Positions 1-64,000 are shown, numbered from the stretch's first letter. The stretch: 64,000 nt of DNA from Candidatus Omnitrophota bacterium (GCA_014729775.1 WJJJ01000021.1:24788-88787); one strand, 5' to 3'. Made by a program: numbers and translations. The notes: generated by a model not told the origin, from the letters alone.

Positions 1-176
1 ACCCTGCACTTCGGGGATTTGATAATTATGTGCGAGGATAACGGCGTTCAACACGTCCTTGCGCGCGGAAATGATCGTCGCATCACTCATATTTCACCTC
101 ACAAGAAATCTTATTATACCGTTCTGAATATATTTGGCAAATACAAAATGCGCGCGAAAAACCGCGCTGATAGTGA

Positions 177-204
177 TTTACAAATACGCGCTGCAGGATA
201 CAAT
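177..204 (+). promoter_or_regulatory. Possible sigma70-like promoter (TTTACA-N16-TACAAT) immediately upstream of the comF ATG; would give a near-leaderless transcript
   Basis: Hexamers read directly from sequence; spacing 16 nt; -10 ends 7 nt before ATG at 211. Weak, unverified. Confidence 0.2.
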
Positions 205-210
205 TTTATT

Positions 211-942
211 ATGAACTGTTCTGTCTTTCGCTCGCTGCAGGACCTCTTTTTTCCCCGCACCTGCTTTTCCTGCGGAAGCAGGATCACCGAGGGAATCCTC
301 TGCCCCCTTTGTCTGCGCCAAATCCGTTTCATCCGGCCGCCGGTCTGCCGGATGTGTTCCGGTGCGCTTGGCGACGGGACCGCGGTATGCCGGCGTTGTC
401 TCCGGTCCCGGCCGGCCTACCACCGGCTAATCTGCGCCGCACACGACACCGAGCCGCTCTCCGGACTTATCCGTCTGTTAAAATACCGGCACTATGACTT
501 CATCGGCGAATTCCTGTCCCGCCTTCTGGTTCGATACTGCCGGGAACAGGCGGTTTCCTTCCCGCCGGAAACCGTTGCCGTCGGGGTCCCGCTCCATCCG
601 GCCCGCCGCCGGGAACGCGGATATAACCAAACCGCCCTGCTGGCGAAAAACTTCTCGAAGTTTATTCACATTTCCTTCAGAGATGATATAATTGTGAGAT
701 TACGCAACCGGCCTTCGCAGACGCATCTGAGCATTGCACAACGGCGGAAGAACGTGCAGAATTCATTTATCGCTTCAAAACGTGCCAAGGGGAAAACTAT
801 CCTGCTTGTAGATGACATTTACACGACCGGGGCGACGGTCAACGCCTGCAGCCGCGTCTTGCGGGAAGCTGGAGCCGGCGATATTACCGTACTCACGGTA
901 GCCCGCGCATGCCCGGAACACACATACGGGGGAAAAGACTGA
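211..942 (+). CDS. comF: ComF-family protein (competence protein F-like phosphoribosyltransferase)
   Basis: Translation has an N-terminal Cys-rich zinc-finger region (LQDLFFPRTCFSCG...LCPLC) followed by a PRT-type fold ending in LLVDDIYTTGATVNAC. The start was trimmed from the track ORF (19) to the first ATG preceding the ComF N-motif. Confidence 0.75.
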   Translation: MNCSVFRSLQDLFFPRTCFSCGSRITEGILCPLCLRQIRFIRPPVCRMCSGALGDGTAVCRRCLRSRPAYHRLICAAHDTEPLSGLIRLLKYRHYDFIGEFLSRLLVRYCREQAVSFPPETVAVGVPLHPARRRERGYNQTALLAKNFSKFIHISFRDDIIVRLRNRPSQTHLSIAQRRKNVQNSFIASKRAKGKTILLVDDIYTTGATVNACSRVLREAGAGDITVLTVARACPEHTYGGKD

Positions 943-2039
943 TGAGAATTCTCAGAAACTACATACTGAAAGACTTCTTTTCTACTTTTCTGTTCGCACT
1001 GCTCTCTCTCAGCATGGTTATGCTACTGGGGAACATGATGAAAATATCCGATATGGTGATCAGGAAAGGTGTGAGCGTGGCGGACGCGCTCAAGATCTTT
1101 TCCTTTTTTATCCCGTACCTGCTCGGATTCACGCTTCCCTTATCCTTTTTGCTGGGTATCCTGCTCAGCATGGGCAGACTGGTGACTGATAACGAGATCG
1201 TCGCCATCAGAGTCGCCGGCATTTCCTTACTGCGGATCCTGAGAATATTCATGATTATCGGCATCGTAGGATCGTTATTTCTCCTTCTTCTCAACGACCG
1301 GGTCATTCCGGACTATCATTATAAATATCATGCGCAGCTGAAAAACACTTTTTCGCAGAACGTATCGGCCTTAATTGAACCCGGAATTTTCCTAGAACAT
1401 TTCGACAATTACGTCTTATACGTGTCTGATAAGGAAGGGAACAAACTCAAAAACGTCTATATCTGGGAAGTCGACGACCAGGACGAAAAGAGCAAACTGG
1501 TATTCGCCCGCCGCGGCGAATTCGTCGTCGAAAACGATTTGATGAAGATGAAGCTTGAAGACGGGTTCCGGGACGAAGTGAATCTCGGAAACCGTGATGA
1601 GTTTTTCCAGATGGAATTCAAGATGTTCTTCATGGACATACCGATCCAGGAACGGACCCCCGTAAAAGTGAAAAAAAAGCCGGCGGATATGCATCTGACC
1701 GAAATCGCTGGAAAAATCCGCACTTTGCGGCTGAAAGGGATATGGCCGCCTCCGGTCGAACTTACGAAGGAACTCCACGAACGGATCAGTTTTTCGTTCT
1801 CGATCCTCACCTTTATTCTTCTGGGCTTCGGCGCGTCGTTGGTGGTGCGCCACCGGGAAAAAAGCATTAATTTCGGCATCGCGGTCATTATCGCCGGCAT
1901 GTATTATTTATTATTTATTCTCGGAGAAACATTGGTGGAATCGCACACAATCTCTCCGGCACTGGGCATGTGGATGCCGAATATCGCGGTAGGACTTTTG
2001 GGAGCGTATCTCATCTATCGTCATGCGTATCGTCGATAA
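942..2039 (+). CDS. lptF: LPS export ABC permease of the LptF/LptG (YjgP/YjgQ) family
   Basis: Multi-TM protein starting MRILRNYILKDFF... as is typical of the LptF/G family. The start ATG overlaps the comF stop (TGATG). The F-versus-G assignment rests on gene order only. Confidence 0.75.
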   Translation: MRILRNYILKDFFSTFLFALLSLSMVMLLGNMMKISDMVIRKGVSVADALKIFSFFIPYLLGFTLPLSFLLGILLSMGRLVTDNEIVAIRVAGISLLRILRIFMIIGIVGSLFLLLLNDRVIPDYHYKYHAQLKNTFSQNVSALIEPGIFLEHFDNYVLYVSDKEGNKLKNVYIWEVDDQDEKSKLVFARRGEFVVENDLMKMKLEDGFRDEVNLGNRDEFFQMEFKMFFMDIPIQERTPVKVKKKPADMHLTEIAGKIRTLRLKGIWPPPVELTKELHERISFSFSILTFILLGFGASLVVRHREKSINFGIAVIIAGMYYLLFILGETLVESHTISPALGMWMPNIAVGLLGAYLIYRHAYRR

Positions 2040-3108
2040 ATACATCCTCAGCCGCACCGTCCGGGTCTACGTCTTCGTGTTTCTTATCTTTGCCGGCTTG
2101 TATTTCATCATCGATCTCTTTTCACATTTAGAGGATTTCCTCGACACCGATCCTCCGATCGGAATACTCCTGCAGTATTACCTCAATATGCTTCCCTTGA
2201 TTTTCATGCGTGTCAGTCCTTTCGCCCTTCTTACCAGCGTGTTGTATACATTCGGGGAGCTCAACAAGCACAATGAAATGGTTACTTTACGCGCTTCCGG
2301 AATCAGCTCTTTCAAAATTGCTTTCCCGGCGGTATTCCTGGCCGTACTTATTTCCAGCGGCGCTTTTTTTCTCCAGGAAAAGGTCCTGATCTCCACCCAA
2401 AAAACCGTCGAGGACATATCCCTGCGTTATATCAAAAAGAAAGATCTTTCCTCCCATGAAATAAAACAGTTCCCGTTTGTCGCCGGAAATAAAATTTTCC
2501 TTGTCGAACATTTCTCCGCACTGGATGAGAAAATGGAAAAGGTCATCGTCTTCCAGGAAGGAAACGGGGGCAATATCGACCGTCAACTGCTCTGCCGGGA
2601 AATCATTTATCAAAACGGCAGCTGGATCGGATCCGATATCATTGAATACACATTCGACGACGAGGGAAGCAGGAGAGACCCCGTGCGCTGGCAGGAAAAG
2701 AAGATCCCGCTGGAAGAATCGCCTCAGGAACTGTTGTTTAAGAAAAGTATTTTTCTTCAGTTTGTCCCGTTAAAGGAACTGTACCAAAAAATCCAGAGTT
2801 TGAAAAAGATTCACACCGAAGCGAAATTGAACCCGCTGATCGTGGACTTCCACTACAAACTGGTCAATCCCTGGGCTCATTTTTTTCTTATTCTGGGGAC
2901 GCTCCCCCTGGCGCTCGAAATCCGCAAACGCAAAGTCGGCTTACTTTCTCTGGGAATCGGATTTCTGTTCTTTTTTCTTTATTACGTACTTTCGTTCATG
3001 AGCATGGCCCTGGGGAAAGAAGGCATCATCATCCCTTCGTTATCGGCGTGGCTGGCGCCGCTTTTTTTCCTCACAATGGGAATTACCGGCCTTTTTTCGA
3101 GCCGATAA
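2023..3108 (+). CDS. lptG: Second LptF/LptG-family permease
   Basis: MRIVDKYILSRTVRVY... is a YjgP/YjgQ-type N-terminus with a periplasmic beta-jellyroll region. It overlaps the upstream permease by 17 nt. Confidence 0.75.
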   Translation: MRIVDKYILSRTVRVYVFVFLIFAGLYFIIDLFSHLEDFLDTDPPIGILLQYYLNMLPLIFMRVSPFALLTSVLYTFGELNKHNEMVTLRASGISSFKIAFPAVFLAVLISSGAFFLQEKVLISTQKTVEDISLRYIKKKDLSSHEIKQFPFVAGNKIFLVEHFSALDEKMEKVIVFQEGNGGNIDRQLLCREIIYQNGSWIGSDIIEYTFDDEGSRRDPVRWQEKKIPLEESPQELLFKKSIFLQFVPLKELYQKIQSLKKIHTEAKLNPLIVDFHYKLVNPWAHFFLILGTLPLALEIRKRKVGLLSLGIGFLFFFLYYVLSFMSMALGKEGIIIPSLSAWLAPLFFLTMGITGLFSSR

Positions 3109-3122
3109 CCCGCTTCTCCGTC

Positions 3123-3488
3123 TTACCAGAATTTCTCTTTTATCTGCTCATCCCAGCGATGCAGAGTGTGCAGGAACCGTTTCTTTTTATGTTCTCTTTC
3201 GAACGGAGGAGCGAAAAAGAACGTGGCATTTACCGTACCTTCCACGCACTCCTTTACCGCGACCATCGTACCCACCGGAATCCCCACGATCGCTCCGGTT
3301 ACCGGGTCGTATTCCTCGGCGTAATGGCCCATGGCAAGCGGCACGTTGGCCCAGGAAACCGATGCGTCGCCGACGCCGTAGCTCAATTTTTCGGCCGGAT
3401 CATGGTAGGGATCATAGATCCCCCGGTCGGCATAAGCACAGGGAACGCATAAGGCGAGCAGAAAAACACACAACAACCCTTTTTTCAT
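3123..3488 (-). CDS. Small secreted protein (121 aa) with an N-terminal Sec signal peptide and unknown function
   Basis: MKKGLLCVFLLALCVPCAYA|D... The ATG at 3486-3488 is preceded by a strong SD (GAAAGGAGGGGGGAG). It is the 3' third of the long track ORF 3123..4148, whose upstream portion overlaps alr out of frame. Confidence 0.55.
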   Translation of the reverse strand: MKKGLLCVFLLALCVPCAYADRGIYDPYHDPAEKLSYGVGDASVSWANVPLAMGHYAEEYDPVTGAIVGIPVGTMVAVKECVEGTVNATFFFAPPFEREHKKKRFLHTLHRWDEQIKEKFW

Positions 3489-3622
3489 CTCCCCCCTCCT
3501 TTCTTCTGTCCACTGATATCCTGGATCAATATGCCCCTCTCTCTCACCCTTCTGATATACCATATTCAACCTGCGAACAACAGGGCCCAACGTCAAGAGA
3601 AACGCAAAAAAAGGAAACGCTT

Positions 3623-4777
3623 TCAGCGTGACTTTGTGTTTCCCCGGTAGATCCGGGGAATCCGGTCGGATAATCTGGTGAGGATCTCGTAGGGAATCGT
3701 CCCTGCCCAGTGGGCAAGCTGTTCGGCGGATACGCGGCGGCGGGAGGATTTTCCCAGCAAAATGACTTCGTCTCCAATACGGGCGTCTTGGCCCCTCGGT
3801 AGACGGAACATGAAATGATCCATGCATACCCGGCCGGTTTGAGGACAAAGACAATTCTTGAAAATTACCTGCGCGCGGTTTGACGCGCTCCAGGGATATC
3901 CATCCGCGTATCCGGCAGCGACCGTAGCGATTCGGGTACTGCTCTTGGCCCGGAATGTACGGCCGTAACTCACACTTCCGCCGCGGGGAACAATTTTCCG
4001 GTAGATCACCCGGCTTTTCAGCGACAATGCCGGAGAAAGCGGGAACTCGGTATTCGAAGCGGGTTGAACTCCGTATAACGCCAGCCCCGGGCGCACCAGG
4101 GAAAAATGCGAATCGGCGAAAAGCAGAGTCGCGGCACTGTTGGCGCAATGAACCAGACGCACCGGCACACCGGCAGTGCGCAATTGCGCCACGAACCCGC
4201 GAAACGCCTCAATCTGTGCACGCGTAAATTCCGGATCGGTATCCGCTACGGGAAAATGGGTAAACACACCGTCGATCTCAAGACGCGGGTAACGAGAACG
4301 AATTTCCTCCGCCAATTCGGCCGCCTGCCGGCGATAAGGTCCGAGGCGTCCCATTCCGGTATCAATCTTCAGATGAACCGGCACGGTACAGGCGCGTTTT
4401 TCGGCCGCTTTCTGCAGCTGACGAACGAGAGCAAGACCGGCGACGGCGGGAATCACACGGTATTCCAGACAATAGGAAGCGTATTTCGGCAAAAGGAGGC
4501 TTAGTAACAGAATCTCTTTTTTTATCCCCGCTTTCCTCAACTGAATGGCTTCTTCCAGGCTGCCCACTCCGAACAGGTCCGCCCCCGCCGCGGCAAAAGC
4601 CCGCGCCGCCGGGATCAATCCATGGCCGTAGGCTTCCTGTTTTACCGTCGCCAATATTTTCACCCTGGTTCCTACGTGCCGGCGAATGTGTTTCAGATTG
4701 CGGCGCAGCGCCGAATCGTCCACCTCAATCCATAATGGGCGGAAAAAAAGAGGATCGCGAGAACCCGGACGGCTCAT
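3623..4777 (-). CDS. alr: Alanine racemase
   Basis: The N-terminal RPLWIEVDDSALRRNLKHIR and the remaining residues fit the alanine racemase family. The start was placed at the ATG forming an ATGA overlap with the tsaB stop; the track ORF extends to 4822. Confidence 0.8.
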   Translation of the reverse strand: MSRPGSRDPLFFRPLWIEVDDSALRRNLKHIRRHVGTRVKILATVKQEAYGHGLIPAARAFAAAGADLFGVGSLEEAIQLRKAGIKKEILLLSLLLPKYASYCLEYRVIPAVAGLALVRQLQKAAEKRACTVPVHLKIDTGMGRLGPYRRQAAELAEEIRSRYPRLEIDGVFTHFPVADTDPEFTRAQIEAFRGFVAQLRTAGVPVRLVHCANSAATLLFADSHFSLVRPGLALYGVQPASNTEFPLSPALSLKSRVIYRKIVPRGGSVSYGRTFRAKSSTRIATVAAGYADGYPWSASNRAQVIFKNCLCPQTGRVCMDHFMFRLPRGQDARIGDEVILLGKSSRRRVSAEQLAHWAGTIPYEILTRLSDRIPRIYRGNTKSR

Positions 4778-5445
4778 GCTGCGGACCTCCGTATTTGGCA
4801 TGTATCCGGGTGAAGATACCACGGCTCCAGTTCCTTCAGCGGAACGAACTGCCGCCGACGGAACGACTCAGCCGCGGACGGCAGGAAATACTGAGCCCGG
4901 GGAAAGACAAGGGTTTCAATCCGATGAACCTCAGGGAAGCGGGTATTTAACTCCTCCCGCACGCTCACATCCGGCGTCAGGAACAGATATTCGCGGTGCG
5001 CGGGAACAAAATCCTTGGGCCGGACAAGCGTCGCGGTCTTCTCCCCGGAAAGTGCCTTAGCGGCGCCCCCCCGGAACGTCGCCCCGTACCACAGCTCGCG
5101 GCGGGCATCGGCAACAACCGCGATCTTTTCGTGCTGTCGGAAGGGATAGGCGCAGGAAAAAAAACTGCCTATCCGCATCACGGGAACATTCAGCGCAATA
5201 CTGAGCCCCTTCACCGCGGCGAATGAGATACGCAAACCGGTAAAAGATCCCGGCCCTCCCCCGACCGCCAGCGCATCAAGTTCCTCAAGCCGGATACCGC
5301 TGTTCCTGCACACGGAATCCAATTCGGCGATCAATGCCGAAGCGCTGCGCGCGGCAATCCGGTTGTAAGTCACCGCCGGCCTGTCTCCTTCGGAAAACGC
5401 AAAGGAAAGATTTTCTGTCGATGTATCCACTAACAATAACTTCAT
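4774..5445 (-). CDS. tsaB: tRNA threonylcarbamoyladenosine biosynthesis protein TsaB (YeaZ)
   Basis: MKLLLVDTSTE... is an inactive Kae1/YgjD-like fold typical of TsaB. Confidence 0.8.
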   Translation of the reverse strand: MKLLLVDTSTENLSFAFSEGDRPAVTYNRIAARSASALIAELDSVCRNSGIRLEELDALAVGGGPGSFTGLRISFAAVKGLSIALNVPVMRIGSFFSCAYPFRQHEKIAVVADARRELWYGATFRGGAAKALSGEKTATLVRPKDFVPAHREYLFLTPDVSVREELNTRFPEVHRIETLVFPRAQYFLPSAAESFRRRQFVPLKELEPWYLHPDTCQIRRSAA

Positions 5446-5909
5446 GGGGCATCCGATACAACTATATCGCGGCCAGGAAATCCCTTCAAGGATAATTTCA
5501 TCAGACGAACATCCCGTTCAAGGAACGAAAAGGTAATTTTTAAGAAACGCGGCAGATAGCGTTCGACTTTCTCCCCCCATTCGATCACACAGACAGTATC
5601 CGGCGCATACCAATATTCGTCCAGCCCCGCGGAAAAAACCTCGTCGGGAGCGATACGATAAAGGTCCATATGATAGAGCACCGGCCGGGCCTGATAACGC
5701 CGCAGGAGAGTAAACGTGGGACTCCTCACGGGATCCTCACTCCCGCATCCCCGGGCGAACCCGCGAACAAAGGTCGTTTTCCCCCCGCCCAAGGCGCCCT
5801 CAAGCAAAACCACATCGCCGGCACGGCAAAATTGAGCACACCTCTGCCCCAGCAGAGTGGTTTTTTCGGCGGAATCGCTCTTCAGCGTGATTTGCGTGTG
5901 TTCGCCCAT
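5442..5909 (-). CDS. tsaE: tRNA t6A ATPase TsaE (YjeE)
   Basis: The P-loop GALGGGKTTFVRGFARG and the SPTFTL motif are characteristic of TsaE. Confidence 0.8.
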   Translation of the reverse strand: MGEHTQITLKSDSAEKTTLLGQRCAQFCRAGDVVLLEGALGGGKTTFVRGFARGCGSEDPVRSPTFTLLRRYQARPVLYHMDLYRIAPDEVFSAGLDEYWYAPDTVCVIEWGEKVERYLPRFLKITFSFLERDVRLMKLSLKGFPGRDIVVSDAP

Positions 5910-6934
5910 CGGGTAATTTTCCTGAGGTTCGGTGTATGAATCACTCCGGTTTCGGTGACCAGCGCGGAGATATATTTCGCCGGGGTCACGTCGAACGCAG
6001 GGTTCTCCACGGGCACCTTCCCGGGCGCGATCGTCTGGCGCCCGCGGACTTTGCGCACCTCATCGGGATGACGCTGTTCAATGGGAATAAGCTCTCCCCG
6101 CGCTAAGCTCAGATCGAACGTACTGGACGGCGCCGCGACATAAAACGGGATCCCATGATGAGCGGCAAGTACCGCCAGACTGTAGGTGCCGATTTTATTC
6201 GCCGCGTCACCGTTGGCGGCGATCCGGTCGGCGCCGACGAATATCTTATCTATTTTGCCCTGCCGCATCAGCGCCGCGGCCATATTATCGGAAATCAGCG
6301 TGCAGGGCACGCCACTGGTAAAAAGTTCCCACGCGGTGAGACGGGCCCCCTGCAGCAGCGGCCTGGTCTCATCCACGTATACATGAATCCGTTTCTTTTG
6401 CCGGTGCGCGGTATACACGACCGCCAAAGCGGTCCCTATACCTCCGGTTGCCAACGCTCCCGCGTTACAGTGAGTCAACAGCCGGTCTCCCCGCTTGACG
6501 AGTTGAGCGCCGTAACGGCCCATCTGACGGCACATGCGGCAATCCTCGTCGTGAATACGGCGGGCTTGGGCCCATAAAATCCGTTTTACCTCCGCGGAGG
6601 TCCGCGGAGCACAGTTTTCCGCGGCACGACGCATGCGCTGCACCGCCCAGGAAAGATTCACCGCCGTGGGACGGGCGGCATTCAACCGCGCGGCTGCGTC
6701 CCGTACGAACTCTACCAGAACCGCACCGCCGCCGCGCTTTTTGCGCGCGCACACGGCGATACAGTAGGCGGCAAACACTCCGATCAAAGGAGCGCCGCGA
6801 ACCCGCAATTGCGAAATCGCCCGCATCCCGTGGTCGACGGTTTCACACCGCCGCCACACCTCCTTTTCCGGAAGCAGACGCTGATCGAGATAACGAAGCG
6901 TGTACCGCGATATCTTAATCGATTCGATCTTCAT
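5882..6934 (-). CDS. mtnA: Methylthioribose-1-phosphate isomerase / eIF-2B alpha-beta-delta family protein
   Basis: Residues GAPLIGVFAAY...GADRIAANGDAANKIGTYSLAVLAAHHGIPFYVAAP match the MtnA/e2B2 family. Confidence 0.7.
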   Translation of the reverse strand: MKIESIKISRYTLRYLDQRLLPEKEVWRRCETVDHGMRAISQLRVRGAPLIGVFAAYCIAVCARKKRGGGAVLVEFVRDAAARLNAARPTAVNLSWAVQRMRRAAENCAPRTSAEVKRILWAQARRIHDEDCRMCRQMGRYGAQLVKRGDRLLTHCNAGALATGGIGTALAVVYTAHRQKKRIHVYVDETRPLLQGARLTAWELFTSGVPCTLISDNMAAALMRQGKIDKIFVGADRIAANGDAANKIGTYSLAVLAAHHGIPFYVAAPSSTFDLSLARGELIPIEQRHPDEVRKVRGRQTIAPGKVPVENPAFDVTPAKYISALVTETGVIHTPNLRKITRWANTRKSR

Positions 6935-7706
6935 CGTGAAACTCCTTCCGTCGGAACAGACGAGCGGCGTTTGCCGCTACCTGAGTCTGGAGATCAGCCA
7001 GCGCGACCCCTTTACATTCAGCGGCGAACACATACACCGCTTCCAGATCCAGGGGGGTCGTCGCCGCGCCGCGCAGGCGCATATACGGAGAATCAGTTTC
7101 CAGCAAAATTTGGGATAACGGACACTGCCGGAGCGATTCAATGATCCTCTTCTTCTGCCGCAGTATGTTCAGGGAAAAAGACGCGGTTCCCCCCTTATCC
7201 GTGATCCGGGCCAGAAGCGCCGGAGAGTAGGAGTAACAATGGAAAACCACCTCCCGGTAATCGGAAAAGACCCGGTCAATCGTCTCAAGGACCGTATCTT
7301 CCGGTTCCTGCGTGAGATCCACGCGGGAGTGAATCATCACCGGAAGAGCGCATTCCCGCGCCAGCCGGAGAAACTCAAAAAACACGTGCTCCTGGTCTTC
7401 CCTGGATGCGTCCGCTTTATAATCGATACCGATCTCCCCTATCGCGACAACCCGCCCGCGGAAACGCGAAATGAGCTCCCGGTAGGAAGAGATGGTGCTG
7501 CCGGTATACGTCCCGGCCCGAAAAGGATGGAATCCGACCGCCGCGTACACGTACGGATTTTGCCCGGCGAGCGCGGTTGACTTCTCTGTAGTTGCCAGAT
7601 CAATCGAAGAATTTACGCATAAGAATTCGGATGATAACCGTGCCGCAACCCGGTTCAGGTCATCCTGAGAAAGAGAAGTAAGATGGCAGTGCGCGTCAAT
7701 CAACAT
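6915..7706 (-). CDS. tatD: TatD-family metal-dependent hydrolase (DNase)
   Basis: LIDAHCHL...GEIGIDY...MIHSR motifs are present. The start is set at the ATG giving a family-typical length of about 263 aa. The upstream alternatives, including a TTG at 7809-7811, overlap metG. Confidence 0.7.
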   Translation of the reverse strand: MLIDAHCHLTSLSQDDLNRVAARLSSEFLCVNSSIDLATTEKSTALAGQNPYVYAAVGFHPFRAGTYTGSTISSYRELISRFRGRVVAIGEIGIDYKADASREDQEHVFFEFLRLARECALPVMIHSRVDLTQEPEDTVLETIDRVFSDYREVVFHCYSYSPALLARITDKGGTASFSLNILRQKKRIIESLRQCPLSQILLETDSPYMRLRGAATTPLDLEAVYVFAAECKGVALADLQTQVAANAARLFRRKEFHDEDRID

Positions 7707-9267
7707 CAATACGAGGGAATAACGGTGTTTCTTTATGCACGTGAAAACTTCCGTCTGCATGCCAATCCGCGTGTTCCAACGCACCCTGTCGTGCGAGGAG
7801 TGAAGAATCAATGCCTATCTGGCGAAATATCGTCCGGGCGGTACCGGGAATAAAGGGAGAAAGATACACCGCCACGACCCGAATTCCCTCGAGAAGATGA
7901 TAAAGGAACACGCCCAACTCATCCGTCCGGCCGGCTTTGTTCAATTCCCACGGCTTTCGTTCCTCTACGTATTTATTCATCAGCCGCACGAACTCAAACA
8001 CCTGCGCAAGCGCGTTCGAAAAATCTCCCTGATCCATTAAACGGGGATATTCGGATTTCACCGTGGCGAACACCCCGGCAAAAGACTCCGGGAGCGGCGA
8101 GGATATCCCGGACACCAAACCTTGCGCGTATTTCTCGGTCATGTTGATCGTCCTATATACCAAATTCCCCAAATCATTCGCCAAATCGCTGTTCATCCGG
8201 TTCACAATTGCCCGCCAGGAATAGTTCCCGTCCATGCCGATGGGAACCTCCCGCAAAAGGAAGTAACGAAGCGCGTCGACTCCGCTTGACGATTCATCTT
8301 CGCGACCGCCGCCGAGCTGCGGGATGATTTGCCGCGGATCGATGATGTTGCCCCTGGACTTCGACATCTTCTCTCCTTCAAATTTCCACCAGCCGTGCGC
8401 GAAAATCACTTTCGGCTGCGGCAGTCCGAGCGCTCGCAGCATCACCGGCCAAAACACGGCGTGATGACGGAGAATATCTTTTGCCATAAAATGTACGTCC
8501 GCGGGCCACACCCGGCCAAACCGGTCAGGATCAGTCAAATACCCCGCTCCGCTGATATAATTCAGGAGCGCATCAAACCATACATAGACCACGTATTCGG
8601 GATCGAGCGGGAACTCCACGCCCCAGGATACCCGGCTCCTCGGGCGGGATATACAGAGATCTTCAAGCGGGTTATTTTCCAGAAATCCCCTCACCTCGTT
8701 ATACCGCACCTGAGGACGAATCCAATCCGGGTGCTCCCGCAACTGAGATTTCAGCCACGGTTCATATTTCGACAGACGGAAGAAATAATTTTCTTCCTCG
8801 AATTCCTGCAGGTCCCTGCGGCAATCCGGACATCTCCCTTCGGTTTCCTTGATTTGCGGTTCGGTCCAGAAAGATTCACAGGGCACACAATAGAACGCGC
8901 GGTAGGAAGCCTTATAGATATCCCCGTTCCGGTCCAGCCTGCGGATCACTTCCTGAACCGCGTGCTGATGGAACTGATCCGTGGTACGGATAAAAAAATC
9001 ATATCCGATGTCCAGCATTTCCCACAAGGCGGTAAAATGCTCCACCACGGAGTCCACGTACGGCTTTACCTCCTGCTGGTGCTGGTGAGCGGCTTTCTTG
9101 ATCTTCTCGCCGTGCTCATCGGTACCGGTCATGAAAAATACGTCCGCGCCCCGAAGACGCTGATACCGCGCCATGCAATCGGCGATTACGTTCGTATAGG
9201 CGTGTCCCACGTGGGGTTTGGCATTCACGTAATATAGGGGCGTGGTGACATAATACTTAGCACCCAT
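7696..9267 (-). CDS. metG: Methionyl-tRNA synthetase
   Basis: Class I HIGH motif (PHVGHAYT), KMSKS and Zn-knuckle cysteines are present. The start is trimmed to MGAKYYVTTPLYYVN; the track ORF starts 81 nt further upstream. Confidence 0.85.
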   Translation of the reverse strand: MGAKYYVTTPLYYVNAKPHVGHAYTNVIADCMARYQRLRGADVFFMTGTDEHGEKIKKAAHQHQQEVKPYVDSVVEHFTALWEMLDIGYDFFIRTTDQFHQHAVQEVIRRLDRNGDIYKASYRAFYCVPCESFWTEPQIKETEGRCPDCRRDLQEFEEENYFFRLSKYEPWLKSQLREHPDWIRPQVRYNEVRGFLENNPLEDLCISRPRSRVSWGVEFPLDPEYVVYVWFDALLNYISGAGYLTDPDRFGRVWPADVHFMAKDILRHHAVFWPVMLRALGLPQPKVIFAHGWWKFEGEKMSKSRGNIIDPRQIIPQLGGGREDESSSGVDALRYFLLREVPIGMDGNYSWRAIVNRMNSDLANDLGNLVYRTINMTEKYAQGLVSGISSPLPESFAGVFATVKSEYPRLMDQGDFSNALAQVFEFVRLMNKYVEERKPWELNKAGRTDELGVFLYHLLEGIRVVAVYLSPFIPGTARTIFRQIGIDSSLLARQGALEHADWHADGSFHVHKETPLFPRIDVD

Positions 9268-10072
9268 TACATTTCCCTTTTCCGCAAAGCTCCACTTTTT
9301 CCACTCGTCCGTCTTCAAGTTCCACGTATATCGTACGCTTGAGCACATTCACCGAAGTGACCTTACCCCTTCCTTTCGGCGTTTCAAACCACTGGCCCTC
9401 TTTGGGAAGTCCCTTGCCCAGCTCCCGGTAATTCTTATACTCGTAAGACAAACAGCACATCAGCCGCCCGCAGATCCCCGAGATCTTTCCCGAACTTAAC
9501 GGAAGCTTTTGCTGTTTCGCCATTTTCATGCTCACCGGCTCAAAATTCTTCAAAAAACGGACACAGCACAGCTTCTGACCGCAGGGGCCTACGCCGCCGA
9601 ACAGCCGGGCTTCGTCGCGAACTCCGATCTGCCGCATTTCGATACGCCGCTTAAATACCTTCGCGAGATCCTTCACTAATTCTCTGAAGTCAATGCGGCC
9701 TTCCGCGGTAAAGTAAAACACGATTTTCTTTTTGTCAAAAGAATATTCCGACTCGACCAGCTTCATCTTCAGCTTGTATTCGCGGATTTTTCGCGTACAG
9801 ATCCGCATTGCGTCACGGGCTTCTTTCCCGTTCTGCCGAATAACCCGCATATCCTCCTCGGTCACCTTACGCAGGATACTTTTCAAGGAATTATTCTCTC
9901 TTTTCCCCGGGTTATCCCGGTCGAGCTCAAGTTCGCTTACTTCCACTACTTCCCCGAAATCGGTGCCCCGGTCCGCCTCTACGATCACGTAGTCGTGGAC
10001 GTGAATCCCCTCGTCGACCTTATAAGTCATCAGTGGACCGGCCTCTCTTAAACGCACTAACGCAACTCTCAT
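9257..10072 (-). CDS. ricT: PSP1 C-terminal domain protein (RicT/YaaT-like)
   Basis: PSP1-type sequence with a Cys-rich tail (CGRLMCCLSYE...CGKGKCNGC). It sits directly downstream of holB, as in Bacillus. Confidence 0.7.
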   Translation of the reverse strand: MRVALVRLREAGPLMTYKVDEGIHVHDYVIVEADRGTDFGEVVEVSELELDRDNPGKRENNSLKSILRKVTEEDMRVIRQNGKEARDAMRICTRKIREYKLKMKLVESEYSFDKKKIVFYFTAEGRIDFRELVKDLAKVFKRRIEMRQIGVRDEARLFGGVGPCGQKLCCVRFLKNFEPVSMKMAKQQKLPLSSGKISGICGRLMCCLSYEYKNYRELGKGLPKEGQWFETPKGRGKVTSVNVLKRTIYVELEDGRVEKVELCGKGKCNGC

Positions 10073-10082
10073 CGTACCACTC

Positions 10083-10874
10083 CTAAATTTTAGACTGAAT
10101 TATATTCTGTGCGAGATTCATGTTCACCGTATCAGCGGCGGCAGCAACCCGAAGCATACCCGCTTCCAGCGCCATAAGCCGCTCGGTGGTATACGAACGC
10201 AGGATTATCTCACAATCACCGCTTTCTCTCAAGGAATTATTCTTGCGGTAGCGCGCACAAAGATGCGCGTGTACGCACTGTATCATGCACCGCAGGAATT
10301 CCATAAATTCCTGCCGTTTTTTGAATTTTTTCCGATGGCCGCGCAAAAACGACGCGACGTCGGATGCCTCCTGCGCCGCGCCAACTTCCCGAACTTCCTC
10401 CGGAAGAAAGACTTTGCGGCACCGGGAGAGAATCGTGGGAAGGATCCCCTCGGTATGCGCAGCACACACCATGATACAGGAATGTCCGGGGGGCTCTTCC
10501 AGCGTCTTGAGAAACGCGTTCGCCGCTTCGGCGGAAAAACACTCCCCGCCGTTCACTTTCAGGATTTTTAACGGGATACGGAAACTCCGCAGGCTCAGGA
10601 ATTCCCTGCTTTCACGAATACTCTGAATTTTTATGGTGTGAGGATCAGGAGCAATGATCTTCAGATCCGGATGCCTTCCTTCTGCCATTTTTCGGCAGTC
10701 CCAGCACGTTCCGCATCCGAAAGAGGAAACCTCGCAGGCAAATCCCTGAAGAATCCTGAGCATCAGCTCCTCGTTATCCCCCACGAACAGCATCGACTGA
10801 TTCAGGCGTTTCCTCTGTTTCAGCAGCGAAAAATATTTAAGCAGCCGCTCAGTTTGCGGAATCTGTTGCGTCAT
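10083..10874 (-). CDS. holB: DNA polymerase III delta-prime subunit
   Basis: AAA+ clamp-loader fold with a degenerate Walker A (LFVGDNEEL), a Zn module (CGTCWDC) and a sensor motif (SRC). It is adjacent to tmk. Confidence 0.75.
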   Translation of the reverse strand: MTQQIPQTERLLKYFSLLKQRKRLNQSMLFVGDNEELMLRILQGFACEVSSFGCGTCWDCRKMAEGRHPDLKIIAPDPHTIKIQSIRESREFLSLRSFRIPLKILKVNGGECFSAEAANAFLKTLEEPPGHSCIMVCAAHTEGILPTILSRCRKVFLPEEVREVGAAQEASDVASFLRGHRKKFKKRQEFMEFLRCMIQCVHAHLCARYRKNNSLRESGDCEIILRSYTTERLMALEAGMLRVAAAADTVNMNLAQNIIQSKI

Positions 10875-11526
10875 GACATTTACCGGTCTTTTTCCGTCGG
10901 AGGAAAAAATCTTCCAGCGCGTCTTTCACCCGGGGATAAATTACCTCCAGTGCGCCGCGGGCGTCGATGACTTTAATCCGATCCGGATGTTGCCGGGCCA
11001 GCAAGAGATACCCTTCGCGAAGTTTACAGTGATACTGATAGGAACGGGATTCGATCCGGTCTTTCTGCGGAATGCGGGCCAGCCCCTCTTCTACTCCGGA
11101 ATCGAGCAGCAAAGTAATATCCGGAACCATCCCCAGGGAAAATATCCTCACTCCTTCCCGCGCCTGTTCCCGGAGTCCCAGCGCATATCCCTGGTAAGCC
11201 AGGGTCGAATCAAAAAACCGGTCACAGATCACTACGTCATATTCATCAAGCGCCGGACGAAGCTTTTCGTCGATCAGCTGGGTGCGGGCCGCGAGATACA
11301 GCAGCAGCTCCGTGGACGGAGAAATTTCGCGGTTCTCCGGATCAAGCAGGATTTCCCGGATACGTTCCCCGATCCGGGTAGATCCCGGCTCGCGGAAAAC
11401 CGCTACCTGCCGTTTCTGCTCCTGAAAGTACCGTTCCAGGTACCGGATCACGCTGCTCTTTCCGCTTCCTTCCAGTCCTTCCACGCTTACAAACAACGCG
11501 CGCCGGCTCAAATCTTCCTCCGCCAT
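10849..11526 (-). CDS. tmk: Thymidylate kinase
   Basis: P-loop EGLEGSGKSS and DRFFDSTLAYQG LID motifs are present. Confidence 0.85.
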   Translation of the reverse strand: MAEEDLSRRALFVSVEGLEGSGKSSVIRYLERYFQEQKRQVAVFREPGSTRIGERIREILLDPENREISPSTELLLYLAARTQLIDEKLRPALDEYDVVICDRFFDSTLAYQGYALGLREQAREGVRIFSLGMVPDITLLLDSGVEEGLARIPQKDRIESRSYQYHCKLREGYLLLARQHPDRIKVIDARGALEVIYPRVKDALEDFFLRRKKTGKCHDATDSAN

Positions 11527-12926
11527 ACGGTTCCGTGCTTCGTGTCTTCGAGAATAACCCCTTTGGCGTCCAGTTCCTCGCGGATCGCGTCCGCTTCTTC
11601 GTATTTTTTTTCCTTGCGCATTTTTTCTCTTTCTCTGATCATGGATTCGACTTCCCGCTCCGAGATCGTGGAGGAAGAGACGTATTCAAAAGTAAAGCAG
11701 AAAACGTCGCACATTTCCCGCAGAATTTCCTCCGCGCAGTCAAGGAACGGATCCTTCCCGTTCTCTTCCTGATCAAGCCTCCTGTGACATTCGTTGACCA
11801 GCTCGAACAACGCGGCAAGCCCTTCCGGCATGTTGAAATCGTCATCCATGGCCCCAATGAACTTCTGCCGGTATCGCTGGGCGGATTCCGCACCGCTTTC
11901 CTTTTTTCCGGTCCTGTCACGGTGTTCGAGTCTGTCTCTGACGTTGACGATCCGCCCGTACGCGCTCTTCATCTCTTCCATCTTCCGCCAGGAAAAATCC
12001 ACGGAACTCGCGTAATGAGCCTGTAAAAATAAAAGTTTCAGCGCATCGGCCGGAAAGCGTTCGCACACCTCCCTGATGGTCACGAAATTACCGGCGGATT
12101 TCGCCATCTTTTGATGTCCGATTGTCACCAATCCGTGATGTATCCAAAATCGCGCGAACGGTCTGCCGGTACGGGCCTCGGATTGGGCCAGTTCGTTTTC
12201 ATGATGAGGGAACACCAGATCTCTGCCGCCGCCGTGAATATCAATCGTTTCGGTCGAAAGACATTTCAGGCTCATCACCGAACATTCAATATGCCACCCG
12301 GGCCGGCCCGATCCCCACGGACTTTCCCAGGACGGTTCCTGGGATTTGGCCTTTTTCCACAGCGCGAAATCAAGGGTATCGCGTTTACGGGGATCGGCCT
12401 CGATCCGCACCGAATCAAAAAGATCATCGATCTTTTTCCCGGAAAGCTTCCCGTAATCAGGAAACGAACGGACGGAGAAATATACGTTTCCCTCGCTCTC
12501 GTATGCATATCCCTGTTCAATCAAGGACCGGATAAACTCCTGCATCTCCGGTATGTTTTCGGTCGCGAGGGGTTCCTGTTCCGCCCGTGGAATGCCCAGC
12601 CGCGCGAGATCTTCCCGGTAACTTCGGATATACGTTTCCCGCACCATTTCAAACGCCTCCGGCAACGCAAGATGTTCCCGTTCGCTGACGGTGCGCGCTT
12701 TCCGGATGATTTTATCGTCTATGTCGGTAATGTTACGGATATGGCGCACCCGGTATCCCCGAAAAGAGAGATAACGCTTGATCACCTCAAAGATATACAA
12801 TGACCGGGCGTGTCCGATGTGACAATGATCGTATACCGTCACCCCGCACGTGTACAGATTCACCTGACCCGGCGCCTGCGGCTGAAATTCATCCTTTTTG
12901 CGGGTAAGCGTATTATAAATTTTCAT
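11508..12926 (-). CDS. cysS: Cysteinyl-tRNA synthetase
   Basis: HIGH motif (CHIGHARS) and KMAKS/KMSKS-like motif are present, and overall length fits CysRS. Confidence 0.85.
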   Translation of the reverse strand: MKIYNTLTRKKDEFQPQAPGQVNLYTCGVTVYDHCHIGHARSLYIFEVIKRYLSFRGYRVRHIRNITDIDDKIIRKARTVSEREHLALPEAFEMVRETYIRSYREDLARLGIPRAEQEPLATENIPEMQEFIRSLIEQGYAYESEGNVYFSVRSFPDYGKLSGKKIDDLFDSVRIEADPRKRDTLDFALWKKAKSQEPSWESPWGSGRPGWHIECSVMSLKCLSTETIDIHGGGRDLVFPHHENELAQSEARTGRPFARFWIHHGLVTIGHQKMAKSAGNFVTIREVCERFPADALKLLFLQAHYASSVDFSWRKMEEMKSAYGRIVNVRDRLEHRDRTGKKESGAESAQRYRQKFIGAMDDDFNMPEGLAALFELVNECHRRLDQEENGKDPFLDCAEEILREMCDVFCFTFEYVSSSTISEREVESMIREREKMRKEKKYEEADAIREELDAKGVILEDTKHGTVWRRKI

Positions 12927-13395
12927 CGCTCTTCACACTCGCCACGGCCATACAGCATACGGCGTCCTTCCCCCCCAGCAGAGACAATCCCTCTTTGGAT
13001 TTGATTTTCACGTTCACCGGACAGGAAAACAATTTCTTCAACTGCCCGCACATCGCTTCTTTATAGGGCACGAGGCGGGGAGCCTGGGCGACAATCGTCA
13101 CATCAATGTTGATCAACGAAAACCGTCCTTCCATTTTTCCCAATACGAACCGAACGATTTCCGCGCTGGAAACGTTCTGCGAAGATTCCGCTTCGGGCGG
13201 AAACAAATCTCCTATATCCCCTAACCCGCACGCCCCGCAAAGGGCGTCACAAATCGCGTGCAGCACCACATCTCCGTCGGATACGGCTGAAAGAGTCCGC
13301 TCATAGGGGATTTTTACCTGGGCCAGAAGAATATCCCTGCCCCGATCCGTGTAGGCGTGCACGTCGAACCCGAAGCCTGCTCGTGTATGTGTCAC
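12913..13395 (-). CDS. ispF: 2-C-methyl-D-erythritol 2,4-cyclodiphosphate synthase
   Basis: GFGFDVHAY...SDGDV..HA..DAL is the IspF signature. It has a GTG start forming a GTGA overlap with the ispD stop. Confidence 0.85.
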   Translation of the reverse strand: MTHTRAGFGFDVHAYTDRGRDILLAQVKIPYERTLSAVSDGDVVLHAICDALCGACGLGDIGDLFPPEAESSQNVSSAEIVRFVLGKMEGRFSLINIDVTIVAQAPRLVPYKEAMCGQLKKLFSCPVNVKIKSKEGLSLLGGKDAVCCMAVASVKSDENL

Positions 13396-14075
13396 CGATC
13401 ATACCCTTCTTGTTTTCCCCGGAAAAAATCCAGATCCTCCGGGAACGTAATTTTAACGTTCTTCCGCTCTCCTTCAATCACTTTTACCTTTCCACCCGTC
13501 TGCTCCACCAGTTGAGCGTCATCGAAATACTCTTTATGTTCGGCGTTCGCGTAGGCGTGCCGAAGCATTTTTCTTCGAAAGCCTTGGGGAGTCTGCACCG
13601 CGTAGACGGAATTTCTATTCAGCGTAGAGTTCACGTACCCCCTGGAATCAACCGTTTTCAGCGTATCTCTGGAACGTATCCCGCAAATGACCGCTTCATG
13701 GCTGTCCAGCGCGCTGATCACCCGCCCGATCAATTCCGGCGACACAAAAGGGCGGGCCCCGTCATGTATCAACACCCCGCGTATCGTTTTTTTTAGCGCA
13801 TCAAGGCCGTTTCTCACCGATTCGGTGCGGCACGCGCCTCCTTCCGCCAGACGCACTTTTTTTTCGGGAAACCACTCCTCCGCGCGGGAGAAATGTTCCC
13901 GGCGAAGAACGAGCACGACTTGATCAATGCCTCCGGCACGCAAAAAGGTCCGGCAGGCGTGGACGAACAGCGGCGCCCCGTTCACCTTTACACAGGCCTT
14001 GTCCCGGCCGAACCGGGCTCCCTTCCCCGCACATACGATCACCGCCCCTGTTTTCATAGTCAGTTTTTGCGGCAA
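13392..14075 (-). CDS. ispD: 2-C-methyl-D-erythritol 4-phosphate cytidylyltransferase
   Basis: AVIVCAGKGARFG is an IspD-type N-terminus. The true start may be the internal ATG (MKTGAVIV, about 18 nt downstream of the track start). Confidence 0.8.
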   Translation of the reverse strand: MPQKLTMKTGAVIVCAGKGARFGRDKACVKVNGAPLFVHACRTFLRAGGIDQVVLVLRREHFSRAEEWFPEKKVRLAEGGACRTESVRNGLDALKKTIRGVLIHDGARPFVSPELIGRVISALDSHEAVICGIRSRDTLKTVDSRGYVNSTLNRNSVYAVQTPQGFRRKMLRHAYANAEHKEYFDDAQLVEQTGGKVKVIEGERKNVKITFPEDLDFFRGKQEGYDR

Positions 14076-14081
14076 GCTGCG

Positions 14082-15062
14082 TCAGCCGGCCAGTTTCGTG
14101 AACACGATACGGCCGCTGGGACTTTGCAGTACCGAAGTCACTTCTACCTCTGCCATCTTCCCGATCAGCCAGCGGGCATTTTCCACGACTACCATCGTGC
14201 CGTCCTCTAAATAACCGACTGCCTGGTTATGTTCTTTCCCTTCTTTGATCAGCTTAAGTGAAAACCGCTCGCCCGCGATGAATATCGGTTTAAGCGCGTT
14301 GCTGAGATCATTGATATTCAACACCCGCGCTCCCTGCAGCTGCGCGATACGGTTCAAATTGTAGTCCGTGGTGAGAATTTTCGCCCCGAGATCACGGGCA
14401 AGCTTCACTACTTTTTCGTCAACCGACTTCACACCCTCGATGTCTTTGTCGTGGATTACCACTTCAATGTAGGGCTCCTTTTTTAACGAATGCAGTATTT
14501 CGATCCCGCGCTTCCCCTTCTGCCGCTTCATATGCTCGGTGGAATCGGCCAACGCGCGCAGTTCATTCAACACCACCCGGGGAATCAATAACCTCGCCTC
14601 CAGGAACCCGGTCTTCACGATATCGAGAATCCTGCCGTCAATGATACTGCTGGTATCCACGACAATCGTTTCTTCCTTTAATTCCTGGCGTCGGAATTTC
14701 ACGTAAGGGATCACGAGATTGAAATCGCTTTTTCCCTTGATCCCGAGCGTAAGCCCCAGATACACAAAAATGAAGGTAAAAAACACCTGCACTACCGACA
14801 GTACTTCGGCCGGCACCGGGAACAGGCGCAGTGCCTCATTGAAAATTTTCGCGATCAACAGCCCCAGCAAAATACCGAACACCGCGCTAGAAAGCCCCTT
14901 CAGGGAAACCCTTCTTGCGAATATCTCGAATAATACCACAATGAGTCCGATCACGAATCCCATCAACGTATACATCAGTAAGTTTTCCTTGCTCAACGCG
15001 TATCCTGCGATCGTGCAGATAAAAATGAAAAATACGCGCAACAAAAATAATTTTCCCATCAT
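14082..15062 (-). CDS. Membrane PIN/TRAM-domain protein (YacL-like)
   Basis: N-terminal TM helices, then a PIN-like region (IVVDTSSIIDGRI) and a C-terminal TRAM-like beta domain. The start is set at the ATG with a strong SD (GGAAAAAGGAGG). Confidence 0.7.
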   Translation of the reverse strand: MMGKLFLLRVFFIFICTIAGYALSKENLLMYTLMGFVIGLIVVLFEIFARRVSLKGLSSAVFGILLGLLIAKIFNEALRLFPVPAEVLSVVQVFFTFIFVYLGLTLGIKGKSDFNLVIPYVKFRRQELKEETIVVDTSSIIDGRILDIVKTGFLEARLLIPRVVLNELRALADSTEHMKRQKGKRGIEILHSLKKEPYIEVVIHDKDIEGVKSVDEKVVKLARDLGAKILTTDYNLNRIAQLQGARVLNINDLSNALKPIFIAGERFSLKLIKEGKEHNQAVGYLEDGTMVVVENARWLIGKMAEVEVTSVLQSPSGRIVFTKLAG

Positions 15063-15096
15063 CCTACCTCCTTTTTCCGCGTGCGAAAACAAAATT

Positions 15097-16446
15097 TCAG
15101 GAAAACACCTTATGAATGACATCCTGTAACGTGGCGCACGGAACCACTTTCAAATTTTTTGGCGCATCCAGATCTTTCGTGTTCACTTCCGGTATGAAAC
15201 ACCGGCGAAAATTCCCGCGGTACGCTTCTTTCAAACGGCCGTTGATCCGGCTCACTCTGCGCACCTCTCCGGCCAATCCGATCTCGCCGATAAATACCGT
15301 GTCAAAAGACACCGGACGTTCTTTATAACTGGACACGATTGCCACCGCCGCTCCCAGATCGGTCGCGGGATCGTTCAGGCGAATGCCGCCGGCCACATTC
15401 AAAAACACATCCTCGCCCGAAAACGCCAATTTCAGACGCTTCTCGATAATCGCAATCAGGAGAGAAAACCTGTTAAAATCAAAGCCCAAGCTCCTGCGGC
15501 GCACCGTCCCGAAACTTGCCCGGCTGACCAGCGCCTGCAATTCTACGAACACCGGGCGAATCCCTTCCAGCGAACAGACCACGCTGCTGCCCGATACTTT
15601 TTCTTCCCGGTGTGGAAGAAACAAATCCGCGGTTTTGCTTACCTCTTTCAGACCGCGCGCGGTCATTTCAAAGAGCGCGATATCTCCGGTGGGGCCGAAT
15701 CGATTTTTGCTGGCGCGAAGGATTCGATAATGAGACAGCGCCTCACCTTCAAAATATAACACGCAATCGACAATATGTTCCAGCAGTTTCGGCCCTGCGA
15801 TAGACCCTTCCTTAGTAATGTGACCGACCACACAAATCACCACGCCCGAAGATTTCGCGATCCGGGTAAGATGATCGGCGCATCCCCGGATCTGAGAAAT
15901 ACTCCCCTTTGAACCCTCGCATTCCGGGGTGTAGACAACCTGTACAGAATCGATGACCACGAATTTAAACTCGTACTCGCGGACATACCGTTCAATCTGC
16001 GCCAGGTCGTCTTCACCCACCACATAAAGATTCCCCAGCGCTTTCCCCAGCCGCTCCACGCGGAGCGCCACCTGTTCCGGCGATTCTTCCGCGCTGACGT
16101 ACAGCGTCTTTTCTTTTTTCGCAAACTGAGCGGCGACCTCCAGAAGGAGCGTCGATTTCCCCACCCCCGGCGCTCCGCCGACGAGCACGATCTCTCCCTG
16201 GACGAACCCTCCGCCCAATACCTGATCAAATTCCTTGATCCCGGTATAGATACGCCGGTAGGAATGTTGCTGTATTTCGGAAAACGGACGCGGCGGAATT
16301 ACTTCGCGCGAGGCGCGGCGGTTTGAAATGCGGATCTTTGGTTCCGGTTCACGAAAACTTTCCCACTCCCCGCAATGAGGGCATTTTCCCAGCCATTTGA
16401 TCGACTGATATCCGCATTGTGCACATACAAACATAGTTGAACTCAC
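15097..16446 (-). CDS. radA: DNA repair protein RadA/Sms
   Basis: C4 zinc finger (CAQCGY...CPHCGEW), RecA-like Walker A (GGAPGVGKST), KNRFG motif and a Lon-like C-terminus are present. It has a GTG start. Confidence 0.85.
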   Translation of the reverse strand: MSSTMFVCAQCGYQSIKWLGKCPHCGEWESFREPEPKIRISNRRASREVIPPRPFSEIQQHSYRRIYTGIKEFDQVLGGGFVQGEIVLVGGAPGVGKSTLLLEVAAQFAKKEKTLYVSAEESPEQVALRVERLGKALGNLYVVGEDDLAQIERYVREYEFKFVVIDSVQVVYTPECEGSKGSISQIRGCADHLTRIAKSSGVVICVVGHITKEGSIAGPKLLEHIVDCVLYFEGEALSHYRILRASKNRFGPTGDIALFEMTARGLKEVSKTADLFLPHREEKVSGSSVVCSLEGIRPVFVELQALVSRASFGTVRRRSLGFDFNRFSLLIAIIEKRLKLAFSGEDVFLNVAGGIRLNDPATDLGAAVAIVSSYKERPVSFDTVFIGEIGLAGEVRRVSRINGRLKEAYRGNFRRCFIPEVNTKDLDAPKNLKVVPCATLQDVIHKVFS

Positions 16447-16459
16447 GTCGACGCCTGCT

Positions 16460-17158
16460 TTATTCGGGCTTATGCAGCAGTTTCCAAGGATGCTTCTTCA
16501 AATCGCGAATAAACTCTTCCGTTACCTGATACAGCGAATCATCGTACAGCAAGCGGCCGACCGTACCTTGTTTATTGCGGACATCTTTCACCAAACCTTT
16601 TAAATCAAGCGTAATATCCTCAAGATTTTTCATCGTATTTTCGAACGAGGTCTTAATCTCTCCTTCCTGCACGAATTCCTGAATTTCTCCCATGGTCTGA
16701 TGAAAAGTCGTGAATAAACTAAAAAGAGGAGTGGGAGACACCCCTTCTACCTGCGCGTTTTCGCTGAGATACCCGGTGATTTCCTCCGGAGGATTGATCT
16801 CCAGATACTTCTCCCCGAACAAACTAAGACTGTTGATGAAAAAATATGAGCCTTCGGGTATTTTCACGTTCCGCTGAATGTTGGCATGGACCACGACGTG
16901 AGGAATATCGGCGTCGTTTCTGATATCCACCCGGTCGACCTCCCCCACATTCACCCCCAAAAACCGCACCGGGGACGCCGGACGAAGCCCCTCGGCGAAC
17001 TCAAACCTTATCCGAATAGGATAGGTCCCCCGGAAGAATTTCATCTCCGGCATCGACAACAAAGCGATGAATACCAAAAGCAGGGCTCCCAGGAAAAATA
17101 TACCTACTTTTATGTATGCGAGATTCCGCCGGATATCTCCCAAACGTTTCTTTTTCAT
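16460..17158 (-). CDS. mlaD: MlaD-like MCE-domain protein
   Basis: An N-terminal TM anchor is followed by an MCE domain. Confidence 0.7.
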   Translation of the reverse strand: MKKKRLGDIRRNLAYIKVGIFFLGALLLVFIALLSMPEMKFFRGTYPIRIRFEFAEGLRPASPVRFLGVNVGEVDRVDIRNDADIPHVVVHANIQRNVKIPEGSYFFINSLSLFGEKYLEINPPEEITGYLSENAQVEGVSPTPLFSLFTTFHQTMGEIQEFVQEGEIKTSFENTMKNLEDITLDLKGLVKDVRNKQGTVGRLLYDDSLYQVTEEFIRDLKKHPWKLLHKPE

Positions 17159-17225
17159 ATCACCCCCTTCTTACAAAAACAAAATATTATTGAATATCCT
17201 TTCTCGTGATTACATCGGCTTGCTT

Positions 17226-17312
17226 CTCTGCCTTTTCTCTCTTGCTACTTACCCCTTACTTCTTACTTTTTATCCCTTATTTCTTACCTCTTACCTCTGC
17301 CTCTCATCTCGT
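17226..17312. repeat. Polypyrimidine CTTAC/CTTCC-repeat intergenic element (copy 1)
   Basis: ...ctacttaccccttacttcttactttttatcccttatttcttacctcttacctctgcctctc... It shares the core tcttacctctg with the element at 23895-23962 and ttcttacttctta with 32508-32549. Confidence 0.6.
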
Positions 17313-17349
17313 ATCCGGGATCAAGTATCGAACATCCAGAATCCCCCTC

Positions 17350-18117
17350 CTACACCTCCATCTCCTGAATCGGTCCTTTTGAACTTCCTTCTAAAAACTG
17401 AATCACCCGCTTATCCTCGGTCTGTTCCAAATCCTGAGTATCTCCTTCAAAGATCATCCTCCCGCCGAGCAAGAAAGCGAGACGATCGGCAATTTTCAAT
17501 CCCACCTCGAGATCGTGAGTCACTACCAGCGAGGTGATGTTAAATTGGGAATGGAGACCCTCGATTAAAGACACTATCTTATCTACGGAAATCGGATCCA
17601 CGCCGGTAGTCGGCTCATCATACACAATGATTTCCGGATTATAAATGATCGCGCGCGCGATCGCCACCCGTTTGCGCATCCCTCCGCTTAACTGATAGGG
17701 ATATAAATCCTCGATATCTTTAAGTCCCACTAACGCGAGCATATCCCGCACCTTTTCCCTGACTCGCGCCCGCTTCATCTTCGTATGCTGATAAAAATAA
17801 AACCCGACATTCTCCTCGATCGTCAGGAAATCAAATAAGGCGCTTCCCTGATATACCAACCCGAACTTTAGACGAATGCGTTTGCTTTCCGAGGGATTCA
17901 ATCGAGAGATATCGGTATCGTCGATTAATACCCTCCCCGAATCCGGATGCTGCAGTCCGAGGATGTTCTTGAGCAGGACCGATTTCCCGGCTCCGCTTCG
18001 GCCGATGATCAAGAACGTTTCTCCTTCATATACGGTCAACGAAGCGCCTTTGAGTACCTGCTTGTTCTCAAAAGACTTATGAATGTTTTCGACTTGTATT
18101 TTAGGTTTCAAAGCCAT
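17350..18117 (-). CDS. mlaF: MlaF-like ABC transporter ATP-binding protein
   Basis: Walker A (GRSGAGKS), ABC signature (LSGGMRKR) and Walker B are present. The start is set at the ATG 1 nt past the mlaE stop. Confidence 0.8.
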   Translation of the reverse strand: MALKPKIQVENIHKSFENKQVLKGASLTVYEGETFLIIGRSGAGKSVLLKNILGLQHPDSGRVLIDDTDISRLNPSESKRIRLKFGLVYQGSALFDFLTIEENVGFYFYQHTKMKRARVREKVRDMLALVGLKDIEDLYPYQLSGGMRKRVAIARAIIYNPEIIVYDEPTTGVDPISVDKIVSLIEGLHSQFNITSLVVTHDLEVGLKIADRLAFLLGGRMIFEGDTQDLEQTEDKRVIQFLEGSSKGPIQEMEV

Positions 18118-18118
18118 C

Positions 18119-18880
18119 TTAAATAAAATAGAAAAGCGCCGTAAGAATGCAGTCACAGATAATGATCAGAATGAACGACCGGACTACCGCGTGGGTGACC
18201 GAACGGGACACGTCGATCGAGGAAAACGGCCGGAACCCCTCAAAACAGGAAACAAACGCGATAATCGAGCCGAAACAGATGCTTTTCACAATGCCGCCGA
18301 CGATATCTTTTACTCCCAGCGCGTCAAAGGTGAGCTGGAAATAGAGCCCCGCGGGAAGAGAAAATTTCGTCGACCCGACAATATAGCCCCCTATGATCCC
18401 CAGACAGTCGGCATAAATGACCAGCAGCGGCATGCACACGAACAACGCGATAAATTTAGGAACGACCAGATAGTCTATCGGATTGACCGCGAACGTCTCC
18501 AGCGCGTCCACCTGCTCGCTTATTTTCATTGAACCGATCCCGGCGGTGATCGAAGCGCCGCTGCGGGCGGCGACGATCAGAGAGCTTAATACCGGCCCCA
18601 ATTCCCGCACCAGGGACAACGCGACAAGAGAGGCGATATAAATTTCCGATTTAAACTGCTTTAACTGATATGCCGTCTGGAACGCGATAATAATCCCGAC
18701 AAAAAACGCGATGAGGGAAACCAGGGGAAGACTGTCCACTCCGATAACCACGATTTCGCGCAGTAAAGTTTTCAGTTTTCTTTTTTTCGCGAAAAACCAC
18801 CAGAGGGTGTCTTTGACAAAGAGCACGATCCCCCCCAGGTATTGAAACATCTCTTCAAACCGCTTAATCAAAGTGATCAA
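18119..18880 (-). CDS. mlaE: MlaE-like ABC permease
   Basis: Polytopic permease. The TTG start gives a TTGA overlap with the upstream stop; an alternative ATG lies at 18848-18850. Confidence 0.75.
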   Translation of the reverse strand: MITLIKRFEEMFQYLGGIVLFVKDTLWWFFAKKRKLKTLLREIVVIGVDSLPLVSLIAFFVGIIIAFQTAYQLKQFKSEIYIASLVALSLVRELGPVLSSLIVAARSGASITAGIGSMKISEQVDALETFAVNPIDYLVVPKFIALFVCMPLLVIYADCLGIIGGYIVGSTKFSLPAGLYFQLTFDALGVKDIVGGIVKSICFGSIIAFVSCFEGFRPFSSIDVSRSVTHAVVRSFILIIICDCILTALFYFI

Positions 18881-19824
18881 AATTCCTTCCTCCGTTCAAA
18901 GCCCACTACGGTTTCGTCCTCCTCAAAACGCAGCCGCAGGAAATCATCGCTCTGCATTTTATACCTGACTTCCGCGGCGGGCCCCATCGTCCGTTCGCTA
19001 CGCTGTTCATAGGCCCCGAAACTCACGTCGAATTTCGGATCGACGCTTTTTTTGACTTCAACGCTTTTCTCTTTATCCGATTCCAGTTCCCATTCTCCGA
19101 GACCCAGCTTTTGAGACACGAAATCGGCTCCGGGAAAAATATTATCAAAATTCCCGATATCCATTTGCCCGACGACTTCAAACTCGCCGCCGTCGGAAAG
19201 GGTGATTTTTGAATCGGTAATGCTCAACACCGGCGGTTTACCGAGAAAATTAAGGAACATATGGGCAAACTGCGTTCCCTGGTACTGTCCGTCTTCAATT
19301 TCCACCGTTCCGGTCGTCAGCATATTCCCCAGCTGACCCCAGATTTTCGCGTCAAGATCAATCCTTCCCGAAAGCAATTCCGACTGCTGGGCCCATTTCG
19401 CCTGCAGCCGGAATTGAACGGTTTCTTCCGGCAGTGAAAGCTTCCCGCTCAGCAGCAGTCCGGAGGCGCGCAAATGGGTCAGCATCACGCTTTCCTCTCG
19501 GTGAACGATACGCGCCGACACCTCGGGAAAATACTTGGATCCCACCCGTACGTCTTTTCCCTCAAGCGTGTACACCGCGTAATCTTCTTCGGCCTTGATC
19601 TGATATTCGAACGCCGCCGCGACCTCGAATGCCCCCAGCGAAAATCCCCGTATCTTTCCCCGCCGCGCGTTCAGATCAAGTTCGACATAGTTACGCTTGG
19701 GTTCGACGATATCCGCGTACCGCCCGGACGCTTCTCCGTCCTCATAGGCCGGCCGGGAAGCGCTGGTATCTGTCACCCTACAGATCACCGCGGCAAAGAA
19801 CAGAACGCATACGATCCGCTTCAT
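18877..19824 (-). CDS. Secreted hypothetical protein at the head of the mla cluster
   Basis: N-terminal signal peptide ([22 protein letters not shown]). No recognisable family. Confidence 0.5.
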   Translation of the reverse strand: MKRIVCVLFFAAVICRVTDTSASRPAYEDGEASGRYADIVEPKRNYVELDLNARRGKIRGFSLGAFEVAAAFEYQIKAEEDYAVYTLEGKDVRVGSKYFPEVSARIVHREESVMLTHLRASGLLLSGKLSLPEETVQFRLQAKWAQQSELLSGRIDLDAKIWGQLGNMLTTGTVEIEDGQYQGTQFAHMFLNFLGKPPVLSITDSKITLSDGGEFEVVGQMDIGNFDNIFPGADFVSQKLGLGEWELESDKEKSVEVKKSVDPKFDVSFGAYEQRSERTMGPAAEVRYKMQSDDFLRLRFEEDETVVGFERRKEF

Positions 19825-22268
19825 TCAAACCGCAATTCGTCGCCTTTGCGGACCGCCTTAATTTTTATCGGTTCGCCTTCCTTCTTTTTGTACTTTTCGC
19901 TGAATACTCCTTTAATGATGTCTTCAGCGAGCGGGTCTTCCAGGTACCGCTGGATCACGCGTTTCAGCGGCCGGGCTCCGTATACCGGATCAAAACCTTT
20001 CTCGGTAAATAAATCCTTGGCTTCCTGCGTCAGCACGATCTCGATATTCTGTTCTTTCAGCCGCTCGTTAACGTAACTGATTTCAATACCGACGATCTTA
20101 TCTAAATCTTCTTTCCCCAGCGGACGGAACACGATAATTTCATCCAGCCGGTTGAGGAATTCCGGTTTAAACGCTTTTTTCACTTCCTCCAGAAGAAACT
20201 TCTTCATGTCTTCATAAGAGACGTCCTCGCTCACCGCTTTAAAACCCAGCGACCCTCCTTTCCGGATAATATCGGCGCCTACATTCGACGTCATGATCAG
20301 GATCGTGTTCCGGAAATCCACTCTCCGGCCGAAACTGTCGGTGAGCCGTCCCTCTTCGAATATCTGCAGCAGCAGATTAAACACGTCCGGATGGGCTTTT
20401 TCGATCTCATCGAGCAGAATGACCGAATACGGCCGCCGCCTCACTTTTTCGCTTAGCTGTCCGCCCTCTTCGTATCCCACATATCCCGGCGGCGCGCCGA
20501 TCAGCCGCGATACGTTGAACTTCTCCATATATTCGGTCATGTCCAACTGCACAAGCGCGTCTTCGTCACCGAACATTACCTCGGCCAGCGCCCGCGCGAG
20601 CAGGGTTTTCCCCACGCCGGTGGGCCCCAAAAACACGAATGAACCGATCGGCCGGCGCGGTTCCTTAATCCCGGCCCGCGCGCGACGGATCGCCCGGGCC
20701 ATCGCGACGATCGCTTCATCCTGCCCCACGACCCGGCTTCTCAGTTCTTCTTCGATTTTCAGCAGTTTTTCCGACTCCTTTTCTTCTAAACGGTAAATTG
20801 GAATACCGGTGATCTGCGCCACCAAACGGGCGATATCTTCCTCGGACACTTGAGGAACGATCTGGTCCCGTTTTTTACTCCAGTCGCGCCGCAGCCCTTC
20901 CAGTTTAAAACGCAGGGTCTTCTCCTCATCGCGCAGCTTTGCCGCGGACTCGAAATCCTGCTGTTTGATCAGCGCTTCTTTTTCTTTAATAATTTCGTTG
21001 AGTTTCTCTTCCAGCTCTTTGATGTCTTTTGGCGCGGTCAGCACCGCTAGCCGGGAACGCGCTCCGGACTCATCGATTAAATCCACCGCTTTGTCCGGCA
21101 GGAACCGTCCCGAAATGTACCGCTCCGATAATTTCGCGGCCGCGTGCACCGCGCTGTCGGAGAACTTCACGCGATGATGCGCCTCATACTTATCCCGTAA
21201 ACCTTTCAAAATCTCGACCGTCTCCTCCACGGTATTGGGATCCACGAAAATAGGCTGGAACCGCCGTTCCAGCGCGGCATCTTTCTCAATGTACTTGCGG
21301 TATTCGTCGAGCGTAGTCGCTCCGATACACTGGATCTCTCCGCGGGACAAGGCCGGCTTCAGGATATTAGACGCATCGATCGCTCCCTCAGCCGCGCCGG
21401 CGCCGACAAGGGTATGGAGTTCGTCGATAAAAATGATCACGTCTTTGGAACGCTTAATCTCTTCCATCACCGCTTTGATCCGCTCTTCAAACTGTCCCCG
21501 GTACTTGGTTCCGGCAATCATTAACGCCAGATCCAGTACCACGATCCGCTTATACCGCAGGATTTCGGGCACATCGCCCGAATGGATACTCTGCGCCAGT
21601 CCTTCGACGATCGCGGTCTTTCCCACGCCGGCTTCCCCCAGCAGGACCGGATTGTTCTTGGTCCTGCGGGAAAGCACCTGAATGACCCGTTCGATCTCCC
21701 CTTTCCGGCCGATCACCGGATCGAGTTTCCCTTCGCGGGAAAGCCGGGTCAAATCTCTTCCGAACGAATCCAAAGCGGGCGTTTTGGAAGAACTTGCCGC
21801 CGCTCCCTGCGAGGACGCCGACTGCTGATGAATCCCCCCCAGCAGCGCGGAAATCTCTTCGCGCACCCGGCGCAGATCCACACCCAGAGAAAACAGCACC
21901 TGGCAGGCAAGCCCTTCTCCCTCGCGGATAAGCCCCAACAGGACATGTTCCGTCCCGATATAATTGTGCCCCAGACTCCGTGCCTCTTCGGCCGCCAGCT
22001 CCAGTGCTTTTTTCGCTCTGGGCGTAAACGGCACGTCACCGAGTACCGAGGACACGCTTCCCGGTGAAATAAGCTTTTCCAGCTCCATTCTGAGACGTTC
22101 CAGATCGACCCCGAGATTCTGCAGCACCGCACAGGCGACACCTTCACCTTCCCTGATCAGTCCCAGCAAAATATGCTCGGTGCCGATATAATCATGATTA
22201 AACCGTCTTGCCTCCTCCTTGGCAAGCACGAGAACTTTGCGTGCGCGTTCGGTAAATCTGTTAAACAT
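19821..22268 (-). CDS. clpC: ATP-dependent Clp protease ATP-binding subunit ClpC
   Basis: Duplicated N-terminal Clp-R repeats, two AAA+ modules ([18 protein letters not shown]) and a UVR coiled-coil are present. Confidence 0.9.
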
Positions 22269-22316
22269 TGAAAAACCTCCTCTTTCGCTGTTTCAACGCA
22301 GTCTTGTTCGCGATTG

Positions 22317-23387
22317 TCAACACGGGCTCAGCCGCTCCCTCAACACATCGGCGCGGACCGAATCCCGTTCTTTTTCGTTCAATACTTTGTGCTCAATTTT
22401 CTGTAAATGTGCCGGATGCACGCTCAGAAAAAGATTGTTAAGCAATTCTCTCCCCTTCCCTTTTTCGCAGAGGTGGGAGTCCTTTATTATACCTAAATCC
22501 AATCCCAATGACAACATGGAAAGGTGCTCCAGCGATTCCTGGGTACTGACCAGCCGGCAGTTGCGCAATAACCCCAAAGCTCTCCATACCCCGTCTTCCA
22601 TTTTGAGTTTGTATTTGCGGAGCAAAAACCGCCGGGCGTCCATTTCCTGGGACTTCACCTGGTTCACCACCCCGGTCAGGTTCTCGATAATTTCCCTCTC
22701 CGAAAGCCCCAGCCGCACCTGATTGGAAATCTGAAAAAAATTCCCCAATGCCTGGGTTCCCTCGCCGAACAAGCCCCGGATCGTAAAAGAAATCTTGGTC
22801 AGCAGATCGAGAATCTTGTTGATTTTTTTCGTCAACACCAGTGCCGGCAAATGGAGCATGCATGACCCCCGCAAACCGGTACCGACATTGGTCGGACACG
22901 CGGTAAGATAACCCAATTCCGGGGAAAACGCGTACCCGACGGTTTTACTGAACCGGTCGTCGATAGAATTCAGCAGTTCCCAGCACTCCTGAAGATTAAA
23001 TCCCGAGGTCACTGCCTGCATTCGCAAATGATCCTCTTCGTTTATCATCACCGCGATCTTTTCGTCTCGTGACACAAGCAGTCCTCTCCCCCGCGGCGAG
23101 GTCAAATGCTCCCGGCTGACTAAATGCCGCTCCAGCAAAAACTGCTTGTCGACATCCTCAATCTCCGTCATTCGCAGATACAACGCGCGCGACAGCAACG
23201 GAATCTGCGCATGAGCCTGCTGGATTTTTTTCAGTATCTGGTTCTTCTGCTGAAAACTGGCGCGGCCCACGAAAGGATACGCGGCCAGGTTCCGGGCCAG
23301 CCGGATCCGGGAAGAAAACACGATGCCGGACGACGGACCTTTGCCGTTCAGCCAGCTTTTGGAATTCGAAAGGAACTCGTCAAACAT
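22317..23387 (-). CDS. mcsB: Protein arginine kinase McsB
   Basis: ATP:guanido phosphotransferase catalytic motif (CPTNVGTGLR). The start is trimmed to the ATG overlapping the mcsA stop; the track ORF extends to 23426. Confidence 0.8.
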   Translation of the reverse strand: MFDEFLSNSKSWLNGKGPSSGIVFSSRIRLARNLAAYPFVGRASFQQKNQILKKIQQAHAQIPLLSRALYLRMTEIEDVDKQFLLERHLVSREHLTSPRGRGLLVSRDEKIAVMINEEDHLRMQAVTSGFNLQECWELLNSIDDRFSKTVGYAFSPELGYLTACPTNVGTGLRGSCMLHLPALVLTKKINKILDLLTKISFTIRGLFGEGTQALGNFFQISNQVRLGLSEREIIENLTGVVNQVKSQEMDARRFLLRKYKLKMEDGVWRALGLLRNCRLVSTQESLEHLSMLSLGLDLGIIKDSHLCEKGKGRELLNNLFLSVHPAHLQKIEHKVLNEKERDSVRADVLRERLSPC

Positions 23388-23880
23388 CGCCGGATTTCTT
23401 TCTGCGTCGCACCCGCTTAAGCTCATCCCTCAGCCGGGCAGCTTCCTCGTATTCCTCTAACTGTATCGCCCGGTTCAATAAATTTTGCAACTCACGGATT
23501 TTTACGTCCAGAGCACCCCGCCCCTTCCCGGTTAACGGCCGCTTCCCCTGATGATACACGGAACCGTGGATCTTTTTCACCAGCGGCAGCAAATGCTCGC
23601 GAAACGCGGCATAGCACTTCGCGCAGCCGAGACGGCCGGTTTCTCTGAATTCCCGGTAGGTCGAGCCGCATCCCGGGCATTTTTTCGCCCGGACGCCTTT
23701 TTTTTCCTGGGATTTTCCACTCAGCCCCGTGAGAAAGTCGGAAAAACTCACCTGATCCTTGATCTCGGCGGCCTTATGCCGGGCACACTCCTGACAGATG
23801 TGCATCTCCACGACCTTTTCGTTCACAATCTCGGTCAGATGTACCGTCGCCGCGTTTTTTTGACACACATCACACAACAT
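23380..23880 (-). CDS. mcsA: McsA (protein arginine kinase activator with a UvrB/C motif)
   Basis: Paired CxxC zinc fingers and a C-terminal UVR motif (EEYEEAARLRDEL) are present. Confidence 0.75.
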   Translation of the reverse strand: MLCDVCQKNAATVHLTEIVNEKVVEMHICQECARHKAAEIKDQVSFSDFLTGLSGKSQEKKGVRAKKCPGCGSTYREFRETGRLGCAKCYAAFREHLLPLVKKIHGSVYHQGKRPLTGKGRGALDVKIRELQNLLNRAIQLEEYEEAARLRDELKRVRRRKKSGDV

Positions 23881-23894
23881 AATTGGCCTATTGT

Positions 23895-23962
23895 CTCTTC
23901 TTTACCCCTTTTTGCGCTCGGCTTCCTTCCCTCTGTATCTTCTTACCTCTGTCCTCTTCTTC
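23895..23962. repeat. Polypyrimidine CTTAC/CTTCC-repeat intergenic element (copy 2, upstream of mcsA)
   Basis: ctcttctttaccccttttt...cttccttccctctgtatcttcttacctctgtcctcttcttc. Confidence 0.55.
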
Positions 23963-24838
23963 CTACACCGTATACTTCACCCCGTCTTTCTTGGTCGCCT
24001 GTTGAAACCGGCGCATAATCTTTTTGGTGTGCGTCCCGGGATGTCCGCTGCCGATGGTCCTGCCGTCCACCCGCACCACCGGCACGATCTCCGCCGCGGT
24101 CCCGGTGAGAAAACATTCGTCGCTGATAAATAGTTCATGCCGGGTAAGCACGTGCTCATGCGTGGGGATCTTCATCTTTTTGGCGATCTCCAACACCGTG
24201 TCGCGGGTGATCCCCCGCAGGGTTCCCATACATTGAGGCGGAGTATACAGCTCGCCCCCTTTTACCACGAAAATATTATCGCCGGTACACTCGGCAACAT
24301 AGCCCAGGTGATCGAGCATCAGCGCTTCCTGGTATCCGCAGTTGACCGCTTCTATTTTCGCCAGGATATTATTGAGATAATTGAGCGACTTGATCTGCGG
24401 ATTGAGCGCTTCCGGAATATTACGCACCGTCGGCACGGTAATGATCTCCATCCCTTTTTGATATAATTCTCTGGGATACAAATTAATCTTATCGGCGATG
24501 ATCACCAGGGTCTCCTGCCCTTTGCACTTGCGCGGATCAAGCCCCAGATCTCCCGCCCCCCGCGAAAGCACCACCCGGATATAGGCGTCTTTAAGCTTGT
24601 TCTTCTTGAGCGTTTTAATGACGGCTTTTTCCAATTCTTTTTTGGGCAACGGACAGTGCAGCATAATGGAATGCGCCGATTCAAATAAACGGTCGACGTG
24701 CTCTTTCAGCTTAAACACCAGTCCGTCGTAGGCACGGATTCCTTCAAACACCCCGTCCCCGTAAAGATATCCGTGGTCGAACACGGAAATCTTCGCGTCG
24801 TTTTTATCCACCAGCTTGCCGTTCAAATAAATCTTCAT
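23963..24838 (-). CDS. ilvE: Branched-chain / D-amino-acid aminotransferase (PLP fold type IV)
   Basis: Class IV aminotransferase signature (GDGVFEGIRAY...EVNCGYQEA...LTGTAAE) is present. Confidence 0.75.
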   Translation of the reverse strand: MKIYLNGKLVDKNDAKISVFDHGYLYGDGVFEGIRAYDGLVFKLKEHVDRLFESAHSIMLHCPLPKKELEKAVIKTLKKNKLKDAYIRVVLSRGAGDLGLDPRKCKGQETLVIIADKINLYPRELYQKGMEIITVPTVRNIPEALNPQIKSLNYLNNILAKIEAVNCGYQEALMLDHLGYVAECTGDNIFVVKGGELYTPPQCMGTLRGITRDTVLEIAKKMKIPTHEHVLTRHELFISDECFLTGTAAEIVPVVRVDGRTIGSGHPGTHTKKIMRRFQQATKKDGVKYTV

Positions 24839-25515
24839 TGATCCCCCTTTTCTCTGATCCGGCCTTCTTCCAGATAAAGAATCCGTGCGGCCTTTTGGGC
24901 CAGTTCGTGATTATGCGTCACCAGTATTACCGTCTTCCCCAGCTCGCGGTTCAGACGGTCCAACAGCGCCGTGATTTTCTCGCGGGATTCCCGGTCGAGA
25001 TTACCGGTCGGTTCATCGCACAGGATCAGCTCCGGTTCATTCACTAACGCTCTCGCGAATGCGACTTTCTGCTTTTCGCCGCCGCTGAGCTGAAACGGGA
25101 AAAATCTTTGACGCGGCAGGATGTCAAGGTATTCTAACAATTTCGCCGCCTTTTTAAAAGAAGATTTTCTGTGCTTCAAAAAACGCGGCAGCGCGACGTT
25201 CTCCCTCACTCTGAGTTCGTCGATCAAATGATAAAACTGAAACACGTATCCCACCGAGCGGCGGCGCCAGCGGGCGCGCTGCTTCTGGCGCAAACGGTAT
25301 ACGTCTTTTCCCTTCCAGAGAACTTCTCCGCCGGTAGGAGGTTCCAGGCCGCCGATCGCGTGCAACAGCGTGGATTTCCCCGCGCCGGACGGACCGACAA
25401 TACTCACATAATCTCCTTCCTCTATCCGCAGAGACACGTTGTGCAATACGATCACGTGCTCACGGCCGGTCCGGTATATTTTCGACAGATTTTTGACTTC
25501 GAGCATACTATTCAT
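24835..25515 (-). CDS. lolD: LolD/FtsE-type ABC ATP-binding protein
   Basis: Walker A (GPSGAGKST), signature (LSGGEKQKV) and Walker B (ILCDEPT) are present. It is paired with a FtsX-type permease. Confidence 0.75.
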   Translation of the reverse strand: MNSMLEVKNLSKIYRTGREHVIVLHNVSLRIEEGDYVSIVGPSGAGKSTLLHAIGGLEPPTGGEVLWKGKDVYRLRQKQRARWRRRSVGYVFQFYHLIDELRVRENVALPRFLKHRKSSFKKAAKLLEYLDILPRQRFFPFQLSGGEKQKVAFARALVNEPELILCDEPTGNLDRESREKITALLDRLNRELGKTVILVTHNHELAQKAARILYLEEGRIREKGDQ

Positions 25516-26665
25516 AACGTAACGCGCGGCTGGCCGGCAGCCGGGACGCCCGCAGAGCGGGAAAAATACTGGACACGAACGAAATTCCCAGAGCGATGAA
25601 CGCGGTCATCGCCACGTCTTCATAGCGCACGATCACCGGAAGATATTCGGTGAAAAAAATCTCCTCAGGCAGGCGGATAAAAGGGTACTTCTGGAGCAGA
25701 GCGCACGCACCCAGGCCCAGCGCGGAACCGCCGATCACGCCGAGCATCCCGAGGATCATCCCCTGAAGGGTGAAAATCCTCCAAATATGACCGTTGGTAA
25801 ATCCCAGTGACTTCAGTATGCCGATATCCTTTGTTTTTTCCACCACCTTGACCGTGAGCGTGGCGAAAATATTAAACGAGGCGATAAGGATAATAAGAGT
25901 AAGAATGATGAACATCGCGATTTTTTCCAGCCGCAGGGTCGCGAACAGCGCTTCGTTCGTTTCCATCCACGTGGACACGTATACGCCGCGCGAAAACGCT
26001 CCCTGGATACGCGCCTTGATCTCATCCGCCGCAAACGGCTCCTCAATACGCAGACCGAGAAAGAACTGATAATGCGGAGAGATCCGCTTCGCGGTTTCGA
26101 CGTCGGTAATCAGGTAAAAATTATCGATATCGTACAGCCCGACGTGAAACGTACCGCGCACGTCGGCCTCCCGCTGCTGCAGTTTTTTCTGCAGCGGGTA
26201 AAACGTGACCGTTTCTCCCGGCATAAACCGCCGCCTCAACCCTGTTCCGATAAAAAAACCTTCGCCGCCGCGGTCCTCTCGCACGTACTGGGCGAAAAAT
26301 TCCCGTTCCCGTTCATTGGTCAAATCAATTCCTTTGACAATGAGCGGCACGATATTTTCCTGAAATTTGGCGAAAATCTGCGTCTGCACGGCAAGCGAAG
26401 AGATCTCGATGCCCGGCCAGTCCCGTACCGCTTCGTTTACCGAATACAATAACGAATCCTCTTCACTTTCCACGGTCACGTGGTACTGAAACCTCATCAC
26501 CCGTTCCAGCAATCCGCCGTCGATCCCGTTGATGATCGACGTCGCGACGATAACGCTGGCCACCCCCAGCATCACGCCGGCACAGGACACGATACCGATG
26601 AACGAAACGTGTTTAGTTTTCCCGCGGAACAGATACCGTCGTGCGAGATAAAATTCCGTTCTCAT
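25508..26665 (-). CDS. lolC: LolC/LolE-type FtsX-family permease
   Basis: N-terminal TM helix, a large periplasmic domain and a C-terminal FtsX 3-TM bundle are present. Confidence 0.7.
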   Translation of the reverse strand: MRTEFYLARRYLFRGKTKHVSFIGIVSCAGVMLGVASVIVATSIINGIDGGLLERVMRFQYHVTVESEEDSLLYSVNEAVRDWPGIEISSLAVQTQIFAKFQENIVPLIVKGIDLTNEREREFFAQYVREDRGGEGFFIGTGLRRRFMPGETVTFYPLQKKLQQREADVRGTFHVGLYDIDNFYLITDVETAKRISPHYQFFLGLRIEEPFAADEIKARIQGAFSRGVYVSTWMETNEALFATLRLEKIAMFIILTLIILIASFNIFATLTVKVVEKTKDIGILKSLGFTNGHIWRIFTLQGMILGMLGVIGGSALGLGACALLQKYPFIRLPEEIFFTEYLPVIVRYEDVAMTAFIALGISFVSSIFPALRASRLPASRALRYE

Positions 26666-26700
26666 ATCACCTTTTTTTGAAACAAAAATTATTCAGGATT

Positions 26701-28164
26701 TCAAACCTTCTTCTGACCGCCGCTGTCTTCCTCGGGGCGTTCGGGTGCGGCTGCTGCCGGTCGGAGGAGAGGGAAAAGGATCACATCTTTGATTGAAGAC
26801 TGATTGAGAAGAATCATGGCCAACCGGTCGATACCGATGCCCAGCCCGGCGGCGGGCGGCATCCCGTACTGCAAGCTCGCGAGGAAATCCTGATCTATTT
26901 TTTTCGGAAGCTCCTCTTCAACCTCCATCTGCCGCCGGAACCGTTTCTCCTGCTCCAACGGATCATTTAATTCCGAATAGGCATTGGCAACTTCGATCCC
27001 GGCGATGAAAAGTTCGAAGCGTTCCACCAGCGCGGGATTGTCCGGCTTTGCTTTGGCCAGCGGTGACATCCAGGTAAAAAAGTCCACGATAAACGCCGGT
27101 TTTTCCTGAGGATAATGCTTTTCAATCAATTCCTCGGTAATGTTCAATATCTGCGTCCGGGTAAGCCCCTTCTCCAGCGTCAGTTTCTGTTCGATCTTGG
27201 CCAGCATTTCTTCAGGAGCATCCGCGCTCTCTACGCCGAACTCGCGGGAAAATAATGCCGCGAACGAAATTCGCTGCCAGGGCGGGGTAAAATCGATCGC
27301 CCGGCCCTGATATTCAATACGGTAATCTCCGCTGACTTCTTTCACCAATCCGGAAATCATCTGTTCGCACAGCTGCATCATGTATTCAAAACCCTGATAG
27401 GCGCAGTAGGCCTCGAGCATCGTAAATTCCGGATTATGCCGCGGGGACACCCCTTCGTTGCGGAAACTCCGGTTGATCTCAAACACCTTCTCCAGCCCCC
27501 CTACCACTAGGCGTTTTAAATATAGTTCGGGCGCGATGCGCAGATACACATCCATACCCGTCGCGTGATGATGGGTGACAAACGGACGTCCCGCCGCCCC
27601 GCCGGGGATCCGGTGCAACATCGGAGTTTCCACCTCCAGATACCCGCGGCCGGCGAAAAAATCACGCACCCGCGAAACGATCCGTGACCGTTCCATGAAT
27701 ACTTTACGGACGTCGGGATTGGCGATCAAATCAAGAGAACGATGACGGTAGCGCACCTCCACGTCTTTTAATCCGTGCCATTTTTCCGGCAGGGGCCGCA
27801 GCGTTTTGGATAACAGAACGATCTCCTTCGCCAGCACGGTTTTTTCTCCGGTCCGGGTGCAAAACAGCGTCCCCGTTACTCCGATGATATCTCCCACATC
27901 CAGCTGTTTGAACAGCGCGAACAGATTTTCTCCAAGCGTATTTTTCTGGGCGTAAAGCTGTATCTTGGCTTCCCGGCCCAAGATATGCGCGAATCCGGAC
28001 TTGCCGTGTTCCCGCTTGGATACCACGCGGCCGGCTAAAGAAACTTCCTTTTCCTCGGCGAACGCATGCAGTGCCTCACTCACGGACGCAGTAACCGGAT
28101 ATGCCGTCCGCGCGAACGGATCACCCCATTTTTCCTTGATTTTTAGGAGTTTTTCTGTATCCAT
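26701..28164 (-). CDS. lysS: Lysyl-tRNA synthetase (class II)
   Basis: OB-fold N-domain and class II motifs 1-3 (e.g. GGAAGRPF, GIDRL) are present. Confidence 0.85.
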   Translation of the reverse strand: MDTEKLLKIKEKWGDPFARTAYPVTASVSEALHAFAEEKEVSLAGRVVSKREHGKSGFAHILGREAKIQLYAQKNTLGENLFALFKQLDVGDIIGVTGTLFCTRTGEKTVLAKEIVLLSKTLRPLPEKWHGLKDVEVRYRHRSLDLIANPDVRKVFMERSRIVSRVRDFFAGRGYLEVETPMLHRIPGGAAGRPFVTHHHATGMDVYLRIAPELYLKRLVVGGLEKVFEINRSFRNEGVSPRHNPEFTMLEAYCAYQGFEYMMQLCEQMISGLVKEVSGDYRIEYQGRAIDFTPPWQRISFAALFSREFGVESADAPEEMLAKIEQKLTLEKGLTRTQILNITEELIEKHYPQEKPAFIVDFFTWMSPLAKAKPDNPALVERFELFIAGIEVANAYSELNDPLEQEKRFRRQMEVEEELPKKIDQDFLASLQYGMPPAAGLGIGIDRLAMILLNQSSIKDVILFPLLRPAAAAPERPEEDSGGQKKV

Positions 28165-28209
28165 AGGTTTCTCAATTATATAGAATCATTTTCCTACTGT
28201 CAAACGAAT

Positions 28210-29037
28210 TCACCGTCGGTGAGTTCCCCTTTCCCCGGCGTCAATCCGGGGAGAAGCATCGAGCAAACGGCGCGTATATTCTTGCGACGGTTTCCCGAAC
28301 AGCTTTTCCGTGGACGCCTGTTCGATGATCCGCCCCGCGCGCATAACATACACCTCATCGCTCATGTGCCGGATCACGTCCAGGTCATGCGCGATAAATA
28401 AATAGGTAAGGCCGAACCTCCGCTGGAGATCCCGAAGCAGATTCAGCACCTGAGCCTGAACCGACACGTCCAGCGAAGACACAGGTTCATCGAGAATGAT
28501 CATCTTCGGCCGCATGATCAGCGCCCGCGCGATACTGATCCGTTGACGCTGGCCGCCGCTGAACTCATGCGGATAACGCGTCATGCTTTCCGGATCAAGC
28601 CCTACCTCGGTGAGCATTTCCGCAGTTCGCCGATCGCGCGCGTCTTTGGACAATTTCGGTTCCAGTATCCGTAGTCCTTCTTGTAAAATCTGCGCGACCG
28701 TAAACCGGGGGTCCAATGAGGCAAACGGATCCTGAAACACCAGCTGCAGATGCCGACGCAGCTGCCTCAGCCGGGCAGACGGGATCTGCGTCAAGTCTTC
28801 CCCCTGGAAGGCTATGCGTCCCTCACGCTCCCGGATGAGCCGCACGACCGTCCGCGCCAGTGTGGTTTTCCCGCAGCCGGATTCCCCAACCAGCCCTACC
28901 GTACTTCCCTCGGGAACAGACAGATCCACTCCGTCAACGGCTTTTACCCACCCGACGGTTCTCGATAACACTCCCCGCCGGAGGGGGAAATGCACGTGTA
29001 ACCCGGAAACCGAAAGAATCTCGTTCGCGTCATTCAT
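28210..29037 (-). CDS. oppF: Oligopeptide ABC transporter ATP-binding protein OppF
   Basis: ABC ATPase with an Opp-type C-terminal extension. The start is trimmed to the ATG forming an ATGA overlap with oppD. Confidence 0.8.
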   Translation of the reverse strand: MNDANEILSVSGLHVHFPLRRGVLSRTVGWVKAVDGVDLSVPEGSTVGLVGESGCGKTTLARTVVRLIREREGRIAFQGEDLTQIPSARLRQLRRHLQLVFQDPFASLDPRFTVAQILQEGLRILEPKLSKDARDRRTAEMLTEVGLDPESMTRYPHEFSGGQRQRISIARALIMRPKMIILDEPVSSLDVSVQAQVLNLLRDLQRRFGLTYLFIAHDLDVIRHMSDEVYVMRAGRIIEQASTEKLFGKPSQEYTRRLLDASPRIDAGERGTHRR

Positions 29038-29993
29038 ACGCGCACGCACCTCACCCAGTGGTCCGGGGCAATCTCCCTCATCTCAGGCAGTTCATCCCGG
29101 CAGCGCGCCTCCGCGAGCGGACAACGGGACGAAAAAAAGCATCCGGGCGGTTTCGCCGCCGGGTCAGGCACGGTACCGGGAATACTCCTTAATTCCCTGC
29201 GGGCGGTTCGGCCGGGAAGCGAATCCAGCAGTCCCCGGGTATACGGATGCAGCGGATTGCGAATCAGTTCCCGCGTCGCGGCGATCTCAACGATCACCCC
29301 GGCGTACATCACCGCGATACGATCCGCCGCCTGCGCGCAGAGCGCGATATCATGAGTGATAAGCACAAAGGCGAATTCAATCTCCTCCTGCAGCTGACGG
29401 AACAGACGCATGATCCGGGCCTGCACCGTCACGTCAAGCGCAGTCGTCGGCTCATCGGCAACGAGCAGTTTCGGCCTGCAGGACAACGCCATCGCGGTCA
29501 TCACCCGCTGGGCCTGCCCGCCGCTGAGCTGATGGGGATAATCCTTCATCCGCTGAGCGGGCTCGGCAATCCCGACCTTATCCAGAAGTTCGACCGTCCG
29601 CCGCCGCCGGTCTGCTTTGGATAAAGCGGTATGCACCCGCAGCATTTCTTGAATTTGAAATTCTATGGTGAACACCGGATTCAACGCCGCTTTCGGTTCC
29701 TGAAAGATCATCGCGATTTCGCCTCCCCGTACGCGGCGCATCGCCGACTCCGGAAGAGTCAGCAGATCACGCCCGCTAAACGTGACGCGGCCGCGCAGCA
29801 CACGCCCCGGTTCCTGGACCAGCCGCAGCATCGACAGCGCGGTAACCGATTTCCCGCAGCCGGATTCCCCGACCAGCCCCAGCGCTTCTCCCCTGCGTAC
29901 GGAAAAAGTCACGCCTTCGACCGCTCTGACCACGCTGTCTTCAAGAAAGAAGGAAGTATGCAGATCATCGATGCGCAGCAGTTCTTCCGCCAT
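29034..29993 (-). CDS. oppD: Oligopeptide ABC transporter ATP-binding protein OppD
   Basis: ABC ATPase (GESGCGKS, LSGGQAQRV) with a Cys-rich C-terminal tail. The ATG start overlaps the oppC stop. Confidence 0.8.
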   Translation of the reverse strand: MAEELLRIDDLHTSFFLEDSVVRAVEGVTFSVRRGEALGLVGESGCGKSVTALSMLRLVQEPGRVLRGRVTFSGRDLLTLPESAMRRVRGGEIAMIFQEPKAALNPVFTIEFQIQEMLRVHTALSKADRRRRTVELLDKVGIAEPAQRMKDYPHQLSGGQAQRVMTAMALSCRPKLLVADEPTTALDVTVQARIMRLFRQLQEEIEFAFVLITHDIALCAQAADRIAVMYAGVIVEIAATRELIRNPLHPYTRGLLDSLPGRTARRELRSIPGTVPDPAAKPPGCFFSSRCPLAEARCRDELPEMREIAPDHWVRCVRV

Positions 29994-31078
29994 CACCGCC
30001 TCACCACCTGCCGCTTGGGATCATACACGTCCCGCAGCCCGTCGCCGAGCAGGTTATAGGCCATGACCGTAAGAAAAATAAACACGCCGGGAATGAGCAC
30101 CCAGGGATGAAACCGAATCTGCGATACCGCCATGGCTTCCGACAGCAAATTGCCCCAGCTGGCATACGGATCCTGAATGCCCAGGCCGAGCAGGCTGAGC
30201 GCCGATTCACCGAGGATGTATCCCGGCACCGAAATCGATGCGGCCACGACCACATAGGAAAACGTGTGCGGCAGGATATGGCGGAAAATAATTTTCATTC
30301 GTGGCACCCCCAGCGTACGCGCCGCGAGCACGAACTCCCGCTCCCTGAGTGAAATCGCCATCCCGCGCACGACCCGGGCAATTCCCGGCCAGCCGATGAA
30401 CGACATGATGAATACAATCATAAAATACATCTGAACCGAATTCAGCGAATACGAAAATACACTGCGCAGCGCCAGCATCAAATAAAATCCCGGGATCACC
30501 ATAAGTATTTCGCTGACGCGCATGAGCAGCGTATCGGTCCTTCCTCCGAAATACCCGGAAATCCCGCCCACGGTCAAGCCGATCACCAGAGAAATAGCCA
30601 CACCGACCAGCCCGATCGAAAGCGAGATCTGCCCTCCGTAGAGAACGCGGGAGAACAGATCCCGTCCGCGGGAATCGGCGCCCCATAGATACAGCCGCGC
30701 GTCACCTTCCACGCCGAACAAATGGATCCGTGAGGGAAACACACCGAACAGCCGGTATTGGTCTCCCCGGACCAGCAGCCGGACCGGGTATCTGATAGTG
30801 GTATCCTCGACGTAGACCCGGTTGTAATATTCATCGAAGGTAAACGAAGTTTTGTAAATAAACGGCCAGCGCAGATGTCCCTCCTCATCTATCATGCGGA
30901 TCTTCGTCGGAGGCGCGTAACTGGCGGCGCGGTCCTCGTGATCGAAATGATACGGCGCCAGGAACCCGGCGAACAACGCGCTCATATAGAGCGCCGCCAG
31001 CACCCACAGTGAGATCATCGCCAGAGGATGATGCCGCAATTTGCGCAGCCTGCCTTTTTTCAGCGTTTGCTGTGTCAT
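29993..31078 (-). CDS. oppC: Oligopeptide ABC permease OppC
   Basis: BPD permease. The start is trimmed to MTQQTLKKGR... (ATG with AGGTAA upstream). The 59-codon N-terminal extension in the track overlaps oppB out of frame. Confidence 0.75.
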   Translation of the reverse strand: MTQQTLKKGRLRKLRHHPLAMISLWVLAALYMSALFAGFLAPYHFDHEDRAASYAPPTKIRMIDEEGHLRWPFIYKTSFTFDEYYNRVYVEDTTIRYPVRLLVRGDQYRLFGVFPSRIHLFGVEGDARLYLWGADSRGRDLFSRVLYGGQISLSIGLVGVAISLVIGLTVGGISGYFGGRTDTLLMRVSEILMVIPGFYLMLALRSVFSYSLNSVQMYFMIVFIMSFIGWPGIARVVRGMAISLREREFVLAARTLGVPRMKIIFRHILPHTFSYVVVAASISVPGYILGESALSLLGLGIQDPYASWGNLLSEAMAVSQIRFHPWVLIPGVFIFLTVMAYNLLGDGLRDVYDPKRQVVRR

Positions 31079-31089
31079 GATCGTAGGTA

Positions 31090-32055
31090 TTACCTGTATT
31101 GAATACGCGGATCCACCCACACCAGCAGGATATCCGCGATCAAATAGCCCAAAATCAGGAGAAAACCGGTCATCAGCAGATCTCCGGCGAATAAAAACAC
31201 ATCCTGGGTCCGCACCGCTTCCAGCATCAGCGAACCCAGCCCGGGCCAGCTGCAAATGATCTCGGTAAGCGCCGCTCCGCTGAGCAACCCCGAAAGCGCG
31301 CCTCCAAAGATCGTCACCATCGGATTGATCGCGTTGCGTACCGCGTGCAGGTAGATCACCCGGTGCTCGGGGAGTCCCTTTGCCCGCGCTGCGGTCACAT
31401 ATTGACTGCGCAGGACCTCCAGCATATTACCCCGCATCAGCCGCTGCAGTCCGGCGATACCGGCAGTGCCGATCACGACGGTAGGAATGACCAGGTGCTT
31501 TGCCACGTCCAGGCACTTGCCCCACCAGGACATCTGTGCATATCCAAGCGAATGCATCCCGCCGGTCGGAAGGATGCCGGTCACCGAAGCCAGGTACAAC
31601 AACAGCAGCGCGAAGAAGAAATTCGGGATCGAAAGCCCGATAAAGGACAAAAAAGAAAATATCTTATCTCCCAGTTTATACTGGTGGACCGCGCAGTAAA
31701 TCCCCAGGGGCAGTGCGATCAGCCAGCTGAACAGCAAAACCGACAGTGCGAGAATGAAGGTGTTCCACAACCGCAGCTTCAGCAGTTCGAATACCGGGAT
31801 GTTATAGGCGAACGAATACCCGAAATCAAGCCGAACCACGTTCCCCAGCCAGTACAGATACTGCGTAACCACGTCTTCGTTCAAATGGTATTTTTCCTCA
31901 TACATCTGGATGGTTTCTTCGGATACCTGGGGGTTCTGGCGAAGCTGATCGAAATAATTTCCCGGAGCCAAATTCACCGCCATAAACCCCAAGAAACTCA
32001 TGACCAGCAACAACGGAATGAAAAATAAAAAGCGGCGGATGATATAGTTAGTCAT
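31090..32055 (-). CDS. oppB: Oligopeptide ABC permease OppB
   Basis: BPD permease with a typical OppB N-terminus (MTNYIIRRFLFFIP). Confidence 0.8.
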   Translation of the reverse strand: MTNYIIRRFLFFIPLLLVMSFLGFMAVNLAPGNYFDQLRQNPQVSEETIQMYEEKYHLNEDVVTQYLYWLGNVVRLDFGYSFAYNIPVFELLKLRLWNTFILALSVLLFSWLIALPLGIYCAVHQYKLGDKIFSFLSFIGLSIPNFFFALLLLYLASVTGILPTGGMHSLGYAQMSWWGKCLDVAKHLVIPTVVIGTAGIAGLQRLMRGNMLEVLRSQYVTAARAKGLPEHRVIYLHAVRNAINPMVTIFGGALSGLLSGAALTEIICSWPGLGSLMLEAVRTQDVFLFAGDLLMTGFLLILGYLIADILLVWVDPRIQYR

Positions 32056-32102
32056 GATTCATGCTTATAAGAAGTAGGAAGCAAGATACAAGAAGTAAAG
32101 AA
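32056..32102. repeat. Purine-rich flank (inverted copy of the CTTAC-type element) on the left side of the IVS-protein insertion
   Basis: cttataagaagtaggaagcaagatacaagaagtaaag. Its reverse complement resembles 32508-32549. Confidence 0.5.
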
Positions 32103-32507
32103 TCAATCCCGTTTATCAAAATTTTGCCAACGTTTCATCAAAGAAAAAAGCATCGCTCCTATTTTATTATATTGGTCGAGGAAACTCTTATGCTCTTCCT
32201 CGGCTATATACAGACAATCCCTAGCAAAATCTAACCATACTTTAGTCTCTTCACACGATCCATTCGCATCATTAAGATGCCTGATAAAGACATTCTTATA
32301 TTTACGTTTTGCCCAACCTTCAGCAATATTCACTGGAATCGAACGCGTTGACCTCCTCAACTGATCAGTTAACGAATAAGTCTCTTCTTTAGGAAACCGC
32401 TTAGAAACTACAAAAATCTGTTTAGCGGCAAGAAAAGAAACCTGGTAGACGACTAAATCTTTATAAGTTGTAATAATTCTTTTTGTATTGAGCGTTGGCC
32501 CTCCCAC
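32103..32507 (-). CDS. Four-helix-bundle protein of the 23S rRNA-intervening-sequence protein family
   Basis: About 130 aa, all-helical, with a family-typical ...IAEGW...LDFARDCLYI... core. It has a GTG start. The gene is markedly AT-richer than its neighbours. Confidence 0.65.
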   Translation of the reverse strand: MGGPTLNTKRIITTYKDLVVYQVSFLAAKQIFVVSKRFPKEETYSLTDQLRRSTRSIPVNIAEGWAKRKYKNVFIRHLNDANGSCEETKVWLDFARDCLYIAEEEHKSFLDQYNKIGAMLFSLMKRWQNFDKRD

Positions 32508-32549
32508 CTTAATTGTATATCTTATTTCTTGCTTTTTGTTTCTTACTTC
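32508..32549. repeat. Polypyrimidine CTTAC-type element (copy 3) on the right flank of the IVS-protein insertion
   Basis: cttaattgtatatcttatttcttgctttttgtttcttacttcttatc. Confidence 0.5.
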
Positions 32550-34247
32550 TTATCGCCCAATATATATCTCTTCCAGATTGTGAAACGCGCCGCCGTACGG
32601 CGTGGGGTTGAGATTGCCGAATTTATTACGCACGGCAAAGATGTTCATGGGCAGGACGGTATAGATGAACGGCTGCTGCTCGGCCACGATCACCTGCCAG
32701 CGGTCGTAAAGTTCTTTGCGTTTTTCACGGTCAAGTGTCTGAACGCCCTGGTCGAATATGCGGTCGATCTCCGCCTCCCACTCGGTTGCCGGATGCGGCT
32801 GGTGAGGATACCACATGTGCAGATGCCCGCTGGACTGCCAGACGTTATTGCCGAAGTGCGGTTCGATCCCCCCGGTCAGTCCCAGTATCACCGCGTCCCA
32901 GTCGTAGGTTGAATCAAGCTTGCTGATCAGCTGATTGAACGCCAGCGGCACGAAATTAATTTTAAACCCCAGCGCTTCCATGTCCTTACGCAGAATATTG
33001 GCGATCTGGATCCGCTGGGTGTTTTCGGCGTTGGTGAACAGATTAAAGCGAATTTCACGTCCCTGCTCGTCTTCGGCAATCCCGTCCTGATCACGGTCAA
33101 AGATCCCGATCTCCTTCAGCAACTGTCTGGCCCGCGGGAGGTTATACTCGTTCCTGGGCACGTTGGGGTTGTAGAAATAGCCGCTGGAGGGACTCATCGG
33201 CGAATACTGGGGCACGCCGAGTCCGTTCATGACGATATTCACCAGCGACTGCTTGTCGATCGCGTGAGCCAGCGCCCGCCGGAAGTTCACGTCGGTGAAC
33301 CATTCCAGTTTGGCCTCCGACACATAGGGATTGCCCGTCTCGGGATTCACGCCCCGGTTCTGATTCAGCACTAAAAAGTTGGAACCGAACGCCGGGCCGG
33401 TTTCATATACGGTAAAATTCCCCCGGCGTTCCTTGGGCTTGAGGATCGGGTAATCCTGCCCCCGTACCGACAGATAATCGATCTGTCCCTCCTGAAATTT
33501 GAGCATGGCCACGTCCCCGTTCTGTACGATCACATAGACCACCCGCCGCAAATAGGGCAGACGGCTGCCGTCGGCATCCTCTTTCCAGTAGCGGGGATTC
33601 CGTTTCATGATGACCCGTTCTCCCGGCACGTATTTCTCAAGCAGAAACGGCCCGGTACCGACAATATCCTGGGGACCGGTATTAAGCCCCCAATGATAAC
33701 TGAATTTCCCTTCTTTTACCACCTGCGCCAGACGGTGCTCAGGAAGAATCTCCTGGCTCATACTGCGCAAAAACGGCGCGAACTTGCCCGGCAGAACAAA
33801 CCGCACGGTGTACGCATCAATTGTTTCCACGACAAACGGCTCACCTTCAATCGAAAAAATATCACGGGAACTGGTAGGAATATCGGGATTATAGATAAGT
33901 TTATTAAAGGTAAACACCACATCCTCGCTGGTGAACGGCTCGCCGTCGGACCACACCACGTCTTCGCGCAGATGAAAGGTCCAGATCTTTCCGTCCTCAC
34001 TCACCTCCCAGGACTGGGCCAGATTGGGCTCAACTTCGAGCGTCACCCCATTGGTCGTAGTCAGCCCTTCGAAGATAAGATTGGTGATCGCGGTCGTCGA
34101 GGTCTCCTTTGCGACGATCGGATTGAACGATTTGGGATCACTGAGCGCCGATAGTACCAGCTGCCCGCCGTGCCGGTCGACGGCAAAACCCCGGCCGAAG
34201 GCGGCCGCGAAAAAAAACACACCCAAAAACAACCTGAGAATCTTCAT
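32550..34247 (-). CDS. oppA: Oligopeptide-binding periplasmic protein OppA (SBP family 5)
   Basis: Signal peptide followed by an SBP_bac_5 fold. The start is set at the second ATG with an AGGAAGG SD. Confidence 0.8.
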   Translation of the reverse strand: MKILRLFLGVFFFAAAFGRGFAVDRHGGQLVLSALSDPKSFNPIVAKETSTTAITNLIFEGLTTTNGVTLEVEPNLAQSWEVSEDGKIWTFHLREDVVWSDGEPFTSEDVVFTFNKLIYNPDIPTSSRDIFSIEGEPFVVETIDAYTVRFVLPGKFAPFLRSMSQEILPEHRLAQVVKEGKFSYHWGLNTGPQDIVGTGPFLLEKYVPGERVIMKRNPRYWKEDADGSRLPYLRRVVYVIVQNGDVAMLKFQEGQIDYLSVRGQDYPILKPKERRGNFTVYETGPAFGSNFLVLNQNRGVNPETGNPYVSEAKLEWFTDVNFRRALAHAIDKQSLVNIVMNGLGVPQYSPMSPSSGYFYNPNVPRNEYNLPRARQLLKEIGIFDRDQDGIAEDEQGREIRFNLFTNAENTQRIQIANILRKDMEALGFKINFVPLAFNQLISKLDSTYDWDAVILGLTGGIEPHFGNNVWQSSGHLHMWYPHQPHPATEWEAEIDRIFDQGVQTLDREKRKELYDRWQVIVAEQQPFIYTVLPMNIFAVRNKFGNLNPTPYGGAFHNLEEIYIGR

Positions 34248-34427
34248 ATGATACCTTCCTTTTTTATTCAATGAAACCATATTATACCTGATTGGATGGG
34301 GAAAATAAAGGGAATGGGTGAGCTCTTTTATCCGGGACGATAGAGCCTTCCCAGACGGCGCGCGTTAAGCCGATCCGGCTCCTGGGCTGGGACTTTTCGC
34401 TCCGCACGCAATATTCGCGCAGAACCC

Positions 34428-37400
34428 TCATCGTTTTCTTTTTCTGGATCTTCCGGACCTGCTTTTCCGCTTTTTCGCCGATAATGCCGGTTGATCCGGA
34501 CGGTCGCGTTGATGCCCTTTCTGCGCGGAAGAGAATCGCGCTCTCAGCGTCCGTTTCAAGAACAAACCGGCACAATACGCGCCGAAGAGTACCGCGCCTG
34601 TCTGCAGGACCAGAGCAAAGGTACTCTGAGGACGAACAGAGACGCCCAGACGTTCAAGCGCTCTGGCGACTTCTTCGCTGGCAGCGCCGTTATCCGGAGA
34701 ATAAAGGATCGCCTTCTCGTAATCGTTTCTGGATTTCTTTTTCTGACCGAGAGCGGCATAAGTCAGACTGCGATGAAAGTACAGCTGGGCATCTGCGGGC
34801 GCGATGGAAAGAGCTTGGTCAAACAGAGCAAGCGCGCGCCCGTAGTGTCCAAGCTCACGAAGGATAACAGCCCGGCACCGCAACCCTTCAAGTGAGCGCG
34901 CGTAAACGGTATCATATTCGCACGCCCGTTCATGATCAGCCAGCGCCGCTGGCAGGTCTTCCTCGACCAGATAATAGTAGCCGGCGCGAAGCACATAAGC
35001 CTGTGCTGAATAGGGATTCATCTCCAGCGCCTTATTGATATCGCTGATCGCCAGATCGTACCGCCCGGACTTACAGCGGACTTGAGCACGGTCAACCAGT
35101 ATCTGGTCATTAAGGGTGTCATGTTCAAGCGCGGCGTCGAAAAGCGCTATGGCCCGCTTGAAGGCGGACGGCCCTCCGTCCGCCAGGACCCGTTTCGCGT
35201 ATGACTGCAGACTCAGGCTCACCAGGGTCCTTTGACCCCCGAGACGAGCCATCCGGTAAAAACGCGCGAAGGGCGCATCATTACGCACCCGCAGATGATT
35301 TGCTTCCTGAAAAAAGAACTCCTCGAAATCAAAGTTCGCTTGAGCAACGCCGGTACCGGCCGCCGCATCGCAGTAGGAAAATCTTCGCGCTCCCTTTACG
35401 AGAACGGCGACATGGGAAATATCAAACGCCTCCTGATCGGCGCCGCCGGCCCTTCGCTGGGTATGTTCGTAGAGCTCTATTGGCACCGCTTTTATTTTAA
35501 GTGTTCGCAGAAGGTAATACAGCAAGATATTCATGCTTACACAATTACCGGTCTTCTCGAAGGCGAGCGCGCGCAGGCTGAACACACCAATGTCATAGCG
35601 GTATTTCTCCCTGATTGCTCCGGCGATCTCGCTGGCCGTCCTGAACACATCTTCTTCGACCCTATGCTGCCGTGACTGCGCCTGCCATATCCGCAGCATT
35701 GACCGGCCCTGCGCGTCTTTCCAGTCCGCCACGTCAGCCGCTATTCTCTCGGCCACTTCCCGGGGACGCCGGTCGCCGGCCGCCCGGCAATGCCAGTGAA
35801 TGCCGGCCTGCAGTGCCTGCGCCACAGATGTCTGCCCGTCACCCGCGGCAAAAGAAGACGGCGCCAACGCCAGCAGCGCCAACATTCCGGTTGTCGCCGA
35901 AAGGAAATACCTGCGCGAAGCCGTCTTCTCCCGCACACTGCCTCCCGGTGCTCCAGCGGGAGCGCGCATAGTTACGGGAGGGTGTACCGCCGAGGAAGCA
36001 GCAGGATTCACCTCGCAGTCGGCGGCCGGATAGACCATCATATAACGGTATCCCTGCAGTCGCAAAACCGATAATTCCCGAACCAGTGGCGTTCCGTGAT
36101 GTGAATCGATCACTTTCGCCTGCCAACGCCCGTTCCGGCATTTTAATCCCGGCACAAAATACGACTTATATGCCTGCGCAGCGATGAGCGCGGCATCTCC
36201 GTCCAGGACCGAACTGAACTGCTGCTGCCAAAACCGGTGATCGATCACCTCCCGTCCCAGAAGGATCTCCATTTTCCTCGGCCGGGCCAGCCGGCTCACC
36301 ACCGGCTGACTTATGCGGAGAAATCCATTCTCATCCAGGGTAAGATCACCCAATGCGTCCAACTCACACAGAATATCTTCTTCGGTTTCATTCCGGTATA
36401 CCTGCCGGTGCGGCAAAATCACCTGCCAGAAACTGAACGCGTGGATCAATGACCGCAGAAGACAGCCTTCAACCCGGGGATAATGGCTGTAAGGTTGGCC
36501 GGTGTACGTTTGTTTCGCCCATCCGTTGACCGGGGTGATATCATAATATTTTGTTTTGAAATCCACTGCCCCGGGAGCGCTTGCGGATTTCGATCCGCCT
36601 CCCTGTCCCTCTCGGAACAAATCTTTTCCCTGCGGGCGAAAGATGTGCGTGTCTTCCGGGAGACGAGTTTCTTTATTGAGATTTTGTTCGGACACACGCA
36701 CTATCCATTCGGGGATATCGGTTGTCACGTCTGTATCCGCCGCATTGATCCGCGGACGGCCTTGGAACAGAAAAGGCAAACGCAGCCCTGATACTAATTT
36801 TGGAGAAGCCGTGTACACCGTGCCGGCACACCCTTGCGCCGTGTACATAAATCCCTTCTGTAAGCGGATGACGGTACCCGGAGCAAGCACCTCCCGGCGG
36901 GAACGGCTCACCTGATAGGTATGATTTTCCAGATAGGTCACACTCACCGTATCCACCTGATTATACGTATGCGGATGCCGGATATTCAACGCGGGAGAAA
37001 CCGGTTCACTCAACCAGCGCGGGTCATCGGTCGAGAAAGGTTCCTGTTCGAAAGGGGTCACGTCCTCCGCGAAAAATTTACGGAATACATGAGCATTATG
37101 GATAAAAGGAGTGGATACCTTTACATTCCTGATACGCAGCATACGCGCCCATTTCACGATCCAGGACAACACGGCCTGACTGATCCCAAGATTAAGATAG
37201 CGGCGGTCCTGGGGAGTGCGCCAGACAGTACCGATAGGATAGTATTGCGTTATCTCCAGAGAACGATCAGCATACACCGCAGCCACTACCCGGCGCCGTC
37301 GTTCCGCTTCACCGTTAATCACGGTACGCGCGGTCAACGTCATCACCGGCCACTCAGAATTCCCGTACTTTGGAGTGGTCATGACAATTGACAAACCGAC

Positions 37401-40400
37401 TCCCGGACGCTCTCCCTCCGGTTCTACAAGAGGGATCTCATTATCCGTATCCGCCGGAGATGATGAAGCCTGATCCGTTACGGACCGCGGCGGGGCCTCT
37501 TGCCTTCTGACACGACGCAACCACGCATCAATCCAGTAGATCAGGATCCCCGACCAGAGAATTCCCATATTCGCAGCGATTAACACAATGTATTCAGGGA
37601 AAAACGCCCAGCCCAGAGACAGCCCGCTCGCCCAGAATACCCCGTTACCCGCGTAAAGACGGAGGAAATCCTTCACGGTTTCTTTAAATTCAATATCCGA
37701 CCGATCTTTCCGCACCAGATATTTATGGATGGCAAAATTCGCGGGCAGTCCCACTACCGCTGCGAAAAGCGTGATATCAAGAAACACCTTCCAGAACACG
37801 CCGGGAACAAACGCGGTAAGGAACCCGTACCATGCCCCGAATACGACTATTCCCACGTATAGTCCCCCGAACAGGCTCCAGCGGCCGATCGCCGGCCAGT
37901 CTATCCGTTCGCCCCTGACGGTCTGGTTCATGTACATACCGCACCCCCGGGACACCCCTCCGACCACCGTCTTGATCCCAAGCGCGGCATAAAACCCGGA
38001 CTGAACCGCCGCAATATACCAATGACCGAAAAAGACCGAAAGCAAAACCGCTACGGCCGGGATCCCGGCAAGCACCCCCCACCGGAGATAGCGGCGCATA
38101 CGCGCCGTGAACTGGGCCTGTCGAGTGAACTTCTCCTCGGCCGGACTCGAAACACTCCCGTTTCCACTGGAATGATGAGAATCGTTGACCTCCGCATTTC
38201 TCTCCCGCTGACGCTGCCGGGCACGATCCGTGATCGCCAGCGTCGCGCAGCGCTTAAGCAACGTCACGTCAGTGGCAAAACACAGTTCGGTACGATACCC
38301 GTTGCGCCCGTATAACAACCCGATAAGCCCGCCCTGCAGGTCGAACACCGGCGCTCCGCTAAATCCTTTTTCGGCCCCTTGCGCTTCGATAATCAGCATT
38401 GCCGTCGGTTCCACCCGCCGCGCCGTGCCCCGGATCAACTGGAAGTTGCGGTAATTCGCATGCGGCGCTCCCGGTATGACTACCGGTACCCCTTCATGCT
38501 GTGAGGCGATTGGAAACGTACGGCGGGAATAAGAGGCAAACCGCCGCAAAGGAGTAAAAACATTCTCGGGATAACTGGCTTTCCGTATCCGCAATAATCC
38601 TATGTCAGGATATTTCTGGCTGGCCGTGACTTCACCCCACAACCGCCCTCTGTCGTTTTTCACCAATAATCGAGAAAGTTCGGAATAAAGCACATGAGCG
38701 GCACTGGCAACATAGTAAAAATCGCTGTCTTCATCGAATATAAAACCCGTGCCTCCGCCGAACCATGTGGTCTCATCCTCTCCATGCGTATGTCTCACGA
38801 CAACAGGTTTGCGGACGACCACAAGATTCTCGGCGATGAGTCTCAGCCGTTCATCGGAAATATGATGAAGCTTTTGGGAACTATACGCGGACAATCTCTC
38901 ATAGAGAAAACCGTCGCCCCCCTGCCGACGGCCGCGGGTGCCGCGTTCCCTGCCCGCAGGAGAACCGGCCGCGGTGCCAAACTGTGCATTCGCCGGACGT
39001 CCGTTTGTCACCCGGTAAATATCGCACGTAGAGCAATAACTTACCATGCAATGGTACTTCTCCACCCCCATGACCGGATCCGGCACCGGTAACCCAAAAT
39101 GGTACCGGCCGCCGCTTCTCAATATCTCCTCTACTATATCCACAGGAACGCCGGAAACCGGATCACGCGCTACCTCTTCCCGATTCCACAATATCGCTAC
39201 GCCGCCGGGAAAAAGGAGATACGCAAGTCCCTTCGCCAAACGGCGCAACGAGATCTTGCCCACGTCGCCGTCCCAACATGACTCAAAGGTAGCGCCGCCC
39301 AACTTTCTCTCTTTCAAATATTCATAGACAAAAAACCGCAAATTTCGGCTTTCTGCCACAGCCTCCGGGATCTCGCCGGGCAGCACGTAAGGCATATTCC
39401 AGTTTACAGCGTCAAACCGCAATCCGGGAAACCGGGACTCGCCGTCCGGAGAAACGATATTGTCGGCGATCATCGCCTTGATCTCAAACCCGACGAGCTT
39501 CGCCGTATAGCGGGCGTTTGCGATCTCCATGGGATTGATACCGAGAGTATATTGTGTTTGTCCCGTTTTCAAATACATCAGCCAAAGCTCAAGCCCGGTC
39601 CCCGGACCGACCGTCAACACCCTGCTGCCGCGATGTATCCTTTTCTCCTCCCACAACATCCGATAATATTCCTGGTCCGCGTCGCTGTTTAACGACGGTG
39701 AATATACGGTGGGATATACGGGGGTAATAAGAGAATGCACCCGATCGGACTTTGCCTTATCAACGGCTCTGGTGTTCACCACCCACCCATTTCCGCCGAG
39801 CTGAAACAGACCATCCGTTTCCCACGCGCCGGTATCGCGGTCAATGCGGGCGACCACATACGGCAGCTGGCCATTACCCGGCCGTATCTCGCGGACCCCC
39901 TCCCGCAGCTTCGCGGTCGAGAAATCCTGAATAAATTCCGAATTACCCCGAGCTTCCTCCAGGAACGCTTCACAATGCTGAATTAAACCGGGATCATGAA
40001 GCTCCGGTATAGTAAAATAAAAATAACTCAGGTTCAGATATCTGGGATGTATTTCATCCAGTTTATCCATGCTTTGCAAAATATCCGAAGGAATCACCGG
40101 AAAAACCGCGACAAGCCGTCCTTGCTGATTATATAAAAGATCCACTTCTTCCAGAACGAATGCGTAAGGAACTACCAAAATATGCTTCAACACCTCTTGC
40201 CCCACACAGGCTCCCGCCGGCGAATCATGACTATCCGGCAGACGGACGCGCCGGTACCCGATCCCTTCGCGATGATGCGCCGCATTTCGCAACCCTAAGA
40301 AAAATAACAGGTCTGCCGCGACTGCCTCGCGAGCGGCGCTCTCCTGCGCACCGGATGAGTTGCGAAGATCGCTATCGGACTCCCCCGTTTCTCCCACATA

Positions 40401-43400
40401 ATACTCCTGACCGCAAAATCTTCGCTTAAACGGCGCGAATTTACTCATTCCTGCCGGCAGCAGACTCATTGATCCGAACCAAGGCGACCGATATGCGTGC
40501 CAGAGGCGGTAATTCTCCCGATTTGGTTTCAGCATCACCGCCCCGCTCTGTCCCCGTTTCCGGCGGCGCAGCACCACATTGAGACCCGGCCCGGATATCG
40601 ATACGTCTGTCACCTCGAACTGCTCCTCCAGCACGTCGAACGCCTTCGTGATTTTCAACCGGTTCCCGTCCAAATGATCGGCCCTCACCCCTCCGCGGAG
40701 GAACGTATACACCACACGCTCGACCGGCTCCTGCAGGGCATCCGCGACCGCGCGCACAAGACAATTCCTCCTAAGCTCAAACGGCACCCTTCCTGCTCCG
40801 CCGCGGGAAACGAGATACAATCCCGCTGAATACCGGATCTTTATGACAAAACGTCCCGTAGCGCGGCAGGCCGCGGCAAAAATTTGCCGTTCAGGCCTAT
40901 ATTCCTGAGGAACCGCGGCAATGCCCTGCTGAACCGCAATCGAGTATAACTGATGGAAAAACCCGCGATCGAACAATATCCTTTTTTGTTCGGCCTCGCG
41001 TAAAAGTTGCGCTAATTCCCGGGGATGATGAGAATAATATTCTTCACTGAAACAGCACGCCTTTTCATGTCCGGTACCAACCGCATAGCACGGACACACA
41101 CGGCCGGCCCCTGCCTCCCGGCGGCGCCTGTTTACCTCGCGATCCTGAGCAAGATGACGGAGCTCTAATTCTTCATGACGGTGCACATCGGCGAGTATTT
41201 CACTGCCGGGGTCCCTTCGAATCAATTCAAGCACTTGCCAGTGCACGGTGAAGAGAAGCCGTTTCACACTGTAATCAATCGAAACAAGCGGCGCGTATTT
41301 GTAAGGAACTACCCGCACCTCAATCGCTTCCGCCGGGGGCGCGTGGGGAAGAAGTCCTTCCAATAATTCTTTCACATATTCCTTGGCAAAATACCTGCCG
41401 AAAAACTGCCCTGGCAATGCTCCTTGAACACGGAAATCGCGGCGATCACTGTTTTTCGCGAATGTGACCGGCGGCTTCAAACTCCGCTTCCCGGCACACG
41501 CGGCGTAACAAATTCGTCCCGCGCGGGAAAAAGGCTCTCTTTCTGTGAGGGGACTGGAGCCGCCCCGGTGACGGAAAAGATCAGTGAACTGAAGGGTAGT
41601 GAGCTGATGCGGACGCTTTCCAAAATATTCGTATCCGGCGCTCTCCAGCACATAGCTATTTCGCGCAGTCCGGAAATGAGGAAGGCCCAACCGGCTCTTC
41701 GCGTGTGACCGCAGCACATATACCATCCCTCTGAGGTTATAAAACCGGTTTCCCCTGTCGGGAATATCAGAAGAAATGCTCACTGCGCCTGCCCCGCTTA
41801 TGGAAACAAACACATTACTTAACATTACGCCGTATGCGGCAAGGCCGCCGTACACGCCGTAATGAATCGCGCCGATATACACCGGCCGGTTCTCCCGCGG
41901 CATGATCTGCGTGACCCCGTCCTCGAGAGTACAAGTCTGGAACGCGATTCGGTCCGACAACTGCCGCGTACGCGGATGATGCGCGATATACCCGGAAACC
42001 GGCAGCCGATCCACGCCAACAAGATTACCGTTCAAAAATTCAAGCAGATTGGTTCTCCCACTGGATAACGCATCGGCAAAAAACCCCTCCACGTCGGGAC
42101 ACACGGGGCTGCGCAAAGTGAACATATCTTCCTTATCTTCCCGGTATGCTCCCGGAAACATAGATGAATGCCCGCAGCGCCGGAAAAAATTCGAAATCAA
42201 ATACTCAGTATGAAAAAACCTTGTTCGCGACCACGAATCTGGGTGAAGCGGATAAAACCGTTCCCGGCTCAAATAATTTTCCGCGGCCGCGATGATTTCC
42301 CGTCTGAGCGGGATATCCTGATTTTTTATTCTCATCAAAACCTGCAACGCGCTTCTCCGCACTCGAGCAGAAAACGGCCGCCTGGTGGCCGACAGCAGCG
42401 CTCTGATTACTTCCGGATTCATCCGGTCCTCATCACTTAAAGAAGTTAAAGCCATCCACACTTGATGAGAATGGCCCGGAACCGGATCCGTCAAAATTCG
42501 CACTGCTTTATGTTCGGGAACACGTCCATCCCGGGGAATAGCGCTGTCCGGATATATGGGACCGGGAGAGGAGCTGGTTCCGCTCTCTGACGATACCCGT
42601 TCAGGATTCAATCCTTTGCTTTCCGCGATCTCTCTCAAGGCCGACTCCGCCGGGCCCTTAATCTGGCGAATGCGTTCTCTGGTAACTCCAACTCTTTCTC
42701 CCGCCGCCTGCAGCGTCAGCACTTCTGCATCCTCCCCGATCGCAACCCGGATACGACTGATTACAGATAACTCGCATACCTGCAAATCACGCTCGGGATC
42801 CTTCCGGTTCCGGAATATCTCGCGCAAACGCGCCCGCAGCTCTTTAATAATCTCCCGGCCTAAGGCGTGGACACCCCGAACCTCTTCCTCAGTATCGGGT
42901 TTCGCCTCAAGGTCTTGCAGGACGGTATGACGGTCATCGAAATCCTGCCCTCCCCCGGGCTGATCCAATGAAACCGCGCCTCTGTGCCGGACCAGGTAAC
43001 TGTCGATTTGCTGCACAGGCACCCCGGTTACCTCGGAAATCTCTGCCGGGGACAACAGCCCGGTGGAAAGCTCTATATTATGCTCCCGGCACAGGTTTCT
43101 TAGTTTCCTGTCTTTTTCCTGCTGAGACGTAGGAGTCCGTACTATATGTTTCTGTCCCTGGATTTCCCGGGTAATCACTTGGCGGATCCACCAGCTCGCA
43201 TAGGTCGAAAATTTGTATCCGGTTTGGAATTCATAACGCGGAATTGCTCGGTATAAACCGATATTCCCCACACTGATCAATTCCATCAACGTAAACGGAT
43301 GACGAAGATACTTTTTTGCAAATTTTACTACGAGGCGGAGATTGGAATTCCATGCCTCGGTATGAGACTGCCTGTTCACCCGGCGTTCCTCGGTCCTGTT

Positions 43401-46400
43401 CGGCACAAAACTGCGCTGATACCAGGAAATGACCCGTTTCACTTCATGTAGCGGCATATCCGCAGCCTGAGCGACACGTTCATACGGGAACGGCCGCTGC
43501 GAAAGTTTCACTCTTTCTTCTTTGCACGCTTGTAATACCGCTTCATCCTGTTCTGCAAACCGAGCGCGCATCGAGAAAAACCCCTCTCCTAACCTGGTCA
43601 GCAAAGGAATCTGCGCAATCTTTTCCAAATACAGTTTCACATCCGATTCAAATCCTGAGGAATCTCCGGATACCGCCCGCGTCGCCTGCTCAGATACGGG
43701 ATGGAACAAATATTCAGGAGAAACCTCCATTTCAAAAAATGCCCGGCCGGCGCAATATACCTGTTCCTCGTATGGACCGCGATAATCAAGGAATTTAGCC
43801 GCTTCAAGAGCGCACGTCAGGGCCGCATCGTAATCCTCTTCGATCACAAGAAGCTGGGCCAAATGCGACCTCCGCCACATGCACATCGGATCACGGGCAC
43901 GCGAACGCATCGCCGAGGCAAACGTGTGTTCCGCGTCCGCGGTATGAGTATCCAGACGGAGCAGGTGTCTGCCGATCCAATCGGCATTTTTCGTCTGGTA
44001 AGGACTCCTTTTCTGCGGGATCGCGTACACGCGGGTATGCTGGCCCCCGATCGATCCGGAACAAAGCAGATGCGCTTTATCCAATGCTTCTAAATCATCA
44101 GCGACAGCCGCGCGCGATATCCGCGGGGCAAATTTCGCGGCAACTTCGGAAATAGTCACCCATTTCATTCCATCGGTTTTTTTTCCGATGAGCCGCTGCG
44201 CTTCTTTATACACGCGGGCTCTGCGTGCATAAATAGCGGGAAGGCGCGGCTTTTTCTTCTTGCCCGGGTATTCTGAACCGGCAGGAGAACTTCCGCCGGT
44301 ACGCCCAGAATTGAAATCCGCATCCGTTATTCTTGTACCTTCTTTGCTAATTGGGCTAAAACGTTCTGAAGTCTCCAGTGAGACTTCCGTACGCACTCGT
44401 GATCTTCCCTGCACACGCTCGTTGTGATAACGGATCCTGCCGTTATAATCCCCCACGATGACATGCCACGCCTCATTCGTCCCTAATCCGGTACCTGCCG
44501 CTCTCCCGCCGGTATCTATGCGTTTAGTAGTATTCAGATTAAAAATAGCCTGCCGCCCGGTGCGAGGATCCTGCGCAAGAAGATCTGCGCTGATAGGCTC
44601 TCCGTAATTGACAATGTCGATCACCATAGACGGAGAATCTTTTACGGAGAAGGCACGCACTTCAACTCCAGGTGCACCGGGATACGTATGCTGGCGCGCG
44701 TTGACGATCAGATTGTATAACGCGCTCATAAGCGATCTGCGCCGCCCCAGGACATACCTGTAAAAAATCTTATATCCGATCATGAAATTCACCTCTTTGA
44801 AATACGCCTTCAGGTCGGTGATAAGCTCTCCTATCGAAATCCATTCCGTATATTCGTCCGAACAATCTACATCGGCAATACCGCACCCGATTTTTGCCCG
44901 CGCTTCCGCCAGGGCCACGATTGCCTTATCCAAGCCATCTCGCGGCTCTCCCCGCACGGTATCCCTTAAGGAGAATACACGTTGATAATAATATTTGAAC
45001 ACGCCGTCAGCGCGTTTAAGTGCGCGGAGAAACCACTCGGGGTGCCGTTCCTGCAGTAAACATAAACGGGAAGCCCATCCCCCGACCGCGCATACCGATT
45101 CGACATCTCTTTTTAAACGGGACAACGTCACAGTAATATTCCCCAACTCCCGCGAGATACCCGGGAATTCATGCGCCACTCTGGATAAATACATTTCCGC
45201 GCCGGAAACCCCTTGCGCAAAATCCCATAACGCCGCACCGTGAGTTTGCCGGCGAAGGACAACTCCGGTCCGCTCAATTCTGACGGTGGATGCATCGGCC
45301 GGCGCGCGCAGGTCAAAGAAGCACCCGCCGTTTCTGGTCACCGCCTGCTGCTTCCTGCGGAGAAGGTCCGCAGGCTCTCCGGCCGCGTGGATATACACCA
45401 GCCGCTCTGCGCATTCGCCCGCCTCCTTATCGATACGCAGGGGTGAATTCCGGCCGGCGAACGATCTCTGCCTTTCTCTCCGTTTCGACACATATGCCGA
45501 GTACGTGCGGGTGCTGTACCATTCCTCAAATGCCGGAGCGATCCCGGTCGACGCCAGCACGTAATAAAACTGCTCCGGAAGATACAGGACGATATCCACC
45601 GAGCTCAAGAACCCTTCCATCCGTCTCGCGAATTCATTCAACGCTCTCATAATTCCGATTTTCCTTTTCTCTCCGAACCGCTCGGCTCCTCGTGCGTCAA
45701 AAATAATAATCGGTTCGACAGTAGGAGATGAAACCTTCCTGAAGACCTTTACGTCTCCCCCCAGCCAAAGGGTAAGGCCAAACCCCATCGCCTCGAATAT
45801 CCTCCGGCAGGCACGCAGGTTCTCGTACGCCCGGCCGGGCATAAGCTCACTCAACACGTCTCTGTAGCGGTTTGCCAGCAGCACATCACATTCCGCAAGA
45901 TCGAATCTGGTAATAAACTCCAGATCTTCATCGTCGGACATGTCCGGGTCGGTATGTTCTATCACGACAATCGTATCGTCTACGCCGACGATCCTGTCAA
46001 GATATCTCTGCAGCGCTCCTTCAAAATCAAAGTTTTCCATGATCGTATCGGCATCGTCTTTGTAGAAGAATTCGGCGTTTTTCAACAAGTGGAAACGGGG
46101 ACGCGCGAAAAGCAGAGAGAACATATCTACGGTATCCGCGATCACTCCCGTCTCGTTAAAATCGCGGATATGCGCTTCCGTATGGAGATTTCTCCGTATC
46201 GCGTCTTTATCAAGCATATCGGATGGAGTAAACCCGTAATGAGGAAGCATACGATCTAATACAAATCGCGTACTCGGTCCGCACCCCTCTATCTCAATCC
46301 CGGATACCTGCTCCCAGATAAACTGATCCGGCCCGTTACAGACGGAGATCACCTTCCCTTCCTCCGGTTCCGGAAAAGCGCCGATACGGATAAGCAGTTT

Positions 46401-49400
46401 GATCAAAAGACGATAGGCATTGGCCATATGTACCGCCTTCGGATACTCTGATCCATCCTGATCGCGCGGCATAAAAGAGAGTTCTTTTATCTTTTCCGTC
46501 ATTTCGACGACGTTCACAAACTGCTCAACAAGACTCGCCGGAGACACAGAGTACGGGCCCAAGGAAACTGCATCTGTCTTCTTTTCTGCGTTCGCCGGAA
46601 CGGCCAGCACTGCCAGTGTTCCCATGCCGGGTGAGCTGGCCTCTTTGTATGGCAATAAATACTCTTCCGATGTATTACGGTCTAAAAATGAGGTTAATCT
46701 CTTTTTCTCCGACTGCCATTTTCCTTTTAATAACTTCCCAAATCGACTAGTCTTAGTTGTTTTGGGAAGCTTTATATCTGTAGAAAGCTCGAAATACTCA
46801 ATGGCATTTTCAGGATGCACGACCAGCGGGGGCAACCCGGCCCTCACCAACAGAAAGCTCACCACCAGAGCGCCCGTTCTATGGTTCCCTTCAATCAGCA
46901 ACTGCGGCGGACTTAAAATCCGCAGGTACACTCCCGCCGCTCTTTTTCGCGCGTTTTTTTTCTTGCGGTTCATATATTCCGCTACCGGCACACCGGCAGA
47001 GAACACCTTCTGTTGCGTGGCTTGTACAAATTTATGCTCCTGCATCTGCAGTCTCCCATCGTTCCCAAAATGACAAAGCAAATTAAGTTTCAAGACATCA
47101 TTCAAATCCAATTTTCTTTTTTTGAGAAGCAACTCATTCACATACTCGTACCCGGCTATTAACCTATACATGACTTCGTCAGTGAAATCATCGCGCTGCG
47201 ACGAAAGCTGCCGGTTGATCGCGGGAAACCCTTTTTGCAATTCTGAAAAAGAATTTCGTACAGCGGGTATGTCAATGACATATACCGGTAAAGGAGCCGG
47301 GGAACTGCTTGGTCTATCCCGGGAACTTTGATCCAGTATCATCTGCCGCAAATGCCTGGCCCATTCGTTACCATGCCGATTGATATGGCGCTGTAACGCT
47401 TCGAGCACCTCCGCTTCGTGCGATTTGGCGATATCCATAAGCGCCCAGCTTGCACAGTCACTTCGATGAGGAGGCGGATATCCCACTGCCCAGGCCAACG
47501 CACCTATCGCTTCGGTACCCATGGTGATCAGCTCCCGTTTTATGTCCAACCGCTCCGACCAGGAAGAATTGTCCAATTTATCCAACAACCTTTCTGCTTT
47601 CCAAGCGTTCTCCTCGACCGGAGATCCGGAAAAACCAGAACGCAGCAGCTCCGAAAGAACCGTTTCATGCGCGCACACGATATCCTCATGCCCAAACCGT
47701 TCCAGCACGAACTCCCGGCCGGCCCGTCCCATTATTCCCGCGCGGCACGGCGACCGCAGCAGCATTTTGAGCGCCCGCGCCAGCGATCCGACGTCCGCCC
47801 GGCTGAAAAACCGGTTCCGCCGGCGGTTCACCTCCACAAGCAGCCCGGTTTCATCCGGCACAAACGCTTCCAGGTTTCCTCCTTCACCGGTAGCCACCAC
47901 CGGTGTTTCCATGGCCTGCGCCTCAAGCAGAACCCCGGAAATCCCTTCATTAAACACCGTGGGGAACGCGACAATGGACGCTACTTCAAAATATTCCCGC
48001 ATCTTTCTGCGAGAACTGACTGGCTCATCGATCCGCACTTCATGACGTAAGTCATTTACTTCCATGTATTTGAGTATTTCATTCAGGTATCCGGGACGGT
48101 ACGAATCACCCAGAAGGATCACTTGAAAGCGGAATCCGCAATAGCGCAACAACCGTGCGGCCTTTACCAATTCCAACGCGCCTTTGGTCGGCACGATCCG
48201 GCTGGGTGCAAGGATCACCGGATCGCCGTTTAATTGCAGACGGGCACGGATCGCCGGCCTTTTCTCCGGCCCAGGGACAAACACGCGTAAATCCCGCAAG
48301 CACGGAATATGCACCGCGTCCCTGCCGTATTTCAGGCGCGCGTCCTCGACGCCTCTTCGGGACACGGTAATCAACACATCGGCCGTCGCCGCCAGTTCAT
48401 CGAGATTCCGTTGAGGATTACTTCCGTGGGCGATCAGCTCCCCCTCATGCCACTGGACGAGCACCGGGATCTGCCGGGAACGGGCAATGCGGGCGATTTC
48501 CACCGCATACGTGCTTTTAGGACTGTGTACGCGCACAGCATCCACGCCAGGCCGGCCCGGCTCACCCATGATATTGGCAGCACGCGCAATCAATTCATCT
48601 CTATTCCACTGCATAAACTGGCGGTATGGATGGTGCACAATATGCGCGTCCGCGACGCGTTCGGTAAAGTCACAAACGGAATCACCCCGCGGCACCTCAT
48701 ACAGAACGTGAGTGCGAAGACCCGGATTGCGCTCGGCAAGCGCGTGATTCAATACATTCAGATGTACAGCCTGACCCGTAGGGCTCATGTAATGGTTGGT
48801 CATCATCAGAATACGTTTCCCGGAAAGCGCGGAGACTAATGCCTGGCGCGATACATTCGGAGAAGAAGCGGATTGGAACAAAGATTCAGCGCGAACCACA
48901 GGCTCCAGGGTACGTTGTCTCACCCGCTCAATTTCTTCAGAACCAAGATCGCGATGAGTAAACGCAAGGTACTCGGCCATGTCCATGCGGTAACGGCTCA
49001 TAAAGTCGCTTGCCGAGTATCGGCCGTAATCGCTGAGCGCATCAGCGTGAAAATCCGGATCACCAAAATAATACTCTGCCTGCAGGTACCGTTTCGGCTC
49101 GTTCCCGGGCCTTTTGATCATATCAAGCACCCGGCGGGCATTCTCCTGCCAGGAAGATATCATAAACAGGTCTAAATGCGTAACCTTATGTTCGGGCAAC
49201 TCAATAAACAAACGCCAGGCTGAGGGCGTGAGCTGAATCAATTTACCCGGCCTGAAAAGAACTCCCGACCTCTCCAATAGTTCGAGCATTATCGATAAAA
49301 ATAGTTCCGCATCCGGCATCGACTCTGCGGCAAGGCCCGGGTATCCCGAAAGACCGGCTCGCTCATCCACCAGTATAACATCGATATCACTTCCCAATCG

Positions 49401-52400
49401 TCGCAGATATCTGGTACTGCCGACTATCGACGCGCACGATCCGTTCTGAGTTTTCGCGGTAAAGGAAACCGCGTCTCCTATCGCGGTAATGGTGGAAAGC
49501 TCCTCCTGAACTGATATTTTGCTCGCAGGCGAACTCACGGGTAAAGGATCCAATATACGCGATTTCATCTTAACCGCCAGAGAAGGAGTGCCGGTGCGGC
49601 GATCCCCCACCGTACGGTGAAAAAACGGCAGACGAGCCAGCCGGAATTCTTTTAAATTTTCCATCTGCCCGCGAGTGTAGTACGCATATGCCCTCCGGTA
49701 GGACACTTCGTCACCGAAGTAGTATTCAAAACCTACGTAATGACGTAACGCGACGGGACTGTCGTTTTCCGGAGAAAGCTCGTTTTCTGCGTATCCCCGG
49801 AGCCACAGCGCAAGCGCGGCCCGCCCGGCCAAATCGTCGAGTGTGCCCCAGGCAATGTTGACCTGAATAATTGTGGTATCGGACAGGCGGAAAAGTTGAT
49901 AGGCCTGCGTCTCCTTCCCGAAGATAATGGGCCGGCTCACATATTCCAGTATCCGCTCCTTCGCGTTCACGCGACTGCGAAATGAAGAGAGAAAATCAAT
50001 CCCCGCGGGTGATTCGATCATGATATCCAGACTAAGATACCCTCTGCCGTTATCCCGTCCGCGGACAATGCGTCCCTGTAAATACTGGACACTGCCCACC
50101 AAGTACGCCTGCCCGCCAATATGATTCGCTGAGCGCTCGGCAACATTTCCTAAAGAAGACACATCAAACCTTCCGTCGGCATACAGCGATCCGGCGGGCG
50201 AACTCGACGCCGGCTGGTTCCCGGTTCCTTGAAGCTTTTTGATACGGCGTGCAATACGGTCGATCCGGTCCCCGTATACGTCCATAAAGTCATGTATCTG
50301 CGTGACGCTCCTCATCACCGCACTAATCTGCCGGCTCCACCACGGCCACAATTCTTCGTAACCTACGTTCTTGGCGATCGCATGATCAACCGCCCTTTCT
50401 ATATCATCGATCGACGCTACGGCAGGAAACCGGTAAATCTTCGAAGCCGGTTTCTTCTTTCGGGTTGTTTTCTTGCTCACGGCTTCCTTCTTAGCTTTCT
50501 TCTTTTTCACCGTTTTCTTCTTCGACACTTCAGGTGTGCTGGCCCCAATCGCAACCAGACCCGCTCCTTCATCAATCGCCGCGGCGATCTCCGCATTCGT
50601 GAGAGGCTGCGCGCGCAGGTACGTTTTCAAATTGAACTGCGACTTACATTTCCAATTTACGTACCGTTTTCGGGATACTCCTCCCCGCTCAAGAATTTCC
50701 CTGACGGACTCTTCGCTCACGCGGTTTCGGTTGGCAGTTAACTGCGCTGCCGCTCTGCGAATCCGGCCTTCAATCGTTGTAAGGAACATCCTTTCCCGAA
50801 CGGCCTGAACGCGATGGTCATCCTGGTACCGCTTCAACCAGTCATTCATGGTAGTCACATCAATTCCGACATCTCGTGCCAGACCAGCCTGCGTTATCGT
50901 CTCTCCCGGATCAGCGGCAATACGGCGGCTGATCGCTTCGTGCAGTTGTACTGAACGTTGTTCGAGGTTTTCCTCAACGCGTGATGCCTGCCGGACGGAA
51001 TGACCCTTCAACTCAACACCCAGAACATCAGTCGCCTGCCCGGAACGTTCACGATTCAGTTTAGCAACCAGTTTCCTGATTTGCCCCACGGATAAAGGAC
51101 ATTCTTCATCGGCAGCGACATCGGCAGCATACACATGCACTTTGCGCTGTCGTATCCTGGCAACCGCGGCCCGAATAAGAGGGATCTTTTCGGAATCGCG
51201 ATATTTCCCTGAAGAAACAGAGCTGGAAGAACCGATCTCTGCCTGAGGAACTTCGTGCAGGAACACATCTCTGCTCCACTCGTAATACGGGCTTGTGTTG
51301 GATAGAGATTCCCTTTCCGCAATATACTTACTTTCCGACATAAAATCAGCAGAATCGGATGGAACGAGGGGAGTGCTATCCGCGCCGGCACCAGTCACTT
51401 CAATTAGTACAGGCGATCCCGAAGAACGAATCGTGGACGTAGTAGAGAGCGGTTCACGCACAGGCGCAGAAGGTACGGTAACGTTTTTAAAAAACTCCGA
51501 CTGCCCGCGCGCATAGACCTCAAAATTTCGGAAAGGAATAAATAAATCAATACCTACATGAGAATACGGAGGAGCCCGAGAATAGCCGTAACTGTACTGA
51601 TTGCCAATAATGATTTCTTCCGCCCCCCATTCAAAACGGGCTTGCGCTCCGGGAAAAAATCCGCGGTATATCAGATCCCGGACGATAGAAAGCCCGGCTC
51701 CCTTGCCGCTGAACCGGCGCTTACGCCTTGATTTGGTAAACCGGTACTGGCTGGCCATGTCAAAACAAGGCAATCGATGGGTTACCGGCAGCGGGTTGTG
51801 CAACACGGCGGAAAGTTCACGGTTATTATCATTCTCTATCCGCACCTCATACTTACCCTGCGGAGCAAAAGAGTATTCTCCGCGAGCCGCGCAGTGCAGG
51901 GCCCGCATCATGCGCCCCGTAACGCCCTCATAGGCATGGGTGAAGTTCTTGACGAGTTCCCATAGCATAAAGACGGCTACTCCGCTTGTCGTAAATTCCG
52001 TCAGCGGGAGCGAAAGCTCATCATTCAATTGGGAGATAAATATTCCGGAAGGAATGTCGTTTCTTGGTAATCCCCATTCAAGAATAATCGGCGCGAACTC
52101 ACGGCGGAATTCTTTTATCGCCGCGCGGGGGCTGACATACGCGTTCCGGTCAGCCCGGGTACGGCTGATCACCGCGCTGGAAGACACATCCTCAGCATCC
52201 ATGTCCCACGAATTCTCCGTAAGAACCGGAACCTGATGCGGCAAATACTCAGTTATTTTCCCTGTATTAATAAAAGAAATATCTACATTATACTCATATT
52301 GATCCTTCTTCTCATTTAACTGTTGGGGGTACAAGCGCCAATAGGCGCGCACCGCTTCCAGAGGCACATCCCGGTATACCAATACCGCCCGGGGCAGATG

Positions 52401-55400
52401 TAACCCCGCCCCCTTGTTCATGTACTTTATCGCCACCCGGATGGACTCGGTCATAAAAATAGGGGTATCGCTGCGAAAAGATAAGCGCCGCTGTGCTGGA
52501 TCGTATACCCCGCGGTAAAGAAAAGGAACCGAATCCTGCTCTTCCCCGTAATAAGTATTGAGCCGGCCGGAAAGAGCCCAGCATATCATCTGATGATATC
52601 CCGTCTGCAAAGCGTGATATCTGCTGTTCCAAAGCGGACGTATCTGATTGAGCTCCTGATAATCAGCACCCATAGTGGAAAGCACCTGCGCTATCTCTCC
52701 GGCATCACGGTTCCAGCGGTAAAAATATTGCATTACATAATTGAGCACTGCCGCGGTATTCGTATATTCTAAGCGGCTTATCAATCCGAATATCTCTAAC
52801 CGGCTCACCTCCCGCTGGAACGAGATTCCCAGCTGTTTTTCCCGCCCCCGGGACCACCGGCCGAATGCGTCTTCCTCTCCGGTTTGACCCTGGACGGCAG
52901 GCGAGCTGGACTGAAGTCTTTTTTTCTCGCTTGTAACCAGCTGCCTCCAGTACCTCGCCGGCGGCGCATGCTCAAAAAACCATGCCTCGGTAAGCACCCC
53001 GGGCTTCATCGGAAGTCCGGGACAATACCACACCTTGTCGCGCCGGCTCCAGCGGCTCTCCTGCCGCGGATTCTTGTAGATCACTTCTTCGCCGCCCTGC
53101 GCGATGCGGAATAAATGCGCTTTATGAAAACTGGTATGCAATCCTTCTCCCGCACTGCCCCCAATACCGATATTGACAAACGGCCGCAGCGCTTCTTCGA
53201 TAGAATAACGGTTGTCCGAAATATTCTTAAATCCCCCGCCGTTATCGAACGAAACAATGATCATCCGTCTATTCTCCTCTGAAACCGGCTCGACGAAACT
53301 CAAGTAAATCCCGTATTCGTTTACATGCTGATACAAATTCTCCAGGTTGCATTGGACAAAGCCTTGCGCGGTATCCCACGCCCCGAGTACCGAAGCGACA
53401 CCGCCATAGGTATCGTCGTCTTCGTAGCGAAACACCGCGTCGAACACATCCCTGCCCGCCCGGGAAGAGCCCAGTTTCATTCCTCGTTTCGAATAGACGA
53501 AGACCGATCTCCATCCTATCTCACGCAAACCGCGCATCGCCTTCTTGTAGGCGCGGATATTTACTTCAGGCGCGCCGGGCATAAATTGATGCGCGGCATC
53601 AAGCAGATTTCTGGACTGCGCATGGACAGCTCCTAACGGGCTGGACACCTGACTCACCCAGTACGAACCCCGGGCGGATCCGTGACCGGCAAGGTGTCCG
53701 TTATTGTCAGAAGCATACGAGCAACAGACATGGGGAAAAACTTCAAGTGCGAAGTGGTCCTTGAGCATACATATTGCCCCGCCCACGCACCCGGCTTTAT
53801 CGGACCACTCGGGTATAACCCGGCCGGAATCGCCAAACCCGGCCGTTTCTCCTCCTATGGAAACCGACCGTATTCCTAAATCTCTGAAGCCATCTATAAC
53901 CGGCTGCCAAAATTTTCGGCACTCCGCGAGTCCTCGAGACGGAAAGCGCTGCCGCTTCACCGCCGGAAGCGGAACGTCTTCGAAGGAATCAATATCCACA
54001 ATGACCGCCCGGGTTTTTATTCCGGACACTGCCGCGTAACTGCCCCCCAGCACAAACAGGACTCCAAAAGATTCCTCAAGCGCGTGAATCGTGTTCTCCA
54101 CGTATTTTTCCGCATGCGCGACTGCCGGACGATATTTCCACCGGCCGGATTTACGATCTAAATGCCACCGCCCTGCGTACCATCCCAATATATGCACGTA
54201 GAGAGAAACCCTTCCCCCCGCCTGCCTGATCAGCGACTCGAGTTTTTGCCGATGCGCACCGGTAGCGGCGTACCAGGGAACTCCCCGTTTCGAAAGAACC
54301 TCTTTTTTATCCGGATCCGGGAACGAATATCCTCCGCCGATCAAAGAATAATCCATTCCCGCCGGGCTTGATCCCGTGAAATCATCGACACGGGTAGTTT
54401 CCGTGATAAGTTCATCCAACAGGGCTCGGTCGTTCCCTTCCCTCTGCATCTCATCTGCCGCGCGCGATTGATAGTACGCAAATAACGACATCATCTTCCG
54501 CGCCGTATGGTACCCGGGAGAATCACTTCCTCCGGCGCTTTTGCGGACAGTGACCATATAATCTTCGAGTAAAATGCGGAACATAATACACAATGAAAAT
54601 ATGTCATCCGCCAACAGACAGAGACGGGAAGTCGCGGTAAAATCGTCCCCGCAGCGGGAAATCCTGTCTCCGCTGGTGAACAAGCGCTTGTAGAGACGGC
54701 GCCTCGCGCGGGCGACCGGATCTTGTGCACCAATCTTCGTCGTTGTATCATTATCAAAATACACGATCCGGGAATCTCCGGCTCCTCTTCCCTCACACAC
54801 GGACACGTCAAAAAATGAAATATCGCCCTGAATATACCCGTTTTGTGCATAAAGCGCACGATAGGAGGAAAACACGTCCAGAACGATCAACCCAATATTT
54901 TTCGCCGCGGCAATCCCGGAACCCAGCGGGTGAATCGAACGGGTGAAATAATCGACCAGCAATTCTCCATTTAATAATTCGAACACAAGCCCTGTACCAA
55001 ACCGGTCCGCGGACGAAAACTTCACCCGGCCGAAGTACCGGGGAAGGTGGTGCAATGAATCGTTGGCCGGATTAAGCTCAGAAAATATATTCTCCTGGGG
55101 CAAAAGCAGAGAATCCTGAACCGTTTTGCGCACGTCTGCTTCCACCTGCGGATCGGGAAGCTTACACACATAATGAGCCCCGGGGACTAATACTCCGTCC
55201 GCCGCTCCTTGGTATTTTGCTCTTACCACCGCTTTCCCATTTATTCGGCGAAATGTATCCTCCACCGCGAAATCCCGTTCTAACGTATAGAGACGAACCG
55301 GGCTGGAACCGCCGCTCCTCATCTCTTCTCTCAGCCGAGTGAATGCGGATACATGATCCAGATAGTTCTGGGTGTTGCTTTGGCCTTCACGGACCTTCGC

Positions 55401-58400
55401 GCGGAAAAAATCACCAAACGTACGGTATCCCGCCATACCGGCCAAGCCGTCAACGATCTCCATAAAAGGTATTATTCTGAAATACCCCTCCATCTCGTCG
55501 AACACCGCACAGAGCTCCCGGGCATACGTAAGAGACACATCGAGCACCCGGCCGGCATCCCTGCCCCGGTATTCCAGGCTGAATCCTGATTCCACCTTGT
55601 ATTTTCTAAGAACATCCACAACGCGGTTCACCAACGCTTCAACGCTTCGAAAATGATGATTTTCAGCCAGGAACGGATACTCCTGCTTTTTAAGATCAAC
55701 CTGCAGCGGTAAGCTGTTTATTGCCTGGAGACCGTCGGAAAAGAAATGGATCGTGAGCGCAAAAAACGCCGTCCACAGTAATGATTCACTCCGCGTTCCC
55801 CGGGTAAGCAGCTGCGGAGCGTGCGCGATAATTTCTTCTTTCTGGAATTGATCAAAAATCCCGGGGGCACCGACCGCACCCGTTTCGTCAAACAAGTTAT
55901 CCGCGATTTGTGTGATTTCATCGTGAACGGGAGAAGATACTGAAAGATCTTGGGAACTGCGCTTGACCTCCTGCAGATCACGAATTACCGCTCCCATATC
56001 CGGATACCGTTGTTGGCGCGGTTGAAGACAGCGCAAGGCAATAGCGTACGCCGCGCCAAAATTCTCGTCCGCGAGCTGCTCCTGCCGCTGCAGGGCGGCC
56101 CGGATCCGCAGCAAGGCGGCAACCGCGTTGTCCCGCATCATATATTCCAATATCTCCCGCGGCTCCAGAATGACGGCCAGCACCATCCCGAAACTGTACA
56201 CATCCCACTGCTCCGTAAACAGCCGGGTTGAAGCTTCTAACGCGCCGGTGCGTTTCGCTTCACGACGACCGAAGGCCCAAGGTTCATAGCTCTCGCAATA
56301 AATATCGGTATGGATGGTGCGCACGATTTCCGGAATGCGGCCGGAATTTTCCACCCAGTCGTAACGCAGCGGTACCGCGCTGTCCTGATCCACAAGGCAC
56401 ACCGTTTCCCGCAAATTTTCATCAAGCCGCATCCGGATATTTGTCGGTTTTAATTCCTTCACCAGAAGCCCCCGGCGGTGACACTTTTCTACCGCATCCG
56501 CGACCGCCAGCGCGAGCCGCAATTTATGCCTCTCATCACGAGCCAATTGAGGCACCCATCTTTCCATCGCCAGCAAATCGCCCAAATTCACGGAAGGAAC
56601 AAAATCCATGATCAGATACGGGAATTCCCTCCGCCAAAAACGGGGCGCGAGAATTTGTCCTCCTTTTAACTTACACCATCCCTTCCCGTAATAATGCGGG
56701 ATCACGCTCTCTTCGGTCAGAGTTTCGTAATGCCGGGACAGCCATATCACGTAATTAATAATCCGTCTGCGTTCTCTCAAAGAAAGCACATCATTCCGCG
56801 GTCCGTTACAATACACTTTCACCGCGTAGGGCCCATGCGCTTTATCTTTCGCGCTGACTTTATATACACGGGCGTAACTCCCTGCACCTACTATTTCCTG
56901 GGTACGCTGATCAAGGTCGTTCATTGTAACTCGCGGGCTGCCCGCATTATCTGATACGGGAGAGGACCCGCTCAGACGTCCAAGGCGCCGGACCGTATTA
57001 TCAAATATATGACCGATATGTAGGGTGAGCCCGGGGATCTTTAGTTCTTCCTGCACTTTTTCAACCGCCCGTTGTTTGGCTGTTTGCACCGCATGGGGAT
57101 CAAGCCTCTGTATCACAAACGCCTCTTTCAAATACCCGGGCACGATGGTCCTGAGAGTAAATAACTGTTCTATCTCAAGCTGACGCAGCGTCCTTTCATT
57201 CTGTATCTCCTCTTCCCATATCACACCTAACGGAAAATCAGATAATAGAGACACCACCACCGACCGCACACCGCCGTAAGCCCCAAACATCTTGATTGCG
57301 CCCTCTCTGTGAGAATCCCATTGCGCGTATTCCTCCAATACGCCTGCCGTATCTGCATGTATCACCGCTCGGATGCCGGCAGCATCTGTCCTGTACCGAG
57401 GGCTCATCACGATCGCCCCCCTTACTCGCGGGGTCTCTTGTAACACCGCATCAATAAAGCGTTCCAGAACACCTGAATCATCTTCGGTCAGCAATGACGG
57501 GATATCTTTCCTTGAAAAAACGCGCGGCCGGGCGTACTGAACCGTCTCCTTTCCGGACATCAGCGCGCTTTTCTTTTTGGAAAAAAACAGTGCGCGGATA
57601 TGCAAAGGTGCCGCGTACGCGCTGCTCATGTGGCCGCGCTCATGAAGTAATGTATCCAACCGCGGGTAATGACCTATGCCGCGAATGACAATCACGTAAT
57701 CTCCGGGATACGCACCAAGATAGGTATCAATGTCGTCCGCCAACGCTTCGTCTCTCAATCGAAGCGCATCCTGGTTTTGCCATCCGGAAAGGTGCCGTTT
57801 CCAAAAATTCACCGCTTCCATATCATCTAAATCGATTTCTCTTTCTTTAAGAAGCGTCAGCAGATTGCGCAGCTGACCCAACGTAAGCGCCAGATCCGGA
57901 GCTTCCTCCTCGATACGGATAGTACGCCCGCGTGAGATCTGTGCCCACAGATACCGGTTACGGGCAAGCGCGTAAGGAGTAAACGAGTATACCGGTTCTT
58001 CGCGGGGCCGTTCTTCGGCGTTGAGCACCTCACGCAGACCCTGCAGATGATTTGAGGTCTCCCGGTCGATGACCGCCATAATGTTTCGGGCAACCTGCTC
58101 ATCTACGGTATCTTGTCGATCCAGTTGGCGCAGGGCTTCTCTGAATAGTGCGGCGTCAAGCTTCTCTACATAGGTATATCCCCATTCAAGGAAAAACGCC
58201 ACCCGCCGTTTTTCTCGTTCCGCACGCGCAAGTACCGTTTCGGCCGCGGAGACCCTGAGGTCAAAGTCAAATCCCTGGGCATGATACCCGTAAAGAGAAA
58301 ACACCCGTGTCTGTCCGGTGATCGAACTTCTAAACCGTGCAAGCATCGGGTCGGCGGCCGGTCCATTGTGTGAAAGCACCGCATCTTCGCCGAATACATC

Positions 58401-61400
58401 CGCGGGAAAGAATCCGCTCATCATCCCGCTCAACATCAAAGATACGAATACTCGCCTGTCCGTTGACACCGCTGAAGATGCCCGGAAAGGAAAATATGGC
58501 CGCGGTTTGGTATATACCGGCTGCAGCAGGCGAGACGGCCCCACCAGCCACGGAGAGGTAACCGCACTCAGTCCGTGCTGCAACCGGTGAAAATATTCTA
58601 ATAAAGGCGAGCTGCTTTGCGGAGCATCGCCATCGCGTAAATTTTTTATTTCTTGCCGTAACGCTCTTAATTCGTCGGCGATATCATCAAAGACCTCTTC
58701 CGCCTGACGCTCACCGCTGTCCAGCGCGATGAACAATTCTTCTAGCGCATCTATACGACCCTGCAGGAAACTCGCGCTTCTTTCCGGAATACGCGGCGAC
58801 ACCGCGGACCGGGTGTGTATCTCATTTTCCCGTTGCGCTAACTGAGCGGAGAGGCCGGCGAGCCGGACTCCCTCAGCCTTGATATCCCGGGCGCGTTCTT
58901 CGAGTTTTCTCTGTTCAGCGGCAAGCGTCCGCTCGCGCAAAGATAATACGTCTTCCTGCCGCTTACGCCCCGCCGCCCAGTCGGCGCGCGTCTGTTCAAT
59001 CTGTCTCTTACGCGCGTCCAATGCCGCCTGTTGTTCAGCCAGGACACGGCGGTCTGAATCAATCCTGCCGCGCTCTTCTTGAATCCACTCACCTGCCTGT
59101 TCCTGTTCGTCCTCAAACCGCCCCCGGGCGGTCTCCAGCCTTGCCTTTTGACGCTGAAGTATCCGTTCCCAGCGTGATAGTCTTATTTCCTTGCTTTCCG
59201 CTTCCTGTTTCCTCCCGGCTAATTTTTGTTCCCGGACGGCTACGGCACGTTCTTTCTCATCGAGTTTTCGCTGTTGACGCGTGAAACGCTGTTCCCATTC
59301 TCTCAGAGATGCGTCCTTTTCCTCCTGTTCCTGCCGCGCCTGTAGTTTCTGCTCATCCAATCGTTCCTGTTCCTGGGCGATATTTCGCCGCTGCTGCGCG
59401 CACTGTTCTTGGATCTTCTTCAGCTCGGCACGGGCTCTGTCGATCTTTTCCCGCAGCCGGACAAGTTCACGTTCAGCCTCATCGGCCTCTCTTACACGCT
59501 CACCCATCTCCCGACGCTGACGTTCAAGGATCTGCTGTTGCCGCGCGAGGTCCGCTTCCCGCCGCGTGAGCTCTTCTTCCCGCACAGCGATCTGTTCCCG
59601 GGCTTCATCGACGGACTGTTGCTGGTATTTGGTCAGTGCGCACTGCGCACGCATCCAGAACATTCGCAGACGAACTACGCCTTTTTGGAATACCGGTTTT
59701 ACCCGGGAGGGCCGCTGCCGCGCCCGCAGTGCAGCCCGACGTTGTTTTTTCTTCTCTTTTCTGTTCCGTTTTCGCGCCGCTCGCCTCTGCTCCCGTAACC
59801 CGCCCCTCTGCCGCAGAGACGGCGCATCATTACTTTCTTCTTCGGTATCCGGTACGATCTCGGCACGCCGGTTCCAAAACAGCCCGTATGAGAGAATGAT
59901 GACCGCTGCCGAAGCAAACACCCGCAGGACGATGGAATACCCGGCCTCATCATAAGCCGGATTGATCCCTACATAATACGTAATGAACACCACCGCCGAT
60001 CCGGCCAACGCGGCGATCCAAAAAGGATGAGGCCATCCGGGAGCATGCACGGAGGGAACTTCATCCCGGTTGCCTTTCTCCCCGGATCTGCGCGGACGGG
60101 CCGGGGAAGATACCGGCATGCCCGACATATCAGGACCCGCTTCATTCCTCCCGCTCGGCCCGGAGATTGCCGCCGACGACGAAGATTGTGCCGTCAGTAA
60201 ATGCCGGTAGTCATCCAATTCCGAAAAGGGAAGCACTCCCGGGATTTCCTCAACCGGTGTCATCGCGCAATCCATCCACCCCATCATAAGGCTCAGGTAG
60301 CGGAGAGAAATATCCCGAGAAAGAAGGGTGTAGTGTTCTTTTTTCAATCCCAGTAAAAGCAGCGTTTCATACGGTTTTTTCTTGTGGGGGAACACAAAGA
60401 AATCACGCTCGACGACAGGGCGGGCGGCATTGGTGAGATTGTAGCGGCGCTCATGGGCAGAAACATCAACTATTTCAACCCCTTGTTCCTCAAGAAACCG
60501 CCTGTATTCGGCATTTTTTTGCGCTTCGAGCTCTCCCCGGTAGAGAGGATCGGAGAGAATCGCCGGCTTCATATTCTGCCGGACATGAGCCGGCACGTAC
60601 AGCAGCACTCCATCGATATGCCCGTTTTCGACAAGGAATTCATACGGGTACGAGTCCCCTTCAAAAGAAACGGGCACCTGCGCGCTTATCCAGCCCGCGG
60701 GGAACCGGTATGTCTCAAGACGCTCATATCCTTCTTTGGTTCTCAAATAAGAACGCAGCTGATTCACCGCTTCCGCTGATACTGAATCGGAAAAAATGAC
60801 AAACGGCGTCAGCCCTACCCCTGAAACGGCTGCGCCTTCCGCAATGAGATCTTCTTCAGGGGACGAATCCTGCGCGCCGGAACGGAACCGGGACACTCCC
60901 GTAAGATAACGGTACGGACGTTGCGGAATGAGCGGAAGCCATAACCGGGAATCTTTAAACCATACAGTCCGGTCTTCCCACGGCAGATGTAATGAGAAAA
61001 CGTGACGGGGATGTCCGCTCACCGAGAGACGGGAAACAAAACGTGAAACACCGTCCAGTTCACTGTTAATGTCCCTTGCGCCTAAATCAAGGAAACTTCC
61101 CGAAAAATCGACCGCTTTTGAAGCGAGTTTACCCGGCACAAAGTGCTTCTGCCCGGAGCCGGAAAAATACTCAAGAACTCCTTCTGTGCGCCACCGGCCG
61201 CTTTCCTCCCCCATTATCCGCGAGGCGCGCCGGGTACCCGCAGGAGTCTGGAGTTCGCGCACAAACTCGGCGACCCCGCGCATCTGCTGTGCCAGATATA
61301 TTTCCCGCTCTCCTAATCCCGCGAGGATCTCTTCGTCAGAAGGAGCCGCCCTGCCCTGATGACGACGCACCTGCGCCCTTGCGAACGCATCCTCCGCTTC

Positions 61401-64000
61401 ACGCACGCGTGCGACCACCGCCTGTTCCCGGCCGTTATAAAAGATCTGCGTGGCGACGTTCATAAGCACCTGCTCATCGGCAAGCTGCGCCCCGAAATCT
61501 GCCGCTCCTTCAATAGTGGATTTGACCATATCGATCAGATTTTCGTACCTTTCAACATTCAAGCCTATTCCGAGTCCCGGATCCGCAACCTTGCGACCTT
61601 CGCTACGTGCCGCAAGGATATCTTCGGACACATAAAGATCAAAAGGAGTATCCCTCGATACTTCCACGAAGAGGTATTCATCCGCCGCTAACCGAGTGGA
61701 CTCGATATGCCTCGAAGGAGAAGAACTGCTCCCCGGAGAACCGTTCACTCCGTATGCGAAACCCTCAGCCGTCCGGACCGGACCGACAGCCGTGAAATTT
61801 TCCGGGAGATTGAGACCGGTTCCCGCCGTGATCCCGGCGGGAACCGCAGAGGAAACCGGTGACGATACGGTATTTTGCGCTGAGAGAATACGGCGTGTGC
61901 CCGCACTTCCGGAACCGTCCGGGGAAAAGGAGAACGCGGCCCAGGAATTCGGCGGCAAGCTTATCCTGATATTCCCTTCCCCAGATTCCAGAGTAACATC
62001 ATCGCGGGAACAGAATGCGAAGTTATCCGTATTCGGCGCAGGGTAACCACGGTGAGAAAATGAGGAACTTAATGCCTCCGGATCAATAACCGCCTCTTCC
62101 GTATGCGCTCCCCGGTGGTTTATGACGGCCACACCTATCTCGTCCTGATACACACGCACCAACGGAACAAGGGAAGAGCGGTGCAAAGATTCCGGTTTCT
62201 TCAGATGCAGAGCGGAAAAATCTCCCCGGCGGAACACCGGACGGGAAATAAACTTAATCAGAGACTCAAATTCCCGGTCTGCTGCTTCCGGTTCGGCAAT
62301 TACGTCGGGATACCGGTACCGGTAAATGCCCGCATCGGGAGATTTCATCGAGATATGACAGATTCCTTCTGGATGGTTTTGTGTGGCAGTCAGCGGATAT
62401 CCCATGCCGAACAGCTGACGCAGGGTCACCAGCACATAGCCCGGCAGAGCAAAGCTTAACAGAGAAGCGCCTAGCGCGTACTCGCCGAATCCCCGGGGAT
62501 CACGGAAAGGCTCTTCATCATGGTTCTCCGTAAAATGCAGACCGAGGTCAAGATATCCGCGCGGCGCGCGGTAAAAAATATAGTCCCGCACCGCAGGCGC
62601 GCCTTGACCTTTCACAATATCGTACAGCCGTTTATCATAGGGAATGATCCCTGCACGCTGGAAAAATCCGGTGCGGCCGTCCCACGGCACATGCCATTTG
62701 TCGCCCGCTTCATAACTTTCGGCAAACGCGAGCATACCGCTCCCGGCGATTTCATCCATCACCTCTTCCCAGAACTCATGCGGCATGCGCTCCTCAAACT
62801 CCTTCCACGATAATCCCAGCGGATATCCCCAGGTCGCCCAGAATTGCAGACGAAGCGCGTAAAACGCGAGGTCGGCGCGGAATCCTCCGCCGCAGGTAAG
62901 TCTGCGGATATTTCCGGAAATCACATTCTTCATGTACCGGCGCGCCGACGGCAAAAGATAATCTACCTGTGCCAGGTTAGGCATATGGGCTTCTCCCGGT
63001 CCGTACCAGGCATTCTTCACTATCGTACGGTATGCGTTCGGATATACATAATGACGACTTTTGCGAAAGAAGGCACGCGCATACAGATTTTTCTTTCTAA
63101 GACTATCCAAAAATTCCCGGCGTGTCATATGCGGCCAGAACCTGTCGAGCCGCCGGGCCACTGTTAACGCGTCATCAACCGAATCCCACTGCATCGCGAC
63201 CCCGCCGCGCTGCACGATAAGCGAATCAGCGGCTACGTGATTGACGACAAAATCAAGCAGAGTGCGCATACCATACCGCTCCCGCAGCCTGCGCGCGGAG
63301 TTCATGAATTCTTTTTCTGATCCCAGACAAGTATCCAGCGTATAATCGTACACATCATAGGCTGACGCCCACCGAAAAAGAGTTTCATGGTCTGTCCTTT
63401 GCCAATGACGCATCATCCGCGCGGAAAGAGGACTCTTGCGCCACGCGCCCTTAATCCAGACCACCCTTATTCCCAGCCCCGCGATCCATTCCCAGAATTC
63501 TTCCGGAACGTTGCCTATCGTTCCGTAGGTAGCGGACAACGCGCGGGCGTCGATCTCCAGCACAACGGAAGTATCCGCCGGCGAACTCCCCTTCCCGAAT
63601 ACGATACTCTCGACCGTGTTTTTCTGCTCATTGACTTCCTCAACAGCATGTAAAAACTCTTCTCCTTTCATTTCCCTGTTACGTAAGAATGCGGTCATAC
63701 ACATATGGGGCCGAGTATGCTTCGGATCCATAATACTGACACTGATAACGCCTTCCTCAAGAGAAAACACGACGTCGCTCGAAATACCGGCATTATCCAC
63801 TCTTCGGTAGGAAAGGACCTCCATGTCAGGGTAAAGTTCCAGCGGTGACAGAATCAGCCCGTTTCTCTTTCTTGTTTTACTCACATCCACCCCGAATCCG
63901 GAAAAAACTGCGTATTTTTTGTGTATCCATCTTAAAACACGCTGAGCCTGCTCTCCGATCATTTCTCCCTGCGGACGGCGTATAGAAGCAATATCCAAAG
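34428..64000 (-). CDS. Giant multidomain protein, at least 9,856 aa, 5'-truncated by the window edge (the ORF is still open at 63998-64000)
   Basis: A single stop-free reading frame of 29.57 kb, which cannot arise by chance at this GC content. Six residue positions checked directly against the nucleotides match the translation. It has many recognisable domains (see the sub-features), a stop TGA at 34428-34430, and a C-terminus of ...[14 protein letters not shown]. Confidence 0.9.
   Translation of the reverse strand, partial: [9856 protein letters not shown]
34431..34622 (-). other. Giant protein: C-terminal TM helix plus a polybasic KR tail
   Basis: [21 protein letters not shown] followed by ...[17 protein letters not shown] and the stop. 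Confidence 0.5.
34629..35201 (-). other. Giant protein: TPR repeat region (residues ~9600-9790)
   Basis: At least 4 TPR-like 34-aa units (e.g. [50 protein letters not shown]). Confidence 0.6.
35319..35681 (-). other. Giant protein: transglutaminase-like cysteine protease core (residues ~9440-9560)
   Basis: Cys motif [19 protein letters not shown] (verified on the nucleotides) with a downstream His (DISHVAVLV) and Asp (SYCD). Confidence 0.55.
35841..35936 (-). other. Giant protein: twin-arginine (Tat)-like signal motif embedded internally (residues ~9355-9386)
   Basis: [28 protein letters not shown]. An in-frame ATG (M9344) lies at 35967-35969 but has no obvious SD. Confidence 0.3.
37515..38093 (-). 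other. Giant protein: cluster of about 6-7 predicted TM helices (residues ~8636-8828)
   Basis: Successive about 20-aa hydrophobic runs ([99 protein letters not shown]). Confidence 0.55.
38259..38801 (-). other. Giant protein: trypsin-like (S1/DegP-type) serine protease domain (residues ~8400-8580)
   Basis: His (TGFIFDE...VASAAHVL), Asp (YPDIGLLRI) and Ser ([17 protein letters not shown]) triad motifs are present in the canonical order. Confidence 0.65.
39189..39671 (-). other. Giant protein: class I SAM-dependent methyltransferase-like domain (residues ~8110-8270)
   Basis: Motif I [13 protein letters not shown] was verified on the nucleotides. A second, weaker MTase-like motif ([16 protein letters not shown]) lies at about residue 5900. 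Confidence 0.5.
42624..43646 (-). other. Giant protein: complete sigma-70 family module, regions 1.2, 2, 3 and 4 (residues ~6785-7125)
   Basis: Region 1.2 ([19 protein letters not shown]), region 2 ([41 protein letters not shown]), region 3 (HIVRTP...) and region 4 HTH ([31 protein letters not shown]). Region 2 was verified on the nucleotides at about 43209. Confidence 0.8.
44394..44756 (-). other. Giant protein: GHKL/HATPase_c-like ATPase module no. 2 (residues ~6415-6535), lying about 250 aa N-terminal of the sigma module
   Basis: N-box ([12 protein letters not shown]), G1 ([10 protein letters not shown]) and G2 (GTGLGT) are present. The start was verified on the nucleotides. Confidence 0.55.
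46764..47201 (-). other. Giant protein: degenerate Fic/Doc-like motif region (residues ~5600-5745)
   Basis: [25 protein letters not shown] resembles HPFx(D/E)GNGRxxR, but the catalytic His position is Gln/Leu. Confidence 0.25.
47649..48821 (-). other. Giant protein: GT4/GT-B glycosyltransferase domain (residues ~5060-5450)
   Basis: The N-half ([29 protein letters not shown]) and the C-half EX7E region ([30 protein letters not shown]...ETGLLVE) were verified on the nucleotides. Confidence 0.75.
49119..49451 (-). other. Giant protein: Pol-beta-superfamily nucleotidyltransferase-like motif (residues ~4850-4960)
   Basis: hG[GS]-x9-DhDh pattern: [21 protein letters not shown]. Confidence 0.4.
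50439..50528 (-). other. Giant protein: Lys-rich histone-H1-like tract (residues ~4491-4520)
   Basis: [30 protein letters not shown], encoded by an AAA/AAG-rich run. Confidence 0.6.
50823..50900 (-). other. Giant protein: helix-turn-helix (XRE/Cro-like) motif (residues ~4367-4392)
   Basis: [24 protein letters not shown], verified on the nucleotides. Confidence 0.45.
51594..51986 (-). other. Giant protein: GHKL/HATPase_c-like ATPase module no. 1 (residues ~4005-4135)
   Basis: N-box ([11 protein letters not shown]), G1-like (RIENDNN) and G2 box ([13 protein letters not shown]) are present. Confidence 0.5.
56049..56921 (-). other. Giant protein: Ser/Thr protein-kinase-like domain (residues ~2360-2650)
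   Basis: Gly-rich loop ([12 protein letters not shown]), beta3 Lys (YAVKVY), catalytic-loop-like [17 protein letters not shown] with E in place of the HRD Asp, and DQD in the DFG position. Confidence 0.55.
58809..59636 (-). other. Giant protein: long coiled-coil segment (residues ~1455-1730)
   Basis: About 280 aa dominated by E/R/Q/K/A/L with heptad character (e.g. [55 protein letters not shown]). Confidence 0.65.
59694..60029 (-). other. Giant protein: two predicted TM helices (residues ~1324-1375) followed by a polybasic K/R stretch (~1398-1435)
   Basis: Hydrophobic runs [20 protein letters not shown] and [22 protein letters not shown], followed by [25 protein letters not shown]. Confidence 0.5.
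62319..63551 (-). other. Giant protein domain: GH13 (alpha-amylase family) catalytic domain, residues ~150-560
   Basis: Conserved regions I (LLDFVVNHV), II ([11 protein letters not shown]), III (EEVMDEIAG...AESYE) and IV ([10 protein letters not shown]) are present. FTENHD was verified on the nucleotides at 62517-62534. Confidence 0.7.

What the first reader, a model, noticed from the sequence alone, without database searches (positions are those of the whole stretch)
42624..43646. A complete sigma-70 factor module (regions 1.2, 2, 3, 4) embedded about 6,800 residues into the giant membrane-associated protein
Region 2 and region 4 match the housekeeping sigma-70 consensus almost residue for residue ([55 protein letters not shown]). 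Regions 1.2 and 3 are also present, so this is a primary-sigma-like module rather than a minimal ECF domain. Sigma factors are normally free-standing proteins of 20-70 kDa. One fused inside a polypeptide of more than 1 MDa that also carries TM segments is highly unusual. It could be released by proteolysis, since an S1 protease and a transglutaminase-like protease sit in the same protein. It could also act as a tethered or decoy sigma, or be delivered to another cell.
Basis: partly seen in the sequence, partly recalled or inferred. Interest (0 to 1): 0.85.

Follow-up and report, generated by a model that had tools for sequence, protein, structure and literature searches.

The report
Sigma factor inside a giant protein
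A complete but divergent RNA-polymerase sigma factor is encoded as one of about 28 modules inside a protein of more than 9,856 residues in an Omnitrophota bacterium; the same sigma unit occurs in other giant proteins of the phylum, and the way the modules are joined suggests the giant protein is cut into separate proteins.

Summary
Window 42624-43646 (- strand) encodes sigma-70 regions 1.2, 2, 3 and 4, in frame, at residues 6785-7125 of an ORF that runs off the window (34428-63998, at least 9,856 aa). All -10 and -35 recognition residues I checked are identical to E. coli sigma-70. The module is nevertheless divergent: about 35% identity to any RpoD, and only 70% of near-invariant positions kept.

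New findings:
- **Organism:** an Omnitrophota MAG.
- **Unit:** the sigma belongs to a 573-aa unit (basic N-terminus, winged helix, helical domain, sigma) bounded on both sides by an SSP motif.
- **SSP motif:** it occurs 23 times in the giant against 2.2 expected and marks module boundaries.
- **Relatives:** colinear homologues of the whole unit (35% identity) occur in a 7,587-aa Omnitrophota protein and in a fragment of another long ORF.
- **Other giants:** each uses its own junction motif (SLDNGG, ASLG, ELR). Three carry twin-arginine signal peptides right after a junction.
- **Topology:** hydropathy and charge place the sigma on the cytoplasmic side.

Best reading (inferred, not shown): a polyprotein-like precursor is cleaved at the junctions and frees a sigma factor of about 63 kDa for the cell's own RNA polymerase. 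Rivals are a tethered sigma, a decoy, and an exported effector. I found no published description.

The parts
34428..63998 (-). Giant ORF of at least 9,856 aa, truncated at the window edge, made of about 28 modules
44283..44291 (-). SSP junction motif (aa 6570-6572, context GRTGG-SSP-AGS) that opens the sigma unit
44238..44282 (-). Basic N-terminal stretch of the unit (AGSEYPGKKKKPRLP). It is partly conserved and starts right after the junction in P0259/P0391 too.
44022..44237 (-). Winged-helix domain (aa 6588-6659) in the place of region 1.1
   Evidence: AlphaFold2 block-mean pLDDT 76-94; only generic Fur/MarR-type winged-helix matches; conserved in P0259 and P0277
43734..44003 (-). Helical domain (aa 6666-7755 of the unit numbering is aa 6666-6755 of the ORF) with the conserved LDY(R/Q)G...AG..FF motif; no known family
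43581..43646 (-). Sigma region 1.2 (SDVKLYLEKIAQIPLLTRLGEG)
   Evidence: Pfam r1_2 14.9 bits, below cutoff; TIGR02997 alignment starts at model position 3; motif conserved in the three homologues
43377..43556 (-). Stretch of about 60 aa between regions 1.2 and 2.1 that is largely absent from P0259 and P0277
43149..43352 (-). Sigma domain 2 (regions 2.1-2.4): core binding, DNA melting and -10 recognition
   Evidence: Pfam Sigma70_r2 61.3 bits; residue check
42975..43148 (-). Sigma domain 3 (regions 3.0-3.1)
   Evidence: Pfam r3 24.6 bits against a 25.3 cutoff; helices modelled with confidence
42891..42974 (-). Region 3.2 linker, predicted disordered
   Evidence: pLDDT below 50 at unit residues 440-463
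42618..42890 (-). Sigma domain 4 (regions 4.1-4.2), with a VTRERIRQI recognition helix; 4.1 is divergent and carries a small insertion
   Evidence: Pfam r4 26.0 bits, partial coverage
42564..42572 (-). SSP junction motif (aa 7143-7145, context SGTS-SSP-GPI) that closes the unit 18 aa after region 4.2
44292..45731 (-). Upstream neighbour module with a histidine-kinase-like ATPase domain
   Evidence: HATPase_c 25.0 bits against a 26.4 cutoff; homologous to P0245 and P0289
38151..38966 (-). S1 (trypsin-like) protease module. I read His, Asp and Ser candidates from AAHV, DIGLL and GFSGAP.
   Evidence: Trypsin_2 46.6 bits; sequence
59877..60020 (-). Transmembrane hairpin (aa 1327-1374), basic on both flanks
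37530..38081 (-). Multi-pass membrane module (aa 8640-8823), basic on both flanks
35844..35969 (-). Internal Met plus a twin-arginine-like signal segment (MRAPAG...SRRYFLSATTGMLALLALAPSSFAA)

Best explanation
Window 42573-44291 (-) encodes one self-contained unit of 573 aa. From N to C it has a basic stretch, a winged-helix domain, a helical domain, and sigma regions 1.2, 2, 3 and 4 of a divergent group-1/2-like sigma-70-family factor.

The unit is one of about 28 modules of an Omnitrophota protein of more than 9,856 aa. The modules are joined by a short peptide motif, [G/S/V]-S-S-P-[A/V/L].

**Shown:**
- The module is a real, full-length sigma with intact DNA-recognition residues.
- The whole unit is a conserved cassette that recurs in other giant Omnitrophota ORFs.
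- Junction motifs mark module boundaries and are specific to each protein or clade.

**Inferred:**
- The sigma unit lies in the cytoplasmic stretch between two membrane anchors.
- The giant protein acts as a polyprotein-like precursor. An endoprotease, possibly encoded elsewhere in the genome, cuts at the SSP junctions.
- This frees a sigma factor of about 63 kDa. It binds the cell's own core RNA polymerase and reads -35/-10 promoters close to the housekeeping type.
- The winged-helix domain replaces region 1.1, perhaps as an extra DNA or partner contact.
- Sigma output would then be tied to production of the giant protein.
For: **Sigma identity.**
- Pfam, NCBIfam and PDB matches.
- AlphaFold2 model and Foldseek matches.

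**Recognition residues identical to E. coli sigma-70.**
- Y425, F427, Y430, W433, W434, R436, Q437, T440 and R441.
- R584, E585, R586, R588 and Q589.

**Conserved cassette.**
- P0259/P0391 (7,587 aa) carries the unit at its C-terminus, 35% identical over 545 aa.
- P0277, a 990-aa fragment that fills a 2,974-bp contig, also carries it.
- Both are colinear with the window unit from the winged helix to region 4.2.

**Junction motif in the window.**
- SSP occurs 23 times against 2.2 expected. No shuffle out of 2,000 exceeded 8.
- Only 2 SSP occur in 11,155 aa of the other window ORFs.
- The codons vary, so conservation is at the peptide level.

**Junction motifs elsewhere.**
- Syntenic giants of close relatives use the same motif although their modules differ: 14 against 0.72 expected, 10 against 0.41, and 7 against 0.71.
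- More distant giants use other motifs: DNGG 14 times against 0.05 expected, ASLG, and ELR.

**Modules look like whole proteins.**
- The same homologous module starts a short distance after the junction in most of these proteins, read from the sequences.
- That module also exists as free-standing proteins of 210-250 aa.
- Twin-arginine signal motifs sit directly after junctions in P0391, P0329 and P0378. Such signals normally work only at an N-terminus.

**Unit boundaries and location.**
- The unit ends 18 aa after region 4.2, as free sigma factors do.
- Both flanks of the sigma-bearing stretch are rich in Lys and Arg, which points to the cytoplasm.
- There is no promoter-like site, Shine-Dalgarno sequence or start codon at the start of the unit.
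Against: - No cleavage has been observed. The junction motif could instead be a linker signature, a phosphorylation site or a glycosylation site.
- No protease is tied to SSP. The syntenic relative L083 has SSP junctions but no trypsin domain among the Pfam hits on record for its giant.
- The module differs at 24 of 80 near-invariant positions. These include the core-binding residues Q406S and E407V, and H455S. From memory, Bacillus SigE and SigK have similar residues at the first two positions.
- Region 4.1 is divergent and the Pfam r4 match is partial.
- A promoter specificity close to the housekeeping one gives no obvious separate regulon.
- The genome's own rpoD was not available for comparison.
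Confidence: 0.45

Rival explanations
1. Tethered sigma. The unit is never released. It stays in the membrane-anchored giant protein and holds core RNA polymerase at the cytoplasmic face of the membrane. There it either localises transcription next to the other enzyme modules or sequesters polymerase.
For: - The unit is one continuous ORF with anchors on both sides.
- Both ends of the unit are predicted disordered, so tethering need not block polymerase binding.
- Nielsen & Lui 2026 describe the main class of long Omnitrophota proteins as membrane-anchored with cytoplasmic domains.
Against: - A uniform, clade-specific junction motif is hard to explain for a pure spacer.
- Twin-arginine signals after junctions in related giants argue for processing.
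- In P0391 the unit is terminal rather than internal.
Confidence: 0.22
2. Decoy or repurposed module. The sigma fold is kept for DNA binding or polymerase binding but no longer initiates transcription. It could act as a competitor of the housekeeping sigma.
For: - Only 70% of near-invariant positions are kept.
- The core-interface residues Q406 and E407 are changed, region 4.1 is divergent, and scores fall far below family cutoffs.
Against: - All the melting and recognition residues I checked are kept in the window unit, and most of them in homologues only 35% identical. That implies purifying selection on exactly those functions.
- Region 3.2 and sigma4 are present.
Confidence: 0.15
3. Exported effector. 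The giant protein is a multi-effector toxin of a predatory or episymbiotic Omnitrophota cell, and the sigma is delivered into bacterial prey to take over its RNA polymerase.
For: - Omnitrophota giant proteins have been linked to predation.
- The giant also carries Fic-like (my reading of a GNHRTGA motif), kinase, protease and glycosyltransferase modules of kinds also seen in effectors.
- Module content varies between relatives at a syntenic locus.
Against: - The sigma stretch is predicted cytoplasmic.
- The Pfam scans found no RTX, secretion or translocation domain.
- Modules in related giants are ordinary metabolic enzymes.
- Housekeeping-like promoter specificity would not obviously reprogramme prey.
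Confidence: 0.07
4. Artefact. A misassembly or lost stop codon has joined a free-standing sigma gene to its neighbours.
For: - The source is a MAG.
- The exact giant protein was not found in the protein collection.
Against: - There are 9,856 codons with no stop.
- The unit is flanked in frame by the same junction motif used 21 more times in the ORF.
- The same unit lies inside long ORFs in independent NCBI and JGI assemblies.
Confidence: 0.02

Closest known systems
Group 1/2 sigma-70 family factors (RpoD/SigA, RpoS, cyanobacterial group 2 sigmas)
   Same: - Regions 1.2, 2, 3 and 4 occur in the same order.
- The -10 and -35 recognition residues I checked are identical.
- The domain folds are the same.
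   Different: - Identity is only 30-39%, and scores are far below the family cutoffs.
- There is no region 1.1; a winged-helix plus helical domain sits in its place.
- Residues differ at Q406, E407 and H455.
- It is embedded in a protein of more than 9,856 aa rather than standing alone.
Pro-sigma-E and pro-sigma-K of Bacillus (sigma factors made as inactive, membrane-associated precursors and activated by proteolysis; from my own knowledge)
   Same: The proposed logic is the same: a sigma is synthesised in an inactive, membrane-associated form and freed by a protease.
   Different: - Those are group 3 sigmas with pro-peptides of about 20-27 aa, cut by SpoIIGA or SpoIVFB.
- Here thousands of residues flank both sides, the protease is unknown, and cleavage has not been shown.
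Omnitrophota very long proteins of the 'multi-enzyme cluster' class (Nielsen & Lui 2026, 10.64898/2026.06.07.730766; West-Roberts et al. 2023, 10.1101/2023.11.21.568195)
   Same: - Same phylum.
- Many unrelated enzyme domains along one polypeptide.
- Membrane segments without a signal peptide in the visible part, with the bulk predicted cytoplasmic.
- Highly variable content between genomes.
   Different: - Neither paper's main text mentions a sigma factor or junction motifs. The one held supplement of the 2026 paper does not either.
- West-Roberts et al. state that cleavage points are unknown.
MARTX multi-effector toxins and viral polyproteins (from my own knowledge)
   Same: Arrays of independent functional modules in one polypeptide, module sets that vary between strains, and release by cleavage at short inter-module sites.
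   Different: - The Pfam scans found no RTX repeats and no C80 cysteine protease domain.
- The host is cellular and the gene sits among core chromosomal genes.
- Processing here is only inferred.
MzaA, the sigma-70 family protein of the MZA anti-phage system (NCBIfam NF041931)
   Same: It is the second-best NCBIfam match, a long (726 positions) protein with a C-terminal primary-like sigma part.
   Different: - The score is 143 bits against a cutoff of 800.
- The match covers only the shared sigma part (model positions 470-702).
- No MZA partner genes are in the window.

Membership tests
Sigma-70 family | Region 2 domain (core binding, -10 recognition) | tested here: met
   Pfam Sigma70_r2 61.3 bits against a cutoff of 24
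Sigma-70 family | Region 4 helix-turn-helix (-35 recognition) | tested here: met
   Pfam Sigma70_r4 26.0 bits against 24.1, covering profile positions 19-49 only. R584, E585, R586, R588 and Q589 are identical. Helices are modelled at block-mean pLDDT 80-90.
Sigma-70 family | Conserved melting and -10 recognition residues of regions 2.3/2.4 | tested here: met
   Y425, F427, Y430, W433, W434, R436, Q437, T440 and R441 are all identical; F419Y and Y421F are swapped. E. coli numbering comes from a sequence I recalled; its length of 613 was checked and it is consistent with the PDB alignment ranges.
Sigma-70 family | Binds core RNA polymerase and directs promoter-specific initiation | not testable with these tools
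   Needs biochemistry. The core-interface residues Q406S and E407V differ.
Primary-like sigma (groups 1-2) as opposed to ECF (group 4) | Presence of regions 1.2 and 3 | tested here: met
   TIGR02997 aligns end to end, 3-298 of 298. Pfam r3 scores 24.6 against 25.3 and r1_2 scores 14.9 against 22, both below cutoff. The 1.2 motif is conserved in the three homologues.
Housekeeping RpoD/SigA (group 1) | Reaches the curated family score | tested here: not met
   164.5 against 384.5 (TIGR02997); 136 against 555 (NF004208); 134 against 354 (TIGR02393)
Housekeeping RpoD/SigA (group 1) | N-terminal region 1.1 | tested here: not met
   No Sigma70_r1_1 match. The N-terminus of the unit is a winged helix.
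Housekeeping RpoD/SigA (group 1) | Near-invariant positions retained | tested here: not met
   56 of 80 (70%), against a mean of 97% and a minimum of 84% in 83 ordinary members
MzaA (MZA anti-phage system) | Reaches the NF041931 cutoff and covers the full length | tested here: not met
   143 bits against 800; only model positions 470-702 of 726
Omnitrophota multi-enzyme very long proteins | Omnitrophota origin | tested here: met
   The neighbouring ClpC is 81% identical to an Omnitrophota MAG. The OppA neighbour is 100% identical to an NCBI 'Candidatus Omnitrophica bacterium' protein.
Omnitrophota multi-enzyme very long proteins | Many distinct domains along one polypeptide, membrane segments, bulk cytoplasmic | tested here: met
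   Domains found: alpha-amylase-like, protein kinase, GT1, HATPase_c, sigma, Trypsin_2, transglutaminase-like and TPR. Topology. The visible length is 9,856 aa, just under that study's 10,000-aa bin, but the ORF is truncated.
Polyprotein (precursor cut into separate proteins) | Repeated short motif at module boundaries | tested here: met
   SSP 23 times against 2.2 expected, conserved at the peptide level. Syntenic relatives use the same motif and other giants use other motifs.
Polyprotein (precursor cut into separate proteins) | Cleavage at those motifs shown | not testable with these tools
   Needs proteomics. The indirect support is twin-arginine signals directly after junctions and free-standing homologues of one module.
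MARTX-type toxin | RTX repeats and a C80 cysteine protease domain | tested here: not met
   No such Pfam matches in the visible ORF

The most novel reading that the evidence does not exclude
Some Omnitrophota giant genes are true bacterial polyproteins. They would be arrays of complete proteins, including enzymes, exported proteins that keep their own twin-arginine signals, and a sigma factor, joined by clade-specific cleavage motifs (SSP, SLDNGG, ASLG, ELR).

The embedded winged-helix sigma unit would be released and would drive a transcription programme tied to expression of the giant gene. This would be a mode of gene expression and sigma regulation not described in cellular prokaryotes.
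Probability: 0.4. Interest if true: 0.92.

Novelty: new variant of a known kind. Interest (0 to 1): 0.78.

Why it matters
**For transcription.** Sigma factors are described as free-standing proteins whose activity is controlled by anti-sigma factors or, rarely, by removal of a short pro-peptide. A primary-like sigma built into a protein of about 1 MDa, and recurring as a conserved cassette in several giant Omnitrophota proteins, would be a new way of making or controlling a sigma factor.

**For the giant proteins.** The junction motifs give a concrete prediction of where these giant proteins might be cut. The main paper on these genes says cleavage points are unknown. This turns the open question of one protein or many into a test that metaproteomics or heterologous expression can run.

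Tried and rejected
**Searches that did not find relatives of the unit.**
- Exact look-ups of the LysS, ClpC and IlvE neighbours and of P0121 found no contig, so the source contig could not be fetched.
- The search for related loci with the sigma unit found nothing in genome contigs. In metagenome contigs it found only two ordinary sigma genes at 35% identity; the one I inspected (L002) lies in an ordinary-sized 794-aa ORF.
- A word-indexed search with the sigma module returned only free-standing RpoD-like proteins. It missed P0259 and P0277, probably because ordinary sigmas filled the candidate list.
- A 3,573-aa query timed out.
- The modules flanking the sigma, searched as a joined sequence, had no word-indexed relatives. 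The exhaustive HMMER search was needed to find them.

**Ideas rejected.**
- Phage or plasmid origin: only ordinary sigmas at 28-35% identity, covering the sigma part only.
- A DNA-level repeat at the junctions: the codons differ.
- Separate expression from an internal promoter or start codon: no promoter-like site on the coding strand, and no Shine-Dalgarno sequence with an in-frame start at the start of the unit.
- An anti-sigma role for the upstream HATPase module: HATPase_c_2 reaches only E 0.093.
- A specific family for the N-terminal domain: only generic winged-helix matches, E 3.6e-3 or weaker.
- A second sigma gene in the window: none found.

**Literature.** Searches found no description of a sigma factor in Omnitrophota giant proteins, or of bacterial polyproteins of this type.

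Full report
**1. The observation**

It lies in frame inside one ORF, 34428-63998 (-), of 9,856 codons. That ORF is the only stop-free frame and it runs off the right edge of the window. The true N-terminus is therefore unknown, and 'residue 6785' counts from the window edge.

Pfam results for the module alone:

| Model | Bits | Cutoff | Note |
|---|---|---|---|
| Sigma70_r2 | 61.3 | 24 | E 7.8e-17 |
| Sigma70_r4 | 26.0 | 24.1 | profile positions 19-49 of 50 only |
| Sigma70_r3 | 24.6 | 25.3 | just below cutoff |
| Sigma70_r1_2 | 14.9 | 22 | below cutoff |

- NCBIfam's RpoD/SigA subfamily model TIGR02997 aligns end to end (model 3-298 of 298, E 3.2e-48).
- The NCBIfam ranking is RpoD-type, then RpoS and SigB, then RpoH, then SigB/F/G, then FliA. 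The module is therefore primary-like (group 1/2), not ECF.
- Solved sigma chains match across sigma2 to sigma4 at E down to 1.7e-31.
- An AlphaFold2 model of the 573-aa segment has block-mean pLDDT mostly 80-96 over sigma2, sigma3 and sigma4, with a disordered 3.2 linker. Foldseek returns SigA, RpoD and RpoS from holoenzyme structures.

**2. How sigma-like it is**

I aligned the module to E. coli sigma-70. The E. coli sequence came from memory; its length of 613 was checked, and it is consistent with the PDB alignment ranges.

Residues that are identical:
- Melting and -10 recognition: Y425, F427, Y430, W433, W434, R436, Q437, T440, R441.
- -35 recognition: R584, E585, R586, R588, Q589.

Signs of divergence:
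- Best identity to any of 7,721 sigma hits is 36-39% in local alignments.
- Every curated RpoD/SigA score is missed by a wide margin.
- Of 80 alignment columns that are at least 90% conserved in 83 primary-like sigmas, the module keeps 56 (70%). Ordinary members keep 97% on average and never less than 84%.
- The departures include D403E, Q406S and E407V in the region 2.2 core interface, and H455S in region 3.0.
- Region 4.1 is divergent and carries a small insertion.
- There is no region 1.1.

**3. Organism and context**

- The rest of the window holds core housekeeping genes: clpC, mcsB, ilvE, lolCD, lysS, an opp operon, radA, mlaDEF, ispDF, cysS, metG and lptFG.
- ClpC is 81% identical to an Omnitrophota MAG, and the next best matches are also Omnitrophota.
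- The OppA protein next to the giant gene is 100% identical to an NCBI 'Candidatus Omnitrophica bacterium' protein on a 122-kb contig.
- The window has no second sigma gene.

**4. The giant protein is modular, with a junction motif**

- The tripeptide SSP occurs 23 times in the ORF against 2.2 expected. No shuffle out of 2,000 exceeded 8.
- Only 2 SSP occur in 11,155 aa of the other window ORFs.
- The context is [G/S/V]-S-S-P-[A/V/L]. The codons differ from site to site, so the motif is kept at the peptide level, not the DNA level.
- With four GSP or DSP variants, the motif divides the ORF into about 28 modules of roughly 50-1,000 aa.
- Some modules have recognisable domains: alpha-amylase-like, protein kinase, GT1, HATPase_c, Trypsin_2, and transglutaminase-like plus TPR. 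Most have none.

The sigma module lies in the segment aa 6570-7142. That segment opens with an SSP and closes with another SSP 18 aa after region 4.2, about where a free-standing sigma would end.

**5. The sigma unit is a conserved cassette**

An exhaustive HMMER search with aa 5585-6784 found two proteins that share the domain N-terminal to the sigma. Both continue into a sigma.

- P0259 (5,131 aa) has a longer cluster mate, P0391 (7,587 aa). It carries the unit at its C-terminus, 35% identical over 545 colinear residues.
- P0277 is a 990-aa protein that fills a 2,974-bp contig, so it is a fragment of a longer ORF. NCBI names it 'sigma-70 family RNA polymerase sigma factor, partial' from Omnitrophota.

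A three-way alignment shows conservation from the basic N-terminus through all later parts:
- the winged helix;
- an LDY(R/Q)G...AG..FF helical domain;
- region 1.2 (LYL..I...P.LT.LGE);
- region 2 (KFSTYA.WWI.Q);
- a family-specific QQ motif in region 3.0;
- region 4.2 (SRE.IRQI).

AlphaFold2 gives a confident winged helix (block-mean pLDDT 76-94). It has only generic Fur/MarR-type matches in the PDB. No closer relatives exist in the phage or plasmid collections.

**6. Junction motifs are general and clade-specific**

| Protein or locus | Motif | Observed | Expected |
|---|---|---|---|
| L085, syntenic relative, last 2,943 aa | SSP | 14 | 0.72 |
| L086, syntenic relative, 1,904 aa | SSP | 10 | 0.41 |
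| L083, OppA-linked relative (complete genome), last 3,179 aa | SSP | 7 | 0.71 |
| P0259 | DNGG (within SLDNGG) | 14 | 0.05 |
| P0308 | ASLG | 9 | 0.3 |
| P0329 | ASLG | 7 | 0.21 |
| P0244 | ELR | 23 | 4.1 |
| P0312, P0347 | DGG | 5 each | about 0.3 |

- L085 and L086 lie upstream of the same opp-lysS-lolCD-ilvE-mcsB gene run as in the window. L083 lies upstream of an oppA homologue with different downstream genes.
- Their module content shares almost nothing with the window's giant.
- One module (window aa 5575-5781) carries a Fic-like GNHRTGA motif by my reading. It starts a short distance after the junction in most of these proteins, read from the sequences.
- That module also exists as free-standing proteins of 210-250 aa.
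- In P0391 the sigma unit starts right after an SLDNGG junction, at the same conserved basic stretch that follows SSP in the window.
- Twin-arginine signal motifs follow junctions directly in P0391 (SLDNGG-RAKSSILGNIDRRDFLK), P0329 (ASLG-MDRRDFIK) and P0378 (ASLG-MDRRTFVK). The window's giant has an internal MRAPAG...SRRYFLS...AAPSSFAA segment.
- Such signals normally act only at an N-terminus. This is the strongest indirect argument that the modules are cut apart.

**7. Location**

- A transmembrane hairpin at aa 1327-1374 and a multi-pass module at aa 8640-8823 both have strongly basic flanks facing the stretch between them.
- By the positive-inside rule, aa 1375-8639, including the sigma unit, is cytoplasmic. 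This is an inference from hydropathy and charge, not from a dedicated topology predictor.

**8. Explanation and rivals**

*Best-supported reading (confidence 0.45).* The unit is a functional, divergent alternative sigma made as part of a polyprotein-like precursor. It is released at the SSP junctions and works with the cell's own core polymerase on -35/-10 promoters close to the housekeeping type. The cleavage, the protease and the sigma activity are all inferred.

The embedded S1 protease has plausible catalytic residues, but it is not clearly the processing enzyme. L083 uses SSP junctions and no trypsin domain is on record for its giant.

*Rivals:*
- a sigma that stays tethered and holds polymerase at the membrane (0.22);
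- a decoy or repurposed module (0.15);
- an exported effector (0.07), disfavoured by the predicted topology;
- an artefact (0.02), disfavoured by the in-frame junctions and by independent assemblies.

Separate expression from an internal start is not supported.

**9. Comparison with what is known**

- The module belongs to the sigma-70 family and is primary-like. It fails the tests for housekeeping RpoD/SigA (scores, region 1.1, conserved positions) and for MzaA.
- The host protein fits the 'multi-enzyme cluster', membrane-anchored cytoplasmic class of Omnitrophota very long proteins described by Nielsen & Lui 2026.
- Neither that preprint nor West-Roberts et al. 2023 mentions a sigma factor or junction motifs. 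The latter states that cleavage points are unknown.
- The nearest functional analogies, from my own knowledge, are pro-sigma-E and pro-sigma-K, MARTX toxins and viral polyproteins. None is a family match.

**10. Verdict**

- The sigma is a new variant of a known kind, placed in a very unusual and recurring context.
- The junction-motif evidence turns 'is it released?' into a testable question.
- Interest: 0.78.

Noticed in passing
window 34428-63998 (-), the whole ORF; also P0259/P0391, P0244, P0308, P0329, P0312, P0347, P0265, P0266, L083, L085, L086: Each giant Omnitrophota protein has its own short peptide motif repeated at module boundaries (SSP, SLDNGG, ASLG, ELR, DGG). Syntenic relatives share the motif although their modules differ. 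These are candidate cleavage sites, and I found no description of them in the papers I could search.
   Followed up: partly
P0391 aa ~6415-6460; P0329 aa ~1770-1800; P0378 aa ~3445-3475; window 35844-35969 (-): Twin-arginine signal peptide motifs (RRxF[LIV]K plus a hydrophobic stretch) lie inside giant proteins. In the three relatives they come directly after a junction motif, twice with a Met. The window's giant has an internal Met plus an SRRYFLS signal-like segment.
   Followed up: partly
L083 (CP070807.1), L085 (Ga0117905_1000212), L086, against window 34428-64000: The position upstream of oppA holds a giant gene in several Omnitrophota genomes (4,662 aa and 7,846 aa), and the gene run downstream of oppA is conserved in L085 and L086. 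The giants share almost no sequence with each other, so this looks like a hypervariable locus. L084 has several orphan genes of 600-1,600 aa there instead.
   Followed up: partly
window 46638-47306 (-), aa 5565-5787: A Fic-like module (GNHRTGA motif, my reading). Most of the 237 matches at E 0.001 or better in the exhaustive search fall on this module. It exists both as free-standing proteins of 210-250 aa and embedded in many giants. Pfam does not recognise it as Fic (best match DUF7663, E 0.0023).
   Followed up: partly
P0259 aa ~4270-4585 (P0391 equivalent), directly upstream of its sigma unit: A borderline M23 peptidase module (27.2 bits against a 28.7 cutoff). M23 peptidases include enzymes that cut Gly-Gly bonds, by my recollection. 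It sits in a giant whose junction motif ends in Gly-Gly. This may be a coincidence or a cognate protease.
   Followed up: no
L083 1-9541 (C-terminal 3,179 aa of the 4,662-aa protein): A second repeated motif, NHGMSQ(G), occurs 7 times, sometimes as SSPGENHGMS. This points to a longer repeated linker in that protein.
   Followed up: no
window 58614-60110 (-), aa 1297-1795: After the transmembrane hairpin comes a very basic stretch and then a highly charged Arg/Glu/Gln-rich stretch of a few hundred residues that looks like a coiled coil, by my reading. It may act as a spacer between the membrane and the cytoplasmic modules.
   Followed up: no
window 53646-57000 (-): One module reaches the protein kinase cutoff (Pkinase 32.0 bits against 31.7). 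Since the junction motif contains Ser-Pro, phosphorylation of the junctions is an alternative to cleavage.
   Followed up: no
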